Source: a virus. Taken from it: a DNA stretch of 64,000 nucleotides. The stretch is taken from positions 72,877-136,876 of IMG/VR virus record IMGVR_UViG_3300046744_000381. One strand, 5' to 3'. The notes beneath the pieces are model-generated. The model made no database searches. It saw only the letters and a program-made list of their open reading frames with translations, and had not been told where the DNA came from. Position 1 is the stretch's first letter. Each line of letters starts with the position of its first letter. Shown here piece after piece: positions 1-64,000 of the stretch. A program made the translations under genes and the position numbers.

Positions 1-748
1 GAAAATTAACGGCTGTGCCTGCGCCTGCAGATCTAATAAATTCACTAGAATCTAAACCATCAAATTTGAGAGCATTACTTGCTGATCCCCAAAAGTAAGG
101 CAAAACTGTGTCATCGTCTACACCTGTAATACCTGTACTAGGTGTTCTAATTAATGTAATACCTTTTTTTACTACCGGAAAATGTCCCGGAATATCATAA
201 TCATCTAATGATGCTGGTTGATTGCTACTAGGTGTAAATGCTGCATCACTAATCATATAAACTGGATTGTTATCGATTAATGCAATTATAACTGGCACAG
301 TTACATCTGATGGCGCTGATGCAACATTTGTACTTAATAATTGTGTTGTTCCTGATCCTGCTGCTTGAGGTCCTACTAAAATAAATTCATTTGCACTTGT
401 TCTTGCAAATAATTGATTTGTATTACTATTATACCATAGGTCCCCTTCAACAAGGCCTGCTGGTTGTGAAGAACTTACTTCTGCTCCACCTGCTGTTTTC
501 CAAGTTGTTCCTGTGTAATATTTTAGTTTGTTTGTTGAACTGTCAAACCAAACTTGTCCGCTAAGTGCTTTGCTTGGACTGGTCGAACCTGCAAAACTTT
601 CTAGTAAAAATAAAAAGTTTTCGTTTTGCGCCTCTCCATAACCACTATAGTTTTTACCAATTAATTTTAAGTCAGTTGTATTATCAACTGTGCCGTCTTC
701 AAGCGATAGTAATTGCTCTCCGCTAAATCTGTTAATTATGTATGCCAT
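1..748 (-). CDS. Baseplate-attached fibre protein, paralog 3 (3' end truncated by the window edge; not in the ORF track)
   Basis: ATG at 748, GAGGA Shine-Dalgarno (SD) at 759-755, TAAATA at 773-768. Hand translation MAYIINRFSGEQLLSLEDGTVDNTTDLKLIGKNYSGYGEAQNENFLFLLESFAGSTSPSKALSGQVWFDS... shares its N-terminal domain with ORFs 780..2753 and 2750..4777. Confidence 0.85.
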   Translation of the reverse strand, partial: MAYIINRFSGEQLLSLEDGTVDNTTDLKLIGKNYSGYGEAQNENFLFLLESFAGSTSPSKALSGQVWFDSSTNKLKYYTGTTWKTAGGAEVSSSQPAGLVEGDLWYNSNTNQLFARTSANEFILVGPQAAGSGTTQLLSTNVASAPSDVTVPVIIALIDNNPVYMISDAAFTPSSNQPASLDDYDIPGHFPVVKKGITLIRTPSTGITGVDDDTVLPYFWGSASNALKFDGLDSSEFIRSAGAGTAVNF

Positions 749-779
749 CTTTGTTCCTCATATAGTATATTTATTTGTT

Positions 780-2753
780 TTATGGATACGCTACTGTTGA
801 TACGTGTTCCCAAGTTCCGGCAACTACTTTAAATTTAATAGTATACCTTGTGACAGTAAATGTTGGCGCTATCGGTACAGGACTAATGTTGAAGTCTTGT
901 AATACACTAACGTTTTGTGTACCGCCGCTATCCACAGCCGTAAAACTTTTATTTAATTCTGCATTCACATCCGCAGTATCAGTTCCTGATGGTGCTATAC
1001 TACTACCGTGTATTGCAGCTTGCGTACCATTAGGTATTGTTGAAGGATCAACTAATGAAGTTAAAATTAATAATACATCATTGTTTACACCTGCGCCATT
1101 GTTAATTGCTATTGTTAGTCCAGTAAGATCAAGACCAAAAACAAGTGTTTTAGCACCAATTTCAGTTTCAACATATTGTTTTGTTGCTACCGCATCAGCG
1201 TCTGATTCTGTAAGTGCCGGGTTTTCTGCAACAGCTCTCGGACTTATTGGAGTTTTTACACCTTTTATTTCAACTGGTGTGCCTACCACTTCAATTGGTC
1301 CGTTGGATGCTAATTCAATACTTGCTGCTGTGTTTGTAATTCTGTTTGAATCAATACCAATATTATCAACTGTGATACTTCCTAATGTACCAATGTTAAC
1401 AAGTCCGGGTGCATCTGTGACAGTTGCAGCAAGTGCAGTTCTAGTTAATAATGGTGTACCGTCCATCATATAAGCACCATTTATATCTGCAATATCGATA
1501 TTATCTTCAGTTGTCCAGGCTAGTGTGCCAATTCTATATGTCCACTTTATACTGCCACCTGTAGTTTCGATTAACAACCCTGCATCATCAATAAATTCGC
1601 TAGAACTATCTAACAGTGTACTATCCTCTGGAATAGCAAGTTGAATATTTTTATCTGCTATTCTTAAGGATTTAACATCTTCTGTTGTTTGTGTGCCAAC
1701 ACGTAGTTCGCCAGCAACACGCAAATCTCCATTTACTATTAGATTGTGTTGATCTCCGTTAGTACCAATTACAACACCTTGTGTAATTGCAGCTACTGGA
1801 TCGCCTTCACTGTCTATTCTTGATATTGTTGGATCAGGAGCATTGTTAAATATTCCTAATCTATTATTTGTAGCATCAAATTTTAATGCTGAATAGTATG
1901 TGCTTGCTACTTTAGAAAGCTTTACTTCTAAATCGCCGCCGTTTCGTAAATTTATAATTTCTGAACCAGTGCCTGCTGCTTTAATTTGTATATTTTGTCC
2001 TGATGAAACAGTACCTACTTTTAATCCCTCAACATTGTTTATAAGTAACGGGCCTACCATTGTATCGCCATTAGTATCGGTAGCACTTACAAAACTATCA
2101 ACCGTAAAAGAAGTACCAAATTCGTCAGTAATTGCAAGAGCTTTATCAGCAACACCATCAAATATAAATGAGCTATACGAGTTGTTAATATTTAATCCCA
2201 TTCTTAAATTAGGAAAACCTGCAAGTTCGAGCCCTGGGGTAAATGATTCTCTTGCTAATACTGCTAATGGTGTTCCTGCTACGTAAAAAAGTACAATTGT
2301 TTTATCTAAACTAAATGAGTCTTTTATAGTATCAACTTTTATTCCACTCAATCCCTGTGTCTTTGTATATTGAGGGCCTATTAATATCCAGTCGGTTCCG
2401 TCCCAAAAATAGACTTGATTATTTGCACTGTTTATCCAAATATCGCCTACAACTTTTTCCAACGGTGCAGTGCCGCTTACAACGCTGCTATCCGTGCTTC
2501 TAAATGTAGATCCATCGTATACTTTTAATCTATCAGTAACAGTGTCAAACCAAACTTGTCCTTTTATAGGCTTTGCAGGTGCAGAAACATTTGCAAAACT
2601 TTCTAATAATTTAATAAAGTTTTCGTTTATTAATTCACCAAATCCTTGATAATTTTTACCTATAAAAGTTAAATCAGTCGTTGTATTATCAATTTTACCA
2701 TCAATTAATTCTGTTAATAATGTACCGTCGGTTTTGTTTAATCTATAGCTCAT
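780..2753 (-). CDS. Baseplate-attached fibre/structural protein, paralog 2 (657 aa)
   Basis: Shared N-terminal domain (IGKNYxGxG...ENFxxLLExFA...GQxWxD, GDIW repeat) and a T/G/N/S-rich beta-type body; lies in the baseplate operon. Confidence 0.75.
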   Translation of the reverse strand: MSYRLNKTDGTLLTELIDGKIDNTTTDLTFIGKNYQGFGELINENFIKLLESFANVSAPAKPIKGQVWFDTVTDRLKVYDGSTFRSTDSSVVSGTAPLEKVVGDIWINSANNQVYFWDGTDWILIGPQYTKTQGLSGIKVDTIKDSFSLDKTIVLFYVAGTPLAVLARESFTPGLELAGFPNLRMGLNINNSYSSFIFDGVADKALAITDEFGTSFTVDSFVSATDTNGDTMVGPLLINNVEGLKVGTVSSGQNIQIKAAGTGSEIINLRNGGDLEVKLSKVASTYYSALKFDATNNRLGIFNNAPDPTISRIDSEGDPVAAITQGVVIGTNGDQHNLIVNGDLRVAGELRVGTQTTEDVKSLRIADKNIQLAIPEDSTLLDSSSEFIDDAGLLIETTGGSIKWTYRIGTLAWTTEDNIDIADINGAYMMDGTPLLTRTALAATVTDAPGLVNIGTLGSITVDNIGIDSNRITNTAASIELASNGPIEVVGTPVEIKGVKTPISPRAVAENPALTESDADAVATKQYVETEIGAKTLVFGLDLTGLTIAINNGAGVNNDVLLILTSLVDPSTIPNGTQAAIHGSSIAPSGTDTADVNAELNKSFTAVDSGGTQNVSVLQDFNISPVPIAPTFTVTRYTIKFKVVAGTWEHVSTVAYP

Positions 2754-4777
2754 ATAATCTGCCCCGTATATATAATATAATTCATTGCTACAAATGGATC
2801 AGTTGTGTTTAACGGAGTATTAGTTGCACCTGGTATACTACCTGTAGTTGATATTTTAGTACCGTTTGCACCATCAGCTGCACCGCCGCCTGCGCTTGTA
2901 TTCGAACCTGTCTGTGATGCAATAGTTGTAGTTGCATAAAATTGATCGCCTGTGTCACTGTCTAGTGAGTGAGTGTGATCTGGTAAGTTAGATTCTGCAA
3001 TAGTTGAAGTAGGATTACCACTTACACCACCTATTGTGCCTGTACCTGAAGTAATTCTATTATTATTATTTGATGGACTTCCGAGTAAACCTACAGGATG
3101 TCTACCTGCTAAATCAGGAACTCTAAATGTTCCTCCGCCTGCATCGCCATATGTTGTGCCAATAACATCAAATAATAAATTATATGTAGTTGTAATATAC
3201 GAATCACCATTACATATTAACCATCCCGAAGGAGCAGTTGTTCCAGCATATGGTGTAACTGTGCCAATTGGAATTGTTTGTATGCTTCCAATAATATCAC
3301 TTTGTGTTGTTTTATATAAATTACTTCCTCTAGCAACTAAAAATTCGTCTGATCCAACAATAGCACTAGGTAAAGCGCCTTTGTTTGTTACAAATGTAGG
3401 ATCAATAACACTGTTTGCTAGTGTTTTTGTTAATCCGCCAGTTTGTCCATCAAACGAAAAGCTATCTGCCGAAACTTCACCTTCAAGTCTAAATGTTGTT
3501 GCACTATTTAATTTTCCTGCACTAGTTGCAGATCCAGTTAGCGTTCCTGTTATACTTAAACTACTACCTGCTTTAGGCTGAATAGATGTTGTATTAAGTC
3601 TATTGGCGTAAAGATTGTCGTAATAAAGTGCCGAAGTACCTAAATTATGTGTATTATTGTTTTCTGGAATAATGTTTTCTGCTGTAATATTACTTGCTAC
3701 TGTGAGTGTACCGCCGACGTGTGCATCTAATGCTACGCCAATACCACCGGGTGTTGTAATCGATCCTGTAATACTACTAGTTGAATTTGTTGTATCAGCA
3801 GTTTTAATTGTTCCACTTACTAATAAGTTTCCAGTAACATCTAATGCTTCAGTAGGACTCGCATTGTTAATACCAACTGTGTTTACACTTTCGGTTGGCT
3901 TCACTCTGATAGCAGGTGTTTGTGTAACAGTTGATCTAATATCAAGTGTACCTGTTCCAAAATGTTCTAATACGCTATCTGAATCCTCTACAAAAACACT
4001 TAATGTTTTTGTTTGACCAAATTCTATACCTCTGTTATCGCTTACTCTAATAGGAGCATTGATAGTTTGTTTTCCTGCTTCTGCATCGTTCCTTACAAAA
4101 CTTGTTCCAGACACTGGCAAGTTGTTTATAACAAGATTATTAGCTTGTTCGGCTGTACCATTTAGAACACTTGTTAAAGATCTATTTAAATTAATACCAA
4201 TTTTCAGTGGATAAGATGAAGTATAGCCAGCAATGTTACTTTTTGGTGCAAATTCTTCATCGCTTATTAATGCAACAATCACATTTTCACTATAAATTGC
4301 TGTAACTTGTTTTGCAGGAGTGTCGTCGGCTCTATCAATTGAGATCGATAAAGCGCCGGTTATAGCTGCACTACTGTAACTTGGTCCTACTAACACATAC
4401 CCGCTACCTGTGTAGATATACATTTGACTATTTTCAGTATCTACCCAAATATCGCCCACTGTACTATTATCAACGGCAGGTTGTACTGCTGATTTTTTAA
4501 CGCCGCCTGCAGCAACCCATTGGGTGCCGTCATAAATTTTTAATTGGTCTATACCGGCAGTTGTATCATACCATAACTGTCCTTCAACAGGATTACCTGG
4601 AGGATTTGGATTAGCAAAATTTTCTAACATATTTAAGAAGTTTGTATTAACACTACTTCCATAGTCAGTTAAATTTCTTCCTATAAGTTGTAAACTTGTA
4701 TCAGTATTAATACTACTATCTTCTACAGTGATGGTACCTTTGTTTGCCTCATCTGTAAATGGAATTTCATATGCCAT
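2750..4777 (-). CDS. Short tail fibre-like protein with C-terminal phage tail-collar domain (675 aa)
   Basis: Tail-collar signature IPIGTVTPYAGTTAPSGWLICNG...LFDVIGTTYG...FRVPDL, then a PDHTH metal-type motif and a PFVAMNYIIY terminus; same N-terminal domain as its neighbours. Confidence 0.8.
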   Translation of the reverse strand: MAYEIPFTDEANKGTITVEDSSINTDTSLQLIGRNLTDYGSSVNTNFLNMLENFANPNPPGNPVEGQLWYDTTAGIDQLKIYDGTQWVAAGGVKKSAVQPAVDNSTVGDIWVDTENSQMYIYTGSGYVLVGPSYSSAAITGALSISIDRADDTPAKQVTAIYSENVIVALISDEEFAPKSNIAGYTSSYPLKIGINLNRSLTSVLNGTAEQANNLVINNLPVSGTSFVRNDAEAGKQTINAPIRVSDNRGIEFGQTKTLSVFVEDSDSVLEHFGTGTLDIRSTVTQTPAIRVKPTESVNTVGINNASPTEALDVTGNLLVSGTIKTADTTNSTSSITGSITTPGGIGVALDAHVGGTLTVASNITAENIIPENNNTHNLGTSALYYDNLYANRLNTTSIQPKAGSSLSITGTLTGSATSAGKLNSATTFRLEGEVSADSFSFDGQTGGLTKTLANSVIDPTFVTNKGALPSAIVGSDEFLVARGSNLYKTTQSDIIGSIQTIPIGTVTPYAGTTAPSGWLICNGDSYITTTYNLLFDVIGTTYGDAGGGTFRVPDLAGRHPVGLLGSPSNNNNRITSGTGTIGGVSGNPTSTIAESNLPDHTHSLDSDTGDQFYATTTIASQTGSNTSAGGGAADGANGTKISTTGSIPGATNTPLNTTDPFVAMNYIIYTGQII

Positions 4778-5382
4778 TAGCTATTACCTCCGCTAAGGCT
4801 CTGAACTCTTACAGTATAGTCTATTTGGATAAGTCTGTTTAATGATTTTTGCACAGGATGAAAAATTACGTGTGTAATAAGTCTACCCGTTCCACTTGAA
4901 CTATATCCTCTTAAACCTAGTTCGTCAAATACAAATTGTTGTTCTGTATCTGCTGCTGTGTCAAATGCATCTTGTCCATCTGGTTCGCCGTAATCAAGTA
5001 GAGCACTCACGACTACATCTGTATAATTTGTTCCGCTTACGTGTCTGGTTTCGATTTTATTTCTTGTAGGATCAGTATTATTTACATTGTTGCTATCTAT
5101 AACTTTGGTGTAGGTTTGATTATATAAGCTTGCGTTTGTACCAGTGCTGTTAGGAGTAAGATATGTTATGATTCCAGTTGGATCGACTATTGTTCCTCCA
5201 TTACCAAAACTCATTTCACTAATAAAACCTTGTCCAATATTGCCTAAACTTTCAGCAAGACTGATACTCATATTTTCATAATGAATTGCATTGCGTTTGT
5301 CTACAAACACAAAACCTGATTCAGGGTTATATATTTTAATATGACCCTCTATGTGTACACCGTTATGTTCTTTTTCTATCAT
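4777..5382 (-). CDS. Baseplate/fibre attachment structural protein (201 aa)
   Basis: Sits between the giant wedge and the fibre genes; FDELGL...LITHVIFHPVQKS...IDYTVR resembles fibre-attachment beta-sandwich proteins. TAAATA at 5404-5399. Confidence 0.55.
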   Translation of the reverse strand: MIEKEHNGVHIEGHIKIYNPESGFVFVDKRNAIHYENMSISLAESLGNIGQGFISEMSFGNGGTIVDPTGIITYLTPNSTGTNASLYNQTYTKVIDSNNVNNTDPTRNKIETRHVSGTNYTDVVVSALLDYGEPDGQDAFDTAADTEQQFVFDELGLRGYSSSGTGRLITHVIFHPVQKSLNRLIQIDYTVRVQSLSGGNS

Positions 5383-5401
5383 AATACTATCCTTATTGTA
5401 T

Positions 5402-8400
5402 TTATCGGGCGAGCTTATATGTGCTATCTGTTAGGAATCTGCTTATAGTGTTCTTACTGCTTGCAAGACTTATTCCGTCATCATTCCAAATTTTACCAGT
5501 TTTTCTAATTATTCTAATTTCAGTATCAGCAAGAGGTGCAGTAACTAATGTTAAAATATTATTTTCAACAGTAAATTCTGCTGGAACTACTACATCTCCT
5601 CCTGGACTATCTTGATCTAATGCTTCGTTGTACTGATAATAATTAGTATCAGCAGTAGAATTATTTGGATCAATTGGTGTAGCTTTTCTTAATCTTGTAC
5701 CAGCTACAAAAACATCAAATTCATTAACACTTGTTGGTGTCCAATTTAAATTAAATGTTTTTGCTGCACCATCACCTGTAAATAGTTGTGTATATGTAGT
5801 ATCTTGGTAAGGAATAGTCTCGCTTACACCTTGATGGAAAACTCTGCTATTAGCTGAATGCACATCTTTTACACCAGTTCCTAGTGTTCCTCTTCTTAAT
5901 TGTCTTAATACATTTCCTTGTTTTACAAAATATTCAATTCTTTCACCGTTTATAAAAATTATACCAGGAATTGCAAGCTCTTTATTAGGTTCATCTAAAC
6001 CATCTGAACTTTTTAAGTTAATACTTAGATCATACCAATTTAAATCAACTGCTAAATCATATTCCATTCCGCTGTTAATTCTCTTATAATGATATCTATT
6101 GAGAACGTCTTTGAATATTCTATATGCAAATTTCTGCTTACTTACATCAGCAGTAAAATATAATATTTCAATTCTATCATTTTTTATTGGGCGCTCACTT
6201 AAAATAATTGATTGTCTATTATCAGATAATGTATAATCTGCTTGCGAAGTTAAAAACTTGCCATTTAGAAATACCCAAGCATATTCAGGACCGGGTATTT
6301 TCTTGTCTAGTTTTATTTCACCTCTGCTAAGTAAGTTTCTTGTAAGATAATTAGCAGATCCTTCTGCTGCATTTGTATCCTCATATGAAACACGTAAACT
6401 TAGTCTTTCAAATTCATTTGTATCGTGATTTGAAAATACATAAATTTTTACATCTTGTGTAGGAATATCTTTTAAACTTAATCTTTCACTATCTACAACT
6501 CTGATACTATCAATTTTAAAATCAGTGCTATCGTCAAAGTATAACGACGGCGTATCGTCTTTAGCAGCAAGTGCTATTAGATCCCTAACATATCCTTGTA
6601 ACTTAATTGTAACTTCTTGTCCAGTCTTTGTATATTCCTGTACAGTACCAATTACATTAGTGCTATCATTGAGTGTAAAATTAATTTGATCTAATGGAGC
6701 GTAATCAACTAACGTGCCTGCATTGCTTAATTTAATTACTGTATCTACAAAAAAGTATTCTGCATTGTCTATTAAATATACTCTAAGTATATCTCCAGAT
6801 TTTCCAATTTCTCTGGTTGTAAATTCTATTCTGCCGTTTGTAGTACTGTATATATAATTTATAGGATCAACTAATTGATCATTTATATAAACTAAAATAT
6901 CTAATTGAGAAATTTTAGTTTGATCTAATAATTGCCAATTGTCTATTTCATATGCTCTATCAACTGTCATAGTGTGCTTTTTGACATATCCAGCATCTAA
7001 AAATTTATCGCCTACTTTAACTAGGATATTATGACTAATTGGTTTTTTGTTAAACGGCAGTGGTACTGCACCATTTGATCCAAAAGTGTGTGATCTTTGT
7101 GTAGATACAGTTCTATCAAACGTATCATCTATTGCAAGTTGACTGTATTGCTTTCCTGTACCTTTATAAAGAGTATATGTTATAATGCTATTAGCCGGTG
7201 GCACTTCACCAAATACAAGCATAACCTTATTTGCATTATCGCCATATTCAGGTCCTGATGCATCTAATCCAAAAGATGTACTTATGACTCCGTTAACACT
7301 TACTACTGCCGTTACGTTTTGTTCAAACTTATAAAACGTTACAAAGTTAGCAGTGTTACCGTCACCAGTAAACGTATCACTTTCTATTATGTTAGACCCA
7401 TTTGTACCAATTGTCAAGAAAGAAAGATGCTTTCCAACTGGTAATAAACTACTATCCGAAATCCTAAGTAGTTTTTCTGAATAATCTATTTCATACTGTG
7501 CAGGATCTAAAACAACATTATCTAATTTTACAATTACACTATCTTGTGTAGCTGGTAAATTTTCTAAATAGTATTCAGCACTGCCGCCATCTGTTCTAAA
7601 ATTTTGTACAGTAATTACGCCTTGTCCGTCATTTACACGCTCGTAAACTTGTAGATCTAGTGTATCTAAAATTTGTCCAGGTACTTGTTCTTCGGTACCT
7701 TTACTTGTTGTTGGACTTACAAAATCATCACCGTCAATTACAATATTGCCTGCGTCAATGCCTGTTGCTGTACTAAACTGTCCTGCAACATTTGTTAAAT
7801 CGCCGCCATTTATTTGTGTATCAAAGATTACGCCACTTGGTGTAACTGCACCATCGCTTGTTTCTTTTCTAACAATTATCGTATCGCCGTCTCTAGTTAC
7901 TAGTTGATCTTCATCTAGTATAAATGTGCTTGTTATTCCGTCACCTGTAATAGTCAACATTATTGAATCTTCTGGTGCTTCTGATGTTCCGTAAGCTTCA
8001 CTATCAATTCTTACAGGATTATCATTAATACCTGCTGTTGCAGCCTTATAATATACATTATATTTTACACCTGCTTCAAATGGCACACTAACAGTTATTG
8101 ATCCTGTACTACCATCAAGCACAAATACTTCATCTTCTAGGTTCCCACTAAATCTATCAAATGGTGTAGAACCAAATAAATCTCCGTTGTTAAAACCTTG
8201 TGATGCTCCAAAGCTTGCTGTATCAATTTGCACACCGCCATAGTCTACGCCATCCATAAGTTGAGATAATTCTTTACCAAACTGACCAGTTGTTGGATTA
8301 TAGTAAAAATTAATTCTATCTGATGCACTTAGATAATTCACATCTTTGTCGTATTCAATTACGATAGTTTTGTTATTTGATGGTGCATTTGCAAAACTCA

Positions 8401-11400
8401 CTACACCATAATATCTTGGATAGGTTACAGTTTTATCTAGTATATTACTAATACTGTAATCTGTTGCTAGTTGTTCAACTCCGTCTACTGTGACTGTAAT
8501 CTTAGAAGGCCTAACATCAATTGGCCATTTTAAGATAAAATCAATTTGTGATCCTGTACCTGTAAATGTTTGCGTAACATCCAAATCAGTAACAAAATAA
8601 CTTCCTGTAATCCTATCAAACTTTATTAACATATGTGTTGATCTAACCGGAGAATTGCCAATGATAGCAGTTGCTCTAGCTGGCTTGGCTGTACTATAAT
8701 CTTCTTGATCACCTTCAAATGTTAAAGTAGGAGCTGTTATATATTTTAAGTTTGCAAAATCAATTACAATACCTGTAACTTTGCCTTCGTTGATAGTGGT
8801 AGAACCAATTACTGTTGGGCCGCCGCCACCGCTCATAACTAATCTAGGTGCATTTGTCCAGCCAGTTCCGCCATCTGTCAATACAACTTCTTTTACTTCA
8901 AATCCTACATTGTCAAACCAATTTTTTTGAGGATAAGTTGTTACAAACTCACTGTAATTTCTAATTTGACTATCTAAGACTTGTGCAGTTTCTGATACAA
9001 TTTTTTCAGCATTTAAATCATATCGTGGAGGTAAATCAAAATCAGTTACGTTTGTTTGTGTAGGATCAATATTTTCATAAGCACTAACAAATTCTCTAAT
9101 TTTTGTGCTATAAGGTTTTACTTCATTTACATAGTCGTTGTAGCTTTCTAAACTATCACTCTTGTATGTTGTTTTTTGATCTAATCCACCTACGTTATGT
9201 TTTGCTTTTATAAATGCAGTTTTGAATATCCAATCTATGGTCGGTTGTTCAGCAAGTGCATATCTCACACTACTAAAGAAAAGTTTATTCCACTCTACTT
9301 TCAATTCGTCTACAAATATAGTTTGATTAATTGTGTTTAAAATTATTCTTACTTCTTCGCCTGCATCTCTGTCATACAATGCGCTATCGTAAACTGCTTT
9401 GTCGAATCCAAAACGTTCGTTGTTAAATAACAATCTACTAAATTCTATAGTTCCGTTTTGTCTTCCTATTGTTTCATAGTTTACAGTATAATCTACTTCT
9501 AATTGATTATCTATTTTTTTCAATAATAACCAACCACCAGAGCCAATAGTTTCTATTTTTATAATATCGCCTAAATTGTCTTTTAGCCCACCGAGAGCAT
9601 AACTTCCTGGTACTAAGTAATCAATATTTGTTTCTTTACTGTAGCCTTCTGCATACCAATCTATGTATTTCCAATAAAGGCTGGCATCATAACTTTGATT
9701 ATTAATACGTATCCATTCTTTTTCGGTTGAATTCCAGATATAAGTTGCCCAAAAACCTAACAATGTAGTATCAGTTGTAATTAATGCAGTAAATGGCCTT
9801 ACAGTAACAGTCGTAGTTGTTGAATTATAATTTTTACCTTCATTTATAATATTTGCTTCTATAACTTGACCAAGATTATTAATAACAGTTTCAATTTCAG
9901 CTCCTATGCCAGAACCTGTAATTGTAACTTTTGGACCTCTACGTTTAGTATCAGTTGCACTGTTAAATGCAGGATCAATATAGCCTCTACCTGCATTTGT
10001 AATAGTGACTTTTGTCAATCTGCCATCTACAATATCAACACTTAATTGTGCTTGGTCTAATTTAGATGTACCGATAAAACGTAACAATGTTTCATTCTCT
10101 ACAACAGTATCGTATTCTCTTGAGACATTAGTAGGTTGTGGATCTTTAGAAGATAGTCCACTTATATCAAATTCATCTACAATTAATTTTTTTGATAAAA
10201 CAAGATTTATTCTTTCGATAACTTGCTTTAATGCTTCTGTACGGTTTACAAACATTGTTTGTAAAGGATCATCCAAAATTCCATATCTTCTAGCCGGACT
10301 TAAAGTTGTTACAGGTAACAATGTTCTTTGTTTATCGTATCCTACTAAACTATCTATCCATTTACTTACAACTCTATCATTGGGCTGACTTGTAGCAAGA
10401 CCTTCTGTAAGAAGGTTGTATTCTCTATGTATATTATTAATTTTTACTTCTTCAGTATTATAATATTCAAAATGCAAAACAGTGTCAGTGTCTTTTACTA
10501 AATTTGTACAATTGTATATTGCAAAATTATTTCTTCCAAACATACCTAAGAATCTATATCCGTTAGCAGCAGGATCCTCAATTAACGATGCAACAGCATT
10601 AGCAGTAATAGTTCTGTTTGTAATTGTTGGTAAAACTTTTGAGTTTTTTACCCAATAGTAATATTTTGCCGAAAACAAACCAGTAATTGGATCGTAAACA
10701 TTTTTTCTTACATATCGTTGATTGCCGTATCTAGATACACCACTTACACCATCTGCTAAACCTTCTGTGGTATCTGCAATAGCGTCCCATTCGTCTGGTA
10801 ATAATGTTGAAGATACCCATTCATAGATATCAATACTGTAACCAGGTATAATTTTGTTCCAAACATTAGAACTATAATCAGCATTTTTTTGGTATGGATT
10901 ATACCATTTGACTGCATTCAAATCCCACAGCAACTCGCCAACACGTTCTTCGCCCCAAGGATTAACTACTCCGGTATTTGTATTACCAATATTATACACT
11001 GCTGGATCATAATAAAGTTTATAATTTATTTCTCTTTCAGCAGCATTAGCAATTTTACCTTGGATAGGATCTATCAAATCTATATATGTAATTAAATCAC
11101 TTGTTACACTATCGTATAAAAAGGCTCCACGCATTTTATCATAATTAATAAAATCTGTTGCTTCGCCAAGCGTGTTCCAGTTTGTAATATCTTTGTCGTG
11201 ACGTAAATCAAAAATTAAACCAAATTTACTATCACCTGTGTCTAATCCTTCAAATCCTAGATACAAGTGATTATTTTGATATAATATTTCTACATCATCG
11301 GCAGTTGACAAGTCTCTTTGTAATGTCAGGCCGTTGTCTATATAATATGATTCGTAATCAATAACTTCACTTACAGTGTAAATTTCATTCAAAAGTTCGT

Positions 11401-14400
11401 AAGTATATGCTTGCGGTCTTCTACTTGAAAAATCATATAACTTTGTACTATTATTATCAAAGGAAGTAGCATTTGAATCAAATTGTGTACCACCAATATT
11501 TAAACCATTAATACCAATTACACATAATTTATTATTACTAAATTCAACCTTATATCCGAATCTTTCATTTTTACTAGAAGCAGGAGCTTGTAACGTCTGT
11601 GTGTTTTCAAAAGCAAGCGAAGATGAATTATATTTGTAAATATAGACAAGTCCTTTATCTATACCGGTATCGGTATTTGTTTCTATATCTGCTGAATTAG
11701 CACCTACTGCTATATAATTTCCATCGTCACTTAATGCTACACTTGTTCCCCATAAGATATCTGTATTTGGCGTAGTGATAGCTTCATAAAAAGCATAGCG
11801 TCCTTCTTGTAATCTATATACATTTACTTGAAATTCATCTGTACTAGTATTAAAAGCAGTAAATGTTAAAACTTCACCGTTTGTGCTTACATCAATATTT
11901 TTTCCTGCTTGATTCGTATTGTTAAATGCAGTGCTGTCATTATCGCCTTGAATTGTTGAACTGTAAGGCAAATAACCAAATCTGTCTACATTATTATCAA
12001 CACTTTCCCATAACGCAATATCTGTTGGGCCGTTACCGCCTTTTGGAATATCGACTTTTGCTTTATACAGTTGTCCATTTTCTTGAACAATAGCACCAGT
12101 TACATATGAATGGAAGTTATCCCAGTCTCCTCTAAATGTAACATCTATTGTTCCTCTCATTTCCATTATAGAATAAGTTGTGTCGTAAAGATAAACTCTA
12201 CCGTTATTGCCTTCACTGCGTACATAAAGTTTATATGTTTCATCTGTAGTAAATGCAGTTTCCAAGCCAATACCAAATTTTTCATCGCCAGTAGGTTCAT
12301 TTGAAACAAATTGTTCTAACAAGTAATATGAGTTATCTAGATTTTTCTTATATACATAAACAATACCTTGGTTGGTTAATCCACTTGCATATCCTTCATC
12401 GTCTGCAGGAATTTTGTAGACTTGTTCCCAATCTCTACTGTTTGTATTAATGCTACTACTATCATCATCTGTAGCCCTTTTTGCTCTCCATAACGTGCCT
12501 CTATCGCTTACAATATCATCTTTTAAAATGTTGAATGATGATTCAGCTTCGCCCCTGTATCGTGTTTTAACATTACTTGCAAGAGGCGCTGCTACGAACA
12601 TAAACTGACCATCTCCGGAAAATTTAATTTTTTGGCCAAATGCACTTGCACTATTATGTAAATTTGTAGGTACAATTATTTCTTGTATAAAGTTTAACGT
12701 TTGTGTTTCGCTTGACCTAGTATAAACATAAACCTTGCCATCTATTGGCCTACCGACTGCAAATATACTATTAAAGTCGTTTACAGCAAAACTAGATCCG
12801 TATCCGCCGTCTCCGTTTTCTATGTTAAACAATTCTTGTTTTCCTGAGAAAATTTTGTTGTTTTTAAATACACCAAATTTGTCATTTGCAACATTATCTA
12901 TCCAGATAGTATTGTTTTCATTTAATCCAAATTTATTAATATCTGCATTTACATTACTAGGAGTATCGTAACGTTTTGAAAGTAATTTAGTAATAATACC
13001 AGTAGTACTATCATTCAAGTCTAAAAATTCTTCATTAAAAGTAATATCAGCTACTACACTGACAACAGTACCAGAAATATTGTTTATTTTATAAAATCCG
13101 TCGATATTATCGTCAATAAATTGTACACCAAATATTTCACCTATAGCTAAATCAGGAATACTATCAAATTTTAAATCAAATCCTGTAGTTGTTTTAGTAT
13201 ATGTTTCAACTCTGTTTGAAATAAGAGTGTGTTGATATATGTTCCAGCTATTTTTTTCTGACGTTACCCAAATTATATTATCTATCGGGACATTGGCTAT
13301 ATCTAATTCCAAAATATCATTTGGTGTTTTAGCAAGAAAGTCTATTTGATCTAAACTAACATAGCCAGCAGTTTTAGAATATTCATCTGTGCTATATTTG
13401 TAAGGAAATGGATTTTTGGTATAGTTTTGCGGTTTTATATAAACTTTTGATTCAGGAATTTCATAAACTAAGTCTGTTCTGTTTGTGTCCACAGCATCAA
13501 CAAGTTCAATTAATTGAGGTTCAATTCTAAATTTTGTTTCGTCTAGTTTATATTCAAGTTCATCAAATGTATCAGTTGCGCCGTATTGAGCATTTCTTAT
13601 TGCCCATTCTTCATAAAACTCTAAACTTTCTTGATCTGTACTTCCTAATTTATCAAAGAATTTAGTTAAACTATTCAGTGTTCCTTTTTCTTGGATAAAT
13701 CCTTGATAAAATTTATATTGGCTAATATCATCTTCAATTATATTATCAAGATATTCTCTTTTCTGATAACCAATCAAATGCTGCGCAAGGCGTTGCTGTT
13801 CAGTATCAAAATTATCTGTATCTAAATCATAAAAATCTGCAAACTGATTTACTTTGTAATCAAAGTTTGCTTTGAGACCGCTTTCTGGTCTATCGTCTAA
13901 TCTATTCCATAAACTGCTGTCAAATACAGAATCTCCACTTATAAATATATTGGCTGAATAATAAAATTCTTTATATTTTACTAAATCGCCAAGTGCATAA
14001 TCCTGCCACTGTTCCCATTCTGTAATATTTGCTTGATCGTAAATAAATCCTGGAATATTTAAATTACCATTCCAATTATCTGTTCTATAACCTACAACTT
14101 TTATACGTTCTTGTCTATACCCACTTGATGGATTATATATTGTATCATTGAACACTGTTTTATTATCTATAATTACCGAATGATCTTTTTGTATCAAACC
14201 TAACTTGCAAAAGTAAATTGCATTGTCAGCAGTGTTTGGCAAAATAGTAACACTATTACCGGTATCTCTACTAATATTAACACTATAATCTTTGACCGCA
14301 GTTCCGTCTAAATTAAGTATTTTATAACCAAATATATTTTCCTTAACATTATCTATAACAAAATAATCTTTTCCAAAAGTCAAACTATTTGCACACGGAC

Positions 14401-17400
14401 TTAGTGTAATTATTGTTCCTACACTCCAGTTTTGTGTTGTATAGAATAGAAACTCTTTTATGCTTAATGTCCAGTCTTCAACGGCTTCAGTTTCACGGTT
14501 AAAAAAGTCAAAAACAAATCCTTGCTTTTTTAAGTAATCTTCATAACCCTGTATAAAATCTACAACTTCTTGTGCAGTTGCTAATACTGCACCGTAATTA
14601 ATTGTATTAGTATCGTTGCCAAAGTTTTTTCTAAGAGTTGCAGTTGCTCCTCCGATAATAGGCAAATTACGTAACGGACTATAGAAACTTGGATCAAATT
14701 GATCAGTTGTTGTATGGTTTACATTTACTCTATAATATGTATTTTCATATCTTACAATTTTACCTGCAATATATTGTTTATCTTCTGTCCAATATAAAAA
14801 GCTTTCACTTATGCCCCCTACATTAATCGCAATATCATTACTAGATAAAATCGGAGTGCTATAAGTAAATACAGGATTTTCTTTGTCATATCCAGATATT
14901 TTGAATCCGTTTGTTCGTTTTTCGATAATAACACCGCTATATGTTACAGTTGTAAGTGGAGAACTTTGTACCAAATCTATCTTATAATTTTCAAATGGAA
15001 CAAAAACATTTCCTTTATTAGAAGGATTTTTGCTATCTAATACAAGTTTTAATTTTTGTTTTTCACCAAACCCGCCTAACTTGAATGCAATCTTGTGTTT
15101 AAGATTTTTTAACTTTTTTGTAAAATTTTCATATTGACTAGTTACGTCACTTGCCATATAATCGTAAATGTAGTTACTAAAGCCTGCAGTCAAAATTTGT
15201 TCTCCATCTTTTTGTGTGTTGGTACACAATAAGTTAGATAATTTTATTCTTTGGCTAGTTTCTCCGTTGTATACAAGTTGCCCTGTTAAATTTCTGCTAA
15301 TTCTTGATCTATCAAACCCAACACCTAATACTTGTGCCGGTCTATTAATCATAATTGCTTTTAATAATGCAAAAGGATATTCGCTACTACGTCTCCAAGC
15401 AGTTTCAGTAGGTGTATGATCACCAAATTTAAATGTTTGGCCATTTTGCACTGAAAAACTAAATTCATTTACATAACCACTGTTTAAAGGACTACGTACA
15501 TTACCGTTTTGGTCTACAGGAATATGTTTTGTTAATCCAGGGCGAATAAATCTTTTATCAGTACGTATTAGGTTGCTAGATCTAATTATACCTTTTTCTA
15601 AATCATTCCACAGTACTAGATTATTTTGTGTATAAGGTGCAGGGCCGTATTTGCTTTCCCACCACGAAGGCTTTACACTTAATCCAAGCATTTCCCAAGG
15701 ACGTAAGTTTGGCGAATCAGTATCATAAGCATTAATATAAATGCCTCTCCAAAATCCTGCTAACGGTAAATTATTTTTATTGCTTCCAAAACCGTAATTA
15801 TATGTAAATGTTTGTGTTTCAGATACAAAACTATTATCAGTATAATCAGCATTACCTGCTTTTGTTAACCAGTTTACAAAATCACTAATAAGAATTTTAT
15901 TTAAATCACCAACTTTTACTTTACTATTTCTGTATTCACCACTTACATAATCCCAAATATCAAATATACTCTTGTCATACGAAACTTTTATGTTATTGTA
16001 AAATCTTTTTTCTAATTCTAATAACAAATTATCTCTATAATCGTTATAACCAATTATTATACTTCCGTCGTGTCCTCTGATCGCTGTTTGCGCTTCTTGA
16101 TATGTTGTGTCGGAAAATACTTCTGGCTTGTATGCAGGATACAATCCTAATTTTGTAGGTGTTTGAGGAATATAGCTACCATTAGTAGTTTCATATTCGT
16201 ATATCTCAATCATATCGTTTAGCACTAAATTAAACTCTGTAGTGAATTGCACAAAGCCTTCACTAGTAAAAACATAATCTAAATTTACACAAACTTGCTC
16301 ACCATTTACATAAACGTTTACAGCTTTTTCACTTAATGTATCTAGAGTAAACACATTTGATAATGCATAGAATTTAATATCAGGGTCTAAAACTTTGTGT
16401 TCTATTTTTTTATTTGCGCCAATACCTGTCATATCTGAATGATAAAAAGGCATACTTGATTTTTTATCTTTTACTAATGATAATAAAACTTGATCTACTT
16501 GTTCTTTTATTGATCCGTCTAAATTTAAATTTTCAGCTTCTTGTACAAACGCCCTTTTAAATTTACTATATTCATTTTTGGCAAAGTTTAGTGCAGCAAC
16601 TAAATTATTTTCTTTGTTACTGATAGTAAATAATGGCAAATTAATCGGTCCACTATGTTGTACAAATTTTCTACCGTATTTTTTTACATTTCCTAGATCA
16701 CGCAAATTGTTTGCGCCAGGTTGTGTTCCTACAAAGTTAGGTACTTCTTCTGCAACGCTATCCACGTGGTCGCTGACTTCACCTAAAGTAAATTGTGTAA
16801 TGTCTTCGTTTAAAGGATTTCTTTCAAAATTATGAGCAGTTTCATAATATCCTTTACTTGTTTTATTTGCTGTTTTTGAATGAGCTTTAATTATTAAAAT
16901 ATCATCTACATTTAAGTCAGTAAAAAACTGTACATTTATTCTGTTATTTGCATCAGTGGCAAAATTAAAATCAACGCCTTGTTTTTTTACAATATTGTTT
17001 ACATAGACTATAATTTTTAAATCAGCAACAAGAGCACTCTCTTTGAAAACATCAACAATAAAGTTATTTGTACGTTCTTGTCCAGTATATTTTCTTATAA
17101 CGTATTGTTTACTTAATGAAGGAGCCTTTACCCAGCCATTAACATAATTAAAATCTACACCTCTATGTTCAAATTTCTTTAAAAATCCAGTTGAGGTAGC
17201 AACTTGAAATACTTGATTGTTTACTTCATATGTAAATGAATCTTTTAATAAACTAAAATCAAATAAAATATCACCAGTATTGGCTATATTTTTGTAAGAC
17301 AAAGGAAATCCTAATTCTGGATCATTTACTCCTTCTCCAATAGCATAACTAAAAATTCTACAGCCTTTAAAATCACTTGAAGGATATGTTATTGTATCGG

Positions 17401-19180
17401 AAAAACTGTTACCATTGGTATCACATAAATCAAACAACGGTGCTTGATTAACACCTGTTTTTTCTTGTGCTACATTCCAAGTCGTACCGTTGTAGTAATA
17501 CATCTTGCCAGCATTTCGGTTACCATCTTTAACAAGCACAGTGTCATTTGTATCAGGAAAAGTATCAGTTGTTTCAACTAAACTAATTTGTCTATTACCT
17601 TTAAAATCAAAAAACTTAACTTGTAAAATTTTTCCATAGACAAAAGAATCTGTATCATTAATAAACATTACTCTCATACCGTCAGATAATTCAATGCCGT
17701 CAACACTATAACCGGGTTGTCCTTCTATTTTTGACTTAACATCATCGGTATAATTGTCTATCAAATCAATATTATTTTTTGCTTTTGTACCAAAGTTAAA
17801 TAGTTTTAATCCTTGATCAAATTCAATAATAGGACGTTTTGCTCTGCTATCTTCTGGAAGATCAAATGATTGTCCGTTTAATGCTGCACTCTGTGTAATA
17901 ACATCTTTATGAAACCATCTATTGTATCTAGCCCACGGATTTCTGTCTGGACTTGCTTTGTTTACTACTATATAATCTTTTGTTCCAGCAAAACTTTTTG
18001 CATCACTAAAAGGAACTCTATCAAAGCCATTGTTATCAAACGGTACTTTGCTATCAGAAGTAAATATAGCAGGTACTTGTAAATCTTCAGCTGCAACAAG
18101 TTTTATTTCATCGCCAACACCTTCTACATACCACAGCCCTTCAGAATATTTTGCAGGTGTAACTTGACCAATAAAGTATACTTTCATTCCGTTACTTAAT
18201 GCCCATCCGTCCGATGTGGTATAAGTTTGCTTGCCAATTATTTCATTGTCTATATCAATTATACTATTAGCATCTATATCTGATATAATTATTCTACTAC
18301 TAATATTCAAATCGTATTGACTTACAAAATATAATGTATCAGGTGCATCATCAGGAATAGTAAATTCTAATATACCTTTTTCGATATAATCTTGTGCAAC
18401 GAAATCATCTTGATTTAGTAGTACATCATCGGCGTCTGGTGACAGTGTTACACCTTGTGTGTAAGTTTGATTTAGTATAGAACTATCATCAAGTTTTTCG
18501 TTTGGATCTACTCCCCTATATAGAGCAATACTTAAAGGGTTACCCGGAGAATCTATTTCAAACCTATAAGTTTGTCCTCTATATAAATTTAAGTTTGGAT
18601 TTTTTGTTAAACCATCTGGATGAAATAATAAACTAATATCATTATCTTGTTCTAATACCTCGACCCTATATGTGCTAACAACGTCTTTACTTTGACCTCT
18701 GACTGCTACTTCTTGCGGTCCATTAGGCAACCAATAGTATTCTCGGAAGTTAGCAAACTTATCCAGATTAATATTTGGATTCCACGCATAATACTCTTGT
18801 TCATTAAGATTACTATGATTTTCTGTGTTTGCATTGTAAGTCTTAAGCAATCCCATATAGTCATTATAATCACTATAATATTTTGTAGAACCTAAAAAAT
18901 CTTCGTATATACTGACAGGCTCAAACTGATAATCGGTTCTTAATTTAGAAACATCTTCTAAATAATTATCTAAAATAGTTGCTGCTTTTGCTTCTCGTTT
19001 TCCAACAAACCCATTTATTTTTTCAATTACTCCAGGATTAGTCAACTGGTCTAATGTACTACTTAAAAACTTCTTATTTTGTGGAGTTCTAAAAAACCTA
19101 GGTAAATGTTCTACACTACTTCTTTTTTCATTTTTGCCTGCTGGTAACGGAAATTCGTTTTGATCATCATTATATGACAT
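5402..19180 (-). CDS. Giant baseplate wedge/structural protein, gp7-like by position (4592 aa)
   Basis: Directly follows gp6 with overlapping stop/start. N-terminus LPRFFRT...KFL; EVKPYSTKIR wedge-type motif; CBM5/12-like WxxxxxYxxGxxV repeats; FG-GAP-like repeats; FTGDG repeats and LRRGTLGT near the C-terminus. Confidence 0.7.
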   Translation of the reverse strand: MSYNDDQNEFPLPAGKNEKRSSVEHLPRFFRTPQNKKFLSSTLDQLTNPGVIEKINGFVGKREAKAATILDNYLEDVSKLRTDYQFEPVSIYEDFLGSTKYYSDYNDYMGLLKTYNANTENHSNLNEQEYYAWNPNINLDKFANFREYYWLPNGPQEVAVRGQSKDVVSTYRVEVLEQDNDISLLFHPDGLTKNPNLNLYRGQTYRFEIDSPGNPLSIALYRGVDPNEKLDDSSILNQTYTQGVTLSPDADDVLLNQDDFVAQDYIEKGILEFTIPDDAPDTLYFVSQYDLNISSRIIISDIDANSIIDIDNEIIGKQTYTTSDGWALSNGMKVYFIGQVTPAKYSEGLWYVEGVGDEIKLVAAEDLQVPAIFTSDSKVPFDNNGFDRVPFSDAKSFAGTKDYIVVNKASPDRNPWARYNRWFHKDVITQSAALNGQSFDLPEDSRAKRPIIEFDQGLKLFNFGTKAKNNIDLIDNYTDDVKSKIEGQPGYSVDGIELSDGMRVMFINDTDSFVYGKILQVKFFDFKGNRQISLVETTDTFPDTNDTVLVKDGNRNAGKMYYYNGTTWNVAQEKTGVNQAPLFDLCDTNGNSFSDTITYPSSDFKGCRIFSYAIGEGVNDPELGFPLSYKNIANTGDILFDFSLLKDSFTYEVNNQVFQVATSTGFLKKFEHRGVDFNYVNGWVKAPSLSKQYVIRKYTGQERTNNFIVDVFKESALVADLKIIVYVNNIVKKQGVDFNFATDANNRINVQFFTDLNVDDILIIKAHSKTANKTSKGYYETAHNFERNPLNEDITQFTLGEVSDHVDSVAEEVPNFVGTQPGANNLRDLGNVKKYGRKFVQHSGPINLPLFTISNKENNLVAALNFAKNEYSKFKRAFVQEAENLNLDGSIKEQVDQVLLSLVKDKKSSMPFYHSDMTGIGANKKIEHKVLDPDIKFYALSNVFTLDTLSEKAVNVYVNGEQVCVNLDYVFTSEGFVQFTTEFNLVLNDMIEIYEYETTNGSYIPQTPTKLGLYPAYKPEVFSDTTYQEAQTAIRGHDGSIIIGYNDYRDNLLLELEKRFYNNIKVSYDKSIFDIWDYVSGEYRNSKVKVGDLNKILISDFVNWLTKAGNADYTDNSFVSETQTFTYNYGFGSNKNNLPLAGFWRGIYINAYDTDSPNLRPWEMLGLSVKPSWWESKYGPAPYTQNNLVLWNDLEKGIIRSSNLIRTDKRFIRPGLTKHIPVDQNGNVRSPLNSGYVNEFSFSVQNGQTFKFGDHTPTETAWRRSSEYPFALLKAIMINRPAQVLGVGFDRSRISRNLTGQLVYNGETSQRIKLSNLLCTNTQKDGEQILTAGFSNYIYDYMASDVTSQYENFTKKLKNLKHKIAFKLGGFGEKQKLKLVLDSKNPSNKGNVFVPFENYKIDLVQSSPLTTVTYSGVIIEKRTNGFKISGYDKENPVFTYSTPILSSNDIAINVGGISESFLYWTEDKQYIAGKIVRYENTYYRVNVNHTTTDQFDPSFYSPLRNLPIIGGATATLRKNFGNDTNTINYGAVLATAQEVVDFIQGYEDYLKKQGFVFDFFNRETEAVEDWTLSIKEFLFYTTQNWSVGTIITLSPCANSLTFGKDYFVIDNVKENIFGYKILNLDGTAVKDYSVNISRDTGNSVTILPNTADNAIYFCKLGLIQKDHSVIIDNKTVFNDTIYNPSSGYRQERIKVVGYRTDNWNGNLNIPGFIYDQANITEWEQWQDYALGDLVKYKEFYYSANIFISGDSVFDSSLWNRLDDRPESGLKANFDYKVNQFADFYDLDTDNFDTEQQRLAQHLIGYQKREYLDNIIEDDISQYKFYQGFIQEKGTLNSLTKFFDKLGSTDQESLEFYEEWAIRNAQYGATDTFDELEYKLDETKFRIEPQLIELVDAVDTNRTDLVYEIPESKVYIKPQNYTKNPFPYKYSTDEYSKTAGYVSLDQIDFLAKTPNDILELDIANVPIDNIIWVTSEKNSWNIYQHTLISNRVETYTKTTTGFDLKFDSIPDLAIGEIFGVQFIDDNIDGFYKINNISGTVVSVVADITFNEEFLDLNDSTTGIITKLLSKRYDTPSNVNADINKFGLNENNTIWIDNVANDKFGVFKNNKIFSGKQELFNIENGDGGYGSSFAVNDFNSIFAVGRPIDGKVYVYTRSSETQTLNFIQEIIVPTNLHNSASAFGQKIKFSGDGQFMFVAAPLASNVKTRYRGEAESSFNILKDDIVSDRGTLWRAKRATDDDSSSINTNSRDWEQVYKIPADDEGYASGLTNQGIVYVYKKNLDNSYYLLEQFVSNEPTGDEKFGIGLETAFTTDETYKLYVRSEGNNGRVYLYDTTYSIMEMRGTIDVTFRGDWDNFHSYVTGAIVQENGQLYKAKVDIPKGGNGPTDIALWESVDNNVDRFGYLPYSSTIQGDNDSTAFNNTNQAGKNIDVSTNGEVLTFTAFNTSTDEFQVNVYRLQEGRYAFYEAITTPNTDILWGTSVALSDDGNYIAVGANSADIETNTDTGIDKGLVYIYKYNSSSLAFENTQTLQAPASSKNERFGYKVEFSNNKLCVIGINGLNIGGTQFDSNATSFDNNSTKLYDFSSRRPQAYTYELLNEIYTVSEVIDYESYYIDNGLTLQRDLSTADDVEILYQNNHLYLGFEGLDTGDSKFGLIFDLRHDKDITNWNTLGEATDFINYDKMRGAFLYDSVTSDLITYIDLIDPIQGKIANAAEREINYKLYYDPAVYNIGNTNTGVVNPWGEERVGELLWDLNAVKWYNPYQKNADYSSNVWNKIIPGYSIDIYEWVSSTLLPDEWDAIADTTEGLADGVSGVSRYGNQRYVRKNVYDPITGLFSAKYYYWVKNSKVLPTITNRTITANAVASLIEDPAANGYRFLGMFGRNNFAIYNCTNLVKDTDTVLHFEYYNTEEVKINNIHREYNLLTEGLATSQPNDRVVSKWIDSLVGYDKQRTLLPVTTLSPARRYGILDDPLQTMFVNRTEALKQVIERINLVLSKKLIVDEFDISGLSSKDPQPTNVSREYDTVVENETLLRFIGTSKLDQAQLSVDIVDGRLTKVTITNAGRGYIDPAFNSATDTKRRGPKVTITGSGIGAEIETVINNLGQVIEANIINEGKNYNSTTTTVTVRPFTALITTDTTLLGFWATYIWNSTEKEWIRINNQSYDASLYWKYIDWYAEGYSKETNIDYLVPGSYALGGLKDNLGDIIKIETIGSGGWLLLKKIDNQLEVDYTVNYETIGRQNGTIEFSRLLFNNERFGFDKAVYDSALYDRDAGEEVRIILNTINQTIFVDELKVEWNKLFFSSVRYALAEQPTIDWIFKTAFIKAKHNVGGLDQKTTYKSDSLESYNDYVNEVKPYSTKIREFVSAYENIDPTQTNVTDFDLPPRYDLNAEKIVSETAQVLDSQIRNYSEFVTTYPQKNWFDNVGFEVKEVVLTDGGTGWTNAPRLVMSGGGGPTVIGSTTINEGKVTGIVIDFANLKYITAPTLTFEGDQEDYSTAKPARATAIIGNSPVRSTHMLIKFDRITGSYFVTDLDVTQTFTGTGSQIDFILKWPIDVRPSKITVTVDGVEQLATDYSISNILDKTVTYPRYYGVVSFANAPSNNKTIVIEYDKDVNYLSASDRINFYYNPTTGQFGKELSQLMDGVDYGGVQIDTASFGASQGFNNGDLFGSTPFDRFSGNLEDEVFVLDGSTGSITVSVPFEAGVKYNVYYKAATAGINDNPVRIDSEAYGTSEAPEDSIMLTITGDGITSTFILDEDQLVTRDGDTIIVRKETSDGAVTPSGVIFDTQINGGDLTNVAGQFSTATGIDAGNIVIDGDDFVSPTTSKGTEEQVPGQILDTLDLQVYERVNDGQGVITVQNFRTDGGSAEYYLENLPATQDSVIVKLDNVVLDPAQYEIDYSEKLLRISDSSLLPVGKHLSFLTIGTNGSNIIESDTFTGDGNTANFVTFYKFEQNVTAVVSVNGVISTSFGLDASGPEYGDNANKVMLVFGEVPPANSIITYTLYKGTGKQYSQLAIDDTFDRTVSTQRSHTFGSNGAVPLPFNKKPISHNILVKVGDKFLDAGYVKKHTMTVDRAYEIDNWQLLDQTKISQLDILVYINDQLVDPINYIYSTTNGRIEFTTREIGKSGDILRVYLIDNAEYFFVDTVIKLSNAGTLVDYAPLDQINFTLNDSTNVIGTVQEYTKTGQEVTIKLQGYVRDLIALAAKDDTPSLYFDDSTDFKIDSIRVVDSERLSLKDIPTQDVKIYVFSNHDTNEFERLSLRVSYEDTNAAEGSANYLTRNLLSRGEIKLDKKIPGPEYAWVFLNGKFLTSQADYTLSDNRQSIILSERPIKNDRIEILYFTADVSKQKFAYRIFKDVLNRYHYKRINSGMEYDLAVDLNWYDLSINLKSSDGLDEPNKELAIPGIIFINGERIEYFVKQGNVLRQLRRGTLGTGVKDVHSANSRVFHQGVSETIPYQDTTYTQLFTGDGAAKTFNLNWTPTSVNEFDVFVAGTRLRKATPIDPNNSTADTNYYQYNEALDQDSPGGDVVVPAEFTVENNILTLVTAPLADTEIRIIRKTGKIWNDDGISLASSKNTISRFLTDSTYKLAR

Positions 19181-22100
19181 TAGTAGTTTACGCCTCCGGT
19201 AGAAGTTACATCAGAGCTTTGTACTCCAACATTCAATATGTCATCGCTGGTTACAACTAACCCCGATGCTTTAAGTCTTGATTGCGTAATCGCATCAATT
19301 ATTTCTACATCATCCACTGATGCACTGCTTATTAGTATTTCGTCATTTTCGCTTTTAATTTCGTACAAGCTACCAAAACTTTGTGTTTCTTGTTTTGGTA
19401 CTAAAACAACACTAACAATATCCGGTGCTGATTGATTTATAATATATGTTGCTAATTCGCTAAAATAAAATGTTTCGCCAAAGTCCCAGTTTTCTAATGC
19501 AAAGAAAGCATTAACCGAATCTATAACACGACTTTTTACATCATTATCATTTACTACTCGGTCACTATTTTTGACTACTTTAATTGTTGCTTGTAAATCC
19601 ACGTCACTTTTACTGCCCAAAATAGGTTTATATTTTACAGGATGATAAATTACATCATCACTTATACTTTTAATTGCTTGTACACTAGAGTTATAGTCTA
19701 AATACAAATTATCACTGCTAGGCGGCAAGGGTTTAGTTTGTGTGTTGCCTTTTATATAATCTCTATATTCGTTATCATAACTTTTTGTAAGCAAATATAC
19801 ATCAATAATATTACTACTACTAGGATCTATTCTAGCTTGTTCATCAGCAGCGTGTGAATATTCAAATTTAATATCAGTCCTACCAAAATATGCAAGATAA
19901 TCAGATGTAAACTCTAATGCGTTTGCAGTTTGATTGTATTTTAAAAATACGTCTCTATCAATTAAGTAAAATACGTCACCATTGTTATACTGACTTAATG
20001 CGCCAACTGCGCCCTGACTAGTTTTTGTATATATAGGCTCTTTATCTGCATCAATATAATTAAATGTTTCAGTTTTATTTACTGTTGTCTTTTTTTGGTA
20101 AATGTATTTTGTATTACTGTTAGTCTCGGGTGCAACAATATGTTCAAATAAATCTGGATCATCAACAACACCATCATTGTCAGTATCAAAAAAACTTATT
20201 TCTATCTTTTTGCTATTAATATACCCTGCATCATTTTTATACTCTTTAGTAATTTGCCAAGGCCAATCCACAGTAAACGGATTAAGTGCATCAGGTTTTG
20301 TATTGATACTCAAAACCTTTATAACATCCGAAACTATTGTGCCTGACTTACTGTCATATATTTTATTAGTGCTATCAAAAAAGAACCGTATTTGATCGTT
20401 GCTTTCAAATACATATCTGCGTCCTCTAGCAGTGACAGTATATTTTTGCCCATCTGTTTCAAATAATAATAGCCAACTGTTATCACTTTGTGTGTTTGTA
20501 CTATCGCCAGTTTTTCCTAATCCAAATTCTGTACGTGTGTCAAGATTATTAGAAATAATTACACGCCACTGACTATTTTCAAAATCATATCTCAAACCAA
20601 ATGTTTTAAAAGCAAAAGCTTGATCTATAATTTGTGTTTTAACTGCATCAGTTATACTTGTATCAAGCACTGGAATAATTTCAGCTAGGACTGCATTTTG
20701 CGGTATTTTATCATTTAAAACAATCGGGCCCAATCCTGTATCAGCATTTACTACTGTGCCATTATCTTCTACGCTAATAACCTTTACCCATTTATAAGTC
20801 GACGAGCCGGAAGTCGTTGCACTACCTAAAGCAAGATCTCCGGTTGATGAAAAATAATAATTATTAGGAGCATCAAATTTTATCAACGCACCCGGAGTGA
20901 CATATCTCATAATACTTTTTGTAAAACTAGAAACAGCTATAGGAGTACTATTAATTGTATCTATAAAATATCCAGTCGATCTATTAGTATCAAAAGTGGT
21001 AAAATTCCAAGAAAAATTTAAATTCTTTACACTTGTATTTCTTGGAAAGTTTTTGTAATAAAAGTTTAATAATTTTGTATCTTTTATTGCTGGTATAATT
21101 ATATTGTTTATTGATGATTCTATATCATTCCTAGTTACAAAATCAAAACTATATTTAGAATCTAAATTTTCAGTAAAAAGTATTCCGTCATCGCTGTAAA
21201 GCAAAGTATTGCTGTACTTGCCGCTTGCATCTCTTAAATCAAAATATCTACTGATTCCGCTACTAGTTCTGTTTACAGCTTTTGTTTTTATGATATTTTG
21301 ATTTATACCTAGTGTTCCTATATTGTAATCTTCGCCTGTGATTAATCTATTTTGTGTGTAATAGGTACTAGGTGCATTTGTTTTAATTGAAGAATTACTT
21401 TCTGCAGCCGCACTGTTATCAATAACAGTTTTTAGCTCCATTGTTAACGAAAGAGTTTCTACTTTACCGGCTTTACTTGTATAAGGCACAGTAATTGTTA
21501 TGCCAGTCATATCACTAGGTACAATCTTAAATTGTCTAGCATTACTTGTTCTGTAATAAACTTTAAATTTACCTTTAGGTAATGTACCAAACGTGCCATC
21601 ACTAAAAATTAAACTAATTCTGTCTTGCACTCGGCTTAATACACCGTAAATATCTCGCACTTTTTTATTAATACTATTGTAGATAATATTGTTTCCTTCA
21701 ATATTATCGACCTTGGTCCACAATTTATTTTCTAAATTATTACTATCTAATTGATACAACCAAACATCACTGTTGTTTATATTGTCTGTATCAATGTTAA
21801 TTGTAGTATTTGGAGTAGGGTTGTCAACAGTCACAACATTATTTTCTAATCTACCTTGTCTAAAATGTAAAAAGAATCCGCTGTTGTTAGAACCTGCTCC
21901 TTGACCGTCATCTCTGTATAAAAATGCTAGTCTGTTACCTGCCAACGGTTCTTCTTCGTAAATTTTTTCTGCATCTATATCAGTGCTAACAATTTCAAAT
22001 TGTGTTGTTATGCTATCTACATTTTTTGTAAAACTGTAAATAGGCAATCCACTATTGCTTATTGAATTTAATCTATATTGTTCTGTTAGAACACTATCGA

Positions 22101-22635
22101 TAGTTTCTTTTTTAATACTTTTACCAAACTTATTATCAGCTGGCAATGCAGAATTCAATATTTTTACAAATTGTTCATACCAGTCTGCATTTGTACTATC
22201 ATTCCATATTACTGTTTGTCCGCTTAGATTAGTGCCGTTGCTGTCAATAACATCTTCTGTAGTGCTTATACTGTCAAACTTTAATAATCCGTTAGCTGTT
22301 TGATTTCTTTTAACATTATAACTTACTAATCTTGCTAGACGTAGAACACTTTCTCTGCGTTCTGCTGTTTCTATGTAGTTCTCACGTGCATTTAAATCTG
22401 CACGGAATGCAATATTTTGTCCAAGGAAAGCAATTAGATCAATTAGTGCAAGGTATTCACTACTTTCAATATAGTCATTGAAATCCTCTGGGTAGTTTTG
22501 CCTAATATAGTTTATCATTGTACGGCGAAGATTATCAAAGTCGTAACTTTGAAAATCGGCATACTTAAAACTTTGATAAACTGTCTTCCAATCTTCTGCT
22601 AAAAGAAGTCTATTTTGACGTTCTGTACTTGACAT
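19180..22635 (-). CDS. gp6: Baseplate wedge subunit, T4 gp6-like (1151 aa)
   Basis: DFDNLR...YIR...FNDY...LIDLIAF...ENYIETAERRESVLRLARLVSY, FSDGTFGTLP and QNRLITGEDY are gp6/baseplate-J family hallmarks; follows gp25. Confidence 0.85.
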   Translation of the reverse strand: MSSTERQNRLLLAEDWKTVYQSFKYADFQSYDFDNLRRTMINYIRQNYPEDFNDYIESSEYLALIDLIAFLGQNIAFRADLNARENYIETAERRESVLRLARLVSYNVKRNQTANGLLKFDSISTTEDVIDSNGTNLSGQTVIWNDSTNADWYEQFVKILNSALPADNKFGKSIKKETIDSVLTEQYRLNSISNSGLPIYSFTKNVDSITTQFEIVSTDIDAEKIYEEEPLAGNRLAFLYRDDGQGAGSNNSGFFLHFRQGRLENNVVTVDNPTPNTTINIDTDNINNSDVWLYQLDSNNLENKLWTKVDNIEGNNIIYNSINKKVRDIYGVLSRVQDRISLIFSDGTFGTLPKGKFKVYYRTSNARQFKIVPSDMTGITITVPYTSKAGKVETLSLTMELKTVIDNSAAAESNSSIKTNAPSTYYTQNRLITGEDYNIGTLGINQNIIKTKAVNRTSSGISRYFDLRDASGKYSNTLLYSDDGILFTENLDSKYSFDFVTRNDIESSINNIIIPAIKDTKLLNFYYKNFPRNTSVKNLNFSWNFTTFDTNRSTGYFIDTINSTPIAVSSFTKSIMRYVTPGALIKFDAPNNYYFSSTGDLALGSATTSGSSTYKWVKVISVEDNGTVVNADTGLGPIVLNDKIPQNAVLAEIIPVLDTSITDAVKTQIIDQAFAFKTFGLRYDFENSQWRVIISNNLDTRTEFGLGKTGDSTNTQSDNSWLLLFETDGQKYTVTARGRRYVFESNDQIRFFFDSTNKIYDSKSGTIVSDVIKVLSINTKPDALNPFTVDWPWQITKEYKNDAGYINSKKIEISFFDTDNDGVVDDPDLFEHIVAPETNSNTKYIYQKKTTVNKTETFNYIDADKEPIYTKTSQGAVGALSQYNNGDVFYLIDRDVFLKYNQTANALEFTSDYLAYFGRTDIKFEYSHAADEQARIDPSSSNIIDVYLLTKSYDNEYRDYIKGNTQTKPLPPSSDNLYLDYNSSVQAIKSISDDVIYHPVKYKPILGSKSDVDLQATIKVVKNSDRVVNDNDVKSRVIDSVNAFFALENWDFGETFYFSELATYIINQSAPDIVSVVLVPKQETQSFGSLYEIKSENDEILISSASVDDVEIIDAITQSRLKASGLVVTSDDILNVGVQSSDVTSTGGVNY

Positions 22636-22686
22636 TTGCCATTCCTTTACTTATATAATATTTAGCTGAAAAATAAAGTACGCACT

Positions 22687-23127
22687 TTAAATGAGACCTG
22701 CAGATTCATCAAAAGTTAAACGCAAACTTTCAGATATATTGTATGGCAAATATGTTAACGCACACTCAATTTGAATGCCACTTTCAAATGTTTGTATAGT
22801 TACATTATCAACACTTACTCTTGGATCGTAATTTATAATATCTGTAACATTTTTTATTATTGCTTCTTTTAAAGAATCAGTTAACGGTTCAAAAAGCACA
22901 TCCCATATAATTGTTCCAAACTCTGGATTTTCAAGTTTTTCGCCTTGACGAATGTGAAAATGATTTATTATATCTTGTTTTATAAGTGCAAGATCGTATT
23001 TTACAAAATTATTTGTTTTGTTATTTACTGTGCTAATACCTCTATATTTTTTACTAGTCACAGGAACATTTGTAGATTCTGCACCTACTGTAATATTTTT
23101 ATAAAGAGATTTTTCGTTTACTGACAT
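22687..23127 (-). CDS. gp25: Baseplate wedge/sheath initiator, T4 gp25-like (146 aa)
   Basis: DLALIKQDIINHFHIRQGEKLENPEFGTIIWDVLFEP...YDPRV is the GPW/gp25 family pattern. Confidence 0.9.
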   Translation of the reverse strand: MSVNEKSLYKNITVGAESTNVPVTSKKYRGISTVNNKTNNFVKYDLALIKQDIINHFHIRQGEKLENPEFGTIIWDVLFEPLTDSLKEAIIKNVTDIINYDPRVSVDNVTIQTFESGIQIECALTYLPYNISESLRLTFDESAGLI

Positions 23128-23144
23128 ATTGTATTTATTTCCAC

Positions 23145-24269
23145 TTACCTTGGTAAAACGTAAGATTTACCATTTATAGATTTTACTCTTTCATTTCCGT
23201 ATATAATTCCATTAAATAATCTTGCACCTTGTGGTATTATATCTTGTACTATGCCATTTGTGACATTTCTAATATCATTGTTTATATCCACTGGCAAGTT
23301 AGTTAATCCAAAGTTAATGCCATTATTTGTTGTTAAAACTTTATCAAGTTCTGCTGCGGCAAATTCAGCACTTGCAGCTAAACTTCCAAATACATTATTT
23401 CCTGTCTGCGGAAATATTTTTGAATCCATCTGTCGAGATGTTCCAGCTATTGCTCTAATATTATTTGCAGGATTAGTAGCAAAACTTATGCCTCCAGCGA
23501 TAAGTCCAGCAGTAGTAGGATCAATACTAGGCAATCCAACTTTATCTAAAACACGAGCACCTACACTAGCAATAGATCCATCAACGATAGCTTTCAATTC
23601 AGGATTTAAACCTTTATAAGCTGTACTTAATGTATCACCTAAGCCTTTCACAGCCCCTGAAAAATCTTGTACAATTGGGCCCAATCCTGGTATACTGCCT
23701 ATTGCGCCGCCAATATCTTCAAATAATGTTTTTCCTACATCAACAAGTCCATTTGCTAATCCTCCTAATGCATCGCCAACTACACTACCAATAGATCCTA
23801 CAACATTTCCAAACACATTAGTTAAACTTGTTGTGCTTAAAAGATTGCCCATTACATTTGGCAATAAGTTTGCAATACCTTGCAAAGCACCGCCTATAAT
23901 TGAACTTAATCCTCCAGGTAATCCTTGTAAAAAACTATCTACTGTTGGTTGAATTATTCCAGATAATATATCTTCTATGGATGTACGTTCAGTAAGAAAA
24001 AATTCCTCAGGAGCAGGTGTTGTTCCTGAATAAGTTTGAGGTGTTTCGTCATTGTTAGGAGCAACTGGAGATGCAGCAGCAGCAGTTGTGGCAGGCGGGG
24101 GTGTATTTCTTTGATCTCTACCTCGTGGATCGTTTGCATCTGGATCTACTTGCGAACGTGTTCTACCCATTGCAGCATCTGCTTGTTGTTGATTAGTACG
24201 AGAAGATATTCTATCTGCACTGCCTTTAGTGCCAACTGCTCCATTATTTACAGGCCAAGTATCTGCCAT
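23145..24269 (-). CDS. Hypothetical Gly-rich amphipathic virion protein (374 aa)
   Basis: Long ORF between gp5 and gp25, translationally coupled to gp5; low-complexity N-terminus then a G/L/I/V-rich region. Confidence 0.6.
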   Translation of the reverse strand: MADTWPVNNGAVGTKGSADRISSRTNQQQADAAMGRTRSQVDPDANDPRGRDQRNTPPPATTAAAASPVAPNNDETPQTYSGTTPAPEEFFLTERTSIEDILSGIIQPTVDSFLQGLPGGLSSIIGGALQGIANLLPNVMGNLLSTTSLTNVFGNVVGSIGSVVGDALGGLANGLVDVGKTLFEDIGGAIGSIPGLGPIVQDFSGAVKGLGDTLSTAYKGLNPELKAIVDGSIASVGARVLDKVGLPSIDPTTAGLIAGGISFATNPANNIRAIAGTSRQMDSKIFPQTGNNVFGSLAASAEFAAAELDKVLTTNNGINFGLTNLPVDINNDIRNVTNGIVQDIIPQGARLFNGIIYGNERVKSINGKSYVLPR

Positions 24270-24270
24270 T

Positions 24271-25845
24271 TTATTCTTCCTCTTCCGGTACTAAATCATT
24301 CATAGGTGTTCTATCTGTTTGCACAGTTCTATTTTCATAATGTTTATCTTGGCTTTCTGTATCAACTGCTTCAGTTTTATCAGGTGCAGTTTCTAGTGGA
24401 TTTAAATTTTCGTGTCCATTCCAAGGTTCGTGTTGTGGTATACGCTGAGGAAACTTAGCTTTTAAAGGCAATGTAGCATCTTCTGCTGCTTCAGCTGCCG
24501 GTCCGTTCATATCAATTCTGTCAGCAGTTTCTTTGTGGTGTGTTGATTTAATATGTGTTTCGCCTTCGGCTTGTATTCTAGTATTGCCGCCGCTTTTTTG
24601 ATTTATTATTCCGCCTACTGTTGTTTTTAAATCTGTAGTTACAGTTGTTTCTAAATTATTTTTGCATTTTATTTTACCATCTACGCCTACTAATAATTCA
24701 TAATTTTTTGCTACACTTTGATAAATGTTTTCATTTACAATCATATTGATATTTCTACCAGCTTCAAAATTTATATCTCTATCTGCTGTAAAATTCATAT
24801 CATTTTCTGTGTGAAAACTAATACTGTCTTTTGCATACACATCTAGCTTACCATTTGCACTCATTTCAATCCAACAAGTTCCTTCACTATTGTTAATGTA
24901 AATCAAGTCTTCACTTGTATGCATTAATACTTGTGCGCCGGTTCGTGTACGTAATCTAATTAATTCATTGTGCGGTATTGTTACATCACCGCCACCTTCG
25001 CTTGCTTCTTTGTTTAGATATTTTAAAGGTGTATCTTTTGATGATCCGTCTCTAATAAGTTTGTCATCACCGTCATCTATAACAATACTACTACTTCCAA
25101 GCCTACTAACTGGAATATTTGCTTTTGATTCTTTTAAGCCTACTGGTGCTGTTGGTTTTCCACCCCTTTTGTCTAAAGGTCCTGGACTACTAAAGCCAAC
25201 TACTGCACTAGGTGTTTCTCTTTGAGCACTAGTAGAAGTAAGACCTCTAATTTCATCTTCAACTAATCCTTGTTCAATAAGTTTATCAACAAATTCATCA
25301 TTTACTGGTCTTTTGTATTTTATTACATTATTAGTATTAGGTTTTGTGATTGCTTTATTATATTCGCCTGCAGGTAAACGTTTTCCTTTTAGTTCACTTG
25401 GCACTTCGCCTGTGAGCTGTTCTGTAGCAGGCTGTCCTCCGGGTAACATAAAAGTCATTCCCTTTTCTGGAATACAAGCAAACCAATAGCCAAAGTCTCT
25501 ACTGCCTTCAACAAATGTTACTAAAACTAAACTGCCAGGATCTGGCGGCACTGCCCAAAATCCATAACTTTTTTGTGTACTTGCATAATCTTCGTTTTTG
25601 CGAGGACCATTTTGTGTATTAGTTGTTCCATAGAAAGGACTTGCATAGTAAACTTCTACTGTTTGTCCTAATGTTTCTCCAATATTTCCAGCTTCTGAAG
25701 TTTTTAATAATTCAACTCTTAGCCCACCTAGATATAAACTATCTAAATGTTCAATTACTCTTGCAATATACGGGCCGGGATTTCGTGTTGAACTTCCGTC
25801 GTCACTAATACGTGTTACTTCGTTTTGATTTGGATTATTGTTCAT
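24271..25845 (-). CDS. gp5: Central spike, gp5/VgrG-like, with no lysozyme domain evident (524 aa)
   Basis: OB-fold start GPYIARV...GGLRVEL, SYGFWAVPPDxGSxVLVxF, then beta-helix repeats (IRLRTRTGAQVLM...WIEMSANGKLDVY) and IDMNG; PQHEPW motif near the C-terminus. Confidence 0.75.
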   Translation of the reverse strand: MNNNPNQNEVTRISDDGSSTRNPGPYIARVIEHLDSLYLGGLRVELLKTSEAGNIGETLGQTVEVYYASPFYGTTNTQNGPRKNEDYASTQKSYGFWAVPPDPGSLVLVTFVEGSRDFGYWFACIPEKGMTFMLPGGQPATEQLTGEVPSELKGKRLPAGEYNKAITKPNTNNVIKYKRPVNDEFVDKLIEQGLVEDEIRGLTSTSAQRETPSAVVGFSSPGPLDKRGGKPTAPVGLKESKANIPVSRLGSSSIVIDDGDDKLIRDGSSKDTPLKYLNKEASEGGGDVTIPHNELIRLRTRTGAQVLMHTSEDLIYINNSEGTCWIEMSANGKLDVYAKDSISFHTENDMNFTADRDINFEAGRNINMIVNENIYQSVAKNYELLVGVDGKIKCKNNLETTVTTDLKTTVGGIINQKSGGNTRIQAEGETHIKSTHHKETADRIDMNGPAAEAAEDATLPLKAKFPQRIPQHEPWNGHENLNPLETAPDKTEAVDTESQDKHYENRTVQTDRTPMNDLVPEEEE

Positions 25846-28173
25846 TTATTTAGATCCATATGCAGTATAACTTGTTTGATTAGGTGTAGCATTTGTTACT
25901 TTAGTCTTTTGATCACTTGTGCCAGCTTGTTTAGAGTCTTCTGGCTGATTAGGTCTTCTAAGTAACTTTAAACGTTGTGTAAATTGTCCTTTATCAAAAG
26001 TACTTTGTAAAGTTGTTACTCTATACAAGCCGCTAAAGCTATCAACTGGAATAGTTTCTTCTGGAAATATCATACTACCGTTTTCATTATAATCAATCGG
26101 TGTTCTAAAGTTTACAATTACATCAACTTCACTTCTTTGATATTCCATTGATTCGTTTTCGTTTTCATTAAAATTTATAGTTGTAGATGTAAAATTGCCC
26201 ATTCCGCTATCAAACAAATAATACGGATCGCCTACAATTTCTAAGTCTAACATCACTAAATCAGTAAAACTATTAATAATATTATCATTAAACATTTTTG
26301 CTATCCGTATTTTACTATTATCTATGCCTGCGCCGCCACCGCCTTGTAAACTACTTCTGTTTGTTGCAATTTGTTGTGCAAATCCTGTTCCACTTAGACT
26401 ATTTGTAGCTTGATTTATGATAAAGGCATCGGTCTTTTGTCCAGTAATATTTTGTTGTAAGCCGCCACCTTTTCTATCTAGGTTATTTTGTCCTAAATCT
26501 GACATTATACTCTTAAAAAATGCTGCATTTATTTGTATATCAAATCCAAGCACATCAACATTTTGTCCTGTGTAGATATAATTGTATTCTCTTTTTGCAA
26601 GTGATTTAAGTTGTTCATAATTTAATCCAGGATCAGATGGTTTTTGTAATGCACTACTATGAACTTTATACGGAACTACTCTATAATGATAAGTTTTTGC
26701 TGTTGTTCCGTCCTGTTGTTCTCTAGTAGCACCGTCTTTCACAAAAGTTTGAGCATCTATTCTAAACCAATCAATCATACCGTTTTCGTCTGCAGGTTTA
26801 TCTTTAAGTTCTGTGGCCCAACTAGAAGTAGTAACAACTTCTTCAATAATTCTTGTTAATTTTGTATCGCTATCAAAAGTAAAACTTCTTTGAACTGGAT
26901 CTATAACATTTTTACCTCTAGTATAAACTTTGTTTTTCTTATCATATTGTTGTCCGCTTTTTCCCATAGGTACTTTGCCGCCATCATTATAACTTTTTGC
27001 AATATCTGCATTACCAATTAAGTTTATACTACCCGCATCTTGCGCAATTCGAGTTAATCCTTCGCCTATACTACTTTTACTAAAAATTAATCCTGTAACA
27101 CTACTTAAAAAAGCATCAAAATCTTGCGGTGCTTGTGCTCCAAGGAAACCAGTAACACTTTGAAATACACTATTGATATCTCCTGACCTAAATGCATTTA
27201 AAACTCCGTTAAGAGCACCAAAATTTGCTCCGCCGAACGCTCCTCCTAGTGCTCCAACTATACCACCGCCAAGTGCAGCCCTGCCAAGATTTTTTTCTCC
27301 GGCAATTGCACCTGCTACTACACCGCCTATAACACCTTTTGCTAAATTTCCAAACAGCGGATTGCGTGATTTTTTAGGAGTAATAGTTGCTCCTCTATCA
27401 ACTGTATTAGTTTTTTGTGAATTACTTATACTCGATGCAATATCACTTGGAAATGATATTACAATTTCGTCAGCAACGGGAAAATTTCCTTCTGCTCGCA
27501 GTTCTTCGTATCTTCCATTTATTACAGTTGTTAAACTTTCAGGTCCTGTTTGTAATATTTCTACAACATTTTTTCCTGTAACAGTAATATCGCTATATGT
27601 TCTGTCTATCTGATCTATTAATGCTTGTTCGTTCCACGGAATAGCTGTAACAGAATAAGTTGTGCCTTGGGCAGCTATATTAAATTCAACATTTGCTAAT
27701 TTTAATGGTATTTTCCTTTGTAAATTTTTTGTATCAACTGTAACGGGATTACCGTCGTCATCAAATCCTACAAATTCTATAGTTAACAAAAAAGGCGCTT
27801 GAATATAGTTTGTATATCCAGCTTGTAGTGCTCCAATTTGCAAAGTTTGTAAAAATAATCCCATACTATATGGTTCAATTACTTGAAACTCAATATTTGT
27901 TGCATTTGTAAGCCTAGTTTTTGTATTTGGTACAACAATTGCTTCAATGTTGACATCTTCGATAAAATATTCTAATTTGCCGCCAATTTGCTCTTCAAAA
28001 ACTGTTGAAACAAAAGATTCGCTTTTACCACCACTACGTAAAATCTCTAACTGCGGCGTGCCATTGATATATGTCTCGTCAGGATAATTTATTTCTTCTT
28101 TTGTTAATACAGCCAAAGTGAAAATACAATTATAACTAGAATAAACGTGTAACGGATTAATTTCTTTTGCCAT
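25846..28173 (-). CDS. Baseplate hub protein, gp27/GpD-like (775 aa)
   Basis: Located between gp53 and gp5; C-terminal LEIVGDPYY...FSGLYRVTTLQSTFDKGQFTQRLKL is typical of hub proteins. Confidence 0.65.
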   Translation of the reverse strand: MAKEINPLHVYSSYNCIFTLAVLTKEEINYPDETYINGTPQLEILRSGGKSESFVSTVFEEQIGGKLEYFIEDVNIEAIVVPNTKTRLTNATNIEFQVIEPYSMGLFLQTLQIGALQAGYTNYIQAPFLLTIEFVGFDDDGNPVTVDTKNLQRKIPLKLANVEFNIAAQGTTYSVTAIPWNEQALIDQIDRTYSDITVTGKNVVEILQTGPESLTTVINGRYEELRAEGNFPVADEIVISFPSDIASSISNSQKTNTVDRGATITPKKSRNPLFGNLAKGVIGGVVAGAIAGEKNLGRAALGGGIVGALGGAFGGANFGALNGVLNAFRSGDINSVFQSVTGFLGAQAPQDFDAFLSSVTGLIFSKSSIGEGLTRIAQDAGSINLIGNADIAKSYNDGGKVPMGKSGQQYDKKNKVYTRGKNVIDPVQRSFTFDSDTKLTRIIEEVVTTSSWATELKDKPADENGMIDWFRIDAQTFVKDGATREQQDGTTAKTYHYRVVPYKVHSSALQKPSDPGLNYEQLKSLAKREYNYIYTGQNVDVLGFDIQINAAFFKSIMSDLGQNNLDRKGGGLQQNITGQKTDAFIINQATNSLSGTGFAQQIATNRSSLQGGGGAGIDNSKIRIAKMFNDNIINSFTDLVMLDLEIVGDPYYLFDSGMGNFTSTTINFNENENESMEYQRSEVDVIVNFRTPIDYNENGSMIFPEETIPVDSFSGLYRVTTLQSTFDKGQFTQRLKLLRRPNQPEDSKQAGTSDQKTKVTNATPNQTSYTAYGSK

Positions 28174-28479
28174 TTACAATCCTAATTCATCTTTGAGATT
28201 ACTTTGTTTTGGTAAAAATATCTTAAGTCCTGATTTTATATCAAATACTGGATCTTTTACTATGTCCATATTGCGCTGCGCAAATACCCACCATAGTTTT
28301 GGTGTTCCGTACAAGTCATATGCTAGTAAATCGGGTCTATGATTGTATTGAGGCTCAACTTCGTATAAAATATCATCATCTTCAGCAGGAATAGGAACTA
28401 TTTCTAATATTCCTAATTCGCCCGATTCGGTTACAGTAGTTTTATTCCAAGGACTTGTTTTTGCATAAGTTGCTACCAT
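28174..28479 (-). CDS. gp53: Baseplate wedge subunit, gp53/LysM-like (101 aa)
   Basis: RPDLLAYDLYGTPKLWWVFAQRN...IFLP is the gp53/P2 gpX pattern. Confidence 0.85.
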   Translation of the reverse strand: MVATYAKTSPWNKTTVTESGELGILEIVPIPAEDDDILYEVEPQYNHRPDLLAYDLYGTPKLWWVFAQRNMDIVKDPVFDIKSGLKIFLPKQSNLKDELGL

Positions 28480-29312
28480 TATAAAAACCCTTCACTATTC
28501 AAATCACCATTTACAAATCTATCTAAACTGAAATTTGCTGCTTTTGCTCTACTGTATGTTGGCTGTAATGTTAAACTTATTGTTGATAATGTTGGCACCC
28601 AAGAGTATTCTTCAACACCAGCGGGTTGATTAGTTCCCCTAAAATTAGTTCTTACAGGGACTCTAATATAATCTACACCATTTTCCAAACTATAATTAAA
28701 GTTTTGCACAACACAAGGCACATTATTTAAAACATATTGTCCGTATCCATTTACTTTAACAAGTGGCGGCGGAGATCCTTTATTACTAGTATCACCAAAT
28801 GCCATTTTTGTAATACTTTTAAAAAAATGAACTGCTGCTATCCAATATCTTCCATCTTCTTCTGTTTGTACAGGAAATTCGCCTGCAATTACAAAAGGTT
28901 CAACACTGCTATTCTCATATATTGGAAAAGGATAATTACTATGTGTAGGAGCTGCTAAACTGTAATTCGCTGTATGCTGAAATGTAATATTAGGTACAAG
29001 AGGAAAAACAACATTATTCCCTGTTTGTACAAGAGGAGCTAGAATAGGACTGGATCTAAATGTACTAATGTCAGGAACACTAATTCTCACTCGCCAATCT
29101 TCGCCTACAGATTCGTTGCTAGGTTTAAAATTAGCAGTAGCATATTTTGCACTTGCTGGTTCTGCACCTGGTGATAAATTACGCTTACGCAGGTTACTCA
29201 TAAATTGGTTTACATTAGTAAGAAAATCTGATATACCTTGTTTATTTTGTATATTATTTTGACTACCAATGTTACTGTCAATACCTGTGATTGGATCAAT
29301 TGCCATTGTCAT
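28479..29312 (-). CDS. Baseplate tail-tube initiator/cap, gp48/gp54-like (277 aa)
   Basis: VVFPLVPNI, GSPPPLVKVNGYG, NVPCVVQNFNY and ISLTLQP match the tube-initiator fold; first gene of the baseplate operon. Confidence 0.65.
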   Translation of the reverse strand: MTMAIDPITGIDSNIGSQNNIQNKQGISDFLTNVNQFMSNLRKRNLSPGAEPASAKYATANFKPSNESVGEDWRVRISVPDISTFRSSPILAPLVQTGNNVVFPLVPNITFQHTANYSLAAPTHSNYPFPIYENSSVEPFVIAGEFPVQTEEDGRYWIAAVHFFKSITKMAFGDTSNKGSPPPLVKVNGYGQYVLNNVPCVVQNFNYSLENGVDYIRVPVRTNFRGTNQPAGVEEYSWVPTLSTISLTLQPTYSRAKAANFSLDRFVNGDLNSEGFL

Positions 29313-29324
29313 ACTCCTATAATG

Positions 29325-29330
29325 TATTTA
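29325..29330 (-). promoter_or_regulatory. Late (gp55-type) promoter TAAATA for the baseplate operon
   Basis: CTAAATAC lies 13 nt upstream of the ATG at 29312, with a GGAG SD between them; the same motif precedes most structural genes. Confidence 0.7.
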
Positions 29331-29331
29331 G

Positions 29332-29360
29332 TTGACAAAAATAAGTGCGTAGTTTATAAT
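29332..29360 (+). promoter_or_regulatory. Consensus sigma70 promoter for gp55
   Basis: TTGACA (29332-37), 17-nt spacer, TATAAT (29355-60); AAGGA SD before the ATG at 29381. Confidence 0.9.
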
Positions 29361-29380
29361 AGTATAGTAAAGGAACAAAT

Positions 29381-30205
29381 ATGGCAAAACGAGTAAATTA
29401 TCTTAATAATAAAGATATGTTAAAAGAAATACATAAAAGCAAAGCTACATTTTGTAGTTATGTTGACCCAGACTACGCTTTATATGATATTATACTACCT
29501 AGTGTAGACAAAATTAATGTTAGAACAATAGCAGAAGCAAAAAGAAATCGTGCTAAAAAAATGTCAACCGAAGCATATGAAGCAGGTAAAGCAGTTAATA
29601 AAAAAGTTAAAATGTCAGAATACGAAGTTGACTACAAAACTATCAACAAAAATTCTTTAATTTTTAGAGTAATGATGTTTGATCATATCCCAGACGAACC
29701 TGGACGCAAAAAAACTCCAAAAACTGTTGCTGATACAAAAACAAAACTTAACTTTCCTCCTTTTCAGCATTATAAGTTTGATGAAAATAACGAACTTGTA
29801 TGTATAGGTAAAAGTCATTGGCAAGGTGGTATGGAAAATGGGCATTTTGATAAAACTCACGGAAAAGCAACTAATGAGCTTGCACGTATGTGGATGAAAC
29901 TAGTTGATAGATATGCAACAAGAGGCAACGTTCGTGGTTATACATATAACGACGAAATGAAAGGCCAAGCAATACTACAATTATCACAAATAGGACTACA
30001 ATTTGATGAAAGTAAATCTAATAATCCTTTTGCATACTACACTGCTGCTGTTACTAATAGTTTTGTTCGTGTTATTAATTTAGAAAAACGTAATCAAAAT
30101 ATAAGAGATGATATATTAGAAATGAATAATCTCAATCCTTCGCATACTAGACAACATTCAGGCGAATGGGAAGCAGCACTTAAAAGAGAATCAGAGAAGA
30201 AATAA
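29381..30205 (+). CDS. gp55: Late-transcription sigma factor, T4 gp55-like (274 aa)
   Basis: YLNNKDML N-terminus; RGYTYNDEMKGQAI...FDESKSNNPFAYYT..VTNSFVRVINLEKR; canonical gp55-gp47-gp46 order. Confidence 0.88.
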   Translation: MAKRVNYLNNKDMLKEIHKSKATFCSYVDPDYALYDIILPSVDKINVRTIAEAKRNRAKKMSTEAYEAGKAVNKKVKMSEYEVDYKTINKNSLIFRVMMFDHIPDEPGRKKTPKTVADTKTKLNFPPFQHYKFDENNELVCIGKSHWQGGMENGHFDKTHGKATNELARMWMKLVDRYATRGNVRGYTYNDEMKGQAILQLSQIGLQFDESKSNNPFAYYTAAVTNSFVRVINLEKRNQNIRDDILEMNNLNPSHTRQHSGEWEAALKRESEKK

Positions 30206-30207
30206 GG

Positions 30208-30236
30208 TTGATTTTCTGATCAATCTACGTTATACT
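30208..30236 (+). promoter_or_regulatory. sigma70-like promoter for gp47-gp46
   Basis: TTGATT (30208-13), 17-nt spacer, TATACT (30231-36); GGAG SD before the GTG at 30259. Confidence 0.65.
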
Positions 30237-30258
30237 GCTAGAGAAATGGAGAATATTC

Positions 30259-31272
30259 GTGTTTAACAAAGCCGCAGTGTTTACTGACATACATTTAGGT
30301 ATGAAGGGTAACTCACGTGTCCACAATCAGGACTGTGAGGACTATATCGAGTGGTATATTGAACAAGCTAAGGCTAATAATTGTGAAACTGGCTTGTTTT
30401 GTGGCGACTGGCACCATAATAGAAACAGTCTTAACCTTACAACTATGGATACAACTATTAGGCTGCTAGAAAAACTAGGTGCTGCCTTTGAAAACTTTTA
30501 TATGTTTGCTGGTAACCACGACTTGTACTACAAAGACAAGCGTGATATCAGTTCAACTGAGTTTGCAAGACACATACCGGGCATTACCGTAATAGATCAA
30601 ATGATGGTCCAAGACGATGTTGCACTGGTTCCGTGGTTAGTTGGTGAAGAGTGGAAGAAGATCGAAAAGTTAAAAGCAAAATACTTGTTTGGTCACTTCG
30701 AACTCCCATCGTTTTATATGAACGCTATGGTACAGATGCCAGACCACGGAGAACTAAAAGCCGAACACTTCAAGAATCAAGAATATGTGTTCAGTGGACA
30801 CTTCCACAAGCGTCAGAAACAAGGCAAGGTGCATTACATCGGTAATGCATTTCCTCATAACTACGCTGATGCGTGGGACGATGCACGTGGTATGATGATA
30901 CTGGACCGCGAAAACAATGCAGAACCGGAATATATCAACTGGCCGCAGTGTCCTAAGTATCGTACAGTCAAGCTATCAAAGCTGATCGACGAGAAAGATA
31001 CACTGATCAAACCGAATATGTATTTGCGAGTTACACTCGACATTGATATTAGCTACGAAGAAGCAAGCTATATTAAAGAAACATTTATGGAACAGTTTGA
31101 ATGTAGAGAGATTACATTAATTCCACAGAAACATATAGAAGAAATTAACACAGACTTGGATATCGAACAGTTTGAAAGTGTAGATCAAATTGTTAGCAAC
31201 GAGATTCAAGCAATCGACAGCGAACAGTTTAATAAGAAACTGTTATTAGACATTTACAACGAGTTAGTATGA
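30259..31272 (+). CDS. gp47: Recombination endonuclease, Mre11/SbcD-like (337 aa)
   Basis: Metallophosphoesterase motifs DIHLG, GDWHH, GNHD, GHFE and SGHFH. Confidence 0.93.
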   Translation: MFNKAAVFTDIHLGMKGNSRVHNQDCEDYIEWYIEQAKANNCETGLFCGDWHHNRNSLNLTTMDTTIRLLEKLGAAFENFYMFAGNHDLYYKDKRDISSTEFARHIPGITVIDQMMVQDDVALVPWLVGEEWKKIEKLKAKYLFGHFELPSFYMNAMVQMPDHGELKAEHFKNQEYVFSGHFHKRQKQGKVHYIGNAFPHNYADAWDDARGMMILDRENNAEPEYINWPQCPKYRTVKLSKLIDEKDTLIKPNMYLRVTLDIDISYEEASYIKETFMEQFECREITLIPQKHIEEINTDLDIEQFESVDQIVSNEIQAIDSEQFNKKLLLDIYNELV

Positions 31273-33044
31273 TAAAAATTAAAGATTTAACCGTAAAGAA
31301 CTTTATGAGTGTGGGTAATGTGACCCAAGCAGTCGACTTTAACAAAGAACAACTGACTTTAGTACTCGGCGAAAACTTAGATCAAGGCGGCGACGATACT
31401 GGATCACGTAATGGTACCGGTAAAACAACTATAATTAATGCATTAAGCTATGCATTATATGGTACAGCTTTAACAAATATTAAACGCAACAACTTAATTA
31501 ACAAAACTAACAGCAAAGGTATGTTAGTAACACTTAATTTTGAGAAGGCTGGTAACAAATACCGCATTGAACGTGGTCGATCTCCAAATATTCTTAAGTT
31601 TTACATAAACGATCACGAACAAAAAGAAGATATAGACGAATCTCAAGGAGATAGTCGTCAAACACAAAAAGAAATTGACAGTTTACTTGATATGAGCCAC
31701 GATATGTTCAAACACGTTGTTGCATTGAACACATATACAGAACCTTTTCTTAGTATGCGAGCAAATGACCAACGTGCAATCATTGAACAGTTACTTGGTA
31801 TTACTATTCTCACCGAAAAAGCAGATTTGCTAAAAGATAAAGTAAAACAAACAAAAGAATATATCACAGAAGAAACATTAAAAATTAATGCTATCGAATC
31901 TAGCAATAAAAAGATTGAACAAAGCATTGAAACACTAGCCGGAAGACAAAAAGCTTGGTTTGCAAAGCAAAAACAAGATATCGAAAGGCTAGATAACGCA
32001 ATCGAAGAATTAGAAAAGCTAGATATTGATATTGAACTAGATGCACACGATAAATTAGTCAATTGGACTGAACTAAACAATCGTTTAACAAGTTTAAACA
32101 AGGAAAAAGCAACACTTGAGAGTGCATTAATGAGAGCAACTAAAAGTGTTGACAAAGCAGAGAAAGATGTAAAAGAACTTGACGATGCAACCTGTTATAC
32201 TTGTGGTCAAGCACTACACGCGGATAAAAAAGCAGAAATAGAAACAAGAAAACAAAAAGAACTAACCGATGCATTAGCATATCAAACAGAAGTTGCCGAT
32301 AAACTAGAAAGTACAATGACTTTGTTAGAGGATATAGGCGATATTAACGGACGTCCAAATACATTTTATGAAAGTGCAAAAGAAGCTTACGAACATAGAA
32401 ACAATGTAGATAACTTTCGTCAAAGTTTGGTAAGTAAACAGCAGGAAGACGATCCATATCAAGCACAAATTGACGATTTAACAGATACAGCTCTTCAAAC
32501 TATTGATTGGCAAAATGTAAATGACTTGACTAATGTAAAAGAACACCAAGAGTTTCTTTTGAAATTGTTAACAAACAAAGACAGTTTCATACGCAAAAAG
32601 ATAATTGATCAAAACTTAGCATACTTAAACAACAGGCTCACATATTATTTAGACAGATTAGGCTTACCACATCAAGTTGAATTCCAAAACGATTTAGCAG
32701 TTGAGATTACACAACTAGGACAAGACTTAGATTTTGATAACTTGAGTAGAGGCGAACGCAACAGGCTAATACTAGGAATGAGTTTTGCATTTAGAGACGT
32801 TTGGGAATCATTGTACCAAGGTGTAAACTTGCTGTTCATTGATGAACTTATTGACAGTGGTATGGATACTGCTGGCGTTGAAGGTGCATTGGCTGTACTT
32901 AAAAAGATGGGTAGAGAACGTCAAAAAAATGTATTCCTTATTTCACACAAAGATGAATTAGTTGGTAGGGTGAACAATGTAATGAAAGTTATCAAAGAAA
33001 ATGGTTTTACATCTTACGAAAACGACATAGAAATTATAGAATGA
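31269..33044 (+). CDS. gp46: Recombination ATPase, Rad50/SbcC-like (591 aa)
   Basis: KNFMSVG, Walker A NGTGKTT, coiled coil with a CYTCG zinc hook, signature LSRGE, Walker B LLFIDE, H-loop ISH. Confidence 0.95.
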   Translation: MIKIKDLTVKNFMSVGNVTQAVDFNKEQLTLVLGENLDQGGDDTGSRNGTGKTTIINALSYALYGTALTNIKRNNLINKTNSKGMLVTLNFEKAGNKYRIERGRSPNILKFYINDHEQKEDIDESQGDSRQTQKEIDSLLDMSHDMFKHVVALNTYTEPFLSMRANDQRAIIEQLLGITILTEKADLLKDKVKQTKEYITEETLKINAIESSNKKIEQSIETLAGRQKAWFAKQKQDIERLDNAIEELEKLDIDIELDAHDKLVNWTELNNRLTSLNKEKATLESALMRATKSVDKAEKDVKELDDATCYTCGQALHADKKAEIETRKQKELTDALAYQTEVADKLESTMTLLEDIGDINGRPNTFYESAKEAYEHRNNVDNFRQSLVSKQQEDDPYQAQIDDLTDTALQTIDWQNVNDLTNVKEHQEFLLKLLTNKDSFIRKKIIDQNLAYLNNRLTYYLDRLGLPHQVEFQNDLAVEITQLGQDLDFDNLSRGERNRLILGMSFAFRDVWESLYQGVNLLFIDELIDSGMDTAGVEGALAVLKKMGRERQKNVFLISHKDELVGRVNNVMKVIKENGFTSYENDIEIIE

Positions 33045-33280
33045 CAGACGACACACACGACAAACTAGTACAAACATATTTAGAATATTTTAGGGCAAAC
33101 GAAAAGTTTGAACAAAGTCCTAGTGAAGCAAACAAACGCACAGCTAGAAGAGAACTTAGAAAACTTATTACACTAGCAAAAACAAGGCAAGAAGAAGTTG
33201 CAAAAAAATACGAAGAAGTACTTAGAGGCTACAGAGAAAATCAGAAATGGCAGACTAATAGAAAACATCCGTATACATAA
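33041..33280 (+). CDS. Small basic helical protein, possibly Hc1/histone-H1-like DNA-binding (79 aa)
   Basis: ATGA overlap with gp46; NEKF...ANKRTARRELRKLITLAKTR is a basic helix loosely like Hc1-type proteins. Confidence 0.5.
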   Translation: MTDDTHDKLVQTYLEYFRANEKFEQSPSEANKRTARRELRKLITLAKTRQEEVAKKYEEVLRGYRENQKWQTNRKHPYT

Positions 33281-33283
33281 AGT

Positions 33284-33709
33284 ATGAGTTGGTTATACAA
33301 AGGTAAAAAAGTAGACACTATTGAAGACGAATACGAAGGCTTTGTATATCTAATAACAAACAAAAAGACAAAACAAAAATACGTAGGCAAGAAGTTAGCA
33401 AAATTTAAGACAACTAAGCCACCATTAAAAGGCAAAAAAAACAAACGCAGAGGTCATAAAGAAAGTGATTGGCGTGAATACTGGGGAAGTTCAGATAGAC
33501 TGAACGAAGATGTAAAAAATTTAGGCGAAAAAAACTTTACTCGTGAAATACTTTACTACTGCAAAAGCAGAGCTGAAATGAGTTACATTGAAGCACGAGA
33601 ACAGTTTGATAGGCGAGTCTTAGAGACAGACGAATACTACAACGGAATCATCAATGTTAGAGTTGGTGGATCAAATAAACTACGCCAGGCACTACTAGAA
33701 CAAAAATAG
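33284..33709 (+). CDS. Stand-alone GIY-YIG (Seg/DenA-like) endonuclease (141 aa)
   Basis: GFVYLITN...KYVGKK, YWGSS, NFTREIL, catalytic-type YIEAREQ and YYNG; no C-terminal DNA-binding domain. Confidence 0.85.
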   Translation: MSWLYKGKKVDTIEDEYEGFVYLITNKKTKQKYVGKKLAKFKTTKPPLKGKKNKRRGHKESDWREYWGSSDRLNEDVKNLGEKNFTREILYYCKSRAEMSYIEAREQFDRRVLETDEYYNGIINVRVGGSNKLRQALLEQK

Positions 33710-33734
33710 GCTATATAACGAGCTCTAAATAAAA

Positions 33735-34190
33735 TCCAAGATCCAGCCGAGGTAATGCTCGTCGCCGGTGGTGTGGTATGCTCGCGTGAAGAAACATACG
33801 ATAGGTTTTAAAGGATTGTGGCTCTGAGAAAAAGCAACCACAAGGTAAGTGTTTTCGCTTGTTAGGGAATAACTGCCTTCCGTTGATATGACGAAGCTAG
33901 AGTAGGAGGATACAGGTCAACCGCCTCCACTTAATGTTAAGTCAAAGTAACATTAACTTGTTTAGTGTTAAATTGAAATAACATTAAAATCTCTTTTAAT
34001 AAGATGGCTGAAGCAACTCGAATAATGCTCAAAAGCTACCTTCGCCCGGCAACGGGCGAATTATGACTTCACAATCTGAATAATACTAAAAGCATATGCT
34101 TTGCATATGCCTTATTAATATTGTTATCAAGAACTAATGATTCGTGTTGAGTGATAACGAAAACACAGTTGAACTTAGTTCAACTCATAT
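33735..34190 (+). ncRNA. Candidate large structured ncRNA (or structured DNA element such as an origin)
   Basis: No ORF of 60 aa or more in 33710-34225. TAAATA at 33726-31 and at least 10 hairpins, including TTCGCCCG-GCAA-CGGGCGAA (34041-60), TTGTGG/CCACAA, GGAGG/CCTCC and AGTTGAAC-TTA-GTTCAACT. Confidence 0.55.
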
Positions 34191-34225
34191 AAACTAAATA
34201 CATTATACAGCTGGAACACTTGTGA

Positions 34226-35917
34226 ATGAAATTAGTAGAATTATTATCTGAAGAAAAAATTATTATTAAAGAAGAAGCAGTAGATATTCCAAAGCTAACT
34301 ACTTTGTCTATTGACAATTTAGATTATAAATGGAATGGATCAACTTGGGTCAGGGCTACAGATAATGCTCCTGCAAAACCTAGTGTTGTATCTCGACTTA
34401 CAAAAAGCTGGAAATCAATAAATCCTCCGACTGCTATGTTTGATCCTGCAAAAGCAGCACCTGTTGCTGTAGGTGATAGGTATATTGTTAATTTAAAAGA
34501 TCAAAACTTTAGTTTTGCAAAGCAGGTTGATGCAGACACGTTTACGAAACGATTACGCAACGGATCGTCAGTAACTAGAGCATTGCGTGGATTTGAAGGT
34601 GCTTATAGAGAAATAGGCAGAGGTTTATATAACAAGCTAAAAATTGGTTCGGTAATGACTCCGGAACAAATTAGCACTGCAATGAAAAATCGACCTACAT
34701 TAACTAAAATATTTGCTGGTACAGTTATGTCTGGATTTTTTAAACTACTAGGTGTTTTAGGTATTGGCATTGGTTTATTTCAAAGTTTCATAATAAATTA
34801 TGACATAGTTAGCGAAATGCCTGATAGTGAATTTCCTGGCGGACAAGCAGAAAAAGAAGAATTAAAATCTATCATTACAGGATTATTTGTTTCACAATGT
34901 ATACTAATGCTGTCTATGGCTTTTAGAGTAATAAGGATAGCAACGCTTATAAATTTAATTCGTTCGCCTATAAGAGCAATGCAAATTGGCGCAGCAGCCA
35001 CAGGCGCTGGTACTATTCCTAGTTTGATCACTATGATTATAACTGAAGCTGCATTTTGGGGTGCAACATATTTGCTTACTCGTCCTGCTTTTCAGATGAA
35101 ATTAGCAGAATTTGTAGCAGGAACTGTAGCCGCAAAAGTGTTTGAAGGCGTGGGTAATGTAGCTGATTTAGCAGCATTAGGATTGGATACAATGACTAAT
35201 GGTGCATTAGGCGGAAGCACATTAAGAGATGCATTAACATTTGAAGGTGGTGTAACAAAAATGCCAACAGGCACATCATATGCATCCAGTGAATGGGCAA
35301 AACTAGCTTTCCAGGATATGATCTTTCCGCCAGATATGGAAAAAGTAAAAGTTCCTTATTTGATGTTAGGAGATAGAACAGGTGCAATTTTTGATGCATT
35401 AGAAATTGATCCAAGCGAACGTCCAGCAGAAAGCATTGACCCGAAGCCAATGTCATCTGGTCAACTTGGACAATTAAGTGATTATGTATTTCCTTACACG
35501 CCAGAAATGGCCGACCAACTAAAAGACACGCACGAGCTTGTTGCTGTTAGTGATAGGATGGGAGCAAGACCTGGTGGAATGAATCAAGAATTATATCTAG
35601 CTCCAACACCGGAAGCTCTTAGAAGTGGTAAGCCAATTCCAATGCCTGACAATCGTGTACTTACAAGAACCGGTGCTAAGATAGAACGTCCTGAAAACTC
35701 AAATGATAATGATGAGTTAATTAAACGTGCAAGCGATGCAATTGATAGTGCAGAAAATCCTGTTAGAACACAAAATACTGGACGAAGTAATTCTCCAGTA
35801 GTTCCTGCAGCTAGACAAGGCAGCGGTAGATCAGTTGGACGACCTGTAAATATTAGACCAGGTGACGAAGAGAATGCATTAGATGCAATAGCAGCAGACA
35901 GAAATAGATTCAATTAA
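34226..35917 (+). CDS. Putative internal head/ejected protein with hydrophobic segments (563 aa)
   Basis: TAAATA at 34195-200; N-terminus MKLVELLSE resembles a T4 capsid-targeting sequence; about 3 hydrophobic helices at aa ~163-285. Confidence 0.55.
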   Translation: MKLVELLSEEKIIIKEEAVDIPKLTTLSIDNLDYKWNGSTWVRATDNAPAKPSVVSRLTKSWKSINPPTAMFDPAKAAPVAVGDRYIVNLKDQNFSFAKQVDADTFTKRLRNGSSVTRALRGFEGAYREIGRGLYNKLKIGSVMTPEQISTAMKNRPTLTKIFAGTVMSGFFKLLGVLGIGIGLFQSFIINYDIVSEMPDSEFPGGQAEKEELKSIITGLFVSQCILMLSMAFRVIRIATLINLIRSPIRAMQIGAAATGAGTIPSLITMIITEAAFWGATYLLTRPAFQMKLAEFVAGTVAAKVFEGVGNVADLAALGLDTMTNGALGGSTLRDALTFEGGVTKMPTGTSYASSEWAKLAFQDMIFPPDMEKVKVPYLMLGDRTGAIFDALEIDPSERPAESIDPKPMSSGQLGQLSDYVFPYTPEMADQLKDTHELVAVSDRMGARPGGMNQELYLAPTPEALRSGKPIPMPDNRVLTRTGAKIERPENSNDNDELIKRASDAIDSAENPVRTQNTGRSNSPVVPAARQGSGRSVGRPVNIRPGDEENALDAIAADRNRFN

Positions 35918-36153
35918 AGCAACGGCATTTTAGAATTTTTTGTATTTTCTATATTATCTTTTACAATTTTAGATATAATTTCTTGATCTTCCATATCGGT
36001 ATCGTATAGCAATGTCTCCACAGAGACACCGCCTCTCATATACCAACTGAGTCTATAGATAGTGTCTTTTATTCTTTTAATATCGTTCTCAAAATCATTG
36101 GCTAATACTTCTACAGCACTATCATCTAAGTAGATTAGCCTTTTCCGAAAAAA
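35914..36153 (-). CDS. gp51-like/GT-like chaperone extension, reachable by -1 frameshift from gp26 (79 codons; not in the ORF track)
   Basis: Open frame FFRKRLIYLDDSAVEVLANDFENDIKRIKDTIYRLSWYMRGGVSVETLLYDTDMEDQEIISKIVKDNIENTKNSKMPLL* runs from the T TTT TTC heptamer; the first ATG is only at 36039 (41 aa). Confidence 0.7.
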   Translation of the reverse strand, partial: FFRKRLIYLDDSAVEVLANDFENDIKRIKDTIYRLSWYMRGGVSVETLLYDTDMEDQEIISKIVKDNIENTKNSKMPLL

Positions 36154-36971
36154 TCTGTTTGATCAATGGTTATGCGTATTTCATTTGTTTCTTCACAAGC
36201 AGAACATTGAACAGTTTCTTTTGGTAACAACCACGTTTCGTATTGCTTATCTATATGTGCTTTTATTGCTTTAAACATATCAACATCATAGCTCTCTATG
36301 AAATCATAAATTACTTTTTTATCCTTTTCAACCTCACCATCAACTTCAATACTGTGAATAGAAAGTAAAATTGATTTCATATTCATTTTAGCTATTGAAG
36401 ACAATACTGTGTCTTGAAATTTATTTTTTTCATCTTCGTCTATGATTTTTGGTAACTGTACAGATAATGCTCTTTGAAAACCGACTGATTCTTTTTGTAA
36501 ATCTGTATAGTCGGAATACGATAAAGGAACAAAATTAATTTTGAAATCGTTATACAACATAGTATCTTCAAATTCTAATTTGTTCATATAATCGATATAC
36601 CTTGAAATATCAATTTCGTATGTGTTATCTTCATTGCATTTTTTACAACGCTGACTAATTTGCATTTTTGTACCATACGTTGCTAAACGTATTGATAGCA
36701 GTAATGCGTCAACATCTAAAGTTACTAGGTCAAATGGTTTAAGAATAGACGGAATACAACTTTGTATATTTTTTGCAGTTGCTTGCCCGTTTATCAAAGC
36801 ATCTGGTGTTCTATAAAGTATTTCATCATTGGCAGTCATACTAAAAACTGCTAAATTTGAATACGAATCTTCATATAACACACTATCGCTATAGTATTTG
36901 CCTTTGCTTGGCAAATCTATATAGATTTTTGGCTGTCTTGTATATTTTTTGAGAGGGCTTTCGTTTTCCAT
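36135..36971 (-). CDS. gp26: Baseplate hub assembly protein, T4 gp26-like (278 aa)
   Basis: IDLPSKG, MTANDE, DVDALLLSIRLATYG, two CxxC motifs (CKKC, CSAC) and a terminal DFF, as in T4-like gp26 proteins. Confidence 0.75.
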   Translation of the reverse strand: MENESPLKKYTRQPKIYIDLPSKGKYYSDSVLYEDSYSNLAVFSMTANDEILYRTPDALINGQATAKNIQSCIPSILKPFDLVTLDVDALLLSIRLATYGTKMQISQRCKKCNEDNTYEIDISRYIDYMNKLEFEDTMLYNDFKINFVPLSYSDYTDLQKESVGFQRALSVQLPKIIDEDEKNKFQDTVLSSIAKMNMKSILLSIHSIEVDGEVEKDKKVIYDFIESYDVDMFKAIKAHIDKQYETWLLPKETVQCSACEETNEIRITIDQTDFFGKG

Positions 36972-36985
36972 AATTATTCCCTAGG

Positions 36986-37010
36986 TAAATACTAGTATAG
37001 AATATTTATA
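36986..37010. promoter_or_regulatory. Face-to-face late promoters for the tape measure (+) and gp26 (-)
   Basis: TAAATA at 36986-91 (+) and a perfect TATAAATA at 37010-37003 (-). Confidence 0.7.
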
Positions 37011-37036
37011 AACAAAAAAATGCAGGAGTATGTCTT

Positions 37037-39154
37037 TTGGCTTCGGAAATAGACGAATTTTTAACTGGTAGTGGCAACGCCTTAAGTTTCTTAGGTAGAG
37101 AAGCAAAGGGCGCAGCAAATTCAGTTGTTGGTTTAGCTGGTAACTTGTTATCAGGTAGTATGAAACTATCTGACTACAGTAAAGCATTAGATAAAAATAC
37201 AAAAATATTAGGTAACCTTGGTAAAGTTGTAAATGCTTTAACAATGTTCGCTGAAAACAGTTTAGCAGAATATCAAAGTTTAACAGGAATTGGTGCAAGC
37301 TTTGGCAAGCAAATGACAGAGATAAAAATTGCTGCTGCTGAATTTGGTATGACTGTTGAAGATATGACCAAGATGTTAAAAGACAACACAGAAGGGTTGA
37401 GCGCATTTGGTGGTACAACTGATCAAGCAATCAGTAGGTTTAGACAATTTAGTACCAGTGTGTTACAAAGTGATGTAGGTACTAATTTACGTAGATTAGG
37501 ATTTACTGTTGAAGACATAAATGAAAACTTGTTAACATATGCAGAAATTGCTGAACAAGACAATCAATTAGAACGCAGTGTAGGTAGAGATAGAAATGCA
37601 AGTGCATTAGAGTTTGCAAAAGAGTTAGATGCACTTAGTAAACTTACAGGTAAGCAACGTGAGGATCTTGCTGACCAAATGAAAGAGGCAAGACGTCAAG
37701 GCGATGTGCAAGCATTCTTAACTGGACAAAGTGCTGATGCAAGCGAAGCACTTAGTACAGGACTAACAAAAATTGGTTCTACTATGGGGCCACAATTTTC
37801 TGAATTGTTTAAAGACTTGTTAATACGTGGTGCTCCTACTACAGACGAAACTAGACAGGCATTTGTTGCATTAGGCGATAGTGCTGATGAATTTCAAGCA
37901 CAAGTAGATGCATTTAGATCGGGTATGAATACAAATAACTTTGATGCATTTGATCAAAGTATATCACAAACACAAGCAGCATTTACAGATTATCTAGGAA
38001 CCGAAGAAGCTAGACAAATCGGTATGTTAGGCAACCTGACAGGTATAAGCCAAGCACAGAATCAATTAAGAGAAGATTCATATGTGTTTGCAAACAGACT
38101 AAATGCAGCAGGAGCAGCAGCAGAAGACACTCTTGTAAAATTGCAAAGAATTACTGCTGAAATAGAACGTCAACAAGAAATCCAAATGGGTGCCGAAGAT
38201 ACAAAAAATCTCATAGATGAAACTATTAAATTAAACGAAGCCACTCAAAAAATGGTGCTTGCAACACAACAAACTGCACTTAAAAACTTAGAAGAAATGG
38301 GTGTTACTGCATTACAAAAAGTACAAGCTGCAATGCCAAGTGCAGGAGAGATTACAACACAACTTGGCGGAGTTGTTGATAATTTATTTAGAGCATCAGA
38401 AAACGTTGCAGGAGTATACGAAAAGGGACGTTTTGCAATCGAGAATTTGCCTAATATGGAAGTCGGTGATGTTGAAAATATGACAGTAAATGATTTAGGT
38501 GTACCTGAACTAGCAACAGACGAAAATGCAAATACAAATGCTGAAACATTATCAGAAGAATTAAGCGATGCAAGAGCACAAGTTGCAGAAACTGAACAAA
38601 AAATTGCGCAGCTTAGTGCAAGACAAACTGAAGCAATGCTTACAGGACAAACACAACAAGCAGATAGTATCGGTGCAGAAATAGATAAAATGAAATCCGA
38701 ACTTTCGACTGCTATACAAAAGACAGGACAAGCATTTACAAATAGTAGACTTGCTGACTATAAAAGGAGTGGATTTACCGGAAGAGGGTTTGCATCAGGA
38801 GGATATATTAGATCAGGCGAAGTAGGAGTTACAGGAGAAATGGGTCCTGAACTTATTACCGGGCCAGGAAATGTTTTAAGCACTGAAAATACTCGTAATT
38901 TACTTACTATGATGCGAGGATTGCGATCACAGATTGACAATAATGCCACTTCGTCGTATAATAATGATACAGATACGATAAGTAATAGTATTACAGAAAC
39001 AATGGTCTCTATGCTTGAAGGAAAATTAAACACACAAAATTCGCTATTAGAAAGTTTACTAAGAGTAGAAAGTGGTGCAGCTGATACAGGTAAGAGACAA
39101 TTTAGAGCTACTAAAGGTTTAAGCGGCAATATGCTAAAAGGAATAGGCACGTGA
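37037..39154 (+). CDS. Tail tape measure protein (705 aa, TTG start)
   Basis: Ala/Gln/Glu-rich helical sequence with the C-terminal tape-measure motif FASGGYI...GEMGPELI; AGGAG SD 8 nt before the TTG; adjacent to the gp26/gp51 pair. Confidence 0.75.
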   Translation: MASEIDEFLTGSGNALSFLGREAKGAANSVVGLAGNLLSGSMKLSDYSKALDKNTKILGNLGKVVNALTMFAENSLAEYQSLTGIGASFGKQMTEIKIAAAEFGMTVEDMTKMLKDNTEGLSAFGGTTDQAISRFRQFSTSVLQSDVGTNLRRLGFTVEDINENLLTYAEIAEQDNQLERSVGRDRNASALEFAKELDALSKLTGKQREDLADQMKEARRQGDVQAFLTGQSADASEALSTGLTKIGSTMGPQFSELFKDLLIRGAPTTDETRQAFVALGDSADEFQAQVDAFRSGMNTNNFDAFDQSISQTQAAFTDYLGTEEARQIGMLGNLTGISQAQNQLREDSYVFANRLNAAGAAAEDTLVKLQRITAEIERQQEIQMGAEDTKNLIDETIKLNEATQKMVLATQQTALKNLEEMGVTALQKVQAAMPSAGEITTQLGGVVDNLFRASENVAGVYEKGRFAIENLPNMEVGDVENMTVNDLGVPELATDENANTNAETLSEELSDARAQVAETEQKIAQLSARQTEAMLTGQTQQADSIGAEIDKMKSELSTAIQKTGQAFTNSRLADYKRSGFTGRGFASGGYIRSGEVGVTGEMGPELITGPGNVLSTENTRNLLTMMRGLRSQIDNNATSSYNNDTDTISNSITETMVSMLEGKLNTQNSLLESLLRVESGAADTGKRQFRATKGLSGNMLKGIGT

Positions 39155-40890
39155 GTTGGAAGAAATTTTTTACACCAGTCCCAACAAGTAATAATTCAAA
39201 TGGAAGTTATAGTCCATTTACTATGAAAGGACAAGCAGGTCCGGGACCAGCTGCTTCTAATTACAGTTCCCATTTACCTGATGTTTATGTAGGTTCGCCT
39301 AACCGTATCGAAAGATACAATCAATATAATACAATGGATAGTGACAGCGAAGTGAATGCAGCATTAGATATTCTTGCTGAGTTTTGTTCACAAAAAGCTT
39401 CTGACAACGATACACATTTTAATATAAATTTTAAAAAACAAGCTAATAATTCAGAGGTAAAAATATTAGGAGAGTATCTAAAACAATGGTGTAAAATTCA
39501 ACAGTTTGATACTCGTATGTTCCGTATTATACGTAATTCTTTTAAATACGGAGACCAATTTTTTATCAGAGATCCTGAATCACAAAAATGGTTCCACGTT
39601 GATCCTAGCCAAGTAACAAAGATTATTGTAAACGAAAGTGAAGGAAAACGTCCTGAACAATATGTTGTAAAGAATTTAAATTTTGCATTTGGTGCTTTAG
39701 AAGCAACACCTTTAAATCAGCAAAACAGCTACGGTCCAGGCGGAACATCGGGCTACCAGACTGTTAGTCAAAAAGCAGCTACAGGATCAGCAACACCTCC
39801 ATCTGGAACAAGTAGATGGCAAACAGACCAAAGCGAAACATTTGTTGATGCAAATAATGTAGTTCACTTATCGATGAGTGAAGGATTGGATCAAAACTTT
39901 CCTTTTGGTAATAGTTTACTTGAAAGTATTTTTAAAGTATACAAACAAAAAGAATTACTCGAAGATGCTATTATTATCTATCGAGTACAACGTGCGCCGG
40001 AGCGCAGAGTATTCTACGTTGATGTGGGCAATATGCCTTCGCACCTTGCTATGCAGTTTGTGGAGCGTGTAAAAACGGAAATACATCAAAGACGCATCCC
40101 ATCCAAGACAGGTGGCGGAACAAATGTCATAGACAGCTCATACAATCCACTGTCAATCAACGAAGATTACTTTTTCCCTCAAACTGCTGAAGGACGTGGA
40201 TCAAAAGTTGAAACACTACCAGGCGGTACAAACCTAGGAGAGATTGATGACCTTAGATACTTTACTAACAAATTGGTTCGCGGATTGCGTATTCCTAGCA
40301 GTTACTTACCCACAGGCGCAGACGATGGGGCAAGTCAATACAACGATGGGCGAGTAGGTACAGCATACATTCAAGAGCTAAGATTTAACAAATATTGCGA
40401 ACGTTTACAAGGAATGCTTGAAGAAGTTTTTAACTTAGAATTTAAATTATATCTTAAAAACAAAGGTGTTAATGTTGATTATTCAATGTTTGATTTAGAT
40501 CTAACACCACCTCAAAACTTTGCTGCATATAGACAAGCCGAACTTGACAACAATAGAATCAGCACCTTTAGTACTATCCAATCGGTGCCATTTATGTCAA
40601 ATAGATTTGCATTAAAACGCTTTTTAGGTATGAGCGATGAAGAAATAGCAGAAAATGAACGTCTATGGCAAGAAGAAAATCAAGACAACTTAGATGCAGC
40701 AGCACAGCAGCCCGAAATGGGTGCAGCAGGATTATCAGGCGCAGGTATTACCGACGACTTTGGAGGCTTAGAAACTGAGCTTGGCGACGAAGGTGATGCA
40801 ATAGATGCAGGAGAAGGCACTCCGCCTGAGACTGCAACAGGTGACGATATCGGAGGAGCAGAGGCAGCACCAACTGACCAAACTGTATAA
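39151..40890 (+). CDS. gp20: Portal protein (579 aa)
   Basis: LLEDAIIIYRVQRAPERRVFYVDVGNMP, EDYFFP and GRGSKVETLPGGTNLGEIDDLRYF are T4 gp20 family hallmarks. Confidence 0.97.
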   Translation: MSWKKFFTPVPTSNNSNGSYSPFTMKGQAGPGPAASNYSSHLPDVYVGSPNRIERYNQYNTMDSDSEVNAALDILAEFCSQKASDNDTHFNINFKKQANNSEVKILGEYLKQWCKIQQFDTRMFRIIRNSFKYGDQFFIRDPESQKWFHVDPSQVTKIIVNESEGKRPEQYVVKNLNFAFGALEATPLNQQNSYGPGGTSGYQTVSQKAATGSATPPSGTSRWQTDQSETFVDANNVVHLSMSEGLDQNFPFGNSLLESIFKVYKQKELLEDAIIIYRVQRAPERRVFYVDVGNMPSHLAMQFVERVKTEIHQRRIPSKTGGGTNVIDSSYNPLSINEDYFFPQTAEGRGSKVETLPGGTNLGEIDDLRYFTNKLVRGLRIPSSYLPTGADDGASQYNDGRVGTAYIQELRFNKYCERLQGMLEEVFNLEFKLYLKNKGVNVDYSMFDLDLTPPQNFAAYRQAELDNNRISTFSTIQSVPFMSNRFALKRFLGMSDEEIAENERLWQEENQDNLDAAAQQPEMGAAGLSGAGITDDFGGLETELGDEGDAIDAGEGTPPETATGDDIGGAEAAPTDQTV

Positions 40891-40893
40891 ATA
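40886..40893 (+). promoter_or_regulatory. T4-consensus late promoter TATAAATA
   Basis: Exact TATAAATA ending 6 nt before the ATG at 40899. Confidence 0.7.
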
Positions 40894-40898
40894 AAACT

Positions 40899-41144
40899 AT
40901 GATACTTAGAGAACTTTTTTACTTTGACAAAGACAACCTAGAACCAATTGAAGACCTTACTTATAGTCCGGCTGATGATACCAGTGTGATGAAAGTTGAT
41001 GATTCAAGGAAAACAAGACTTTCTTTAAAAGATATCAACAAGGCACGTAAAGCCTCAGAAAATCACCAAAAAGAAACTACAAAAGAGTTAGAATTTGTTA
41101 AACAAATGTACGGACTGGCCGCACAAGCACAAGCCGCAGTTTAA
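40899..41144 (+). CDS. Small head-cluster protein, gp67/gp68-like by position (81 aa)
   Basis: Follows the portal; MILRELF start and a basic RKTRLSL helix. Confidence 0.55.
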   Translation: MILRELFYFDKDNLEPIEDLTYSPADDTSVMKVDDSRKTRLSLKDINKARKASENHQKETTKELEFVKQMYGLAAQAQAAV

Positions 41145-41157
41145 CAAAAGGTGACAA

Positions 41158-41772
41158 ATGTCAAGCAAAAAAGTAGCGTTTGTGCTAGGAAATGGCATAA
41201 GTCGTAAAAAAGTTAATCCATTTGATTTAAAACAACACGGAACAATATATGGTTGCAATGCACTATATAGAACGTTTGCACCAGATTATCTTGTTGCTGT
41301 TGACACAAAAATGATAATGGAAATACAAAAAACAAACTATCATCATAAGCACCAAGTTTGGAGTAATCCAAACAAACTAACCAAGCAAGATCCTAATATC
41401 AATAAATTTAATCCTAATAAAGGATGGAGTAGCGGACCCACTGCATTGCATATGGCCAGTATGCACGATAATGCAGAAATATATATTTTAGGGTTTGATT
41501 ATACCGGGCTTGGTGAAAAACAAGAGTATGTAAACAACATATATGCCGGCACCCAAAATTATAAAAATACACAAGATAGAGCTACATACTACGGTAATTG
41601 GCAGAGGCAAACAATGACTTGTATAAATCAGTTTGTCCGTACTAAATACGTTAGAGTTACGGCAAATGAGGAAAGCTATATACCGGACACATTAAAAGAT
41701 TGTAATAATTTAAAACACATCACAATTGATAATTTTATTGATTTTTTTGGTTTAACCCCAATGAAATCCTAA
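41158..41772 (+). CDS. Maf/DUF115/sialyltransferase (GT29/GT42)-like Rossmann protein (204 aa)
   Basis: VAFVLGNGIS, YGCNALY, PDYLVAVD, SSGPTAL and IYILGFD follow the motif order of CstII/Maf/MptE-like enzymes. Confidence 0.6.
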   Translation: MSSKKVAFVLGNGISRKKVNPFDLKQHGTIYGCNALYRTFAPDYLVAVDTKMIMEIQKTNYHHKHQVWSNPNKLTKQDPNINKFNPNKGWSSGPTALHMASMHDNAEIYILGFDYTGLGEKQEYVNNIYAGTQNYKNTQDRATYYGNWQRQTMTCINQFVRTKYVRVTANEESYIPDTLKDCNNLKHITIDNFIDFFGLTPMKS

Positions 41773-41864
41773 AATACGCTGTTTTGACCCCATTTTAAGC
41801 GTATATTTTATATAAAGTGTAAATATAATAGACAGCCTTGTAAAGATAACTAAAGGAGATAACA

Positions 41865-42827
41865 ATGACTGACAGCAATAAGTTTGAAGAAATGCTTGAG
41901 CATCTTGTTAATGAAGATCGCGAAAAAGCAGCAGAACTTTTCCACGAAATTGTAGTGGAAAAATCAAGAGATATTTACGAATCATTACTCGAAGATGAAG
42001 AAGAAGTAGATGAAACAACTGACGAAGAAGTTGATGAAGCTACTGACGAAGAAGTCGATGAATCAGATGACGAAGATTTAGACGAAGCAACTGATGAAGA
42101 AGTTGACGAAGCTACTGACGAAGAAGTTGATGAAGCTACTGATGAAGAAGTTGAAGAAGGATTCTTTGATGAACCAGCAGTAGAAGCTGACCCAGCAGAC
42201 GCTATGATAGGCGACATCGAAATGCCAGATATGGATATGGACGCCGGCGACGATGAAGCAGGCGACGAAATGGGTATGGACGATGCCGACGGCGACATCG
42301 AAGATCGTGTAATGGATCTAGAAGATGAATTAGAAGCATTAAAAGCAGAATTTGAATCTATGATGGACGATGAAGCACCAGCAGACGATGAAGCAGGTGA
42401 CGAAATGCCAATGGATATGGATTCCGAAGAAGGCGACGACGACGATGCTGAAGAAGAAGCATTTGCATACGAAGCAACTGATGAAGAAGTTGATGAAGCA
42501 AGTGACGAAGAAGTAGAAGAGTCAAAAGTTGCCAAGTCAAACACAGAAGTGATGCGTGAATATACTGATAAAGTAACAGCATCAATGGGTGACAACGGTG
42601 CTAATGCAAAATCAGTAGTTGCTGGTGCAAATAATATGGGCGGATCATCTGCAAATATTGCAAAAGGTGGATCAGCTGATGAAAAAGGTACTGGCGCAAG
42701 CGCACCAAAAACAGATACCGCTGGTAACGTAAACGTTCCTGGTGGAAAAGCTGGGAAAATGAACTCAGCAAAAGCCCCTGCAAAGGGAGACAACGGCGCT
42801 AATACTAAATCAACAATTGGCGCTTAA
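41865..42827 (+). CDS. Highly acidic prohead core protein (320 aa)
   Basis: Extremely D/E-rich with a G/A/K/N-rich tail; directly upstream of the prohead protease; TAAATA at 41820-25 and an AAGGAG SD. Confidence 0.7.
   Translation: MTDSNKFEEMLEHLVNEDREKAAELFHEIVVEKSRDIYESLLEDEEEVDETTDEEVDEATDEEVDESDDEDLDEATDEEVDEATDEEVDEATDEEVEEGFFDEPAVEADPADAMIGDIEMPDMDMDAGDDEAGDEMGMDDADGDIEDRVMDLEDELEALKAEFESMMDDEAPADDEAGDEMPMDMDSEEGDDDDAEEEAFAYEATDEEVDEASDEEVEESKVAKSNTEVMREYTDKVTASMGDNGANAKSVVAGANNMGGSSANIAKGGSADEKGTGASAPKTDTAGNVNVPGGKAGKMNSAKAPAKGDNGANTKSTIGA
41995..42157 (+). repeat. Coding tandem repeat, ~24-nt unit (GAAGCWACTGAYGAAGAAGTYGAY = EATDEEVD), about 6 copies, with 2 more near 42470-42520
   Basis: Visible directly in both the DNA and the translation. 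Confidence 0.85.
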
Positions 42828-42837
42828 GGACTAAAAG

Positions 42838-43455
42838 ATGAAACACTTAAACGAACATTTGAGTTTCGACCAGGCTAAGATTGTAGTTGAGTCTGCTAAT
42901 GACGGCAAAGACCTTTTTATGAAAGGCATTTGTATTCAAGGCGGAGTCAAAAACGCAAATCAGCGTGTTTATCCCGTAAATGAGATTAGCAGGGCTGTCA
43001 CCACACTCAACGAACAAATTAGTGGCGGCTACTCAGTGTTAGGCGAAGTAGATCATCCTGAAGGACTTAATATTAACCTAGACCGTGTTAGCCATATGAT
43101 TAATGAAATGTGGATGGACGGACCTAATGGTTACGGAAAACTTAAAGTACTACCAACTCCGATGGGACAACTAGTAAAGACAATGCTTGAAAGCGGCGTC
43201 AAACTTGGTGTTTCATCGAGAGGTAGTGGCGAAGTAGACGGCGGCGGAGAAGTCGCCGGATTCGAAATAATAACTGTGGACGTTGTGGCTCAGCCCAGCG
43301 CCCCCGGTGCGTATCCAACACCAATTTACGAACATTTAATGAACGAAAGAGGCGGATACAAGGCATTTTTAAATTCAAGAGAAGTACAAGGCGACAAAAA
43401 GGCACAAAAGTATTTAAAAGAGAGTCTATTGAATATAATAGACAGGCTCCAATAA
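42838..43455 (+). CDS. gp21: Prohead protease (205 aa)
   Basis: NANQRVYP, GEVDHP, VSH, GVSSRGSG and DVVAQPSAPGAY match the T4 gp21 family. Confidence 0.95.
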   Translation: MKHLNEHLSFDQAKIVVESANDGKDLFMKGICIQGGVKNANQRVYPVNEISRAVTTLNEQISGGYSVLGEVDHPEGLNINLDRVSHMINEMWMDGPNGYGKLKVLPTPMGQLVKTMLESGVKLGVSSRGSGEVDGGGEVAGFEIITVDVVAQPSAPGAYPTPIYEHLMNERGGYKAFLNSREVQGDKKAQKYLKESLLNIIDRLQ

Positions 43456-43468
43456 CGAGGAGAAATTA

Positions 43469-44560
43469 ATGTTAGATGCACTCAAAAATCTCTTCGAAAA
43501 TGACGCACTATCAGAAGAAGTACGTTCTGAATTAGAGGAAGCGTGGAACGCAAAAGTTAAAGAAAATCGACTTGAAGTTACTAGTGAACTACGCGAAGAA
43601 TTTGCTAAAAAGTATGAACACGATAAAACTACAATGGTAGAAGCCATTGATAGTCTTGTTACAGAAAAACTAGCAGAAGAAATCGCAGAATTCCAAGACG
43701 ATCGTAAACAACTAGCAGAAGCAAAAGCAAAATTTGCTGTTGCTCAGCGTAAAAATGCTAATCTAATGAAATCTTTTGTTTCTGAGCAACTTGCTACAGA
43801 AATTAAAGAACTGCACTCCGATCAAAAAGCAATGGCAGATAAATTTGTTGCTCTAGAAGAGTTTGTAGTAGAATCACTTGCGAAAGAACTTGCAGAATTT
43901 TACGAAGACAAAAAAGACTTGGCCGAAACAAAAGTACGTTTAGTACGTGAAGCCAAAGAACATCTTAGTAGCGTTAAGTCAACGTTTATTAAGAAAAGTG
44001 CAGCGTTGGTATCAGAAACAGTATCAAAGGGTCTCACAAAAGAGATTTCTTCACTGAAAGAAGATATTGAAGCAGCACGTGAAAATGATTTTGGACGTAA
44101 ATTATTCGAAGCATTTGCTAACGAATATCAACACTCATATCTTAACGAGAAGAGTGAAACTTCTAAACTACTAAGGGTTGTAGGTACTAAAGACCAACAG
44201 CTTGCAGAAGCAAAAGAAGCAGCGTCTAAAGCAATCAAACTTGCAGAAGCACAGGCAGCAGAGAACAAAAAGATCACTGAATCTGTGTCACGCAAAGAAA
44301 GTATTGATGGTTTAGTAGCTCCGTTGAGCATTGACCAGAAAGAAATAATGATGGACTTGTTAGAATCAGTTCAAACAGGAAAATTACAATCACAGTTTGA
44401 GAAATACTTACCGGCAGTTATCGACGGCAAGAGTCCAACGAAGAAGGCAGTTTTAGCAGAGGCAAAAGAAGTAACAGGCAACAGAACAGAAACAACTGAT
44501 ATAACAGCAAAGGCTGATAGCAACGTAGTTGATATCAAGCGTTTAGCTGGTTTGAATTAA
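43469..44560 (+). CDS. gp22: Prohead core scaffold (363 aa)
   Basis: E/K/A-rich coiled coil between the protease and the major capsid; FGRKLFEAF motif. Confidence 0.85.
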   Translation: MLDALKNLFENDALSEEVRSELEEAWNAKVKENRLEVTSELREEFAKKYEHDKTTMVEAIDSLVTEKLAEEIAEFQDDRKQLAEAKAKFAVAQRKNANLMKSFVSEQLATEIKELHSDQKAMADKFVALEEFVVESLAKELAEFYEDKKDLAETKVRLVREAKEHLSSVKSTFIKKSAALVSETVSKGLTKEISSLKEDIEAARENDFGRKLFEAFANEYQHSYLNEKSETSKLLRVVGTKDQQLAEAKEAASKAIKLAEAQAAENKKITESVSRKESIDGLVAPLSIDQKEIMMDLLESVQTGKLQSQFEKYLPAVIDGKSPTKKAVLAEAKEVTGNRTETTDITAKADSNVVDIKRLAGLN

Positions 44561-44570
44561 GGAGATAACA

Positions 44571-45740
44571 ATGTCAGAACTATTAGAAAGTCGCTGGCAA
44601 GAGACTAAAACAGCACTTCTTGAAGGCCTAAATGGCAATAAGAAAGCAGTTATGGCGTCAACACTTGAGAATACACGCAAGTATTTGGCTGAGACTGCAG
44701 GTGCTGGAGCTACCTCTGCCGGCAATATCGCAACACTTAACCGTGTGATCCTACCAGTGATCAGACGTGTTATGCCAACAGTGATTGCAAACGAAATCGT
44801 TGGTGTTCAGCCAATGACAGGTCCAGTGGGTCAAATCCACACATTGAGAGTACGTTACTCTGATACAGCAGGCTCAGGCGCAAGCGGAGCAACAGCTGGA
44901 GAAGAAGCACTTTCACCATTCAAAATTGCTGAAGCATATTCTGGTGCAACCAGTGGTAAAGCAGCAGCAACAGCAGCTCTAGAAGGTGCAGCTGGTAATA
45001 AACTTAGCATTCAGATCTTGAAACAGACTGTTGAAGCTAAATCACGTAAGTTATCAGCACGTTGGACATTTGAAGCGGCACAAGACGCTCAAAGCCAGCA
45101 CGGTATCGATGTAGAAGCAGAAATTATGGCAGCACTTGCTCAAGAAATTACTGCAGAAATCGATCAAGAGGTCCTAGGATCACTTGCTTCTTTAGCAGGA
45201 ACAGGTACAGACACTTATAACCAAGCAGCAGTATCTGGTACAGCTACATTTGTTGGCGACGAACACGCAGCTTTAGCAGTTCTAGTTAACAGAGCAGCAA
45301 ACAGAATTGCACAGAGAACACGTAGAGGCGCAGGTAACTGGGCTGTTGTTTCTCCAGCAATTTTGACTGTACTTCAGTCAGCAACAACTTCAGCGTTCGC
45401 AAGAACAACTGAAGGTACTTTTGAAGCACCAACAAATACTAAAATGGTTGGTACTTTGAACGGTGCAATGAAAATCTACGTAAACACATATGCAGCAGAT
45501 GATGATGTATTAGTTGGATACAAAGGTTCTTCAGAATCAGACGCAGCAGCGTTCTACTGCCCATACATTCCGTTAATGAGTAGTGGCGTTGTACTTGACC
45601 CAACATCATTTGAGCCAGTCGTATCATTTATGACTCGTTATGGATATGTTGAGTTGTCAAACACAGCTTCGTCTCTTGGTAACGCAGCTGACTACGTAGA
45701 GAAAGTTGAAGTGAACACAGGTAACTTGAGTTTCTCATAA
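44571..45740 (+). CDS. gp23: Major capsid protein (389 aa)
   Basis: RRVMPTVIANEIVGVQPMTGPVGQI, VEAKSRKLSARWTFEAAQD, EITAEIDQE, FYCPYIPL and MTRYG. Confidence 0.97.
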   Translation: MSELLESRWQETKTALLEGLNGNKKAVMASTLENTRKYLAETAGAGATSAGNIATLNRVILPVIRRVMPTVIANEIVGVQPMTGPVGQIHTLRVRYSDTAGSGASGATAGEEALSPFKIAEAYSGATSGKAAATAALEGAAGNKLSIQILKQTVEAKSRKLSARWTFEAAQDAQSQHGIDVEAEIMAALAQEITAEIDQEVLGSLASLAGTGTDTYNQAAVSGTATFVGDEHAALAVLVNRAANRIAQRTRRGAGNWAVVSPAILTVLQSATTSAFARTTEGTFEAPTNTKMVGTLNGAMKIYVNTYAADDDVLVGYKGSSESDAAAFYCPYIPLMSSGVVLDPTSFEPVVSFMTRYGYVELSNTASSLGNAADYVEKVEVNTGNLSFS

Positions 45741-45759
45741 GCTAAACTTTACAAGTTCA

Positions 45760-45785
45760 AAATAGGCCCTACGGGGCCTATTTTT
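45760..45785 (+). terminator. Rho-independent terminator after gp23
   Basis: AAATAGGCCC-TACG-GGGCCTATTT followed by a T run; cUACGg tetraloop. Confidence 0.9.
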
Positions 45786-45814
45786 ATGAGTAAATACCCA
45801 CAAGGAGTAATATA

Positions 45815-46009
45815 ATGATATACAAAGGTCAGGTTTATAAGTTTACAGGTAAATGGGGTGTTGTACGTCCAGATGCATTTGGTCAAGTACGTGTTGACGT
45901 ACTGTTTGATAAAAATCAACATAAACTAATTATTGGTGATCGTGTTGAATATGAACAAATTGAAAAAAATAATAGAAGATATGCAGAAAATATTGTAAAA
46001 ATAGGTTGA
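45815..46009 (+). CDS. Cold-shock-domain (OB-fold)-like protein (64 aa)
   Basis: KGQVYKF...WGVV...DVLF...LIIGDRVEY...YAENI parallels the CSD pattern GxVKWF...FGFI...DVFVH...LxEGxxVxF...AxNV; AAGGAG SD and TAAATA at 45791-96. Confidence 0.65.
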   Translation: MIYKGQVYKFTGKWGVVRPDAFGQVRVDVLFDKNQHKLIIGDRVEYEQIEKNNRRYAENIVKIG

Positions 46010-46033
46010 CTTTTATTTTGTATATGCTATATT
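46006..46033 (+). promoter_or_regulatory. sigma70-like (extended -10) promoter with no downstream ORF
   Basis: TTGACT (46006-11), 16-nt spacer, TATATT (46028-33) preceded by TG at 46025-26. Confidence 0.65.
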
Positions 46034-46039
46034 AAGTAC

Positions 46040-46283
46040 ATAACAAAGACGACGGTCCTAGTTAGATAGTGCAAGGAAGAGAGATAGCAGGTCTCAAACT
46101 TGGCTAGTAGTTGTAGTGACAGCGTATGAGCGTGGAGACACGAAGATGCGACTTTAAACGTAACTGTTTGATACTAGGCTCTTGGTGATTTAGCAGAACA
46201 GACTGCAAAGCCGGGTTGTTGGTATTCTGAAGTCCAACCTATCAACATTATAGAAAAAGGTCTACTTCGGTGGGCCTTTTTTT
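46040..46283 (+). ncRNA. Candidate stand-alone structured small RNA (~240 nt)
   Basis: Bounded by its own promoter and terminator with no ORF in the track; multiple helices including CGTG-GAGA-CACG, and crossing pairings CCTAGT/ACTAGG and GATAG/CTATC. Confidence 0.65.
46254..46283 (+). terminator. Rho-independent terminator
   Basis: AAAAAGGTCTAC-TTCG-GTGGGCC followed by T7; cUUCGg tetraloop. Confidence 0.9.
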
Positions 46284-46315
46284 ACGAACATTATAACCCA
46301 TTTTTTCGAAAAGGA

Positions 46316-46415
46316 TAAATACTATTGTCAGATAGTATGCCGCAAGGCGGACTTATGCTGTACCCGCAGCGTAGCTCATAGAACGGGCATCGGACTTCTA
46401 AACAGGAGAAAACAA
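46316..46415 (+). promoter_or_regulatory. Late promoter plus structured 5' leader (GCAA hairpin and possible pseudoknot)
   Basis: TAAATA at 46316-21; TGCC-GCAA-GGCG; ATGCTG/CAGCGT stem whose loop CCCG is complementary to CGGG at 46384-87; AGGAG SD. Confidence 0.5.
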
Positions 46416-46766
46416 ATGGGAAGACCTATTAATAAAAGAAACTTTGGCGCTACTGGAGCCACCACACCAACAATACCAGTTAGATATCACAACGGATCAT
46501 CAAGTGTAGAAGGTTACATTGTGAATCAAAAAGGTACAAACAAATTTACAGTAACAACTAACGGTTCTGATACATTCGTATGCAGACTTGTTAATGAAGT
46601 TGCTCCAAATGCAGCAGCAGAAATGTCATTAGTTGGCTTAGCAGGCAGTCCTGTTATTCTGAAGAAACTATTCAACAGAACAGCAGTTGATTGGGACGGT
46701 AACCGTTATACTTGGACTACTGAGGACGACTCTACCGAATCATTGTTAAGACTGACAGCCATTTAA
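46416..46766 (+). CDS. Virion structural protein, putative decoration/appendage anchor (116 aa)
   Basis: MGRPINKRNFG...GYIVNQKGTNKF; first gene of the late operon after gp23; strong SD. Confidence 0.55.
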   Translation: MGRPINKRNFGATGATTPTIPVRYHNGSSSVEGYIVNQKGTNKFTVTTNGSDTFVCRLVNEVAPNAAAEMSLVGLAGSPVILKKLFNRTAVDWDGNRYTWTTEDDSTESLLRLTAI

Positions 46767-46777
46767 GGAGTTTCTAA

Positions 46778-47797
46778 ATGGCTCAACGTATCAATAGAAT
46801 CGGCGCAGATTCTTATGTAATCAAAGTAGATAATGGCGGAAGCATTGAATTAGATGTAGGACCAGCAGGTGCTGTCACAGTAACCGGTGATCTTGCAGTT
46901 CAAGGTGAAAGCACATCTATTGGATCTAGTGATCTTGTAGTTGAAGATAATACTATTACTGTCAACGCAGGTGAAACAGGCAGCGGAGTTACATTAAACA
47001 CAGCCGGTTTAATTGTTGAGCGTGGAATCGCAAATGATGCTTACTTCTTCTGGGACGAAAGAGTACAAAGTATTAGTGGCGGAATAGCTCGTCAAGGTAG
47101 TTGGATATTACAAGACTCAACTAATGCTATTAACGGATTAGTTGCATCTAGTATTAGACCAGATACTATAGGAAGTAACAATTTAACTTTACTAGCTGAA
47201 GGTACAGGTATTGTTACAGTTACAGGTACCACTGATTACGAAAAGCAAGTGTATGACTACACAGGCGATGACATTACTACTAATGCCAGTAATCCAACAA
47301 AATTAGTTTTACCAAACGACGATGACGCATTAGTATCGGCTAGATTACTTGAAGACTTTGTAAGAGGATACACAACACAAAACTTACAAACAGGTATTTC
47401 AAAAGGCGATACTACACCTACTAGTGTAAAAACTTTTGACTTTGAAGTTGATTCATCAACAAGTAGAATTGAATTTAAAATCGATGACAATTTGTTAGCA
47501 ACAATGTTTGAGAATCGCTTAGAAATTGGCAATATTAAAATTACTGCTAATTCTATTACATCTAGCGATGTTAATGGCGATGTTGTTCTTGCAGGAGCAG
47601 GTACTGGCGGTGTTAGATTAGATACTGCTACTACTATCAAAAAATTAGCAGACCCAGTTGTACCAACTGATGGAGTTTCGTTATATAGTAAACCATTAGC
47701 AGATGGAGGAACAGGTATATTTTTTGTAAATGAAGATACAACTCAAGACGAACTAGCAAGTCGGAACAAAGCACTACTTTTCAGTATAATATTTTAA
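46778..47797 (+). CDS. Virion fibre-like structural protein (339 aa)
   Basis: VTGDLAVQG...VEDNTITVNAGE...AGLIVERG...FFWDE is a trimeric fibre-type segment also present in 780..2753. Confidence 0.55.
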   Translation: MAQRINRIGADSYVIKVDNGGSIELDVGPAGAVTVTGDLAVQGESTSIGSSDLVVEDNTITVNAGETGSGVTLNTAGLIVERGIANDAYFFWDERVQSISGGIARQGSWILQDSTNAINGLVASSIRPDTIGSNNLTLLAEGTGIVTVTGTTDYEKQVYDYTGDDITTNASNPTKLVLPNDDDALVSARLLEDFVRGYTTQNLQTGISKGDTTPTSVKTFDFEVDSSTSRIEFKIDDNLLATMFENRLEIGNIKITANSITSSDVNGDVVLAGAGTGGVRLDTATTIKKLADPVVPTDGVSLYSKPLADGGTGIFFVNEDTTQDELASRNKALLFSIIF

Positions 47798-47807
47798 AGG
47801 AACAGAA

Positions 47808-48140
47808 ATGGCAATAGTAAACGCACAAATAGCAAGCACAGATACAATATTAATTACTGTCCCAGCAGCTAAGAAATATGCTATAACTACAGTTCTAGTG
47901 TGTAACAACCAGTTTGATGACTCTAGTGGTGCAAATGATACAACATTTGATATGCACGTTATACCAGCTGGTCAAAGTAAAACACTTAGAAATTTAGTTT
48001 TAAATGACTTAAAAGTTGCAGCGGCAGATACATTTACATTTAATGTAGAAAGATTGATTTTAGAGGCAGATGACAGATTAGTGTTTGTAGGTGCTAACCC
48101 ACAAAATTTAAGTGTTACAGTAAGTTATTTGGAAGTATAA
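47808..48140 (+). CDS. Small beta-sandwich virion protein (110 aa)
   Basis: ITVPA...TTVLVCN...LILEADDRL...VTVSYLEV; coupled to the 2830-aa gene. Confidence 0.5.
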   Translation: MAIVNAQIASTDTILITVPAAKKYAITTVLVCNNQFDDSSGANDTTFDMHVIPAGQSKTLRNLVLNDLKVAAADTFTFNVERLILEADDRLVFVGANPQNLSVTVSYLEV

Positions 48141-51100
48141 ATGGATTATTTTAAGAGACAGTCGTTACATAGCAGGTTAATAGGAGACACTAGTGTAACA
48201 TTAACAGCAGATGGCGAAGTCTTAATCGAACCAAGCGGTCGCAAGGTTACGATTGACGGCGACTTAGTTGTTACAGGAAACGCAAGCGGTTCTGAAGTTA
48301 CTGACATACTTTATGTTACCCAAGACGGTAATGATTTAAATGACGGTAAAAGTTTAGGACCAGACGGAGCGAAAGCAACAATTAAAAGTGCTGTCGCTTC
48401 ATCAAGCCCGGGTACTACAATTCTTGTAGGACCAGGAGATTTCTATGAATCAAATCCAATAACTCTACCAGATTTTGTTACTATTAGAGGTACTGGTGAT
48501 TTAAGAAATACTAGAATTTTCCCAAGAAATAATACGCAAACTATTTTCTATATGGGAAATGGTTGTTACTTACACGAACTTACTATGAGAGGGTTAAGAT
48601 ATCCAGGATGGTGTGCTGAAATACGAGAAGGCGCACTTGTAACAACATCACCATATATACAAAACTGTACAAATATGAATGGTCCTTGGTTGAATGACGG
48701 CACAGAATTTATTCCATTCGAAACAGTGCAGATACCAGGAATTGAACCTGGTGCTAAACCATTAATGGTTGAAGATTATCCTGCTTTACCTTCTGGCAAA
48801 CAAGTTAATGACACAGGCGGCGGTGGCGGCCTATATGTTGACGGTAATCAATATGATCCTGCATCACTTGTGTTTAGTTTTGTTGCAGATGCATTTACAC
48901 AAATTGCACAAGGCGGAGTTGGCTTTTGGATTGATAATTTTGGTTACACACAAATTGTTAGTTGTTTCTCAGTATTCTGTAGTGTTGGTTTTAAAACCAC
49001 ACGAGGCGGCTATCTATCTATTTCAAACTCTGTAAGTGACTTTGGATTAAAAGGTATTGAAGCAGACGGATTCTATCCACAAGCATATACAACTGCCAGA
49101 CCACAGCAAGATTATTTTAGTACTGTTGCAAGTGTTACAATTAATACACCTGGTGCAAATTATACTTCTGCTCCTACTGTTGTAATAGAAGGACCATCAA
49201 AAGTTGGAGGCGTAACAGCGACTGCCACTGCATCAATAGACACTACTTCAGGAAAACTAGCTGCTGTTACAATACAACAAGCAGGTAGCGGTTATACTAG
49301 TGTCCCTTTAATTTCATTTAGTGGAGGCGGAGCAACTGCTCAAGCCACAGGCACAATTAATCTTGCCTCTAATGTCACAGTAACCCTAAACAGTTTAAGA
49401 GACAAACCACAAACAGGTAGTATAATTAAATTTGAAGGTGACCCTCTTTATTATTATATTACTGGAACTAATCAAATTAATCCACCTTTTGTTTATGATG
49501 AGGTAGTATGTAGAAGAGATTTACGTAGGATTATTGACGCTGTCACTGCTGATATTGTTTTAGGCACAAGTTATCAATCACAAGCAGCAGCAACAAGTTA
49601 CTTGAGAGCAACATCAAGTAAAGTATTATCAGATCAATTGGCACCAACTGTTTTTGGTATTGAATCGGCTAGAGACGGAATGAAGGCCGAAACTACTAAT
49701 CTAGCAATGGAAGAGCAAATTGATTATTTGTTTAACATAATTACAAGCACAATTAATGAAGGGGACAGTAGTGTACAGCCCGATAATCAAAATGATATTG
49801 CTAATACACTAAACGATCTGAATACTATCGACCCTGCAAGAATTGCTGCAAAAAATAATGTTTTAGAAAATAGAGAGTTTATAGTAGAAGAAGTTGCAGC
49901 ATATGTTAATGATCAGTTTACTGAACTAAGTTATAACCAAGCTGATTATACTAGTGATATGACAACACTTATTAATGGTATTCAAATGTTTGCAGCGTTA
50001 GAAAGTAACCAGCAAATTATTAGACTTGCTCAAGAATACGAAGTACGCACTAGATTCAAACCAATGTTGTTGTCTAGTTTTAGATTCCTAAGCGAAAAAT
50101 TTGAAGCACTAGCCGAAGTACAAGCAAGTACAATTGCATTAACAAATGTTAAAGAAGGCTTCAACCAGTTTATGAATATTATTGATGATGGTGATAGTTC
50201 GGCAAATGTAATTGTATTTCCTGAACACGCAGGAGTTGATAGCAATAGAGCAGATGCTAAAGATCAATTACAAGCAAACAAAAACTTTTTGACAACAGAA
50301 TTTACAACTTTTCTAGCAGCAGAAGCTCCAGGATTTAGTTTTGATGTGGATAATTACAAATTAGATTTTGAAAGAATAATCGATGCTATGACCTTTGACG
50401 TCCTGTACAACGGTAATAGTAGTACAGTTTTAGAAGCTAGATATTATTTTGATAATGGTGCAGACGGAACTTTATTTTCAGATTTAACACCTAATGATAG
50501 AAATGCTATCGTACAATCATATGCACGTATGAGATTTGTAATAGGTAGAGTAGCTAGAGGTTTAGCTGTAACAGCTACAACCGGTAATGGCGTTAGTCAA
50601 GATTTTACAAGCAACAATGCAACACAGAGTGAAGCTGATTTTCTAGATACATTATTGTTTAACATTGAAGATATGATAGATAATGTAACACTAGATAGAT
50701 TGCCTTCAACTTTAACATATCCAACATACGGGGACGAACCTGCGTTACAGGTAGATGCTGCAAATATTATTGAAGCTAGACGTAACGGTTTTATTACTGA
50801 TGCTATATCATATAATTTAGCAAATAATCCAACACTTACATACAATCAAGATAAATGTAAAAGAGATATCGGTTACTTGGTTGATGGAATTAATCGTGAC
50901 ATACTATTAGGTACTAATCATAATAGTATACAGGCAGCTACAGCATATAAACGTGCAAATGTTGCATATCTAAATTCAGAACAAAAACCAGCTACAATTC
51001 TTTCATTAAAATATGCAAAAACATTAGGAATAGCAGCAGTTACAACTAATGATTTAATCAGAGACGATGTTTCAGCAAAATGGGATATAATTCTTGATAT

Positions 51101-54100
51101 TATAGAATTTGATCAATTACCTAGTGTAGGTATTGAATACCCGGATCCTGGTCCTGCAAGTAATGAACTAATTTATGGAGTTGATCAAGTTCTTGCAAAT
51201 AAAGCATTTTTACAAGAAGAAACTGTACAATTTATTAACAATCAATATTTTGTATACAATAGTGCTAAGTGTGAAAGAGATACCGGACTTATTATTGATG
51301 CAGCAGCATATGACACATTGCTTGGTACAAACTACAATGCAGTTACAGCAGGATTATCATATCAAAGAGCAAACAGTGCATATGTTTTAAGTGATCAAAA
51401 TACAGAAACAATCGGCGGTATTAATTTTGCAAAAAGTAGATCCAGTGATGCAACAACACATTCGCCCTCGCAATCAGATGTTGAAGCAGCATTTGACGAA
51501 GTAATTGATATTATACAAAACGGTGCAGTAAGCACACCGCAGGCTGCTGATCCACTTACATTTACAGATCCATCAACTGCATCAACAGCCGAAATAAACA
51601 CAAAATCTCAATTACAAAATAATAGAAATTTTATTGCTGCTGAAACAGTTGCTTACATAAATGAGAATTACGTTAATTTTACATATGACAGTTCAAAATG
51701 TGAAAGAGATATTGGATTAATATTAGATGCAATATCAAAAGATGTTGCACTAGGAACAAACTATAATACTGTAACAGCAGGATTAGCCTACTCAAGAGCC
51801 ACCGCTGCAACTAACAAAGCAGCACAAGGTTTACAAACACTCGAATCATTTAAGTTTGCACGTAAAGAAACAATCGAAAAAGGATTAAGTGATACTGGAG
51901 AAGCAAGGGCATTAGCATCGTGGAATGAAGTTATAGATATATTTGAAAATGGCGTTGTTAGTACAGATACCGCAGCCGATGCTATAACATTTACTACTCC
52001 GGTTGGTGCAAGCCAAGATCTAGAAGATGCAAAAGATCAATTACAAGCAAATAGAGATTTTATTGCAGCTGAGATTGTTGCATATGTAAATGATAACACA
52101 CCGCCGGCAGGTTATAATCAAACTAAATGCAATCGTGATGTAAAATATATTGTAGATGGTTTATCACACGATATACTTTATGGTGGTAACTCAGCAACTA
52201 GACTAGTAGCAGCTAGTTATTTTGAAGGTGCAGTAGCACAACTTCCTGTAAACCAGCTAACACCAACTACTAATGCCTATACACACTTAAAAGATACTGT
52301 GATTCCAGCAATTATCACAAATACTCCACTAACACCTACAACTGGCAACACTGAAACTCAAGACACCACAAACGGTGCAGCAACCGCAACAGAAAGTGCA
52401 GCACTTGAATTATTGGTAGATATTATTATTGATCACATAAATGGCTACGATAATGTTAATCCGTTAGGTGACGAAGTATTACCAAGTGTTACTTGGTCTA
52501 CATCAGAACTGCAACAAGATTACAGCACTATTGTTGCACAGAAGTCAAGTATACAAAGTTTGACAACACAGTTTATTGCAGACACTTTTACTGGATTCAA
52601 CTTTAATAGCACAAAATGCGATAGAGATACAAAGTATATTGTTGATGCATTAACATATGATATATTATACGGTGGCAATAGTGCTACGCTTAATGCTGCA
52701 CGTAGCTATTGGGTAGGTACACAAACACAAGTTGAAGGACAAAAAGCAGAAACTGCAACAGCGTTAGAATATACAGCAACTATATTAAATAAAATTATAC
52801 AAGATCAAGCAGTTGATTATACTTGGCAATCAAGTGAAGCACAAGATACAACTGCTGGTGCAGGAACTACAACAGAAGCAGCAACCGCAGCTAACTTGTT
52901 GCAAATTATACAAGATGTTATAACTGACGGTCTAGATAATTTGCCTACAGAAGTCAAGCCAGATTATGCAACATTTGCAAATGCAGATGTGATTGCTGGA
53001 GTTAATAATTTATTAACAGAAAAAGATACTATTGTAGCAGATACAATTACCTATATTAACACAACTTATAATGGATTTAGCTATGATCAAGAAGTATGTA
53101 AAAGAGACACAGGCTATATTATTGATGCTATTGTACACGATGCTTTCTACGAAGCAAACATTAGCACACTAATAGCAACTCGTGCATACTTCCTAGGTAG
53201 TACACAATACTTGCCAAATGAACAAGTTGCTCCTACAGTAGCAGCATACAACCATTTACAAAGTGTAATTGATGATACTATTCAAGGTGTAGCAGTTATT
53301 CCACAGTCAGGAAATAGTCTATCACAAGTATTGAGCGGCAATTACGGAAATGCAGCAGTAGGAACAACATTTACAAATTTGATTGGTATATTAAAAACAG
53401 CAATAACTAATCAAACTTTAATTGGAACACCGGCTGAAATTGAACCTAATTATACCTGGATTAACCAAGCAACTAGAGACGCAGCAGAATCATTTTTTGT
53501 ACAAAAATCGTATTATGAAACAGAAACAATCAAATACATTGAACAAAATATTTTAGGATTCTCATATAATATTGATAAGTGTAAAAGAGATACAGGTTAT
53601 ATTATTGATGCAGCAATATACGATATGATGTATGGTGGTGATAAACAATCTCGTCGAGCAGCATTAGCATATTATAATGGTGCGATACTTACTGGTATAA
53701 CAGGCGATTATGGAGATCAAACGGGTATCACAGCATATGCAAATAAGTATCTTGCTTCAATTGTAAACAAAGTTTCAAAAAATGAAACAGTTACAAAAAG
53801 TTTTGGTAACCCAGCAACACAACTACTAACCATACCAGATGGAAGTACATTATTAGAAACTGGTGAACTTCCTGGAGCCGAACTAGAATTATTAATTGCT
53901 AGGGTTGCTGATGCAATTGAAGCAAAAACAATGGGCGATTGGTTTGAAAGAGAGCACAATTTAACATTAGGTAATTCAATATTTTTACAAGAACGAAATG
54001 CAATACTTGATGCTGAAGACGATATTGTTGATAATGCCATTAGTTCATTAAACTTAGTATACGGTGGTATTTTTGATATCAACGTATTCCCTGGTGTTAT

Positions 54101-56633
54101 TAGTGTAACCACAGATAAACTTGCAGATTTAAATAATGTTAGTACTGTTAGTACAAGTGGACACGCATTTGAGTATGTCGGTGCTGGTATAACCTACAAT
54201 GCACTTCCATTCTTTGGCGGTACAGCAATACCTGAAACTGAGATTGTAGAATCAAATCAAGGTAAAATATTTGCTGGTGGTACAGTTGACCAAATTGGTA
54301 ACTTTAGAGTTGGTAACTTCTTTGCTGTTAATGCACTTACAGGTGGTATCAGCTTAAATGCTAATGAAATTGACCTAGAAGGTTTGACAAGTGTTGGTCC
54401 GTTTATTAGAAACGGTATTCCAGTTGGTGTTGAATTAAAAGAGGTTAGTGACAACGAAGCATTGTTATCAAGTTTAGGCACACAAGATTTCCAAACAGCA
54501 CCTACACAAAGAGCTGTTTCAAATTATGTTGAAGCAAGATACTTGAACAAAACAACAGGCGGTGATATTGTTGGCGATGTAAGTATGACAGGAGACTTAG
54601 CAGTCAACGGTGATGCAATTACAAGTACAAATACAAGTTTTGAATTCCTTAATACAGGTGTACAAAGCATAGATATGTTAGCTGCGGCAACCACTATTAA
54701 TATTGGTGCTGCAACAGGTACTGTTACAATTAATCCAGATGTTACAATAGAAGGTGTTCTAACTGTTAACGGAAACTTAGTATTTGACGGTGATGTTAAT
54801 ATTAGTATACCAGATGAAACATTACAAGCATATAGTATTACTGAAGGCACTGAAGATTATATAAGCATCAATACTAGAGAAGGTGAAGAAGCAATTACAT
54901 TTGGTGAGCAGCCAAGTGTTATTATTGCCAACCAAACAATATCAACAAGCAAAGACACTGGTGCATTAGTTGTAGACGGCGGTGTTGGTGTTGAAGGCAG
55001 TGTGTTTATAAACACTGATTTAACTGTTACTGCAAACGCAAACCTAGGTGCAGATAGAACTACATCCGAACATACTGTTTCAGGTAAAATAGATATCGAT
55101 ATTCCAGATGATAGTATTAATAATTTTAGAATACACGAAAACATCAGTGAATATGTAAACATCTATACTACAGATGGTGATGAACAAATTCTTTTAGGTA
55201 GTACACCTAAATTAATTATTCTAAACAACACAAACGCTACAGATAACACAACTGGTGCTGTACAAGTCACTGGTGGTATAAGTGCTCAACAAAATATACA
55301 TTCGGGTATTGACGTTGTAGCAGATCGTGATTTGATTGCTGATAGAAATGCTAAAATTAACGGTAGTAATATCACAACCGATTCTACCTCATTTGATGTA
55401 ATAAACACAGTAGCAACAACTGTAAATGCGTTTGGTGATGCTACTACACTTAACATAGGTGGTGCTACTGGCACAATGACAATTGGCAATGAAGTTGTTA
55501 TTATAGATAGTGTAGCAGGTTTACAGATTCCGGTAGGTACTACTTCCGATCGTCCAACTAATGTTACAGGTAGAATCAGATTTAACACTAGTTTAAATGC
55601 ATTTGAAGGTTATGATGGTATAGCTTGGAATACTTTAGGCGGAGTAATTGATGTAGATCAAGATACGAAAATTGTTGCCGAAGATAATCCTGGTGCAGAC
55701 AATGACGAACTAGACTTCTTTACTGGAGGTGTACTTAGAGCTACATTGAGCAGTACATCTTTTGATATTGCAGCAACAAACACTTTAAGTATCGCAAATG
55801 TTACAGAAAGCGAATCAACAACAACAGGTGCATTAACAGTAGCAGGTGGTGTAGGCATTAGTAAAAACTTGCACGTAAATGGATACATTAACGGCAACAC
55901 AAATGGTATACTAACAATTGGTAACTTAGGTAGTGATAAAATCATTATCAAAGGCGAAACAATCGAAACACCTGATACTATAAAACTTATTGCTAATGCT
56001 CCTGACAGTGCAGCTGACGACATTGTATATCCGATGACATTTGCACATCATACAATAAGTGGTGCTATTGTTGCAGGGTCTGGTACAGGTATTAAGTTTG
56101 AATTAGAAACAACAAATGACAATTTTGAAATCGGCGGCCAAATTGAAATAGTATCTCAAGACATTACAGGGTCACAAGAAGACTTTGATATGGTGTTTAG
56201 AACAATGGATGCTGGTAGTACAGGTGTAGAAAAACTACGTTTGAGTGAAACTACAAGTACATTTAGTACAAACGTTCAAGTTGATCAAAACTTATTTGTA
56301 ACTGGTATACTTGATGCAGCAGGATTTAGAGGTAGTATATTTGCAGATGATAGTACCGAAATGCTTGATGCAATTAACAACAAAATTACTGTAACTGATA
56401 TAGCTGCTGGTACACTTTCACTTACTACTGATTTAGAAGTTATACACGGTGGTACAGGCGTAAGTACACTTACCGAAGATGGTATTATGTATGGTGCAGG
56501 AACAGGAACAGTGCAAGTTACAGCAGCAGCTGGTACAGCAGATGCTTCAGAAACATTCCAAGTACTTACTGTAACAAGCGATTCAGATGCGACTCCAATT
56601 TGGTCTGACACTATAGATGGTGGTAGCTTCTAA
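48141..56633 (+). CDS. Giant virion fibre/appendage protein: beta-helix, 10 phycobiliprotein-like (globin-fold) repeats and a fibre shaft (2830 aa)
   Basis: YVxxDGNDxNDG...KATIKSA start; SPYIQN/DAFTQ/QIVSCF beta-helix motifs; repeats of Yxxx(K)CxRDxxxIxDAxxxDxxxGxN; TGALxVxGGVG shaft repeats; C-terminal IDGGSF. Confidence 0.75.
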   Translation: MDYFKRQSLHSRLIGDTSVTLTADGEVLIEPSGRKVTIDGDLVVTGNASGSEVTDILYVTQDGNDLNDGKSLGPDGAKATIKSAVASSSPGTTILVGPGDFYESNPITLPDFVTIRGTGDLRNTRIFPRNNTQTIFYMGNGCYLHELTMRGLRYPGWCAEIREGALVTTSPYIQNCTNMNGPWLNDGTEFIPFETVQIPGIEPGAKPLMVEDYPALPSGKQVNDTGGGGGLYVDGNQYDPASLVFSFVADAFTQIAQGGVGFWIDNFGYTQIVSCFSVFCSVGFKTTRGGYLSISNSVSDFGLKGIEADGFYPQAYTTARPQQDYFSTVASVTINTPGANYTSAPTVVIEGPSKVGGVTATATASIDTTSGKLAAVTIQQAGSGYTSVPLISFSGGGATAQATGTINLASNVTVTLNSLRDKPQTGSIIKFEGDPLYYYITGTNQINPPFVYDEVVCRRDLRRIIDAVTADIVLGTSYQSQAAATSYLRATSSKVLSDQLAPTVFGIESARDGMKAETTNLAMEEQIDYLFNIITSTINEGDSSVQPDNQNDIANTLNDLNTIDPARIAAKNNVLENREFIVEEVAAYVNDQFTELSYNQADYTSDMTTLINGIQMFAALESNQQIIRLAQEYEVRTRFKPMLLSSFRFLSEKFEALAEVQASTIALTNVKEGFNQFMNIIDDGDSSANVIVFPEHAGVDSNRADAKDQLQANKNFLTTEFTTFLAAEAPGFSFDVDNYKLDFERIIDAMTFDVLYNGNSSTVLEARYYFDNGADGTLFSDLTPNDRNAIVQSYARMRFVIGRVARGLAVTATTGNGVSQDFTSNNATQSEADFLDTLLFNIEDMIDNVTLDRLPSTLTYPTYGDEPALQVDAANIIEARRNGFITDAISYNLANNPTLTYNQDKCKRDIGYLVDGINRDILLGTNHNSIQAATAYKRANVAYLNSEQKPATILSLKYAKTLGIAAVTTNDLIRDDVSAKWDIILDIIEFDQLPSVGIEYPDPGPASNELIYGVDQVLANKAFLQEETVQFINNQYFVYNSAKCERDTGLIIDAAAYDTLLGTNYNAVTAGLSYQRANSAYVLSDQNTETIGGINFAKSRSSDATTHSPSQSDVEAAFDEVIDIIQNGAVSTPQAADPLTFTDPSTASTAEINTKSQLQNNRNFIAAETVAYINENYVNFTYDSSKCERDIGLILDAISKDVALGTNYNTVTAGLAYSRATAATNKAAQGLQTLESFKFARKETIEKGLSDTGEARALASWNEVIDIFENGVVSTDTAADAITFTTPVGASQDLEDAKDQLQANRDFIAAEIVAYVNDNTPPAGYNQTKCNRDVKYIVDGLSHDILYGGNSATRLVAASYFEGAVAQLPVNQLTPTTNAYTHLKDTVIPAIITNTPLTPTTGNTETQDTTNGAATATESAALELLVDIIIDHINGYDNVNPLGDEVLPSVTWSTSELQQDYSTIVAQKSSIQSLTTQFIADTFTGFNFNSTKCDRDTKYIVDALTYDILYGGNSATLNAARSYWVGTQTQVEGQKAETATALEYTATILNKIIQDQAVDYTWQSSEAQDTTAGAGTTTEAATAANLLQIIQDVITDGLDNLPTEVKPDYATFANADVIAGVNNLLTEKDTIVADTITYINTTYNGFSYDQEVCKRDTGYIIDAIVHDAFYEANISTLIATRAYFLGSTQYLPNEQVAPTVAAYNHLQSVIDDTIQGVAVIPQSGNSLSQVLSGNYGNAAVGTTFTNLIGILKTAITNQTLIGTPAEIEPNYTWINQATRDAAESFFVQKSYYETETIKYIEQNILGFSYNIDKCKRDTGYIIDAAIYDMMYGGDKQSRRAALAYYNGAILTGITGDYGDQTGITAYANKYLASIVNKVSKNETVTKSFGNPATQLLTIPDGSTLLETGELPGAELELLIARVADAIEAKTMGDWFEREHNLTLGNSIFLQERNAILDAEDDIVDNAISSLNLVYGGIFDINVFPGVISVTTDKLADLNNVSTVSTSGHAFEYVGAGITYNALPFFGGTAIPETEIVESNQGKIFAGGTVDQIGNFRVGNFFAVNALTGGISLNANEIDLEGLTSVGPFIRNGIPVGVELKEVSDNEALLSSLGTQDFQTAPTQRAVSNYVEARYLNKTTGGDIVGDVSMTGDLAVNGDAITSTNTSFEFLNTGVQSIDMLAAATTINIGAATGTVTINPDVTIEGVLTVNGNLVFDGDVNISIPDETLQAYSITEGTEDYISINTREGEEAITFGEQPSVIIANQTISTSKDTGALVVDGGVGVEGSVFINTDLTVTANANLGADRTTSEHTVSGKIDIDIPDDSINNFRIHENISEYVNIYTTDGDEQILLGSTPKLIILNNTNATDNTTGAVQVTGGISAQQNIHSGIDVVADRDLIADRNAKINGSNITTDSTSFDVINTVATTVNAFGDATTLNIGGATGTMTIGNEVVIIDSVAGLQIPVGTTSDRPTNVTGRIRFNTSLNAFEGYDGIAWNTLGGVIDVDQDTKIVAEDNPGADNDELDFFTGGVLRATLSSTSFDIAATNTLSIANVTESESTTTGALTVAGGVGISKNLHVNGYINGNTNGILTIGNLGSDKIIIKGETIETPDTIKLIANAPDSAADDIVYPMTFAHHTISGAIVAGSGTGIKFELETTNDNFEIGGQIEIVSQDITGSQEDFDMVFRTMDAGSTGVEKLRLSETTSTFSTNVQVDQNLFVTGILDAAGFRGSIFADDSTEMLDAINNKITVTDIAAGTLSLTTDLEVIHGGTGVSTLTEDGIMYGAGTGTVQVTAAAGTADASETFQVLTVTSDSDATPIWSDTIDGGSF

Positions 56634-56649
56634 TAAAGCTGCCACTTTT
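56620..56649 (+). terminator. Probable terminator overlapping the stop codon
   Basis: GTGGTAGCTT (56620-29) pairs with AAGCTGCCAC (56636-45), followed by TTTT. Confidence 0.65.
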
Positions 56650-56740
56650 ACTCCTATCATAAATAACAATAGAACGATTTATATCGTGTTACTGGGCGTC
56701 TTTATAGACTTGACCCGTACCTAAATAGGAGGCAGCCTTT

Positions 56741-59700
56741 ATGGCAACAAAGATTAGACACAAGCGTAGTGCGGTGGCTGGTAAACAGCCGTTAGTTTCT
56801 CAATTAGAATCAGGTGAATTAGCAATCAACACAGCAGATGGTAAAGTATACCTATTGCGTGATGATAACACTGTACAAGATATTACAAGAAGAGTATTTG
56901 AAGGAAATACACAATTAGAAGTAGATGACTTAGGTGATAGTACATCAGCTGCAATTACTGCAACTGTTAACAACGACTTAAAAATGTCAGTTACTGATAA
57001 TGGTATATTTTTAAACGATGATATTAGTATTAATAATGCAAATACATTAACGTTCAAAGAACTTACAGGTTCTGGTGCTGATGGTATTTCATTAAAATCT
57101 CCGGATACGCTTGACGCAGGGTACAACCTTACATTGCCTCCACAAGTAGGTACTACTGGTCAGCTTATAGCTACAGACGCACAAGGAAATTTATTCTTCC
57201 AAGATGCAGATATTTTCGGCGGTAACGTTGTTTATGTTAGTGCCGAACAAGGCGATGATGCAAACGATGGTCAAAGTGCTCCAGTTAAAACTGTAAAACG
57301 TGCGTGTCAAATTGCTTCAGGTTTGATTTACAATGCCGATGGCACTACTAATGGTACACGAGTAAACGTAAAAGTTGCAGTTGGTGACTATACCGAGGAC
57401 AACCCTATTATTGTTCCAGATAACACAGTTATCAAAGGTGACGGTTTGCGTGGTTGTATTATTCGTCCTGCAAACGCTAACAGAGATATTTTACGTGTTA
57501 GAAATGCTTGTTACTTTGGTGAATTTACATTCCGTGATGGCGTCGACGAAAATCAAGTTCCTTTAATTACTGCTGATTATGCTGTGGCATTTGATGATCC
57601 GTTTGATGCTAATATTACTGATCGTGCTGATTATACAAACTTGCCTGACACAAGACCTTTTATTACTACTTCACCTTATATTCAAAATGCTTCAATTTTG
57701 TCCTTCTTAGGTATGAATGGTGCAAAAATTGATGGTAGCAAAGTTACTTCACCGAACATTGGTTTTATTCCACAAGAGCAAGAAAATCCAGTAGTTGGCG
57801 CAATACCTGAGCAAGGTAAATCAATGGTTGCCAACGCCTTTACTATTCTATCATTTGGTGGTACAGCGTGGCGACTAACCAACGATGCTTATGCACAGAT
57901 CGTGTCTTGTTTTGAAATCTTCCTACTAAATGGTGTTTATTGTCAGTCAGGTGGTTATTGTTCCATTACTAACTCCGCTACAAACTTTGGATTGTATGCG
58001 TTGAGATCTAGTGGTTATTCACCAAAAGCATTTGAATTTGACCGTGCATTTGTTACAGGTACAGGTGCTTTTGAAGGTTTACAGACAGTTAGTATTGTAG
58101 GTATCAACAGAGATACACCAGTTGAAGAATTTGTTTTACGCTTCAGAGAAGCCGATTATAAAACAGCATACGAAAGATTGCTAGTTGAAAAAGATCAAAT
58201 TGCAGCAGATACTGTTACTTGGATCAATCAACAAATAGCAGCAGCATCGCCAAGTATATGGGCATCATTTGAGTATGATCAAACAAAATGTGCTAGAGAT
58301 GTAGGATTGTTAGTAGATGCTATCAGGTGGGATGCTGCATTTGATACTAATTATAGATCAGTTAGTTCTGCACTTACATATTTTAACGGTAGATTTCCTT
58401 CTGCCTTGTTTGCTGCACAAAAAGCACAACACATAGAAGCATTTACACAAGCAAAATCGTTTACAACTAATATTACACAACAATCTACATATGACTCTCG
58501 TGTTAACGCACTTTGGGACGAAATTATTGAAATTTTAGATAATGACAAAACATTTACACCAACTACAGGAACAACATACGATCCTAACACAGGAATATTA
58601 GTTGCTAATATCGGTGCACACAATCTGACCGTAGGTACATCGATAATTATTGCTGATAATAGTTTGACGTTTACTTGTGCATCAGATGGCAACACTGCTC
58701 AAGTAACATATCCAAGATCAACTGATCCGGCATCAAAAACAGCATTGACAATTTCTGCTGTGACATCTGATACCATTACTGTAAACGTTGGAACAAGTAG
58801 CGAAACATCTGCACATACATTTATAACATCAGCTGCTAATAGTGTTACTATTGAAGGTGTCGGTGTTACTGGACTTACTGATCCAACTGGATATAATAGT
58901 AGCTACCTGGCAGGTTACGGAGATGCCAGAACGCAATTAGAAAGCAACAGAAATTTTCTTATAAAAGAAATTACTGCCTGGATTGCTGTACAAGTTGCTG
59001 GAGAAATATCACCATTTGTATCTACGTTTTCATACGATGTTGCTCAGTGCGAAAATGATATAGGATTAATTTTAGATGCATTGAGATATGATCTAACATA
59101 CGGTGGTAATTTACAAACTTTTGATGCAGCAATACAATATTTTGTTGGTACAACAAAACAACTTGCTGATGGTCAAAAAGATGCAACATTAGCTTCTTAC
59201 GCAAGATTAAAAGAAATTATCGGCCAAGTTATTCTTGAACAAGCGGTAACAGTATCCGCTGGTAATGCTTTGACTCAAGACACATCCGGAACAGCAGGTA
59301 GCAGCGATGCGTCTAATGCTGCAAAAGATAGAATACAAGAAATTATTGATTATGTTGATAGCGATGGTGCAACTCCTCCAACTAAAATTGAACCAGGTAC
59401 AACTTGGGTTTCAGCCGCACTTGTAGAAGATAAAGATAGACTATATCCTGAAGCACAAAAAAATATTGGACAAAATGTTAACGCATACATTGAAACACAA
59501 GTAGATGCTGCACAGTGGTATAACTTTACATACGATAATTCAAAATGTTTACGTGATACAAAACTGATTGTTGAAGCTGTTGCAAAAGATGCTTGGGATA
59601 CAGGTAACAGATATTCACGTAGTGCTGGTTTATCTTACTACAATAAAAACATTGGCGATAGTTCGCAGATTAGTATTAGTGGACAAGAAAGACAAACTAT

Positions 59701-62700
59701 AAGTGCTATTAATCAAGCCAAGGCATTAACATTAGCAGAAATTACAAGTCTGTCATTAGCATCACGAAATTTTGTAGGTAGTAGATTTGACATAGTAACA
59801 ACTATTATTAATGATGGTGATGATTTACCAGATGCACAAGATGTAAGTTCAGAAGGCGATATTACAAACGATTTTAAAACCAATGCTACCGAAAGTACAT
59901 TTAATGGTTCAACGGATGTAAACGTAAATGTTGATGTATTTACAATTGTAGATCACGGATTTACTAACGGACAAAAAGTAATTTATGATCCAGATAACAA
60001 TCCAGTCATACAAGGACTAGATGCAGAACAAACATATTATATTAAAATTATTAATGATGACGAATTTAGTTTAACATTTGACGAATCGGGCGATTTTGAT
60101 GTTAATGTTCTTGCTACAAGTACCGGTACACATAAATTTTTATCAGGTGTTATTGAATTCTTTGTAAATGAGATTACTGATTCGCATACAACTTATCAAA
60201 CATTAGAATTAGAATCGGGTTCTGAGAGTTATGAGTTTGTACCGGGTAGACAGATTACCGGTGTTACAGGTACAAGTAATAATGCTGCTATTGTGTTTAG
60301 TTGGAAGCCTGCCATAAGAGAACTTATAGTTAGTATAGAACAAGTAGCAGTTGGTCAAAGTTTGTTGCGTATCCAATTCGACGAAACTAGTACTATTACA
60401 GCAGATCACGCTGGCACACCAAATACCACTATTGGTGTAAATGCTGCGCAATCTAAATTAGGACTTGGTACTGCAACTTTTGCTATTAAAGCAACTGACG
60501 GTAGTAGTTCTTTAAGTAACCTATCAGCCTTACCAGAAAATCAGGTTTGGTTCCACAGACCAAGTATTGTTAACTCATCATCACACACTTGGGAATATGC
60601 AGGTTCAGGTACAGACTATAACGCATTACCACAAAACGGCGGTAACACAAAAAGTGAATTTGAACAGTTTGAAGAACTACCCGGTCGTGTTTACTCTTCA
60701 GGTACAAACGAACTTGGTGACTTTAAAGTTGGTGACTTTATTACAGCGTTTAACAGAACAGGTAATATCACATTTAGAAACAAAGTTCAGGTTGATGAAC
60801 TTGATGCTTTGAGACTAAGTTTGTCAGATGTTGCAATTGAAGAAATTTCAACAAGTGTAAACTTAGGCGATGACGAGCTAGGTGGTGCAAGTAATGCAAG
60901 ACTTTCAACTCAGTTAGCTGTTAGAGCATTTATTAGTAATAGATTAGGAGGCTTTGTTGACAAAACTGTGTCAACTGCTGCTGTTCCGGGTGCCATTGTT
61001 CAATTAAACACAAATGGACAACTTAATGGAGACTTAATTCCAGCAACACGTCAGTTTACAAATACCAACACACAAGGTTATCAATCAAGACTTGAACAAG
61101 TTGATAATATACCACCTGTTGATTTGAAAGCTGGTGACATTGCTACAGAAAATTATGAACAAGTAGAACTTACTCTAAGTGGAAATATTAGTGCTGCTGA
61201 CGGAGCTATTATTACACAACCTACTGCATTTGGCGCAACTGGTTATGCCAAAGGACTATATGGTAACAGCGGTAACATTCTTGTAGCAAGTATTGGCGGT
61301 GAATGGATTGTTGGAGACGATAGTACAGGCTCACAATTCCAAACTGGTGTTGGAAACAACATTTTTGTTGACGGTGTTGACAGTGGTGTATATCCTACAG
61401 GTATTGGTCTATCAAGTCAAGTTATTGACAACTTCTTTTTAAGAAGTTCTAATTCAAGTCAATTCCTGATACTAGATCCAACAGATGATTATACATTTAC
61501 TACAAATACAATTACAAACTTAGAACGTACTTCAAATGTTACAACTGCTACAACAAGCGGTGCTCACAATCTCTTAATTGGTAATCAAATCAGTATTACC
61601 TGTTCTGATAATGAAACTTTTGAAACAAATGGACAAGTTATTAGTACGCCAACAAGTACAACATTTACATATTCAAATGTAGATCCGGATGACGTTGCAA
61701 GTTTTGCTGTATCTGACGGTTTTGTTGGCAGTGTTGTAAGAAGTGCTGACGGTAATGCTCAGGGTAGAGTAACTGAATTGAGAGAAGGTGTGTTATCAGG
61801 TATTGATAATTCTAATATTACAGGCGGTACTTTATACACTCCAACAGTAGGAAACCAAACATATCTCGATGTAGTATTAACAAATGTAACAGGAAGTGGT
61901 ACGGGTGCTACAGCAGATATTACAGTCACAGCGGGACAAGTTACCGATGTTGATATTAAAACAGGCGGCACAGGTTATGCGATTGGAGATTTATTAAGTG
62001 CAGCTTCTAGTAGTGTAGGAAACACAGGAAGTGGATTCCAGATAGAAGTTACTGCTTTTGAAAAACGTGCTTACATTGACATTATTGGCGGCGAACTTTT
62101 TGTTGCAAGTAGTTCAAGTGTTGACTTTGTAGAAGATAACACTGCTGTACAAACGGCACGAGACATAAACTTAGATGATTTTATCACACATAACTTCTTA
62201 GCAGGTTCTTCCGGCGCAGGCGGTGCTGTTGACTATACCAACTTTAGAATTACCATACCAAATCACGGATACTCAAATGGTGATCCATTAAAATACGATA
62301 CATTAGGTAATGCTCCAATCGGTGGTATTTTGAACGGACAAGTTGTTTATGCAAAATTCATAGACAATAATACAATTGAATTGTACGAAGGATTTGCACT
62401 ACTTAACAAAATAGAATTTGCAAGTACTCCTGCTAACAACAATCATAATTTGACAAGAAGTACAGTTAACATAACTGACAACAGCGTTATTATCGAGAAT
62501 CACGGATACACAACAGCCGATGCTGTTAGATTAAACACACTATCAGACGGTAGTTCAAGTAATGCATTACCTATAGTTGATGGTGCCGATCCTATTCCAG
62601 ACGGTTCTAGATTCTTTGTTGGTTCTGTAACTACTAACTCATTTACACTACACGTTCTACGCAGTGATGCTCTAAGCAGTATTAATGATCTTGTAACAAA

Positions 62701-64000
62701 TCCAGAAGATTTAACAAGTGTAGGAATTGGTACTGCTAGAAGTACACGAAGTAATGCTCAAGTTACAGGTCAAATTAATACATCAAGTAGATTAAAGAAA
62801 AATTGGAATACACTCGCTGTTACAAATATTGATGCTGAAAATATTATTTCAGGTATTATATCACCAAGTAGACTTGGCGGTAGCGGTGTTCCAAATAGTG
62901 ACACATTCCTAAGAGGTGATAGTGCATATTCTGTTGTTGTACAAAAACTTAAAAAGGCAAGTACAACTGAAAACCCAATTACACTTGTAGGCAATAGCGT
63001 AAGTCAAGAGTTTTACGGCACTGTTAGTATTGGTGTCAATAATGTTGACCTTGATCCGGGCGGAACATTCTCTACACTAGGTGTTTCAAAATTTTTACAA
63101 TCACAATTTGATGTAAACGCTAATGCTAGTGGCGAAGTATTCCTTAAAGATGGTGTTGTTGATGCTGGTACACTGGATTCATTAGATAGTGCATACTTTC
63201 TTAATCCTGCAAACTTAACAAGTCCTGTTCCTGTAAACAGAGGAGGGACAAACATTACTTCTTATGCTAGAGGCGATTTGCTTTATGCAGAAACAACTGG
63301 TACACTTAATCCATTATCTATAGGTAGAAACAATGCTATCTTAAAATCAAACGGTGAAACACCTGAATGGGGCACAGCACTTGATCTTGCAGAAGGATTA
63401 GACGTTGGTGCTGCTGCACTTACTTCTGCAAGCACAGGTAGTGGTACTGTATATAATGATAATGTCACAAGTTTAAATATTGGCGGCGATGCAACTAATA
63501 TCGATATAGGTAGTACAGAAGGTACAAGAAACTTATTTCCATTTTTAGACGGATATGATGCTAGTGCAAGTCAAAATGTTGTAGGTAATTTAAAAAGCAT
63601 AACTGCTACCACAAATGATCCAACTGACAACGGATTAAACGAAATTCCATTAGATGATACATCTAGTGTACTTGCAGGAATGATTGTAACTGGAAGTGGT
63701 AGTATCCCTGCAAACACAACAGTAAGCGGTGTTACAGGTGATTACATTTATTTAAGCAACAATACAACTGGTACTATTTTAAGTGGAGCAACATTAACAT
63801 TTACATACACACCAAAAACACTTGGTATCGATGTAGGTGATACAATTAATATTGGCTCAAGTACAAAAACTAATCTAGACGGTACTTGGCCAATAATTGG
63901 TGCTACATCTAATGCTACATCGTTTACATTCCAGACTGATGCAAATGTTACATCAAATCCAGTTGATGTTCCTGCAGGCCAATTAACTATAAACGCAAAC
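56741..64000 (+). CDS. Giant virion fibre/appendage protein, paralog of 48141..56633 (>2420 aa, runs off the window; not in the ORF track)
   Basis: ATG at 56741 after AGGAGG; starts MATKIRHKRSAVAGKQP...GELAINTADGKVY (Mtd_N-like). The frame is open wherever checked (58289, 59048, 59546, 63902-64000). Shares SPYIQN, QIVSCF, HxxEYxGxG and GxFxVG with the upstream gene and has 3 Cys-bearing globin-like repeats. Confidence 0.85.
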   Translation, partial: MATKIRHKRSAVAGKQPLVSQLESGELAINTADGKVYLLRDDNTVQDITRRVFEGNTQLEVDDLGDSTSAAITATVNNDLKMSVTDNGIFLNDDISINNANTLTFKELTGSGADGISLKSPDTLDAGYNLTLPPQVGTTGQLIATDAQGNLFFQDADIFGGNVVYVSAEQGDDANDGQSAPVKTVKRACQIASGLIYNADGTTNGTRVNVKVAVGDYTEDNPIIVPDNTVIKGDGLRGCIIRPANANRDILRVRNACYFGEFTFRDGVDENQVPLITADYAVAFDDPFDANITDRADYTNLPDTRPFITTSPYIQNASILSFLGMNGAKIDGSKVTSPNIGFIPQEQENPVVGAIPEQGKSMVANAFTILSFGGTAWRLTNDAYAQIVSCFEIFLLNGVYCQSGGYCSITNSATNFGLYALRSSGYSPKAFEFDRAFVTGTGAFEGLQTVSIVGINRDTPVEEFVLRFREADYKTAYERLLVEKDQIAADTVTWINQQIAAASPSIWASFEYDQTKCARDVGLLVDAIRWDAAFDTNYRSVSSALTYFNGRFPSALFAAQKAQHIEAFTQAKSFTTNITQQSTYDSRVNALWDEIIEILDNDKTFTPTTGTTYDPNTGILVANIGAHNLTVGTSIIIADNSLTFTCASDGNTAQVTYPRSTDPASKTALTISAVTSDTITVNVGTSSETSAHTFITSAANSVTIEGVGVTGLTDPTGYNSSYLAGYGDARTQLESNRNFLIKEITAWIAVQVAGEISPFVSTFSYDVAQCENDIGLILDALRYDLTYGGNLQTFDAAIQYFVGTTKQLADGQKDATLASYARLKEIIGQVILEQAVTVSAGNALTQDTSGTAGSSDASNAAKDRIQEIIDYVDSDGATPPTKIEPGTTWVSAALVEDKDRLYPEAQKNIGQNVNAYIETQVDAAQWYNFTYDNSKCLRDTKLIVEAVAKDAWDTGNRYSRSAGLSYYNKNIGDSSQISISGQERQTISAINQAKALTLAEITSLSLASRNFVGSRFDIVTTIINDGDDLPDAQDVSSEGDITNDFKTNATESTFNGSTDVNVNVDVFTIVDHGFTNGQKVIYDPDNNPVIQGLDAEQTYYIKIINDDEFSLTFDESGDFDVNVLATSTGTHKFLSGVIEFFVNEITDSHTTYQTLELESGSESYEFVPGRQITGVTGTSNNAAIVFSWKPAIRELIVSIEQVAVGQSLLRIQFDETSTITADHAGTPNTTIGVNAAQSKLGLGTATFAIKATDGSSSLSNLSALPENQVWFHRPSIVNSSSHTWEYAGSGTDYNALPQNGGNTKSEFEQFEELPGRVYSSGTNELGDFKVGDFITAFNRTGNITFRNKVQVDELDALRLSLSDVAIEEISTSVNLGDDELGGASNARLSTQLAVRAFISNRLGGFVDKTVSTAAVPGAIVQLNTNGQLNGDLIPATRQFTNTNTQGYQSRLEQVDNIPPVDLKAGDIATENYEQVELTLSGNISAADGAIITQPTAFGATGYAKGLYGNSGNILVASIGGEWIVGDDSTGSQFQTGVGNNIFVDGVDSGVYPTGIGLSSQVIDNFFLRSSNSSQFLILDPTDDYTFTTNTITNLERTSNVTTATTSGAHNLLIGNQISITCSDNETFETNGQVISTPTSTTFTYSNVDPDDVASFAVSDGFVGSVVRSADGNAQGRVTELREGVLSGIDNSNITGGTLYTPTVGNQTYLDVVLTNVTGSGTGATADITVTAGQVTDVDIKTGGTGYAIGDLLSAASSSVGNTGSGFQIEVTAFEKRAYIDIIGGELFVASSSSVDFVEDNTAVQTARDINLDDFITHNFLAGSSGAGGAVDYTNFRITIPNHGYSNGDPLKYDTLGNAPIGGILNGQVVYAKFIDNNTIELYEGFALLNKIEFASTPANNNHNLTRSTVNITDNSVIIENHGYTTADAVRLNTLSDGSSSNALPIVDGADPIPDGSRFFVGSVTTNSFTLHVLRSDALSSINDLVTNPEDLTSVGIGTARSTRSNAQVTGQINTSSRLKKNWNTLAVTNIDAENIISGIISPSRLGGSGVPNSDTFLRGDSAYSVVVQKLKKASTTENPITLVGNSVSQEFYGTVSIGVNNVDLDPGGTFSTLGVSKFLQSQFDVNANASGEVFLKDGVVDAGTLDSLDSAYFLNPANLTSPVPVNRGGTNITSYARGDLLYAETTGTLNPLSIGRNNAILKSNGETPEWGTALDLAEGLDVGAAALTSASTGSGTVYNDNVTSLNIGGDATNIDIGSTEGTRNLFPFLDGYDASASQNVVGNLKSITATTNDPTDNGLNEIPLDDTSSVLAGMIVTGSGSIPANTTVSGVTGDYIYLSNNTTGTILSGATLTFTYTPKTLGIDVGDTINIGSSTKTNLDGTWPIIGATSNATSFTFQTDANVTSNPVDVPAGQLTINAN

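Follow-up and report, generated by a model that had tools for sequence, protein, structure and literature searches.

Since 2010 the manA RNA motif (Rfam RF01745) has remained an orphan among riboswitch candidates, and the figure describing it carries the label 'pseudoknot?' (Weinberg 2010, PMC2864571). According to a 2026 preprint, manA RNAs assemble in vitro into pentamer-based decamers and a 60-subunit icosahedral cage, and cryo-EM shows that these pentamers, decamers and 60-mer cages are built through L5-L7' and L8-L9' kissing loops; the same text still terms the motif a putative 5'-UTR element (bioRxiv 10.64898/2026.07.01.735769). Closed cages of identical subunits are also formed by GOLLD and ROOL, two other RNAs of phages and prophages, whose genes are found close to tRNA islands (Kretsch et al. 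2025, PMC12286853). In this work we analysed a 64,000-nt stretch of viral DNA, hereafter the window, whose carrier is a marine T4-like myovirus, probably a jumbo phage. Its capsid protein has its nearest relatives, at 65-70% identity, in jumbo phages that infect Vibrio, Sinorhizobium and Pseudomonas, and not in cyanophages. Between the major capsid gene gp23 (Pfam Gp23, E 1e-99) and a 116-aa gene led by a late-type promoter, the window contains an RNA unit with the following surroundings.

45762-45786, plus strand: intrinsic terminator of gp23, ATAGGCCC-TACG-GGGCCTAT followed by a T run (read from the sequence)
45815-46009, plus strand: 64-aa ORF, weakly CSD/OB-like, a variable neighbour outside the RNA unit (ORF list, Pfam)
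46006-46033, plus strand: sigma-70-type promoter, -35 TTGACT, 16-nt spacer, extended -10 TGC-TATATT (consensus scan)
46043-46250, plus strand: manA-family RNA (Rfam manA model, subfamily models, covariation)
46254-46283, plus strand: intrinsic terminator, A-run, GGTCTAC-TTCG-GTGGGCC, T7 (MFE fold)
46314-46321, plus strand: GATAAATA, late-promoter-like box for the downstream gene (conservation in related loci)
46336-46418, plus strand: freshwater-2 RNA (RF02980), which forms the leader of the 116-aa gene and takes in its Shine-Dalgarno site and ATG (Rfam)
46416-46766, plus strand: 116-aa gene (ORF list)

A preliminary description of this DNA had presented the unit as an RNA of no recognised class. 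The Rfam search led to a different answer. Specifically, positions 46043-46250 of the plus strand align end to end with the manA model (model positions 1-192) at 29.7 bits, with E values of 1.1e-5 (region searched alone) and 4.4e-7 (whole genome); this score is below the Rfam gathering score of 55.2 bits, and the same model matched none of 14 control genomes. Homologues found in related phage contigs lie above that cut-off in seven cases. Three of them are syntenic (L046, 60.4 bits; L045, 60.1; L017, 55.5), the syntenic homologues spanning 33.9-60.4 bits, and the others occupy different loci (L078, 64.7 bits; L127, 64.0; L135, 61.9; L061, 57.9). Conversely, model R2, built solely from the window's manA subfamily, recovered 11 of 11 cyanophage manA loci (30.8-59.9 bits, E<=7e-12), among them the P-SSM2 copy at 51.1 bits, which Rfam's own model scores at 181.6 bits. 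The window RNA itself scores 218 bits with model R1 and 189 bits with R2. Since the window RNA falls below the gathering score and its homologues above it, membership rests on transitive and reciprocal homology and not on the cut-off; by this homology we read the ORF-free unit as a diverged, sub-threshold copy of the known phage manA family. Among the genomes searched, manA was absent from Vibrio phage 2.275.O, PA5oct, Syn9 and S-PM2, and a blastn search of 45700-46500 against 50,697 phage records matched nothing.

Other identities were considered as well. A tRNA or tmRNA was rejected after search. A chance structure was rejected on the covariation found in sets of 15 and 35 sequences; the MFE z-score of the unit is -2.26 on the plus strand and 0.05 on the minus strand, and these values, the full-length manA match and the covariation in homologues show that the unit is structured beyond chance. 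In line with the ORF-free unit of the preliminary description, the plus strand holds no ORF of at least 25 aa between promoter and terminator, where the sole ORF is one of 34 aa on the minus strand. A small conserved ORF was rejected, given that none lies on the plus strand and that substitutions are compensatory for the RNA.

The boundaries of the unit agree with the host-type promoter and the UUCG terminator proposed beforehand. The promoter matches the consensus at 10 of 12 positions, carries an upstream TG and is the sole plus-strand match to TTGAC with an extended -10 TGnTAnnnT in the 64-kb window; transcription is predicted to start near 46040. A TTGAY-N15-19-TRnnnT sequence lies directly upstream of 31 of the 34 distinct subfamily RNAs, just as a sigma-70-like promoter precedes manA in 10 of 11 cyanophage records. 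At the other end, the terminator hairpin occupies 46259-46276 and is followed by T7 at 46277-83, with a flanking A/U extension from 46254. A standard terminator scan listed no site in 44000-48500, missing this plain hairpin with its T7, and a purpose-built detector was used. Its strict rule returned 19 of the 34 RNAs; under the relaxed rule, 23 of 34 have a terminator-like hairpin and U tract no more than 66 nt from the 3' end of the RNA, compared with 15 of 189 windows in the control. The manA copies of S-SSM5 and P-HM1 are likewise followed by a terminator.

The fold was derived from the manA alignment, in which the window RNA shares the nine-helix architecture of the cyanomyovirus RNAs (P-SSM2, S-SSM5, P-HM1). 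All helices are on the plus strand.

46045-50/55-60, plus strand: P1
46065-69/46239-43, plus strand: P2, nested closing helix GATAG/CTATC
46072-75/46099-102 and 46081-85/91-95, plus strand: P3
46104-09/46172-77, plus strand: P4 (alignment and covariation)
46110-13/20-23, plus strand: P5
46124-27/46-49 and 46131-34/39-42, plus strand: P6, with a GAGA loop
46155-58/67-70, plus strand: P7
46181-86/46210-15 and 46193-96/46203-06, plus strand: P8
46218-22/34-38, plus strand: P9

In alignments fitted to the model's structure, which is thereby favoured, 91.9% of cells are paired across 15 distinct sequences, with 42 of 56 pairs compensatory, and 93.6% across 35 sequences, with changes on both sides in 50 of 56 pairs. 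Slid versions of the 35-sequence alignment were paired at 36-43%, and 0 of 500 shuffles did as well. The covariation among homologues on which the preliminary description had made its RNA depend is present. An unguided MAFFT alignment given to RNAalifold yielded just 25 pairs because the variable arms were misaligned, and model-guided alignments were used instead. The manA consensus is retained with covariation throughout: the 5' hairpin, the closing helix, P3, the three-hairpin junction under P4, P8 and P9. P4 is 100% paired with all six of its six pairs compensatory, and both the GNRA loop L6 and the conserved P9 region are common to the window RNA and cyanophage manA. Differences are found in the P2-P3 junction, which reads GUGCAAGGAA in the window and GUGACUGAAUAA in the manA consensus, and in P2, GAUAG/CUAUC against GGGAG/CUCCC.

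Every complementary segment listed in the preliminary description is present in the DNA at the positions given there, and CAAG/CTTG, GAGAT/GTCTC, CGTG-GAGA-CACG, CTTGGT/GCCGGG, GCAG/CTGC and GTTGG/CCAAC are all manA helices. The two-arm crossing pseudoknot drawn there fares otherwise. The GATAG/CTATC pairing is real (P2), but it is the nested closing helix and not a pseudoknot arm. The crossing CCTAGT 46057-62/ACTAGG 46173-78 lacks covariation support: it is 68.3% paired, against a shuffle mean of 67.1%, with 150 of 500 shuffles equal, and the actual partner of the ACTAGG strand is 46104-09, in P4. The proposed TAGTTGT/GTAACTG helix is 63% paired, where a slide of 3 columns still gives 55% and 53%, and is a mis-registered view of a contact between loops L5 and L7. 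On the aligned sequences, the actual non-nested contacts of the RNA would be loop-loop ones, L5-L7 and the covarying L8-L9.

46114-46117, plus strand: L5 loop UAGU, complementary to L7
46163-46166, plus strand: L7 loop ACUG, complementary to L5
46199-46202, plus strand: L8 loop CAGA, complementary to L9
46226-46229, plus strand: L9 loop UCUG, complementary to L8

The window thus carries the loop-loop complementarity of cyanophage manA at both places, as UAGU/ACUG and CAGA/UCUG. In the window's clade L5/L7 is UAGU with ACUA or ACUG, and it is UGGU/ACCA in L004, L068, L017 and every cyanophage manA. The L5-L7 columns are 76.5% paired, yet 74.3% when slid by -3, and mismatches occur in L123, L094, L088 and L072; the support for this contact is modest. 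For L8-L9, 12 of 15 sequences carry in the P8 apex a perfect reverse complement of the L9 tetrad that they themselves have, whereas the L9 tetrads of other sequences were complementary in 10 of 180 cases (seven distinct tetrads). The pairs covary as L8 NNGA and L9 UCNN (CAGA/UCUG, AGGA/UCCU, GAGA/UCUC, AUGA/UCAU, CUGA/UCAG), a pattern that does not separate intramolecular from intermolecular contacts. These figures come from fixed-column loops and the tetrad test, used instead of an automatic re-folding of each arm, which shrank the loops and gave noisy statistics; the L8-L9 matrix becomes uninformative once G-U pairs are allowed. L8 and L9 are variable and covarying in the window's subfamily but invariant in the 11 cyanophage copies.

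The related loci were compared on both sides of the RNA. The hairpin that terminates gp23 recurs in them. Downstream, they keep the late-type box as (T/G)ATAAATAC whether or not they have manA, and its motif is rare in the window, with only 5 occurrences where shuffles average 25.9; we take the GATAAATA box to resemble the T4 late consensus TATAAATA. The freshwater-2 RNA scores 68.1 bits, above its 49.9-bit cut-off, and all 13 of the related loci that were scanned for it gave a match at E<0.1. The 116-aa gene, for which no Pfam family was matched, is present in 43 related viral loci and keeps its own GATAAATA box and freshwater-2 leader; 27 of these loci are without manA, and L044 looks like a deletion scar. 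Since the late-type promoter and the leader belong to the 116-aa gene itself and manA is absent from these 27 loci, manA is an optional stand-alone cassette, which agrees with the earlier view of a compact, structured RNA unit, enclosed by a promoter and a terminator and inserted into the late region. In the window the RNA does not have the 5'-UTR location implied by the Rfam type 'Cis-reg', which annotates context and sets no structural criterion: a terminator follows it and the next gene is independent.

Most subfamily copies lie close behind gp23 and outside tRNA arrays; in 4 of 11 cyanophage records, too, manA comes directly after that gene. Three of the 34 distinct loci place manA among or next to tRNA or tmRNA genes, settings usual for RNA genes: in L135 it follows tRNA-Met by 14 nt within an array of 17 tRNAs, in L088 it stands 4 nt ahead of tRNA-Gly, and in L078 a permuted tmRNA precedes it by 12 nt. 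Another setting, directly before a Shine-Dalgarno site and ATG and without a terminator, is seen in 4 of 34 RNAs (L078, L093, L127, L135), and three further subfamily RNAs stand about 70 nt before an ORF.

As for expression, RNA-library contigs identical to the window cover 45820-46380, from two oligo-dT libraries of one study at a depth of 2-4. One of them spans the terminator, which DNA carry-over or read-through could explain. In X16 and X18, gp23 and 46341-46704 are represented by metatranscriptome contigs and 45797-46304 by none; because contigs cannot show absence, this gap is no evidence.

Taken together, these data lead us to favour, with some reserve, a model in which this diverged manA is a self-contained unit encoding a free, abundant, self-associating early RNA that acts in trans, and not a cis-acting leader or riboswitch. 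The near-consensus host sigma-70-type promoter would start an RNA of about 245 nt near 46040, and the terminator at 46254-83 would end it unconditionally. The RNA would adopt the nine-helix manA architecture and expose the complementary hairpin loops L5 UAGU with L7 ACUG and L8 CAGA with L9 UCUG; early in infection it would be abundant and free, associate with itself through these loops and act in trans. The loop pairs of the window RNA are the loops that join the cryo-EM manA assemblies, if our helix and loop numbers correspond, as we infer, to the P/L numbers of the preprint, and this makes a free self-associating RNA the most likely model.

The family's own history suggests another reading, which we consider unlikely, namely a transcription-attenuating riboswitch: manA would bind a metabolite, and 46254-83 would be an expression platform controlling whether early transcripts begun at the 46006 promoter continue into the freshwater-2 leader and the 116-aa gene. 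manA was indeed proposed as a candidate in 5' UTRs (Weinberg 2010, PMC2864571); the canonical P-SSM2 copy ends 16 nt before an ORF, the P-SSM7 copy has, by eye, a short hairpin and U8 abutting its 3' tail just before an ORF, and the four subfamily RNAs placed before Shine-Dalgarno sites fit the same scheme. A complex conserved aptamer-like fold with a terminator 5-10 nt further on is also the usual layout of a transcriptional switch. Such switches, however, have alternative aptamer/terminator pairing, whereas here the terminator overlaps no manA helix. Mutually exclusive pairing was looked for and not found: duplexes of the terminator 5' arm with the cognate manA reach -0.776 kcal/mol/nt and with non-cognate ones -0.771, which speaks against cognate antiterminator pairing, and the terminator is predicted to form with P ~1 in 21 of 23 full transcripts. 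Against this reading also stand the independent downstream gene, often found without manA, and the copies in tRNA and tmRNA arrays. The passages of the literature consulted, PMC2864571 included, term manA only a riboswitch candidate or putative cis-regulatory element and name no ligand. The window's subfamily, mostly terminated and not in a 5' UTR, differs in this from the 5'-UTR annotation of manA.

The gene upstream gives rise to two further proposals. With no terminator between the 64-aa stop (46009) and manA, read-through is expected wherever the 64-aa gene is present, so that late transcripts of this gene might run through manA to 46254-83 and carry it as a structured 3' UTR stabilising or localising that mRNA; the closeness of manA to gp23 in many loci points the same way. 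We regard this as quite improbable, given the conserved promoter of manA itself, the terminator that gp23 has ahead of manA, the absence of the 64-aa gene from 23 of 34 distinct manA loci, and the nine conserved helices and covarying loops, which a 3'-UTR role leaves unexplained. The preliminary description had instead supposed a novel pseudoknotted, ribozyme-like or decoy RNA, bound or silenced by a late cold-shock-like protein encoded immediately upstream. CSD proteins bind RNA. A 64-aa ORF does lie there, but its CSD call is weak and sub-threshold: against Pfam CSD (PF00313) it scores 17.3 bits (E 0.0045) under a 27-bit gathering cut-off, and although 10 of its 11 homologues give a match at E<=1, all stay below that cut-off. 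PHROGs places the protein in no family and its neighbours only in weak or functionless ones, and a PDB profile search with the 64-aa family gave nothing below E 0.25. Among distinct loci from the set of 43, the gene is adjacent in 5 of 11 with manA and in 1 of 14 without, counts made by eye and phylogenetically confounded. It adjoins manA in just 11 of 34 distinct loci, and L007-L009 encode the protein but lack manA; the partnership is thus not obligate. Moreover, the RNA is manA and no new class, no ribozyme family was matched in Rfam, no observation hints at self-cleavage, and the crossing pairing has no covariation behind it; this proposal is very hard to sustain.

Returning to the free self-associating RNA, its nearest parallels are GOLLD and ROOL, which like manA are phage-encoded and have no known protein partner. 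The closed cages of GOLLD and ROOL have a counterpart in the 60-mer cage reported in vitro for other manA RNAs, and their place near tRNA islands in the few manA copies beside tRNA or tmRNA genes. Size (about 205 nt for manA, about 580 nt to more than 800 nt for GOLLD/ROOL) and oligomer symmetry differ, and sequence and fold are unrelated; searches for GOLLD and ROOL found no match, either across the window at gathering scores or within 45700-46500 at E<=10. The likeness would be a functional analogy only, not membership.

In conclusion, the finding taken alone is the recognition of a known family, and its context is moderately interesting. The gathered loci provide genomic evidence on the natural role of manA, from a diverged subfamily missed by the Rfam cut-off in marine, probably jumbo, phages. 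This subfamily is mostly a promoter-RNA-terminator cassette, gained and lost between relatives and sometimes placed in tRNA/tmRNA arrays, and such a stand-alone cassette fits the recent evidence of RNA-only manA particles. The loops forming the cryo-EM interfaces covary in these loci, which supply natural compensatory variants of the L8-L9 interface, and the choice between a free assembling RNA and a leader riboswitch is directly testable on a short, well-defined construct. We tentatively suggest, as a possibility still open to considerable doubt, that manA is no riboswitch but a third class of phage self-assembling RNA particle beside GOLLD and ROOL, expressed early as a free sRNA, either by its own cassette or as part of tRNA/tmRNA arrays, and that selection for assembly inside infected cells maintains the complementarity of its kissing loops L8-L9 and L5-L7. 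The repeated finding of manA as the first unit behind the major capsid gene, in cyanomyoviruses and jumbo phages alike, could point to a role in head production or in the sequestering of a host factor.

At the Rfam gathering scores, freshwater-2 (46336-46418) is the only family reported in the window. In a search with an E-value threshold, the region 46045-46248 matched manA (RF01745), a structured RNA of phages, with all 192 model positions aligned, at 29.7 bits (E 1.1e-5), a score below the Rfam manA cut-off of 55.2 bits. With the complete virus record (136,876 bp) as target, the E-value of the match was 4.4e-7, and the manA model gave no matches in 14 control genomes. Related viral loci were collected through the 116-aa protein encoded downstream (43 loci) and the 64-aa protein encoded next to the RNA (5 loci); nhmmer located the RNA in 13 of them, at an equivalent relative position, and the fuller matches showed 72-76% identity in blastn. 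The Rfam scan of these 13 loci returned a full-length manA match in 11 (33.9-60.4 bits), 3 of which lie above the cut-off, as do four further loci found later. R2, a model built from subfamily sequences only, scored the manA of P-SSM2 at 51.1 bits (181.6 bits under the Rfam model) and recognised 11/11 cyanophage manA loci. Taken together, the full-length match, the relatives above the cut-off and the recognition of canonical manA by R2 indicate that the window RNA is a diverged manA missed by the Rfam cut-off, and not, as the preliminary description had proposed, an RNA of unrecognised kind. The structured RNA gene is real and well supported, and its family is a known one; what is new is the divergence of this manA and its genomic packaging. 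Supplementary tables aside, literature searches on manA and freshwater-2 turned up no account of manA as a promoter-terminator cassette or beside tRNA or tmRNA genes.

Folding against shuffled sequences gave z = -2.26 for the + strand and 0.05 for the - strand. The Rfam alignment was transferred to the window and verified on four close relatives, after which a first subfamily model, R1, was built; its search, run on 49 sources, detected the RNA in 20. Viral contigs scanned for a sequence pattern gave at least 117 loci; of the 80 among the matches listed, R2 confirmed 24, which brought the set to 42 hits and 34 distinct RNAs. In the R1 alignment, which was fitted to the model and is therefore biased toward it, 91.9% of the cells are paired and two-sided changes occur in 42 of 56 pairs. 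In the alignment of 35 sequences including P-SSM2, which carries the same bias, 93.6% of the cells are paired, a value matched by none of 500 shuffles, and compensatory change occurs in 50 of 56 pairs. The low pairing of the slid controls (36-43%) and the many two-sided changes argue for a real covariation signal.

All the complementary segments previously listed were found in place, and six of the helices built from them are manA helices; TAGTTGT/GTAACTG pairs no better than its slid versions. The long-range pairing GATAG/CTATC is retained as the closing helix P2, and not as an arm of a crossing. The other proposed crossing arm, CCTAGT/ACTAGG, is not supported: its paired fraction of 68.3% is close to the shuffle mean (67.1%), and 150 of 500 shuffles reach as high a value. 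The ACTAGG strand is the 3' strand of P4, its partner lying at 46104-09; P4 is 100% paired and takes the forms CUAGUA/UACUAG, CUCACA/UGUGAG and CAAGUU/AACUUG.

The RNA and its surroundings comprise the following elements.

46006-46033, + strand: promoter-like site TTGACT-16-TATATT with TG before it (consensus scan)
46043-46250, + strand: manA RNA, helices P1-P9
46254-46283, + strand: terminator-like hairpin of 7 bp, G+C-rich, with a UUCG loop and A5 and T7 flanks (sequence, MFE fold)
46314-46418: GATAAATA box, then freshwater-2 (RF02980, 46336-46418), which provides the 116-aa gene with its leader, Shine-Dalgarno site and ATG (68.1 bits)

The host-type promoter, the UUCG terminator and the ORF-free character of the unit were all confirmed: the ORF list contains no + strand ORF of at least 25 aa between the stop of the 64-aa ORF (46009) and the ATG of the 116-aa gene (46416), and the combination of TTGAC with an extended -10 element occurs on the + strand of the 64-kb window only at the promoter-like site. 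In the first set, all 19 full-length loci have TTGAC-N17-TGnTATAnT close upstream and a hairpin with a U tract close downstream. Across the 34 distinct RNAs the promoter pattern lies upstream of 31, and a terminator-like site is found within 66 nt of 23, compared to 15 of 189 control windows. The 9-mer AACATTATA stands on either side of the terminator (46244-46252 and 46287-46295), and ATTATA-type repeats flank it in relatives as well; such repeats may be the trace of a cassette or terminator insertion. The stretch is present in 14 DNA sequencing runs, and parts of it in 4 RNA-library runs. At a depth of 2-4, two oligo-dT libraries of one study gave contigs that cover 45820-46380 and are identical to the window, and one oligo-dT contig spans the manA terminator, all of which could reflect DNA or read-through.

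Downstream of the terminator, a conserved (T/G)ATAAATAC box is followed by freshwater-2 and the 116-aa gene. The box (GATAAATA in the window) resembles the T4 late-promoter consensus. Box and leader are kept in related loci with manA present or absent, which makes freshwater-2 look like a leader of late genes in this group of phages; the motif goes without mention in the main text of Weinberg 2017. No manA was found in 27 of the 43 loci bearing the 116-aa gene, and in manA-less loci the gp23 terminator, or another ORF, is directly followed by the same box and leader. Therefore, manA is an optional cassette, dispensable for the downstream gene. In one relative (L044), the region about 90-50 nt upstream of the leader holds the gp23 terminator, TTGAC and then what appears to be the manA terminator reduced to its 3' arm and U tract, which looks like a deletion scar left by clean loss of the cassette.

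These data bear on the main rival of a stand-alone, trans-acting RNA, namely a terminator-type riboswitch. This alternative is the weaker one, because no competing pairing between terminator and manA was found and because the 116-aa gene is independent of manA. Specifically, terminator arms pair with their own manA no better than with foreign manA, and of 23 full transcripts 21 are predicted to form the terminator hairpin. Four subfamily RNAs lie directly before a Shine-Dalgarno site and ATG, and three about 70 nt before an ORF. The 11 cyanophage records show the promoter pattern in 10 and a detected terminator in 2 (S-SSM5 and P-HM1), with several manA copies near an ORF start. At L055 (1440-1500) and cyanophage loci, the -35 box of the manA promoter (TTGACACCC) lies inside a GAGGGTG...CACCCTC hairpin with a T run, so that one cyanophage sequence looks like both an upstream terminator and the manA promoter.

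The capsid protein encoded upstream matches Pfam Gp23 (E 1e-99) and is nearest to those of Vibrio phage 2.275.O (69.9%), Sinorhizobium phage Phosso, the PA5oct group and Erwinia jumbo phages; the record measures 137 kb at a rated completeness of 38%. We infer that the carrier is a jumbo T4-like myovirus of a marine host. Of the 34 distinct subfamily loci, 23 have gp23 upstream of manA and on its strand; in 22 of these it is no more than about 1.1 kb away, and in L016 the distance is 1.85 kb. Since manA also follows gp23 by 58-66 nt in 4 of the 11 cyanophage records (metaG-MbCM1, S-SSM5, P-HM1 and P-RSM4; L175, L177, L180 and L181), the adjacency is recurrent. Elsewhere manA sits within a 17-tRNA array, 14 nt past tRNA-Met (L135, 68-5888), 4 nt upstream of tRNA-Gly (L088, 105-179) and 12 nt past a permuted (alpha-type) tmRNA gene (L078, 8395-8720); at L081 a tmRNA lies about 2.3 kb away.

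The slot behind gp23 is hypervariable among relatives (window 45741-46415; L007-L044, L051), holding nothing, the 64-aa CSD-like ORF, the manA cassette or other small ORFs, and in PA5oct a Hef-like homing endonuclease. Another structured RNA of the same slot, the glutamine riboswitch aptamer (RF01739), occurs in L010 (1585-1637, 50.9 bits) and L061 (2812-2861, minus, 58 bits), in both cases upstream of manA and on its strand. Small 'hypothetical protein' CDSs annotated over manA in P-HM2 (L174, 658-832), S-SSM5 (L177, 605-811), P-SSM4 (L179, 641-814) and P-HM1 (L180, 551-727) are probably spurious gene calls. In the window, a 2830-aa ORF (48141-56633) follows the small late genes.

The 64-aa ORF does adjoin the RNA, as first described; its CSD and RsgA_N (OB-fold) matches are both sub-threshold, as are the CSD/OB-type matches of 10 of 11 homologues. 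Atlas feature matches of the protein at 0.90 lead to clusters with CSD in 25-37% of members. The suggested partnership with manA is not borne out: the gene adjoins manA in only 11 of 34 distinct loci and is present without it in L007-L009, so that the CSD-like protein is not an obligate partner.

A 2026 preprint describes manA RNAs that assemble into decamers built from pentamers and into a T=1 cage (60-mer); one assembly type uses L5-L7' and L8-L9' kissing loops, and another L6-P6' GNRA-receptor, L5-L7' and L3-L8' contacts (10.64898/2026.07.01.735769). The helix numbering used here would agree with that description, since L6 is a GNRA loop and the loop pairs coincide. In the window, L5 UAGU is complementary to L7 ACUG, and L8 CAGA to L9 UCUG. 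Within the window's clade, the tetrad at L9 positions 4-7 has seven forms. In 12 of 15 sequences the P8 apex contains an exact reverse complement of the tetrad from the same sequence, compared to 10 of 180 for foreign tetrads; L123 and L094 miss through a G-U wobble and L083 through a one-base shift. L5-L7 alternates between UAGU/ACUA and UGGU/ACCA, with exceptions, and its fixed-column test is weak (76.5% paired vs 74.3% when slid by -3). A second clade (L002, L006, L023, L045-47, L010, L037 and others) carries UACCA in L3, UGGUA in L8 and GAAA in L6, and all 11 cyanophage copies have invariant L5 GGUGGUG, L7 ACCA, L8 CUGU and L9 ACAG. In conclusion, the best-supported reading is that manA in this phage would be a stand-alone RNA, probably early and abundant, that may self-associate through its own loops and act in trans.

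Follow-up and report, generated by a model that had tools for sequence, protein, structure and literature searches.

The window considered here, the whole 64-kb stretch of DNA that was analysed, comes from the viral record IMGVR_UViG_3300046744_000381 (137 kb, 38% complete) and carries a structural gene module in which a giant ORF encoding 2830 aa lies downstream of the portal, protease and major head genes and is adjoined by a second fibre gene. In the PHROG search the 2830-aa protein matched phrog_5342 (E 2.6e-84), phrog_4527, phrog_701, phrog_17885 and phrog_9851, and from this membership and the position of the gene we regard it as a predicted tail-fibre or virion structural protein, near-identical versions of which are found in metagenomes. 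MAFFT alignment and a repeat HMM resolved ten consecutive units of 137-167 aa each over aa 412-1936 (nt 49374-53948), with per-unit domain E-values of 1e-41 to 4e-54 against a profile made from these same repeats. The features of the two ORFs are the following:

48141..56633, + strand: giant ORF, 2830 aa, predicted tail-fibre-type virion protein with the domain array (PHROG tail-fibre/virion-structural families)
48141..49373, + strand: N-terminal region, aa 1-411, with five non-motif Cys (PHROG tail-fibre matches at aa 8-317)
49374..49811, + strand: repeat 1, aa 412-557, CRRD, Cys codon 49509 (motif scan, MAFFT, repeat HMM)
49821..50228, + strand: repeat 2, aa 561-696, degenerate YTSD, without Cys and Arg (MAFFT, repeat HMM)
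50229..50729, + strand: repeat 3, aa 697-863, degenerate YKLD, without Cys and Arg (MAFFT, repeat HMM)
50730..51149, + strand: repeat 4, aa 864-1003, CKRD, Cys codon 50856 (motif scan, MAFFT, repeat HMM)
51150..51578, + strand: repeat 5, aa 1004-1146, CERD, Cys codon 51270 (motif scan, MAFFT, repeat HMM)
51573..52007, + strand: repeat 6, aa 1145-1289, CERD, Cys codon 51699 (motif scan, MAFFT, repeat HMM)
52002..52490, + strand: repeat 7, aa 1288-1450, CNRD, Cys codon 52128; the modelled copy (motif scan, repeat HMM, AlphaFold)
52491..52967, + strand: repeat 8, aa 1451-1609, CDRD, Cys codon 52617 (motif scan, MAFFT, repeat HMM)
52971..53453, + strand: repeat 9, aa 1611-1771, CKRD, Cys codon 53097 (motif scan, MAFFT, repeat HMM)
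53454..53948, + strand: repeat 10, aa 1772-1936, CKRD, Cys codon 53580 (motif scan, MAFFT, repeat HMM)
53949..56633, + strand: C-terminal Cys-free fibre region, aa 1937-2830 (PHROG tail-fibre phrog_9851 at aa 2001-2136, and phrog_701)
56741..64000, + strand: second giant tail-fibre-type ORF, running past the end of the window and of the record (phrog_5342, E 1.7e-205)
58142..58591, + strand: second ORF, domain copy 1, aa 468-617, CARD (repeat HMM, iE 2e-25)
58913..59401, + strand: second ORF, domain copy 2, aa 725-887, without CxRD (repeat HMM, iE 3.7e-30)
59402..59860, + strand: second ORF, domain copy 3, aa 888-1040, CLRD (repeat HMM, iE 4.5e-20)

The initial annotation of this DNA had described ten helical repeats in an otherwise Cys-poor protein, eight of them with C-x-R-D and two degenerate, and the description held in all of these respects. 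The motif scan placed the eight C-x-R-D exactly at the Cys codons given there (aa 457, 906, 1044, 1187, 1330, 1493, 1653 and 1814), against a chance expectation of 0.027 from the composition of the 2830-aa protein; the two degenerate copies are repeats 2 and 3; and the 13 Cys comprise five at aa 142-280, in the N-terminal part, and the eight of the motif, with none beyond aa 1814. The ORF at 56741..64000 adds three further domain copies beyond the range first noted, two of which keep CxRD. The N-terminus of a relative of the protein (P0012) has a match to DUF1565.

The capsid protein encoded in the record is nearest to those of jumbo phages such as Vibrio phage 2.275.O, PA5oct and Serratia phage BF (65-70% identity), and on this ground a T4-like cyanophage identity was rejected. 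Judged by its sequence, the source is an uncultured aquatic jumbo phage of a lineage distinct from the cyanomyoviruses.

Predicted fold of the repeat

The AF2 model of repeat 7 was confident (pLDDT 94.5, pTM 0.90), and the PDB matches listed by Foldseek were all phycobiliproteins or fluorescent proteins derived from them, with TM of 0.52-0.67 over 154-173 columns and E-values of 5.5e-3 at best. The VIA structure search, which is independent of Foldseek and covered 48,161 chains, returned only phycobiliproteins at ranks 1-8, with Z values of 11.9-13.9 that are to be read knowing that unrelated helical models can score Z ~13-14; among them were allophycocyanin (Z 13.9, rmsd 2.2 over 121 residues), phycoerythrin (Z 13.9, rmsd 2.5 over 138) and the bilin domain of ApcE (Z 13.5). 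Sensor globins followed close behind (Z 11.1). A two-domain model was poor (pLDDT 56.5). The N-terminal X-Y helical hairpin of phycobiliproteins builds their alpha-beta monomer, and this element is missing from the phage domain: residues 1..147 of the model align to chain residues from 29-47 on in VIA, and the hhalign alignment described below sets query position 2 on target position 32. The repeats are predicted, with the support of the model, to have an all-alpha, globin-type phycobiliprotein fold (A-B-E-F-G-H) restricted to the core helices A to H, in agreement with the fold first proposed for them.

Homology to phycobiliproteins

In phycobiliproteins Cys84 carries the bilin and Arg86 and Asp87 hold it. 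Searching the PDB with a 48-row profile of the repeats gave five matches, of which phycocyanin, phycoerythrocyanin beta and CpcA were three, with the Cys84 segment aligned at E-values of 0.1-0.93. In the case of hhalign against four Acaryochloris CpcA/CpcB sequences the probability was 84% (E 7e-6), with C43 of the repeat on Cys84 and a collinear alignment over 113 columns (q2-146 to t32-161), and the 100 column-shuffled controls all scored lower (18.9 at most, against 38.9). The structure and sequence alignments share a single register. Profile, hhalign and structure searches thus bore out the earlier reading of a match that is collinear across the domain and has CxRD in register with Cys84/Arg86/Asp87.

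The Pfam family PF00502 (Phycobilisome protein; gathering cut-off 22.2 bits) had a precomputed match in 27 of the 120 relatives listed, and on rescanning all 12 of 12 relatives exceeded the cut-off with 24.9-50.1 bits, summed from weak stretches, the best of which span profile positions 27-152 and so extend beyond the motif. The 2830-aa protein itself (P0001) had no PF00502 match at E<=1, and none of its ten repeats, taken singly, matched the family at E<=10. Taking these results together, the repeats are very probably distant homologues within the bilin-binding globin lineage, that is, of the phycobiliprotein family PF00502.

Conservation of the C-x-R-D site

Across 1305 domain copies from 151 proteins the residues of the motif were kept in nearly all cases (C43 94%, R45 94%, D46 98%), as were Y73 (98%) and D57 (99%), followed by T89 (88%), N63 (82%) and D52 (79%). 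Copies bearing the Cys (n = 1226) had R in 97%, D46 in 99.9% and T89 in 91%, and Cys-less copies (n = 78) had them in 42%, 63% and 46%, respectively, the control position D57 staying at 94%; F, Y or W stands in place of the Cys in 47 of these 78. As far as sequences can tell, the Cys/Arg/Asp site acts as one unit whose residues are lost together, and D46 persists in the degenerate repeats 2 and 3, where Cys and Arg are gone. D57, Y73 and T89 are features of the phage family, absent from the aligned Acaryochloris CpcA/CpcB, and their conservation could mark a different, structural role. Haem globins require a proximal His on helix F. His was absent from all columns conserved at >=60% in the 1305 copies, which makes haem-type ligation unlikely.

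Distribution among phages and bilin genes

The domain family comprises 1405 cluster representatives at 50% identity, with as many as 36 stretches in a single protein when the 150 best are counted, and is present both in cyanomyoviruses and in the jumbo-phage clade of the source phage. Fifteen of 20 T4-like isolate cyanomyoviruses (Kyanoviridae, Eurybiavirus) had 2-11 profile matches per genome and S-SKS1 had one, and the annotations of the proteins concerned go no further than tail fibre, structural or hypothetical protein. Pieces of cyanomyovirus fibre proteins in BFVD matched the repeat model at TM 0.74-0.86, and the earlier remark that similar repeats occur in structural proteins of other marine phages is borne out by profile and structure alike. 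The giant tail-fibre-like proteins of cyanomyoviruses (PHROG 5342, 4527 and 701; for example SRSM4_214 of S-RSM4 and Syn1_101) contain domains of the same family, whereas the 2830-aa protein comes from a jumbo-phage lineage. Our literature search found no paper describing a phage array of phycobiliprotein-like domains.

The source record, 38% complete over its 137 kb, yielded no haem oxygenase, bilin reductase, CpeT, PF00502 match or psbA, so that the search for ho1, pcyA/pebS and cpeT elsewhere in the genome, as the initial annotation had proposed, came back empty for the part recovered. Twelve partial contigs of the same clade likewise gave no haem oxygenase, ferredoxin-dependent bilin reductase or CpeT, and nine of the partial clade contigs carry the domain with no bilin-synthesis genes in the available sequence. 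A contig of 335,231 bp from this clade (capsid protein 86% identical) encodes a 2933-aa ORF with the domain and also two enzymes of bilin synthesis, a haem oxygenase scoring 78.8 bits and a ferredoxin-dependent bilin reductase scoring 68.2 bits; psbA and CpeT were not found in its bin. Among isolates, S-PM2, Syn9, S-RSM4 and Syn1 have the domain and lack both enzymes, and P-SSM2 has both enzymes and lacks the domain.

Some cyanomyoviruses adsorb in a light-dependent manner that does not depend on host photosynthesis, and PMC6628666 leaves open whether the cause is to be sought in the receptors of the host or in the tail fibres of the phage. Of the phages considered in this connection, P-HM1, P-HM2 and S-PM2 carry the domain, and P-SSM2, which adsorbs in the dark, lacks it. 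The raw table of CpeT against domain (13, 3, 0, 7) shrinks to ~1 independent contrast on the capsid tree, and for light-dependent adsorption, too, the association with the domain amounts to ~1 such contrast.

Comparison with known systems

Phycobiliproteins are the antenna proteins of cyanobacteria, red algae and cryptophytes, and soluble bacterial paralogues have been found recently. With the light-harvesting members (allophycocyanin, phycocyanin, phycoerythrin and the ApcE bilin domain) the phage domain has in common the globin-type helices A to H (rmsd 2.2-2.5 A) and the motif K-C-x-R-D-x-G-Y ... G-G in register with Cys84/Arg86/Asp87. It differs in lacking the X-Y hairpin (the model begins at about residue 30 of the chains), in having its own invariant D57, Y73 and T89 at an identity of 12-21%, and in occurring as 10-36 tandem copies in fibre proteins of 2000-6000 aa rather than as free alpha and beta subunits of 160-180 aa; its predicted place is the virion and not the thylakoid antenna, and its bilin binding is only putative.

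The bilin biosynthesis-associated globins (BBAGs) are phycobiliprotein paralogues of non-photosynthetic bacteria, and PMC10151467 reports that CXRD is present in BBAG-1 and BBAG-3, to which bilins attach with no lyase involved, and that the photoglobin/BBAG-2 lineage is without CXRD. The same source ties BBAGs genomically to haem oxygenase and bilin reductase, a pairing seen on the 335-kb phage relative and neither in the 38%-complete source record nor on the twelve partial clade contigs, and presents them as single-domain and cytoplasmic; it is to this description that we liken the phage domain. Photocobilin (photoglobin) globin domains and the sensor globins DosC, HemAT and RsbR have the globin-type architecture in common with it (8j2w_B Z 10.9, 4zva_A Z 11.1) and rank under all eight phycobiliprotein representatives in VIA. 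Haem globins have the proximal His, whereas the phage domain has no conserved His.

Possible functions of the domain array

What the computations show is that the repeats and their motif exist, that a phycobiliprotein-type fold is predicted for them and homology supports it, that the family is large and that the residues of the site are conserved in a coupled manner. As to function, the initial annotation had suggested bilin- or tetrapyrrole-binding arrays or else a structural spacer. The mechanism that we consider most likely, and to which we would give a little less than an even chance, is that every copy with C-x-R-D takes up a linear tetrapyrrole during folding of the fibre inside the infected cell. 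Ring A of the bilin would be joined to the Cys by a thioether bond, with Asp and Arg holding the pyrrole nitrogens and a propionate, as in the Cys84 site of phycobiliproteins; attachment could be autocatalytic, as in the BBAG globins, or could proceed through a host or phage lyase, and the bilin would be supplied either by the host or by a haem oxygenase and bilin reductase of the phage. The outcome would be a fibre bearing ~8 chromophores per chain, whose candidate roles are light sensing that gates adsorption, photoprotection and stabilisation of the domain. The fold and homology, the coupled conservation of the site, the CXRD precedent in BBAG-1 and BBAG-3 and the two bilin enzymes of the 335-kb relative speak for this mechanism; the missing PF00502 match of the protein itself, the absence of bilin genes from the source record and the twelve clade contigs, and the isolates that have either the domain or the two enzymes speak against it. 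That a ligand is bound, which one it is and what it does are inferences on our part.

The strongest competitor, a serious possibility if a somewhat less probable one, is a chromophore-free structural module in which the domain, recruited as a stiff bead of helices, makes the fibre longer or spaces it out and C, R, D, D57, Y73 and T89 form a network of hydrogen bonds and salt bridges within or between domains. The highly variable copy number is what a length-setting spacer would be expected to show, and the loss of the hairpin used in phycobiliprotein assembly, the retention of D46 in degenerate copies, the phage-specific D57, Y73 and T89, and the carriers without bilin-synthesis genes in their available sequence (S-PM2, Syn9, S-RSM4, Syn1 and the nine partial clade contigs) all fit it. 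However, among the best-kept residues are, in register, precisely those three by which phycobiliproteins bind their bilin; these decay jointly upon loss of the Cys while D57 does not; and a single unpaired Cys per domain, conserved at 94%, is not what one would usually expect of an extracellular module whose task is purely structural.

Trimers with ions held on the axis are common among tail fibres. It is conceivable, if rather improbable, that the ligand of the C/R/D/D57/Y73 cluster is not a bilin but, for example, a metal ion, a molecule on the host surface or, in a trimeric fibre, the same face of the adjacent chain, its likeness to the bilin site being inherited and reused. The additional acidic and hydroxyl residues (D52, D57, N63 and T89) could make a cation or polar site, and the axial ions of trimeric fibres agree with this; against it, nothing positive points to any specific alternative ligand, no conserved column offers a His for haem-type ligation, and according to PMC10151467 the role of CXRD in bilin attachment is shown experimentally in the two nearest lineages. 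That the AlphaFold training set drew a generic helical bundle, with a CxRD-like motif there by chance, towards the phycobiliprotein fold would accord with the modest Foldseek E-values, the Z values common to helical models and the poor two-domain model, but we consider this highly improbable given that methods blind to the model agree, with hhalign well above 100 shuffles, PF00502 above its curated cut-off in 12/12 relatives well beyond the motif and one register from structure and sequence.

Significance

A large family of tandem phycobiliprotein-type domains in phage fibres would be a new context for this fold, and it would provide a concrete candidate acceptor for bilins made by phages. A stronger version of the bilin-binding mechanism, in which covalently bound bilins on these fibre domains are the phage's own photoreceptor or pigment, we regard as unlikely; if true, it would explain why some cyanomyoviruses need light, but not host photosynthesis, for adsorption, and possibly give the substrate of phage CpeT. 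It would also explain the haem oxygenase and bilin reductase of non-cyanophages without a known acceptor; why hemO and pcyA/pcyX are found in phages whose hosts are probably heterotrophs is a question that PMC11480375 leaves open. The open questions of PMC11480375 and PMC6628666 become directly testable in the cultured carriers S-PM2, P-HM1 and P-HM2. If no pigment is bound, the family would still show plainly that a fold known from light harvesting has been put to new use as a building block of the virion.

The repeat array of the fibre protein

Ten consecutive units of 137-167 aa each, delimited by alignment and a repeat HMM, occupy aa 412-1936 of the giant ORF, and a neighbouring ORF holds three further copies of the domain, two of the three with CxRD.

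48141..56633, + strand: giant ORF, 2830 aa (translated ORF)
56741..64000, + strand: neighbouring ORF, open at the record end

The C-x-R-D motif occurs eight times in the 2830-aa protein (aa 457, 906, 1044, 1187, 1330, 1493, 1653 and 1814), the chance expectation from the protein's own composition being 0.027 motifs, and these positions bear out all eight Cys codons that the initial annotation had listed. Of the 13 Cys in the protein, eight belong to the CxRD motifs and the other five lie at aa 142-280; units 2 and 3 are degenerate and read YTSD and YKLD.

Relationship to the phycobiliproteins

We consider it very probable that the repeats belong to the phycobiliprotein and bilin-binding globin lineage. 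Alignment of the repeats by hhalign with four CpcA/CpcB sequences of an Acaryochloris plasmid gave a probability of 84% and E 7e-6, with the Cys of CxRD (profile position C43) falling on Cys84, and its score of 38.9 compares with a maximum of 18.9 in 100 column-shuffled controls. A greedier hhalign run was collinear over 113 columns (q2-146 to t32-161) and paired the same segments of helices G and H as the initial annotation had. A ten-repeat HMMER profile found no phycobiliprotein in the PDB, and with a 48-row profile three of the five matches were phycocyanin, phycoerythrocyanin beta and CpcA at the Cys84 segment, although not significantly (E 0.1-0.93). The Pfam scan of the whole 2830-aa protein and of single repeats gave no match to PF00502. 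Among the matches listed, 27 of 120 relatives had a precomputed PF00502 match, and on rescanning all 12 of 12 relatives scored 24.9-50.1 bits (cut-off 22.2 bits), their best stretches spanning profile positions 27-152.

Repeat 7 (aa 1288-1450) was modelled with AlphaFold2 without templates, using a 48-row alignment of the ten repeats and one copy each from 38 relatives, and the model (pLDDT 94.5, pTM 0.90) has helices at 5-31, 40-60, 64-71, 83-105 and 129-147. Foldseek returned nothing from the PDB at E<=0.001; the matches listed were all phycobiliproteins or fluorescent proteins derived from them (best E 5.5e-3, TM 0.52-0.67, 154-173 columns). In VIA-align, a structure search of 48,161 representatives that is independent of Foldseek, ranks 1-8 were all phycobiliproteins, including allophycocyanin 8or7_A (Z 13.9, rmsd 2.2 over 121), phycoerythrin 5aqd_M (Z 13.9, rmsd 2.5 over 138) and the ApcE bilin domain 4xxi_A (Z 13.5), with sensor globins (Z 11.1) and a photocobilin (10.9) below them; VIA-align warns that helical models can gain such Z values by architecture alone, and the fold result therefore needs the sequence evidence. 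The initial annotation had suggested such a structural comparison, and for the predicted fold phycobiliproteins came first in both the Foldseek listing and VIA-align. Since the structure and sequence alignments both begin near phycobiliprotein residue 30, the X-Y hairpin is absent. A trimer prediction of three repeat 7 copies lent no support to a trimer (score 0.00) and speaks neither for nor against one, a two-domain AlphaFold2 model from an 8-row paralogue alignment (pLDDT 56.5, pTM 0.55) was too poor for interdomain geometry, and the ESM Atlas search gave no usable match.

Conservation of the CxRD site

Across 1305 copies in 151 proteins, conservation was 99% for D57, 98% for D46 and Y73, 94% for C43 and R45, and 88% for T89. 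Dividing the copies by the presence of the Cys (1226 with, 78 without) gave the pattern tabulated here, on which alone we rely because orthologous degenerate copies are counted repeatedly and the p-values of the split are inflated.

Table. Retention of profile positions in copies with and without the Cys
Position; with Cys; without Cys
R45; 97%; 42%
D46; 99.9%; 63%
Y73; 99.8%; 74%
T89; 91%; 46%
D57; 99.8%; 94%
Y38; 85%; 71%

In 47 of the 78 Cys-less copies F, Y or W stands instead. The pattern is that of a site retained or given up as one unit. According to PMC10151467, the bilin biosynthesis-associated globins BBAG-1 and BBAG-3, sister to the phycobiliproteins, have CXRD and attach bilins by themselves. 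Covalent bilin binding is the best single explanation of this conserved and co-varying site, and we hold it tentatively as falling somewhat short of probable. The main rival is a pigment-free structural role of the domain; we consider that role possible, somewhat less likely than bilin binding.

Phage identity and genome context

The window is the final 64 kb of a 136,876-bp IMG/VR record with a CheckV completeness of 38%. The 2830-aa ORF, which matches tail-fibre PHROGs, lies downstream of the portal, prohead protease and major head genes and borders on baseplate genes and on one more giant structural ORF. A T4-like cyanophage had been assumed at the outset, which did not hold: the capsid protein shares 65-70% identity with its counterparts in the jumbo phages of heterotrophs Vibrio phage 2.275.O, Sinorhizobium phage Phosso, PA5oct and Serratia phage BF, so the window's phage is a jumbo phage. 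Many uncultured aquatic contigs encode capsid proteins 81-96% identical to it.

Other genes of the record deserve mention in their own right. A 4592-aa ORF (window 5402-19180, - strand) matches the virion structural protein family phrog_10938 and adjoins baseplate wedge and hub genes; profile and motif searches found in it neither the phycobiliprotein-like domain nor CxRD. A 141-aa ORF (window 33284-33709, + strand), which separates SbcCD-like nuclease genes from the module that follows, matches a PHROG labelled NAD synthetase and also homing-endonuclease PHROGs. Outside the window, about 37,400-57,400 of the record (G000:C1, L015-L017) is densely occupied by some nine radical-SAM enzymes, of which one has a SPASM domain, together with three Asp/Asn beta-hydroxylase-like ORFs, two nitroreductases and a SET-domain protein, a fourth beta-hydroxylase-like ORF lying upstream at about 30,900-31,500; this cluster has the look of a factory for modifying peptides or proteins. 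Also outside the window, a subtilase that carries a fused plastocyanin/azurin-type copper domain (L015:9605-11539, + strand) is followed by a fatty-acid desaturase (L015:11574-12191, + strand).

Distribution of the domain

At least two phage lineages carry the domain as a widespread fibre module that has gone unannotated. Searching 1.84 billion representatives by profile gave 1405 proteins at E<=1e-3, of which 565 reach E<=1e-30; among the best 150 of the 1405 a single protein holds as many as 36 copies, and every relative among the matches listed bore the source name 'hypothetical protein'. The BFVD matches were fragments of proteins named 'structural', 'tail' or 'tail fiber' in cyanophages and uncultured phages. 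Searching isolates by tblastn with two repeats yielded 68 phage records, every label being cyanophage or marine. By profile, the domain is carried by 16 of 23 complete genomes tested (1-11 copies each) and 9 of the 12 partial contigs of the window's clade, and by none of four cultured jumbo relatives. A single-protein search for related loci gave only three close relatives.

When species genomes were searched with a degenerate DNA motif, 19 of 20 matches were true domain copies. All matches lie inside metagenome bins with many different labels and are probably on mis-binned phage contigs; bin labels were accordingly set aside as host evidence. Our literature search found no paper describing phycobiliprotein-type domains in phage fibres, though it covered subscription journals thinly and main texts alone.

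CpeT and light-dependent adsorption

In the 23 complete genomes, domain and CpeT occur together in 13, the domain only in three, CpeT only in none and neither in seven (Fisher p 5e-4, raw table). In a gp23 tree comprising 22 of these genomes (S-TIM5, which has no PF07068 match, is left out, and the Syn19 row, a 10-unit end branch, is probably the wrong ORF) the domain changed state twice and CpeT three times, giving two independent pairs, one in the same direction (sign test p 1). We therefore rejected CpeT as evidence of a partner of the domain, the raw co-occurrence amounting to about one evolutionary contrast, and keep it as a lead.

The cpeT gene stands upstream of a giant fibre gene that bears the domain, on the same strand, at 1-2 kb in S-PM2 (163961-164470 and 166345-170355), S-RSM4 (176535-177038 and 162121-175569) and Syn1 (19950-20462 and 21726-26177), and at 4 kb in contig G015 (24216-24713 and 29021-30304). 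The gp23 tree groups the three isolates in a single clade, so the layout may represent one arrangement. Short CpeT genes (134-224 aa) occur in P-SSM4 (16642-17064), P-HM1 (19050-19397) and Syn9 (15539-15946), each as two PF06206 pieces that skip the middle of the profile; a 2010 review (PMC2984593) gives P-SSM4 as lacking cpeT.

According to PMC6628666, adsorption of P-HM1, P-HM2 and S-PM2 needs light and P-SSM2 adsorbs in the dark; by profile these phages have four, five, nine and no domain copies, respectively. This match comprises four phages in two clades and so is a lead rather than evidence, corresponding, like CpeT, to about one evolutionary contrast.

Bilin-synthesis genes

Profile searches of the window's record found no ferredoxin-dependent bilin reductase (FDBR), haem oxygenase (HO), psbA, CpeT or PF00502, and Pfam showed none of them in the remaining 86 ORFs either, so that the genome-wide search for bilin genes proposed in the initial annotation found no HO, FDBR or CpeT in this 38%-complete record. 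The twelve partial contigs of the clade likewise gave 0 HO, 0 FDBR, 0 CpeT and 0 psbA. Adjacency of HO and FDBR to the domain in the Water_Bin34 bin was rejected, the three hemO-FDBR contig regions examined having no domain copy and not being the domain-bearing contigs. Against a simple link between domain and bilin genes, P-SSM2 has HO and FDBR and lacks the domain, and four isolates that carry the domain lack both HO and FDBR.

A jumbo-phage contig of 335,231 bp, which shares 86% capsid-protein identity with the window, has a 2933-aa ORF containing four copies of the domain and, at 49472-51766 of locus L327 (G020:C57), HO, CN-hydrolase and FDBR in a row; neither psbA nor CpeT was found in its bin. 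That bin is labelled Neomarinimicrobiota, a label that may reflect mis-binning. PMC11480375 asks what hemO and pcyA/X do in phages of heterotrophs, and the joint presence of the domain, HO and FDBR on this contig fits that question.
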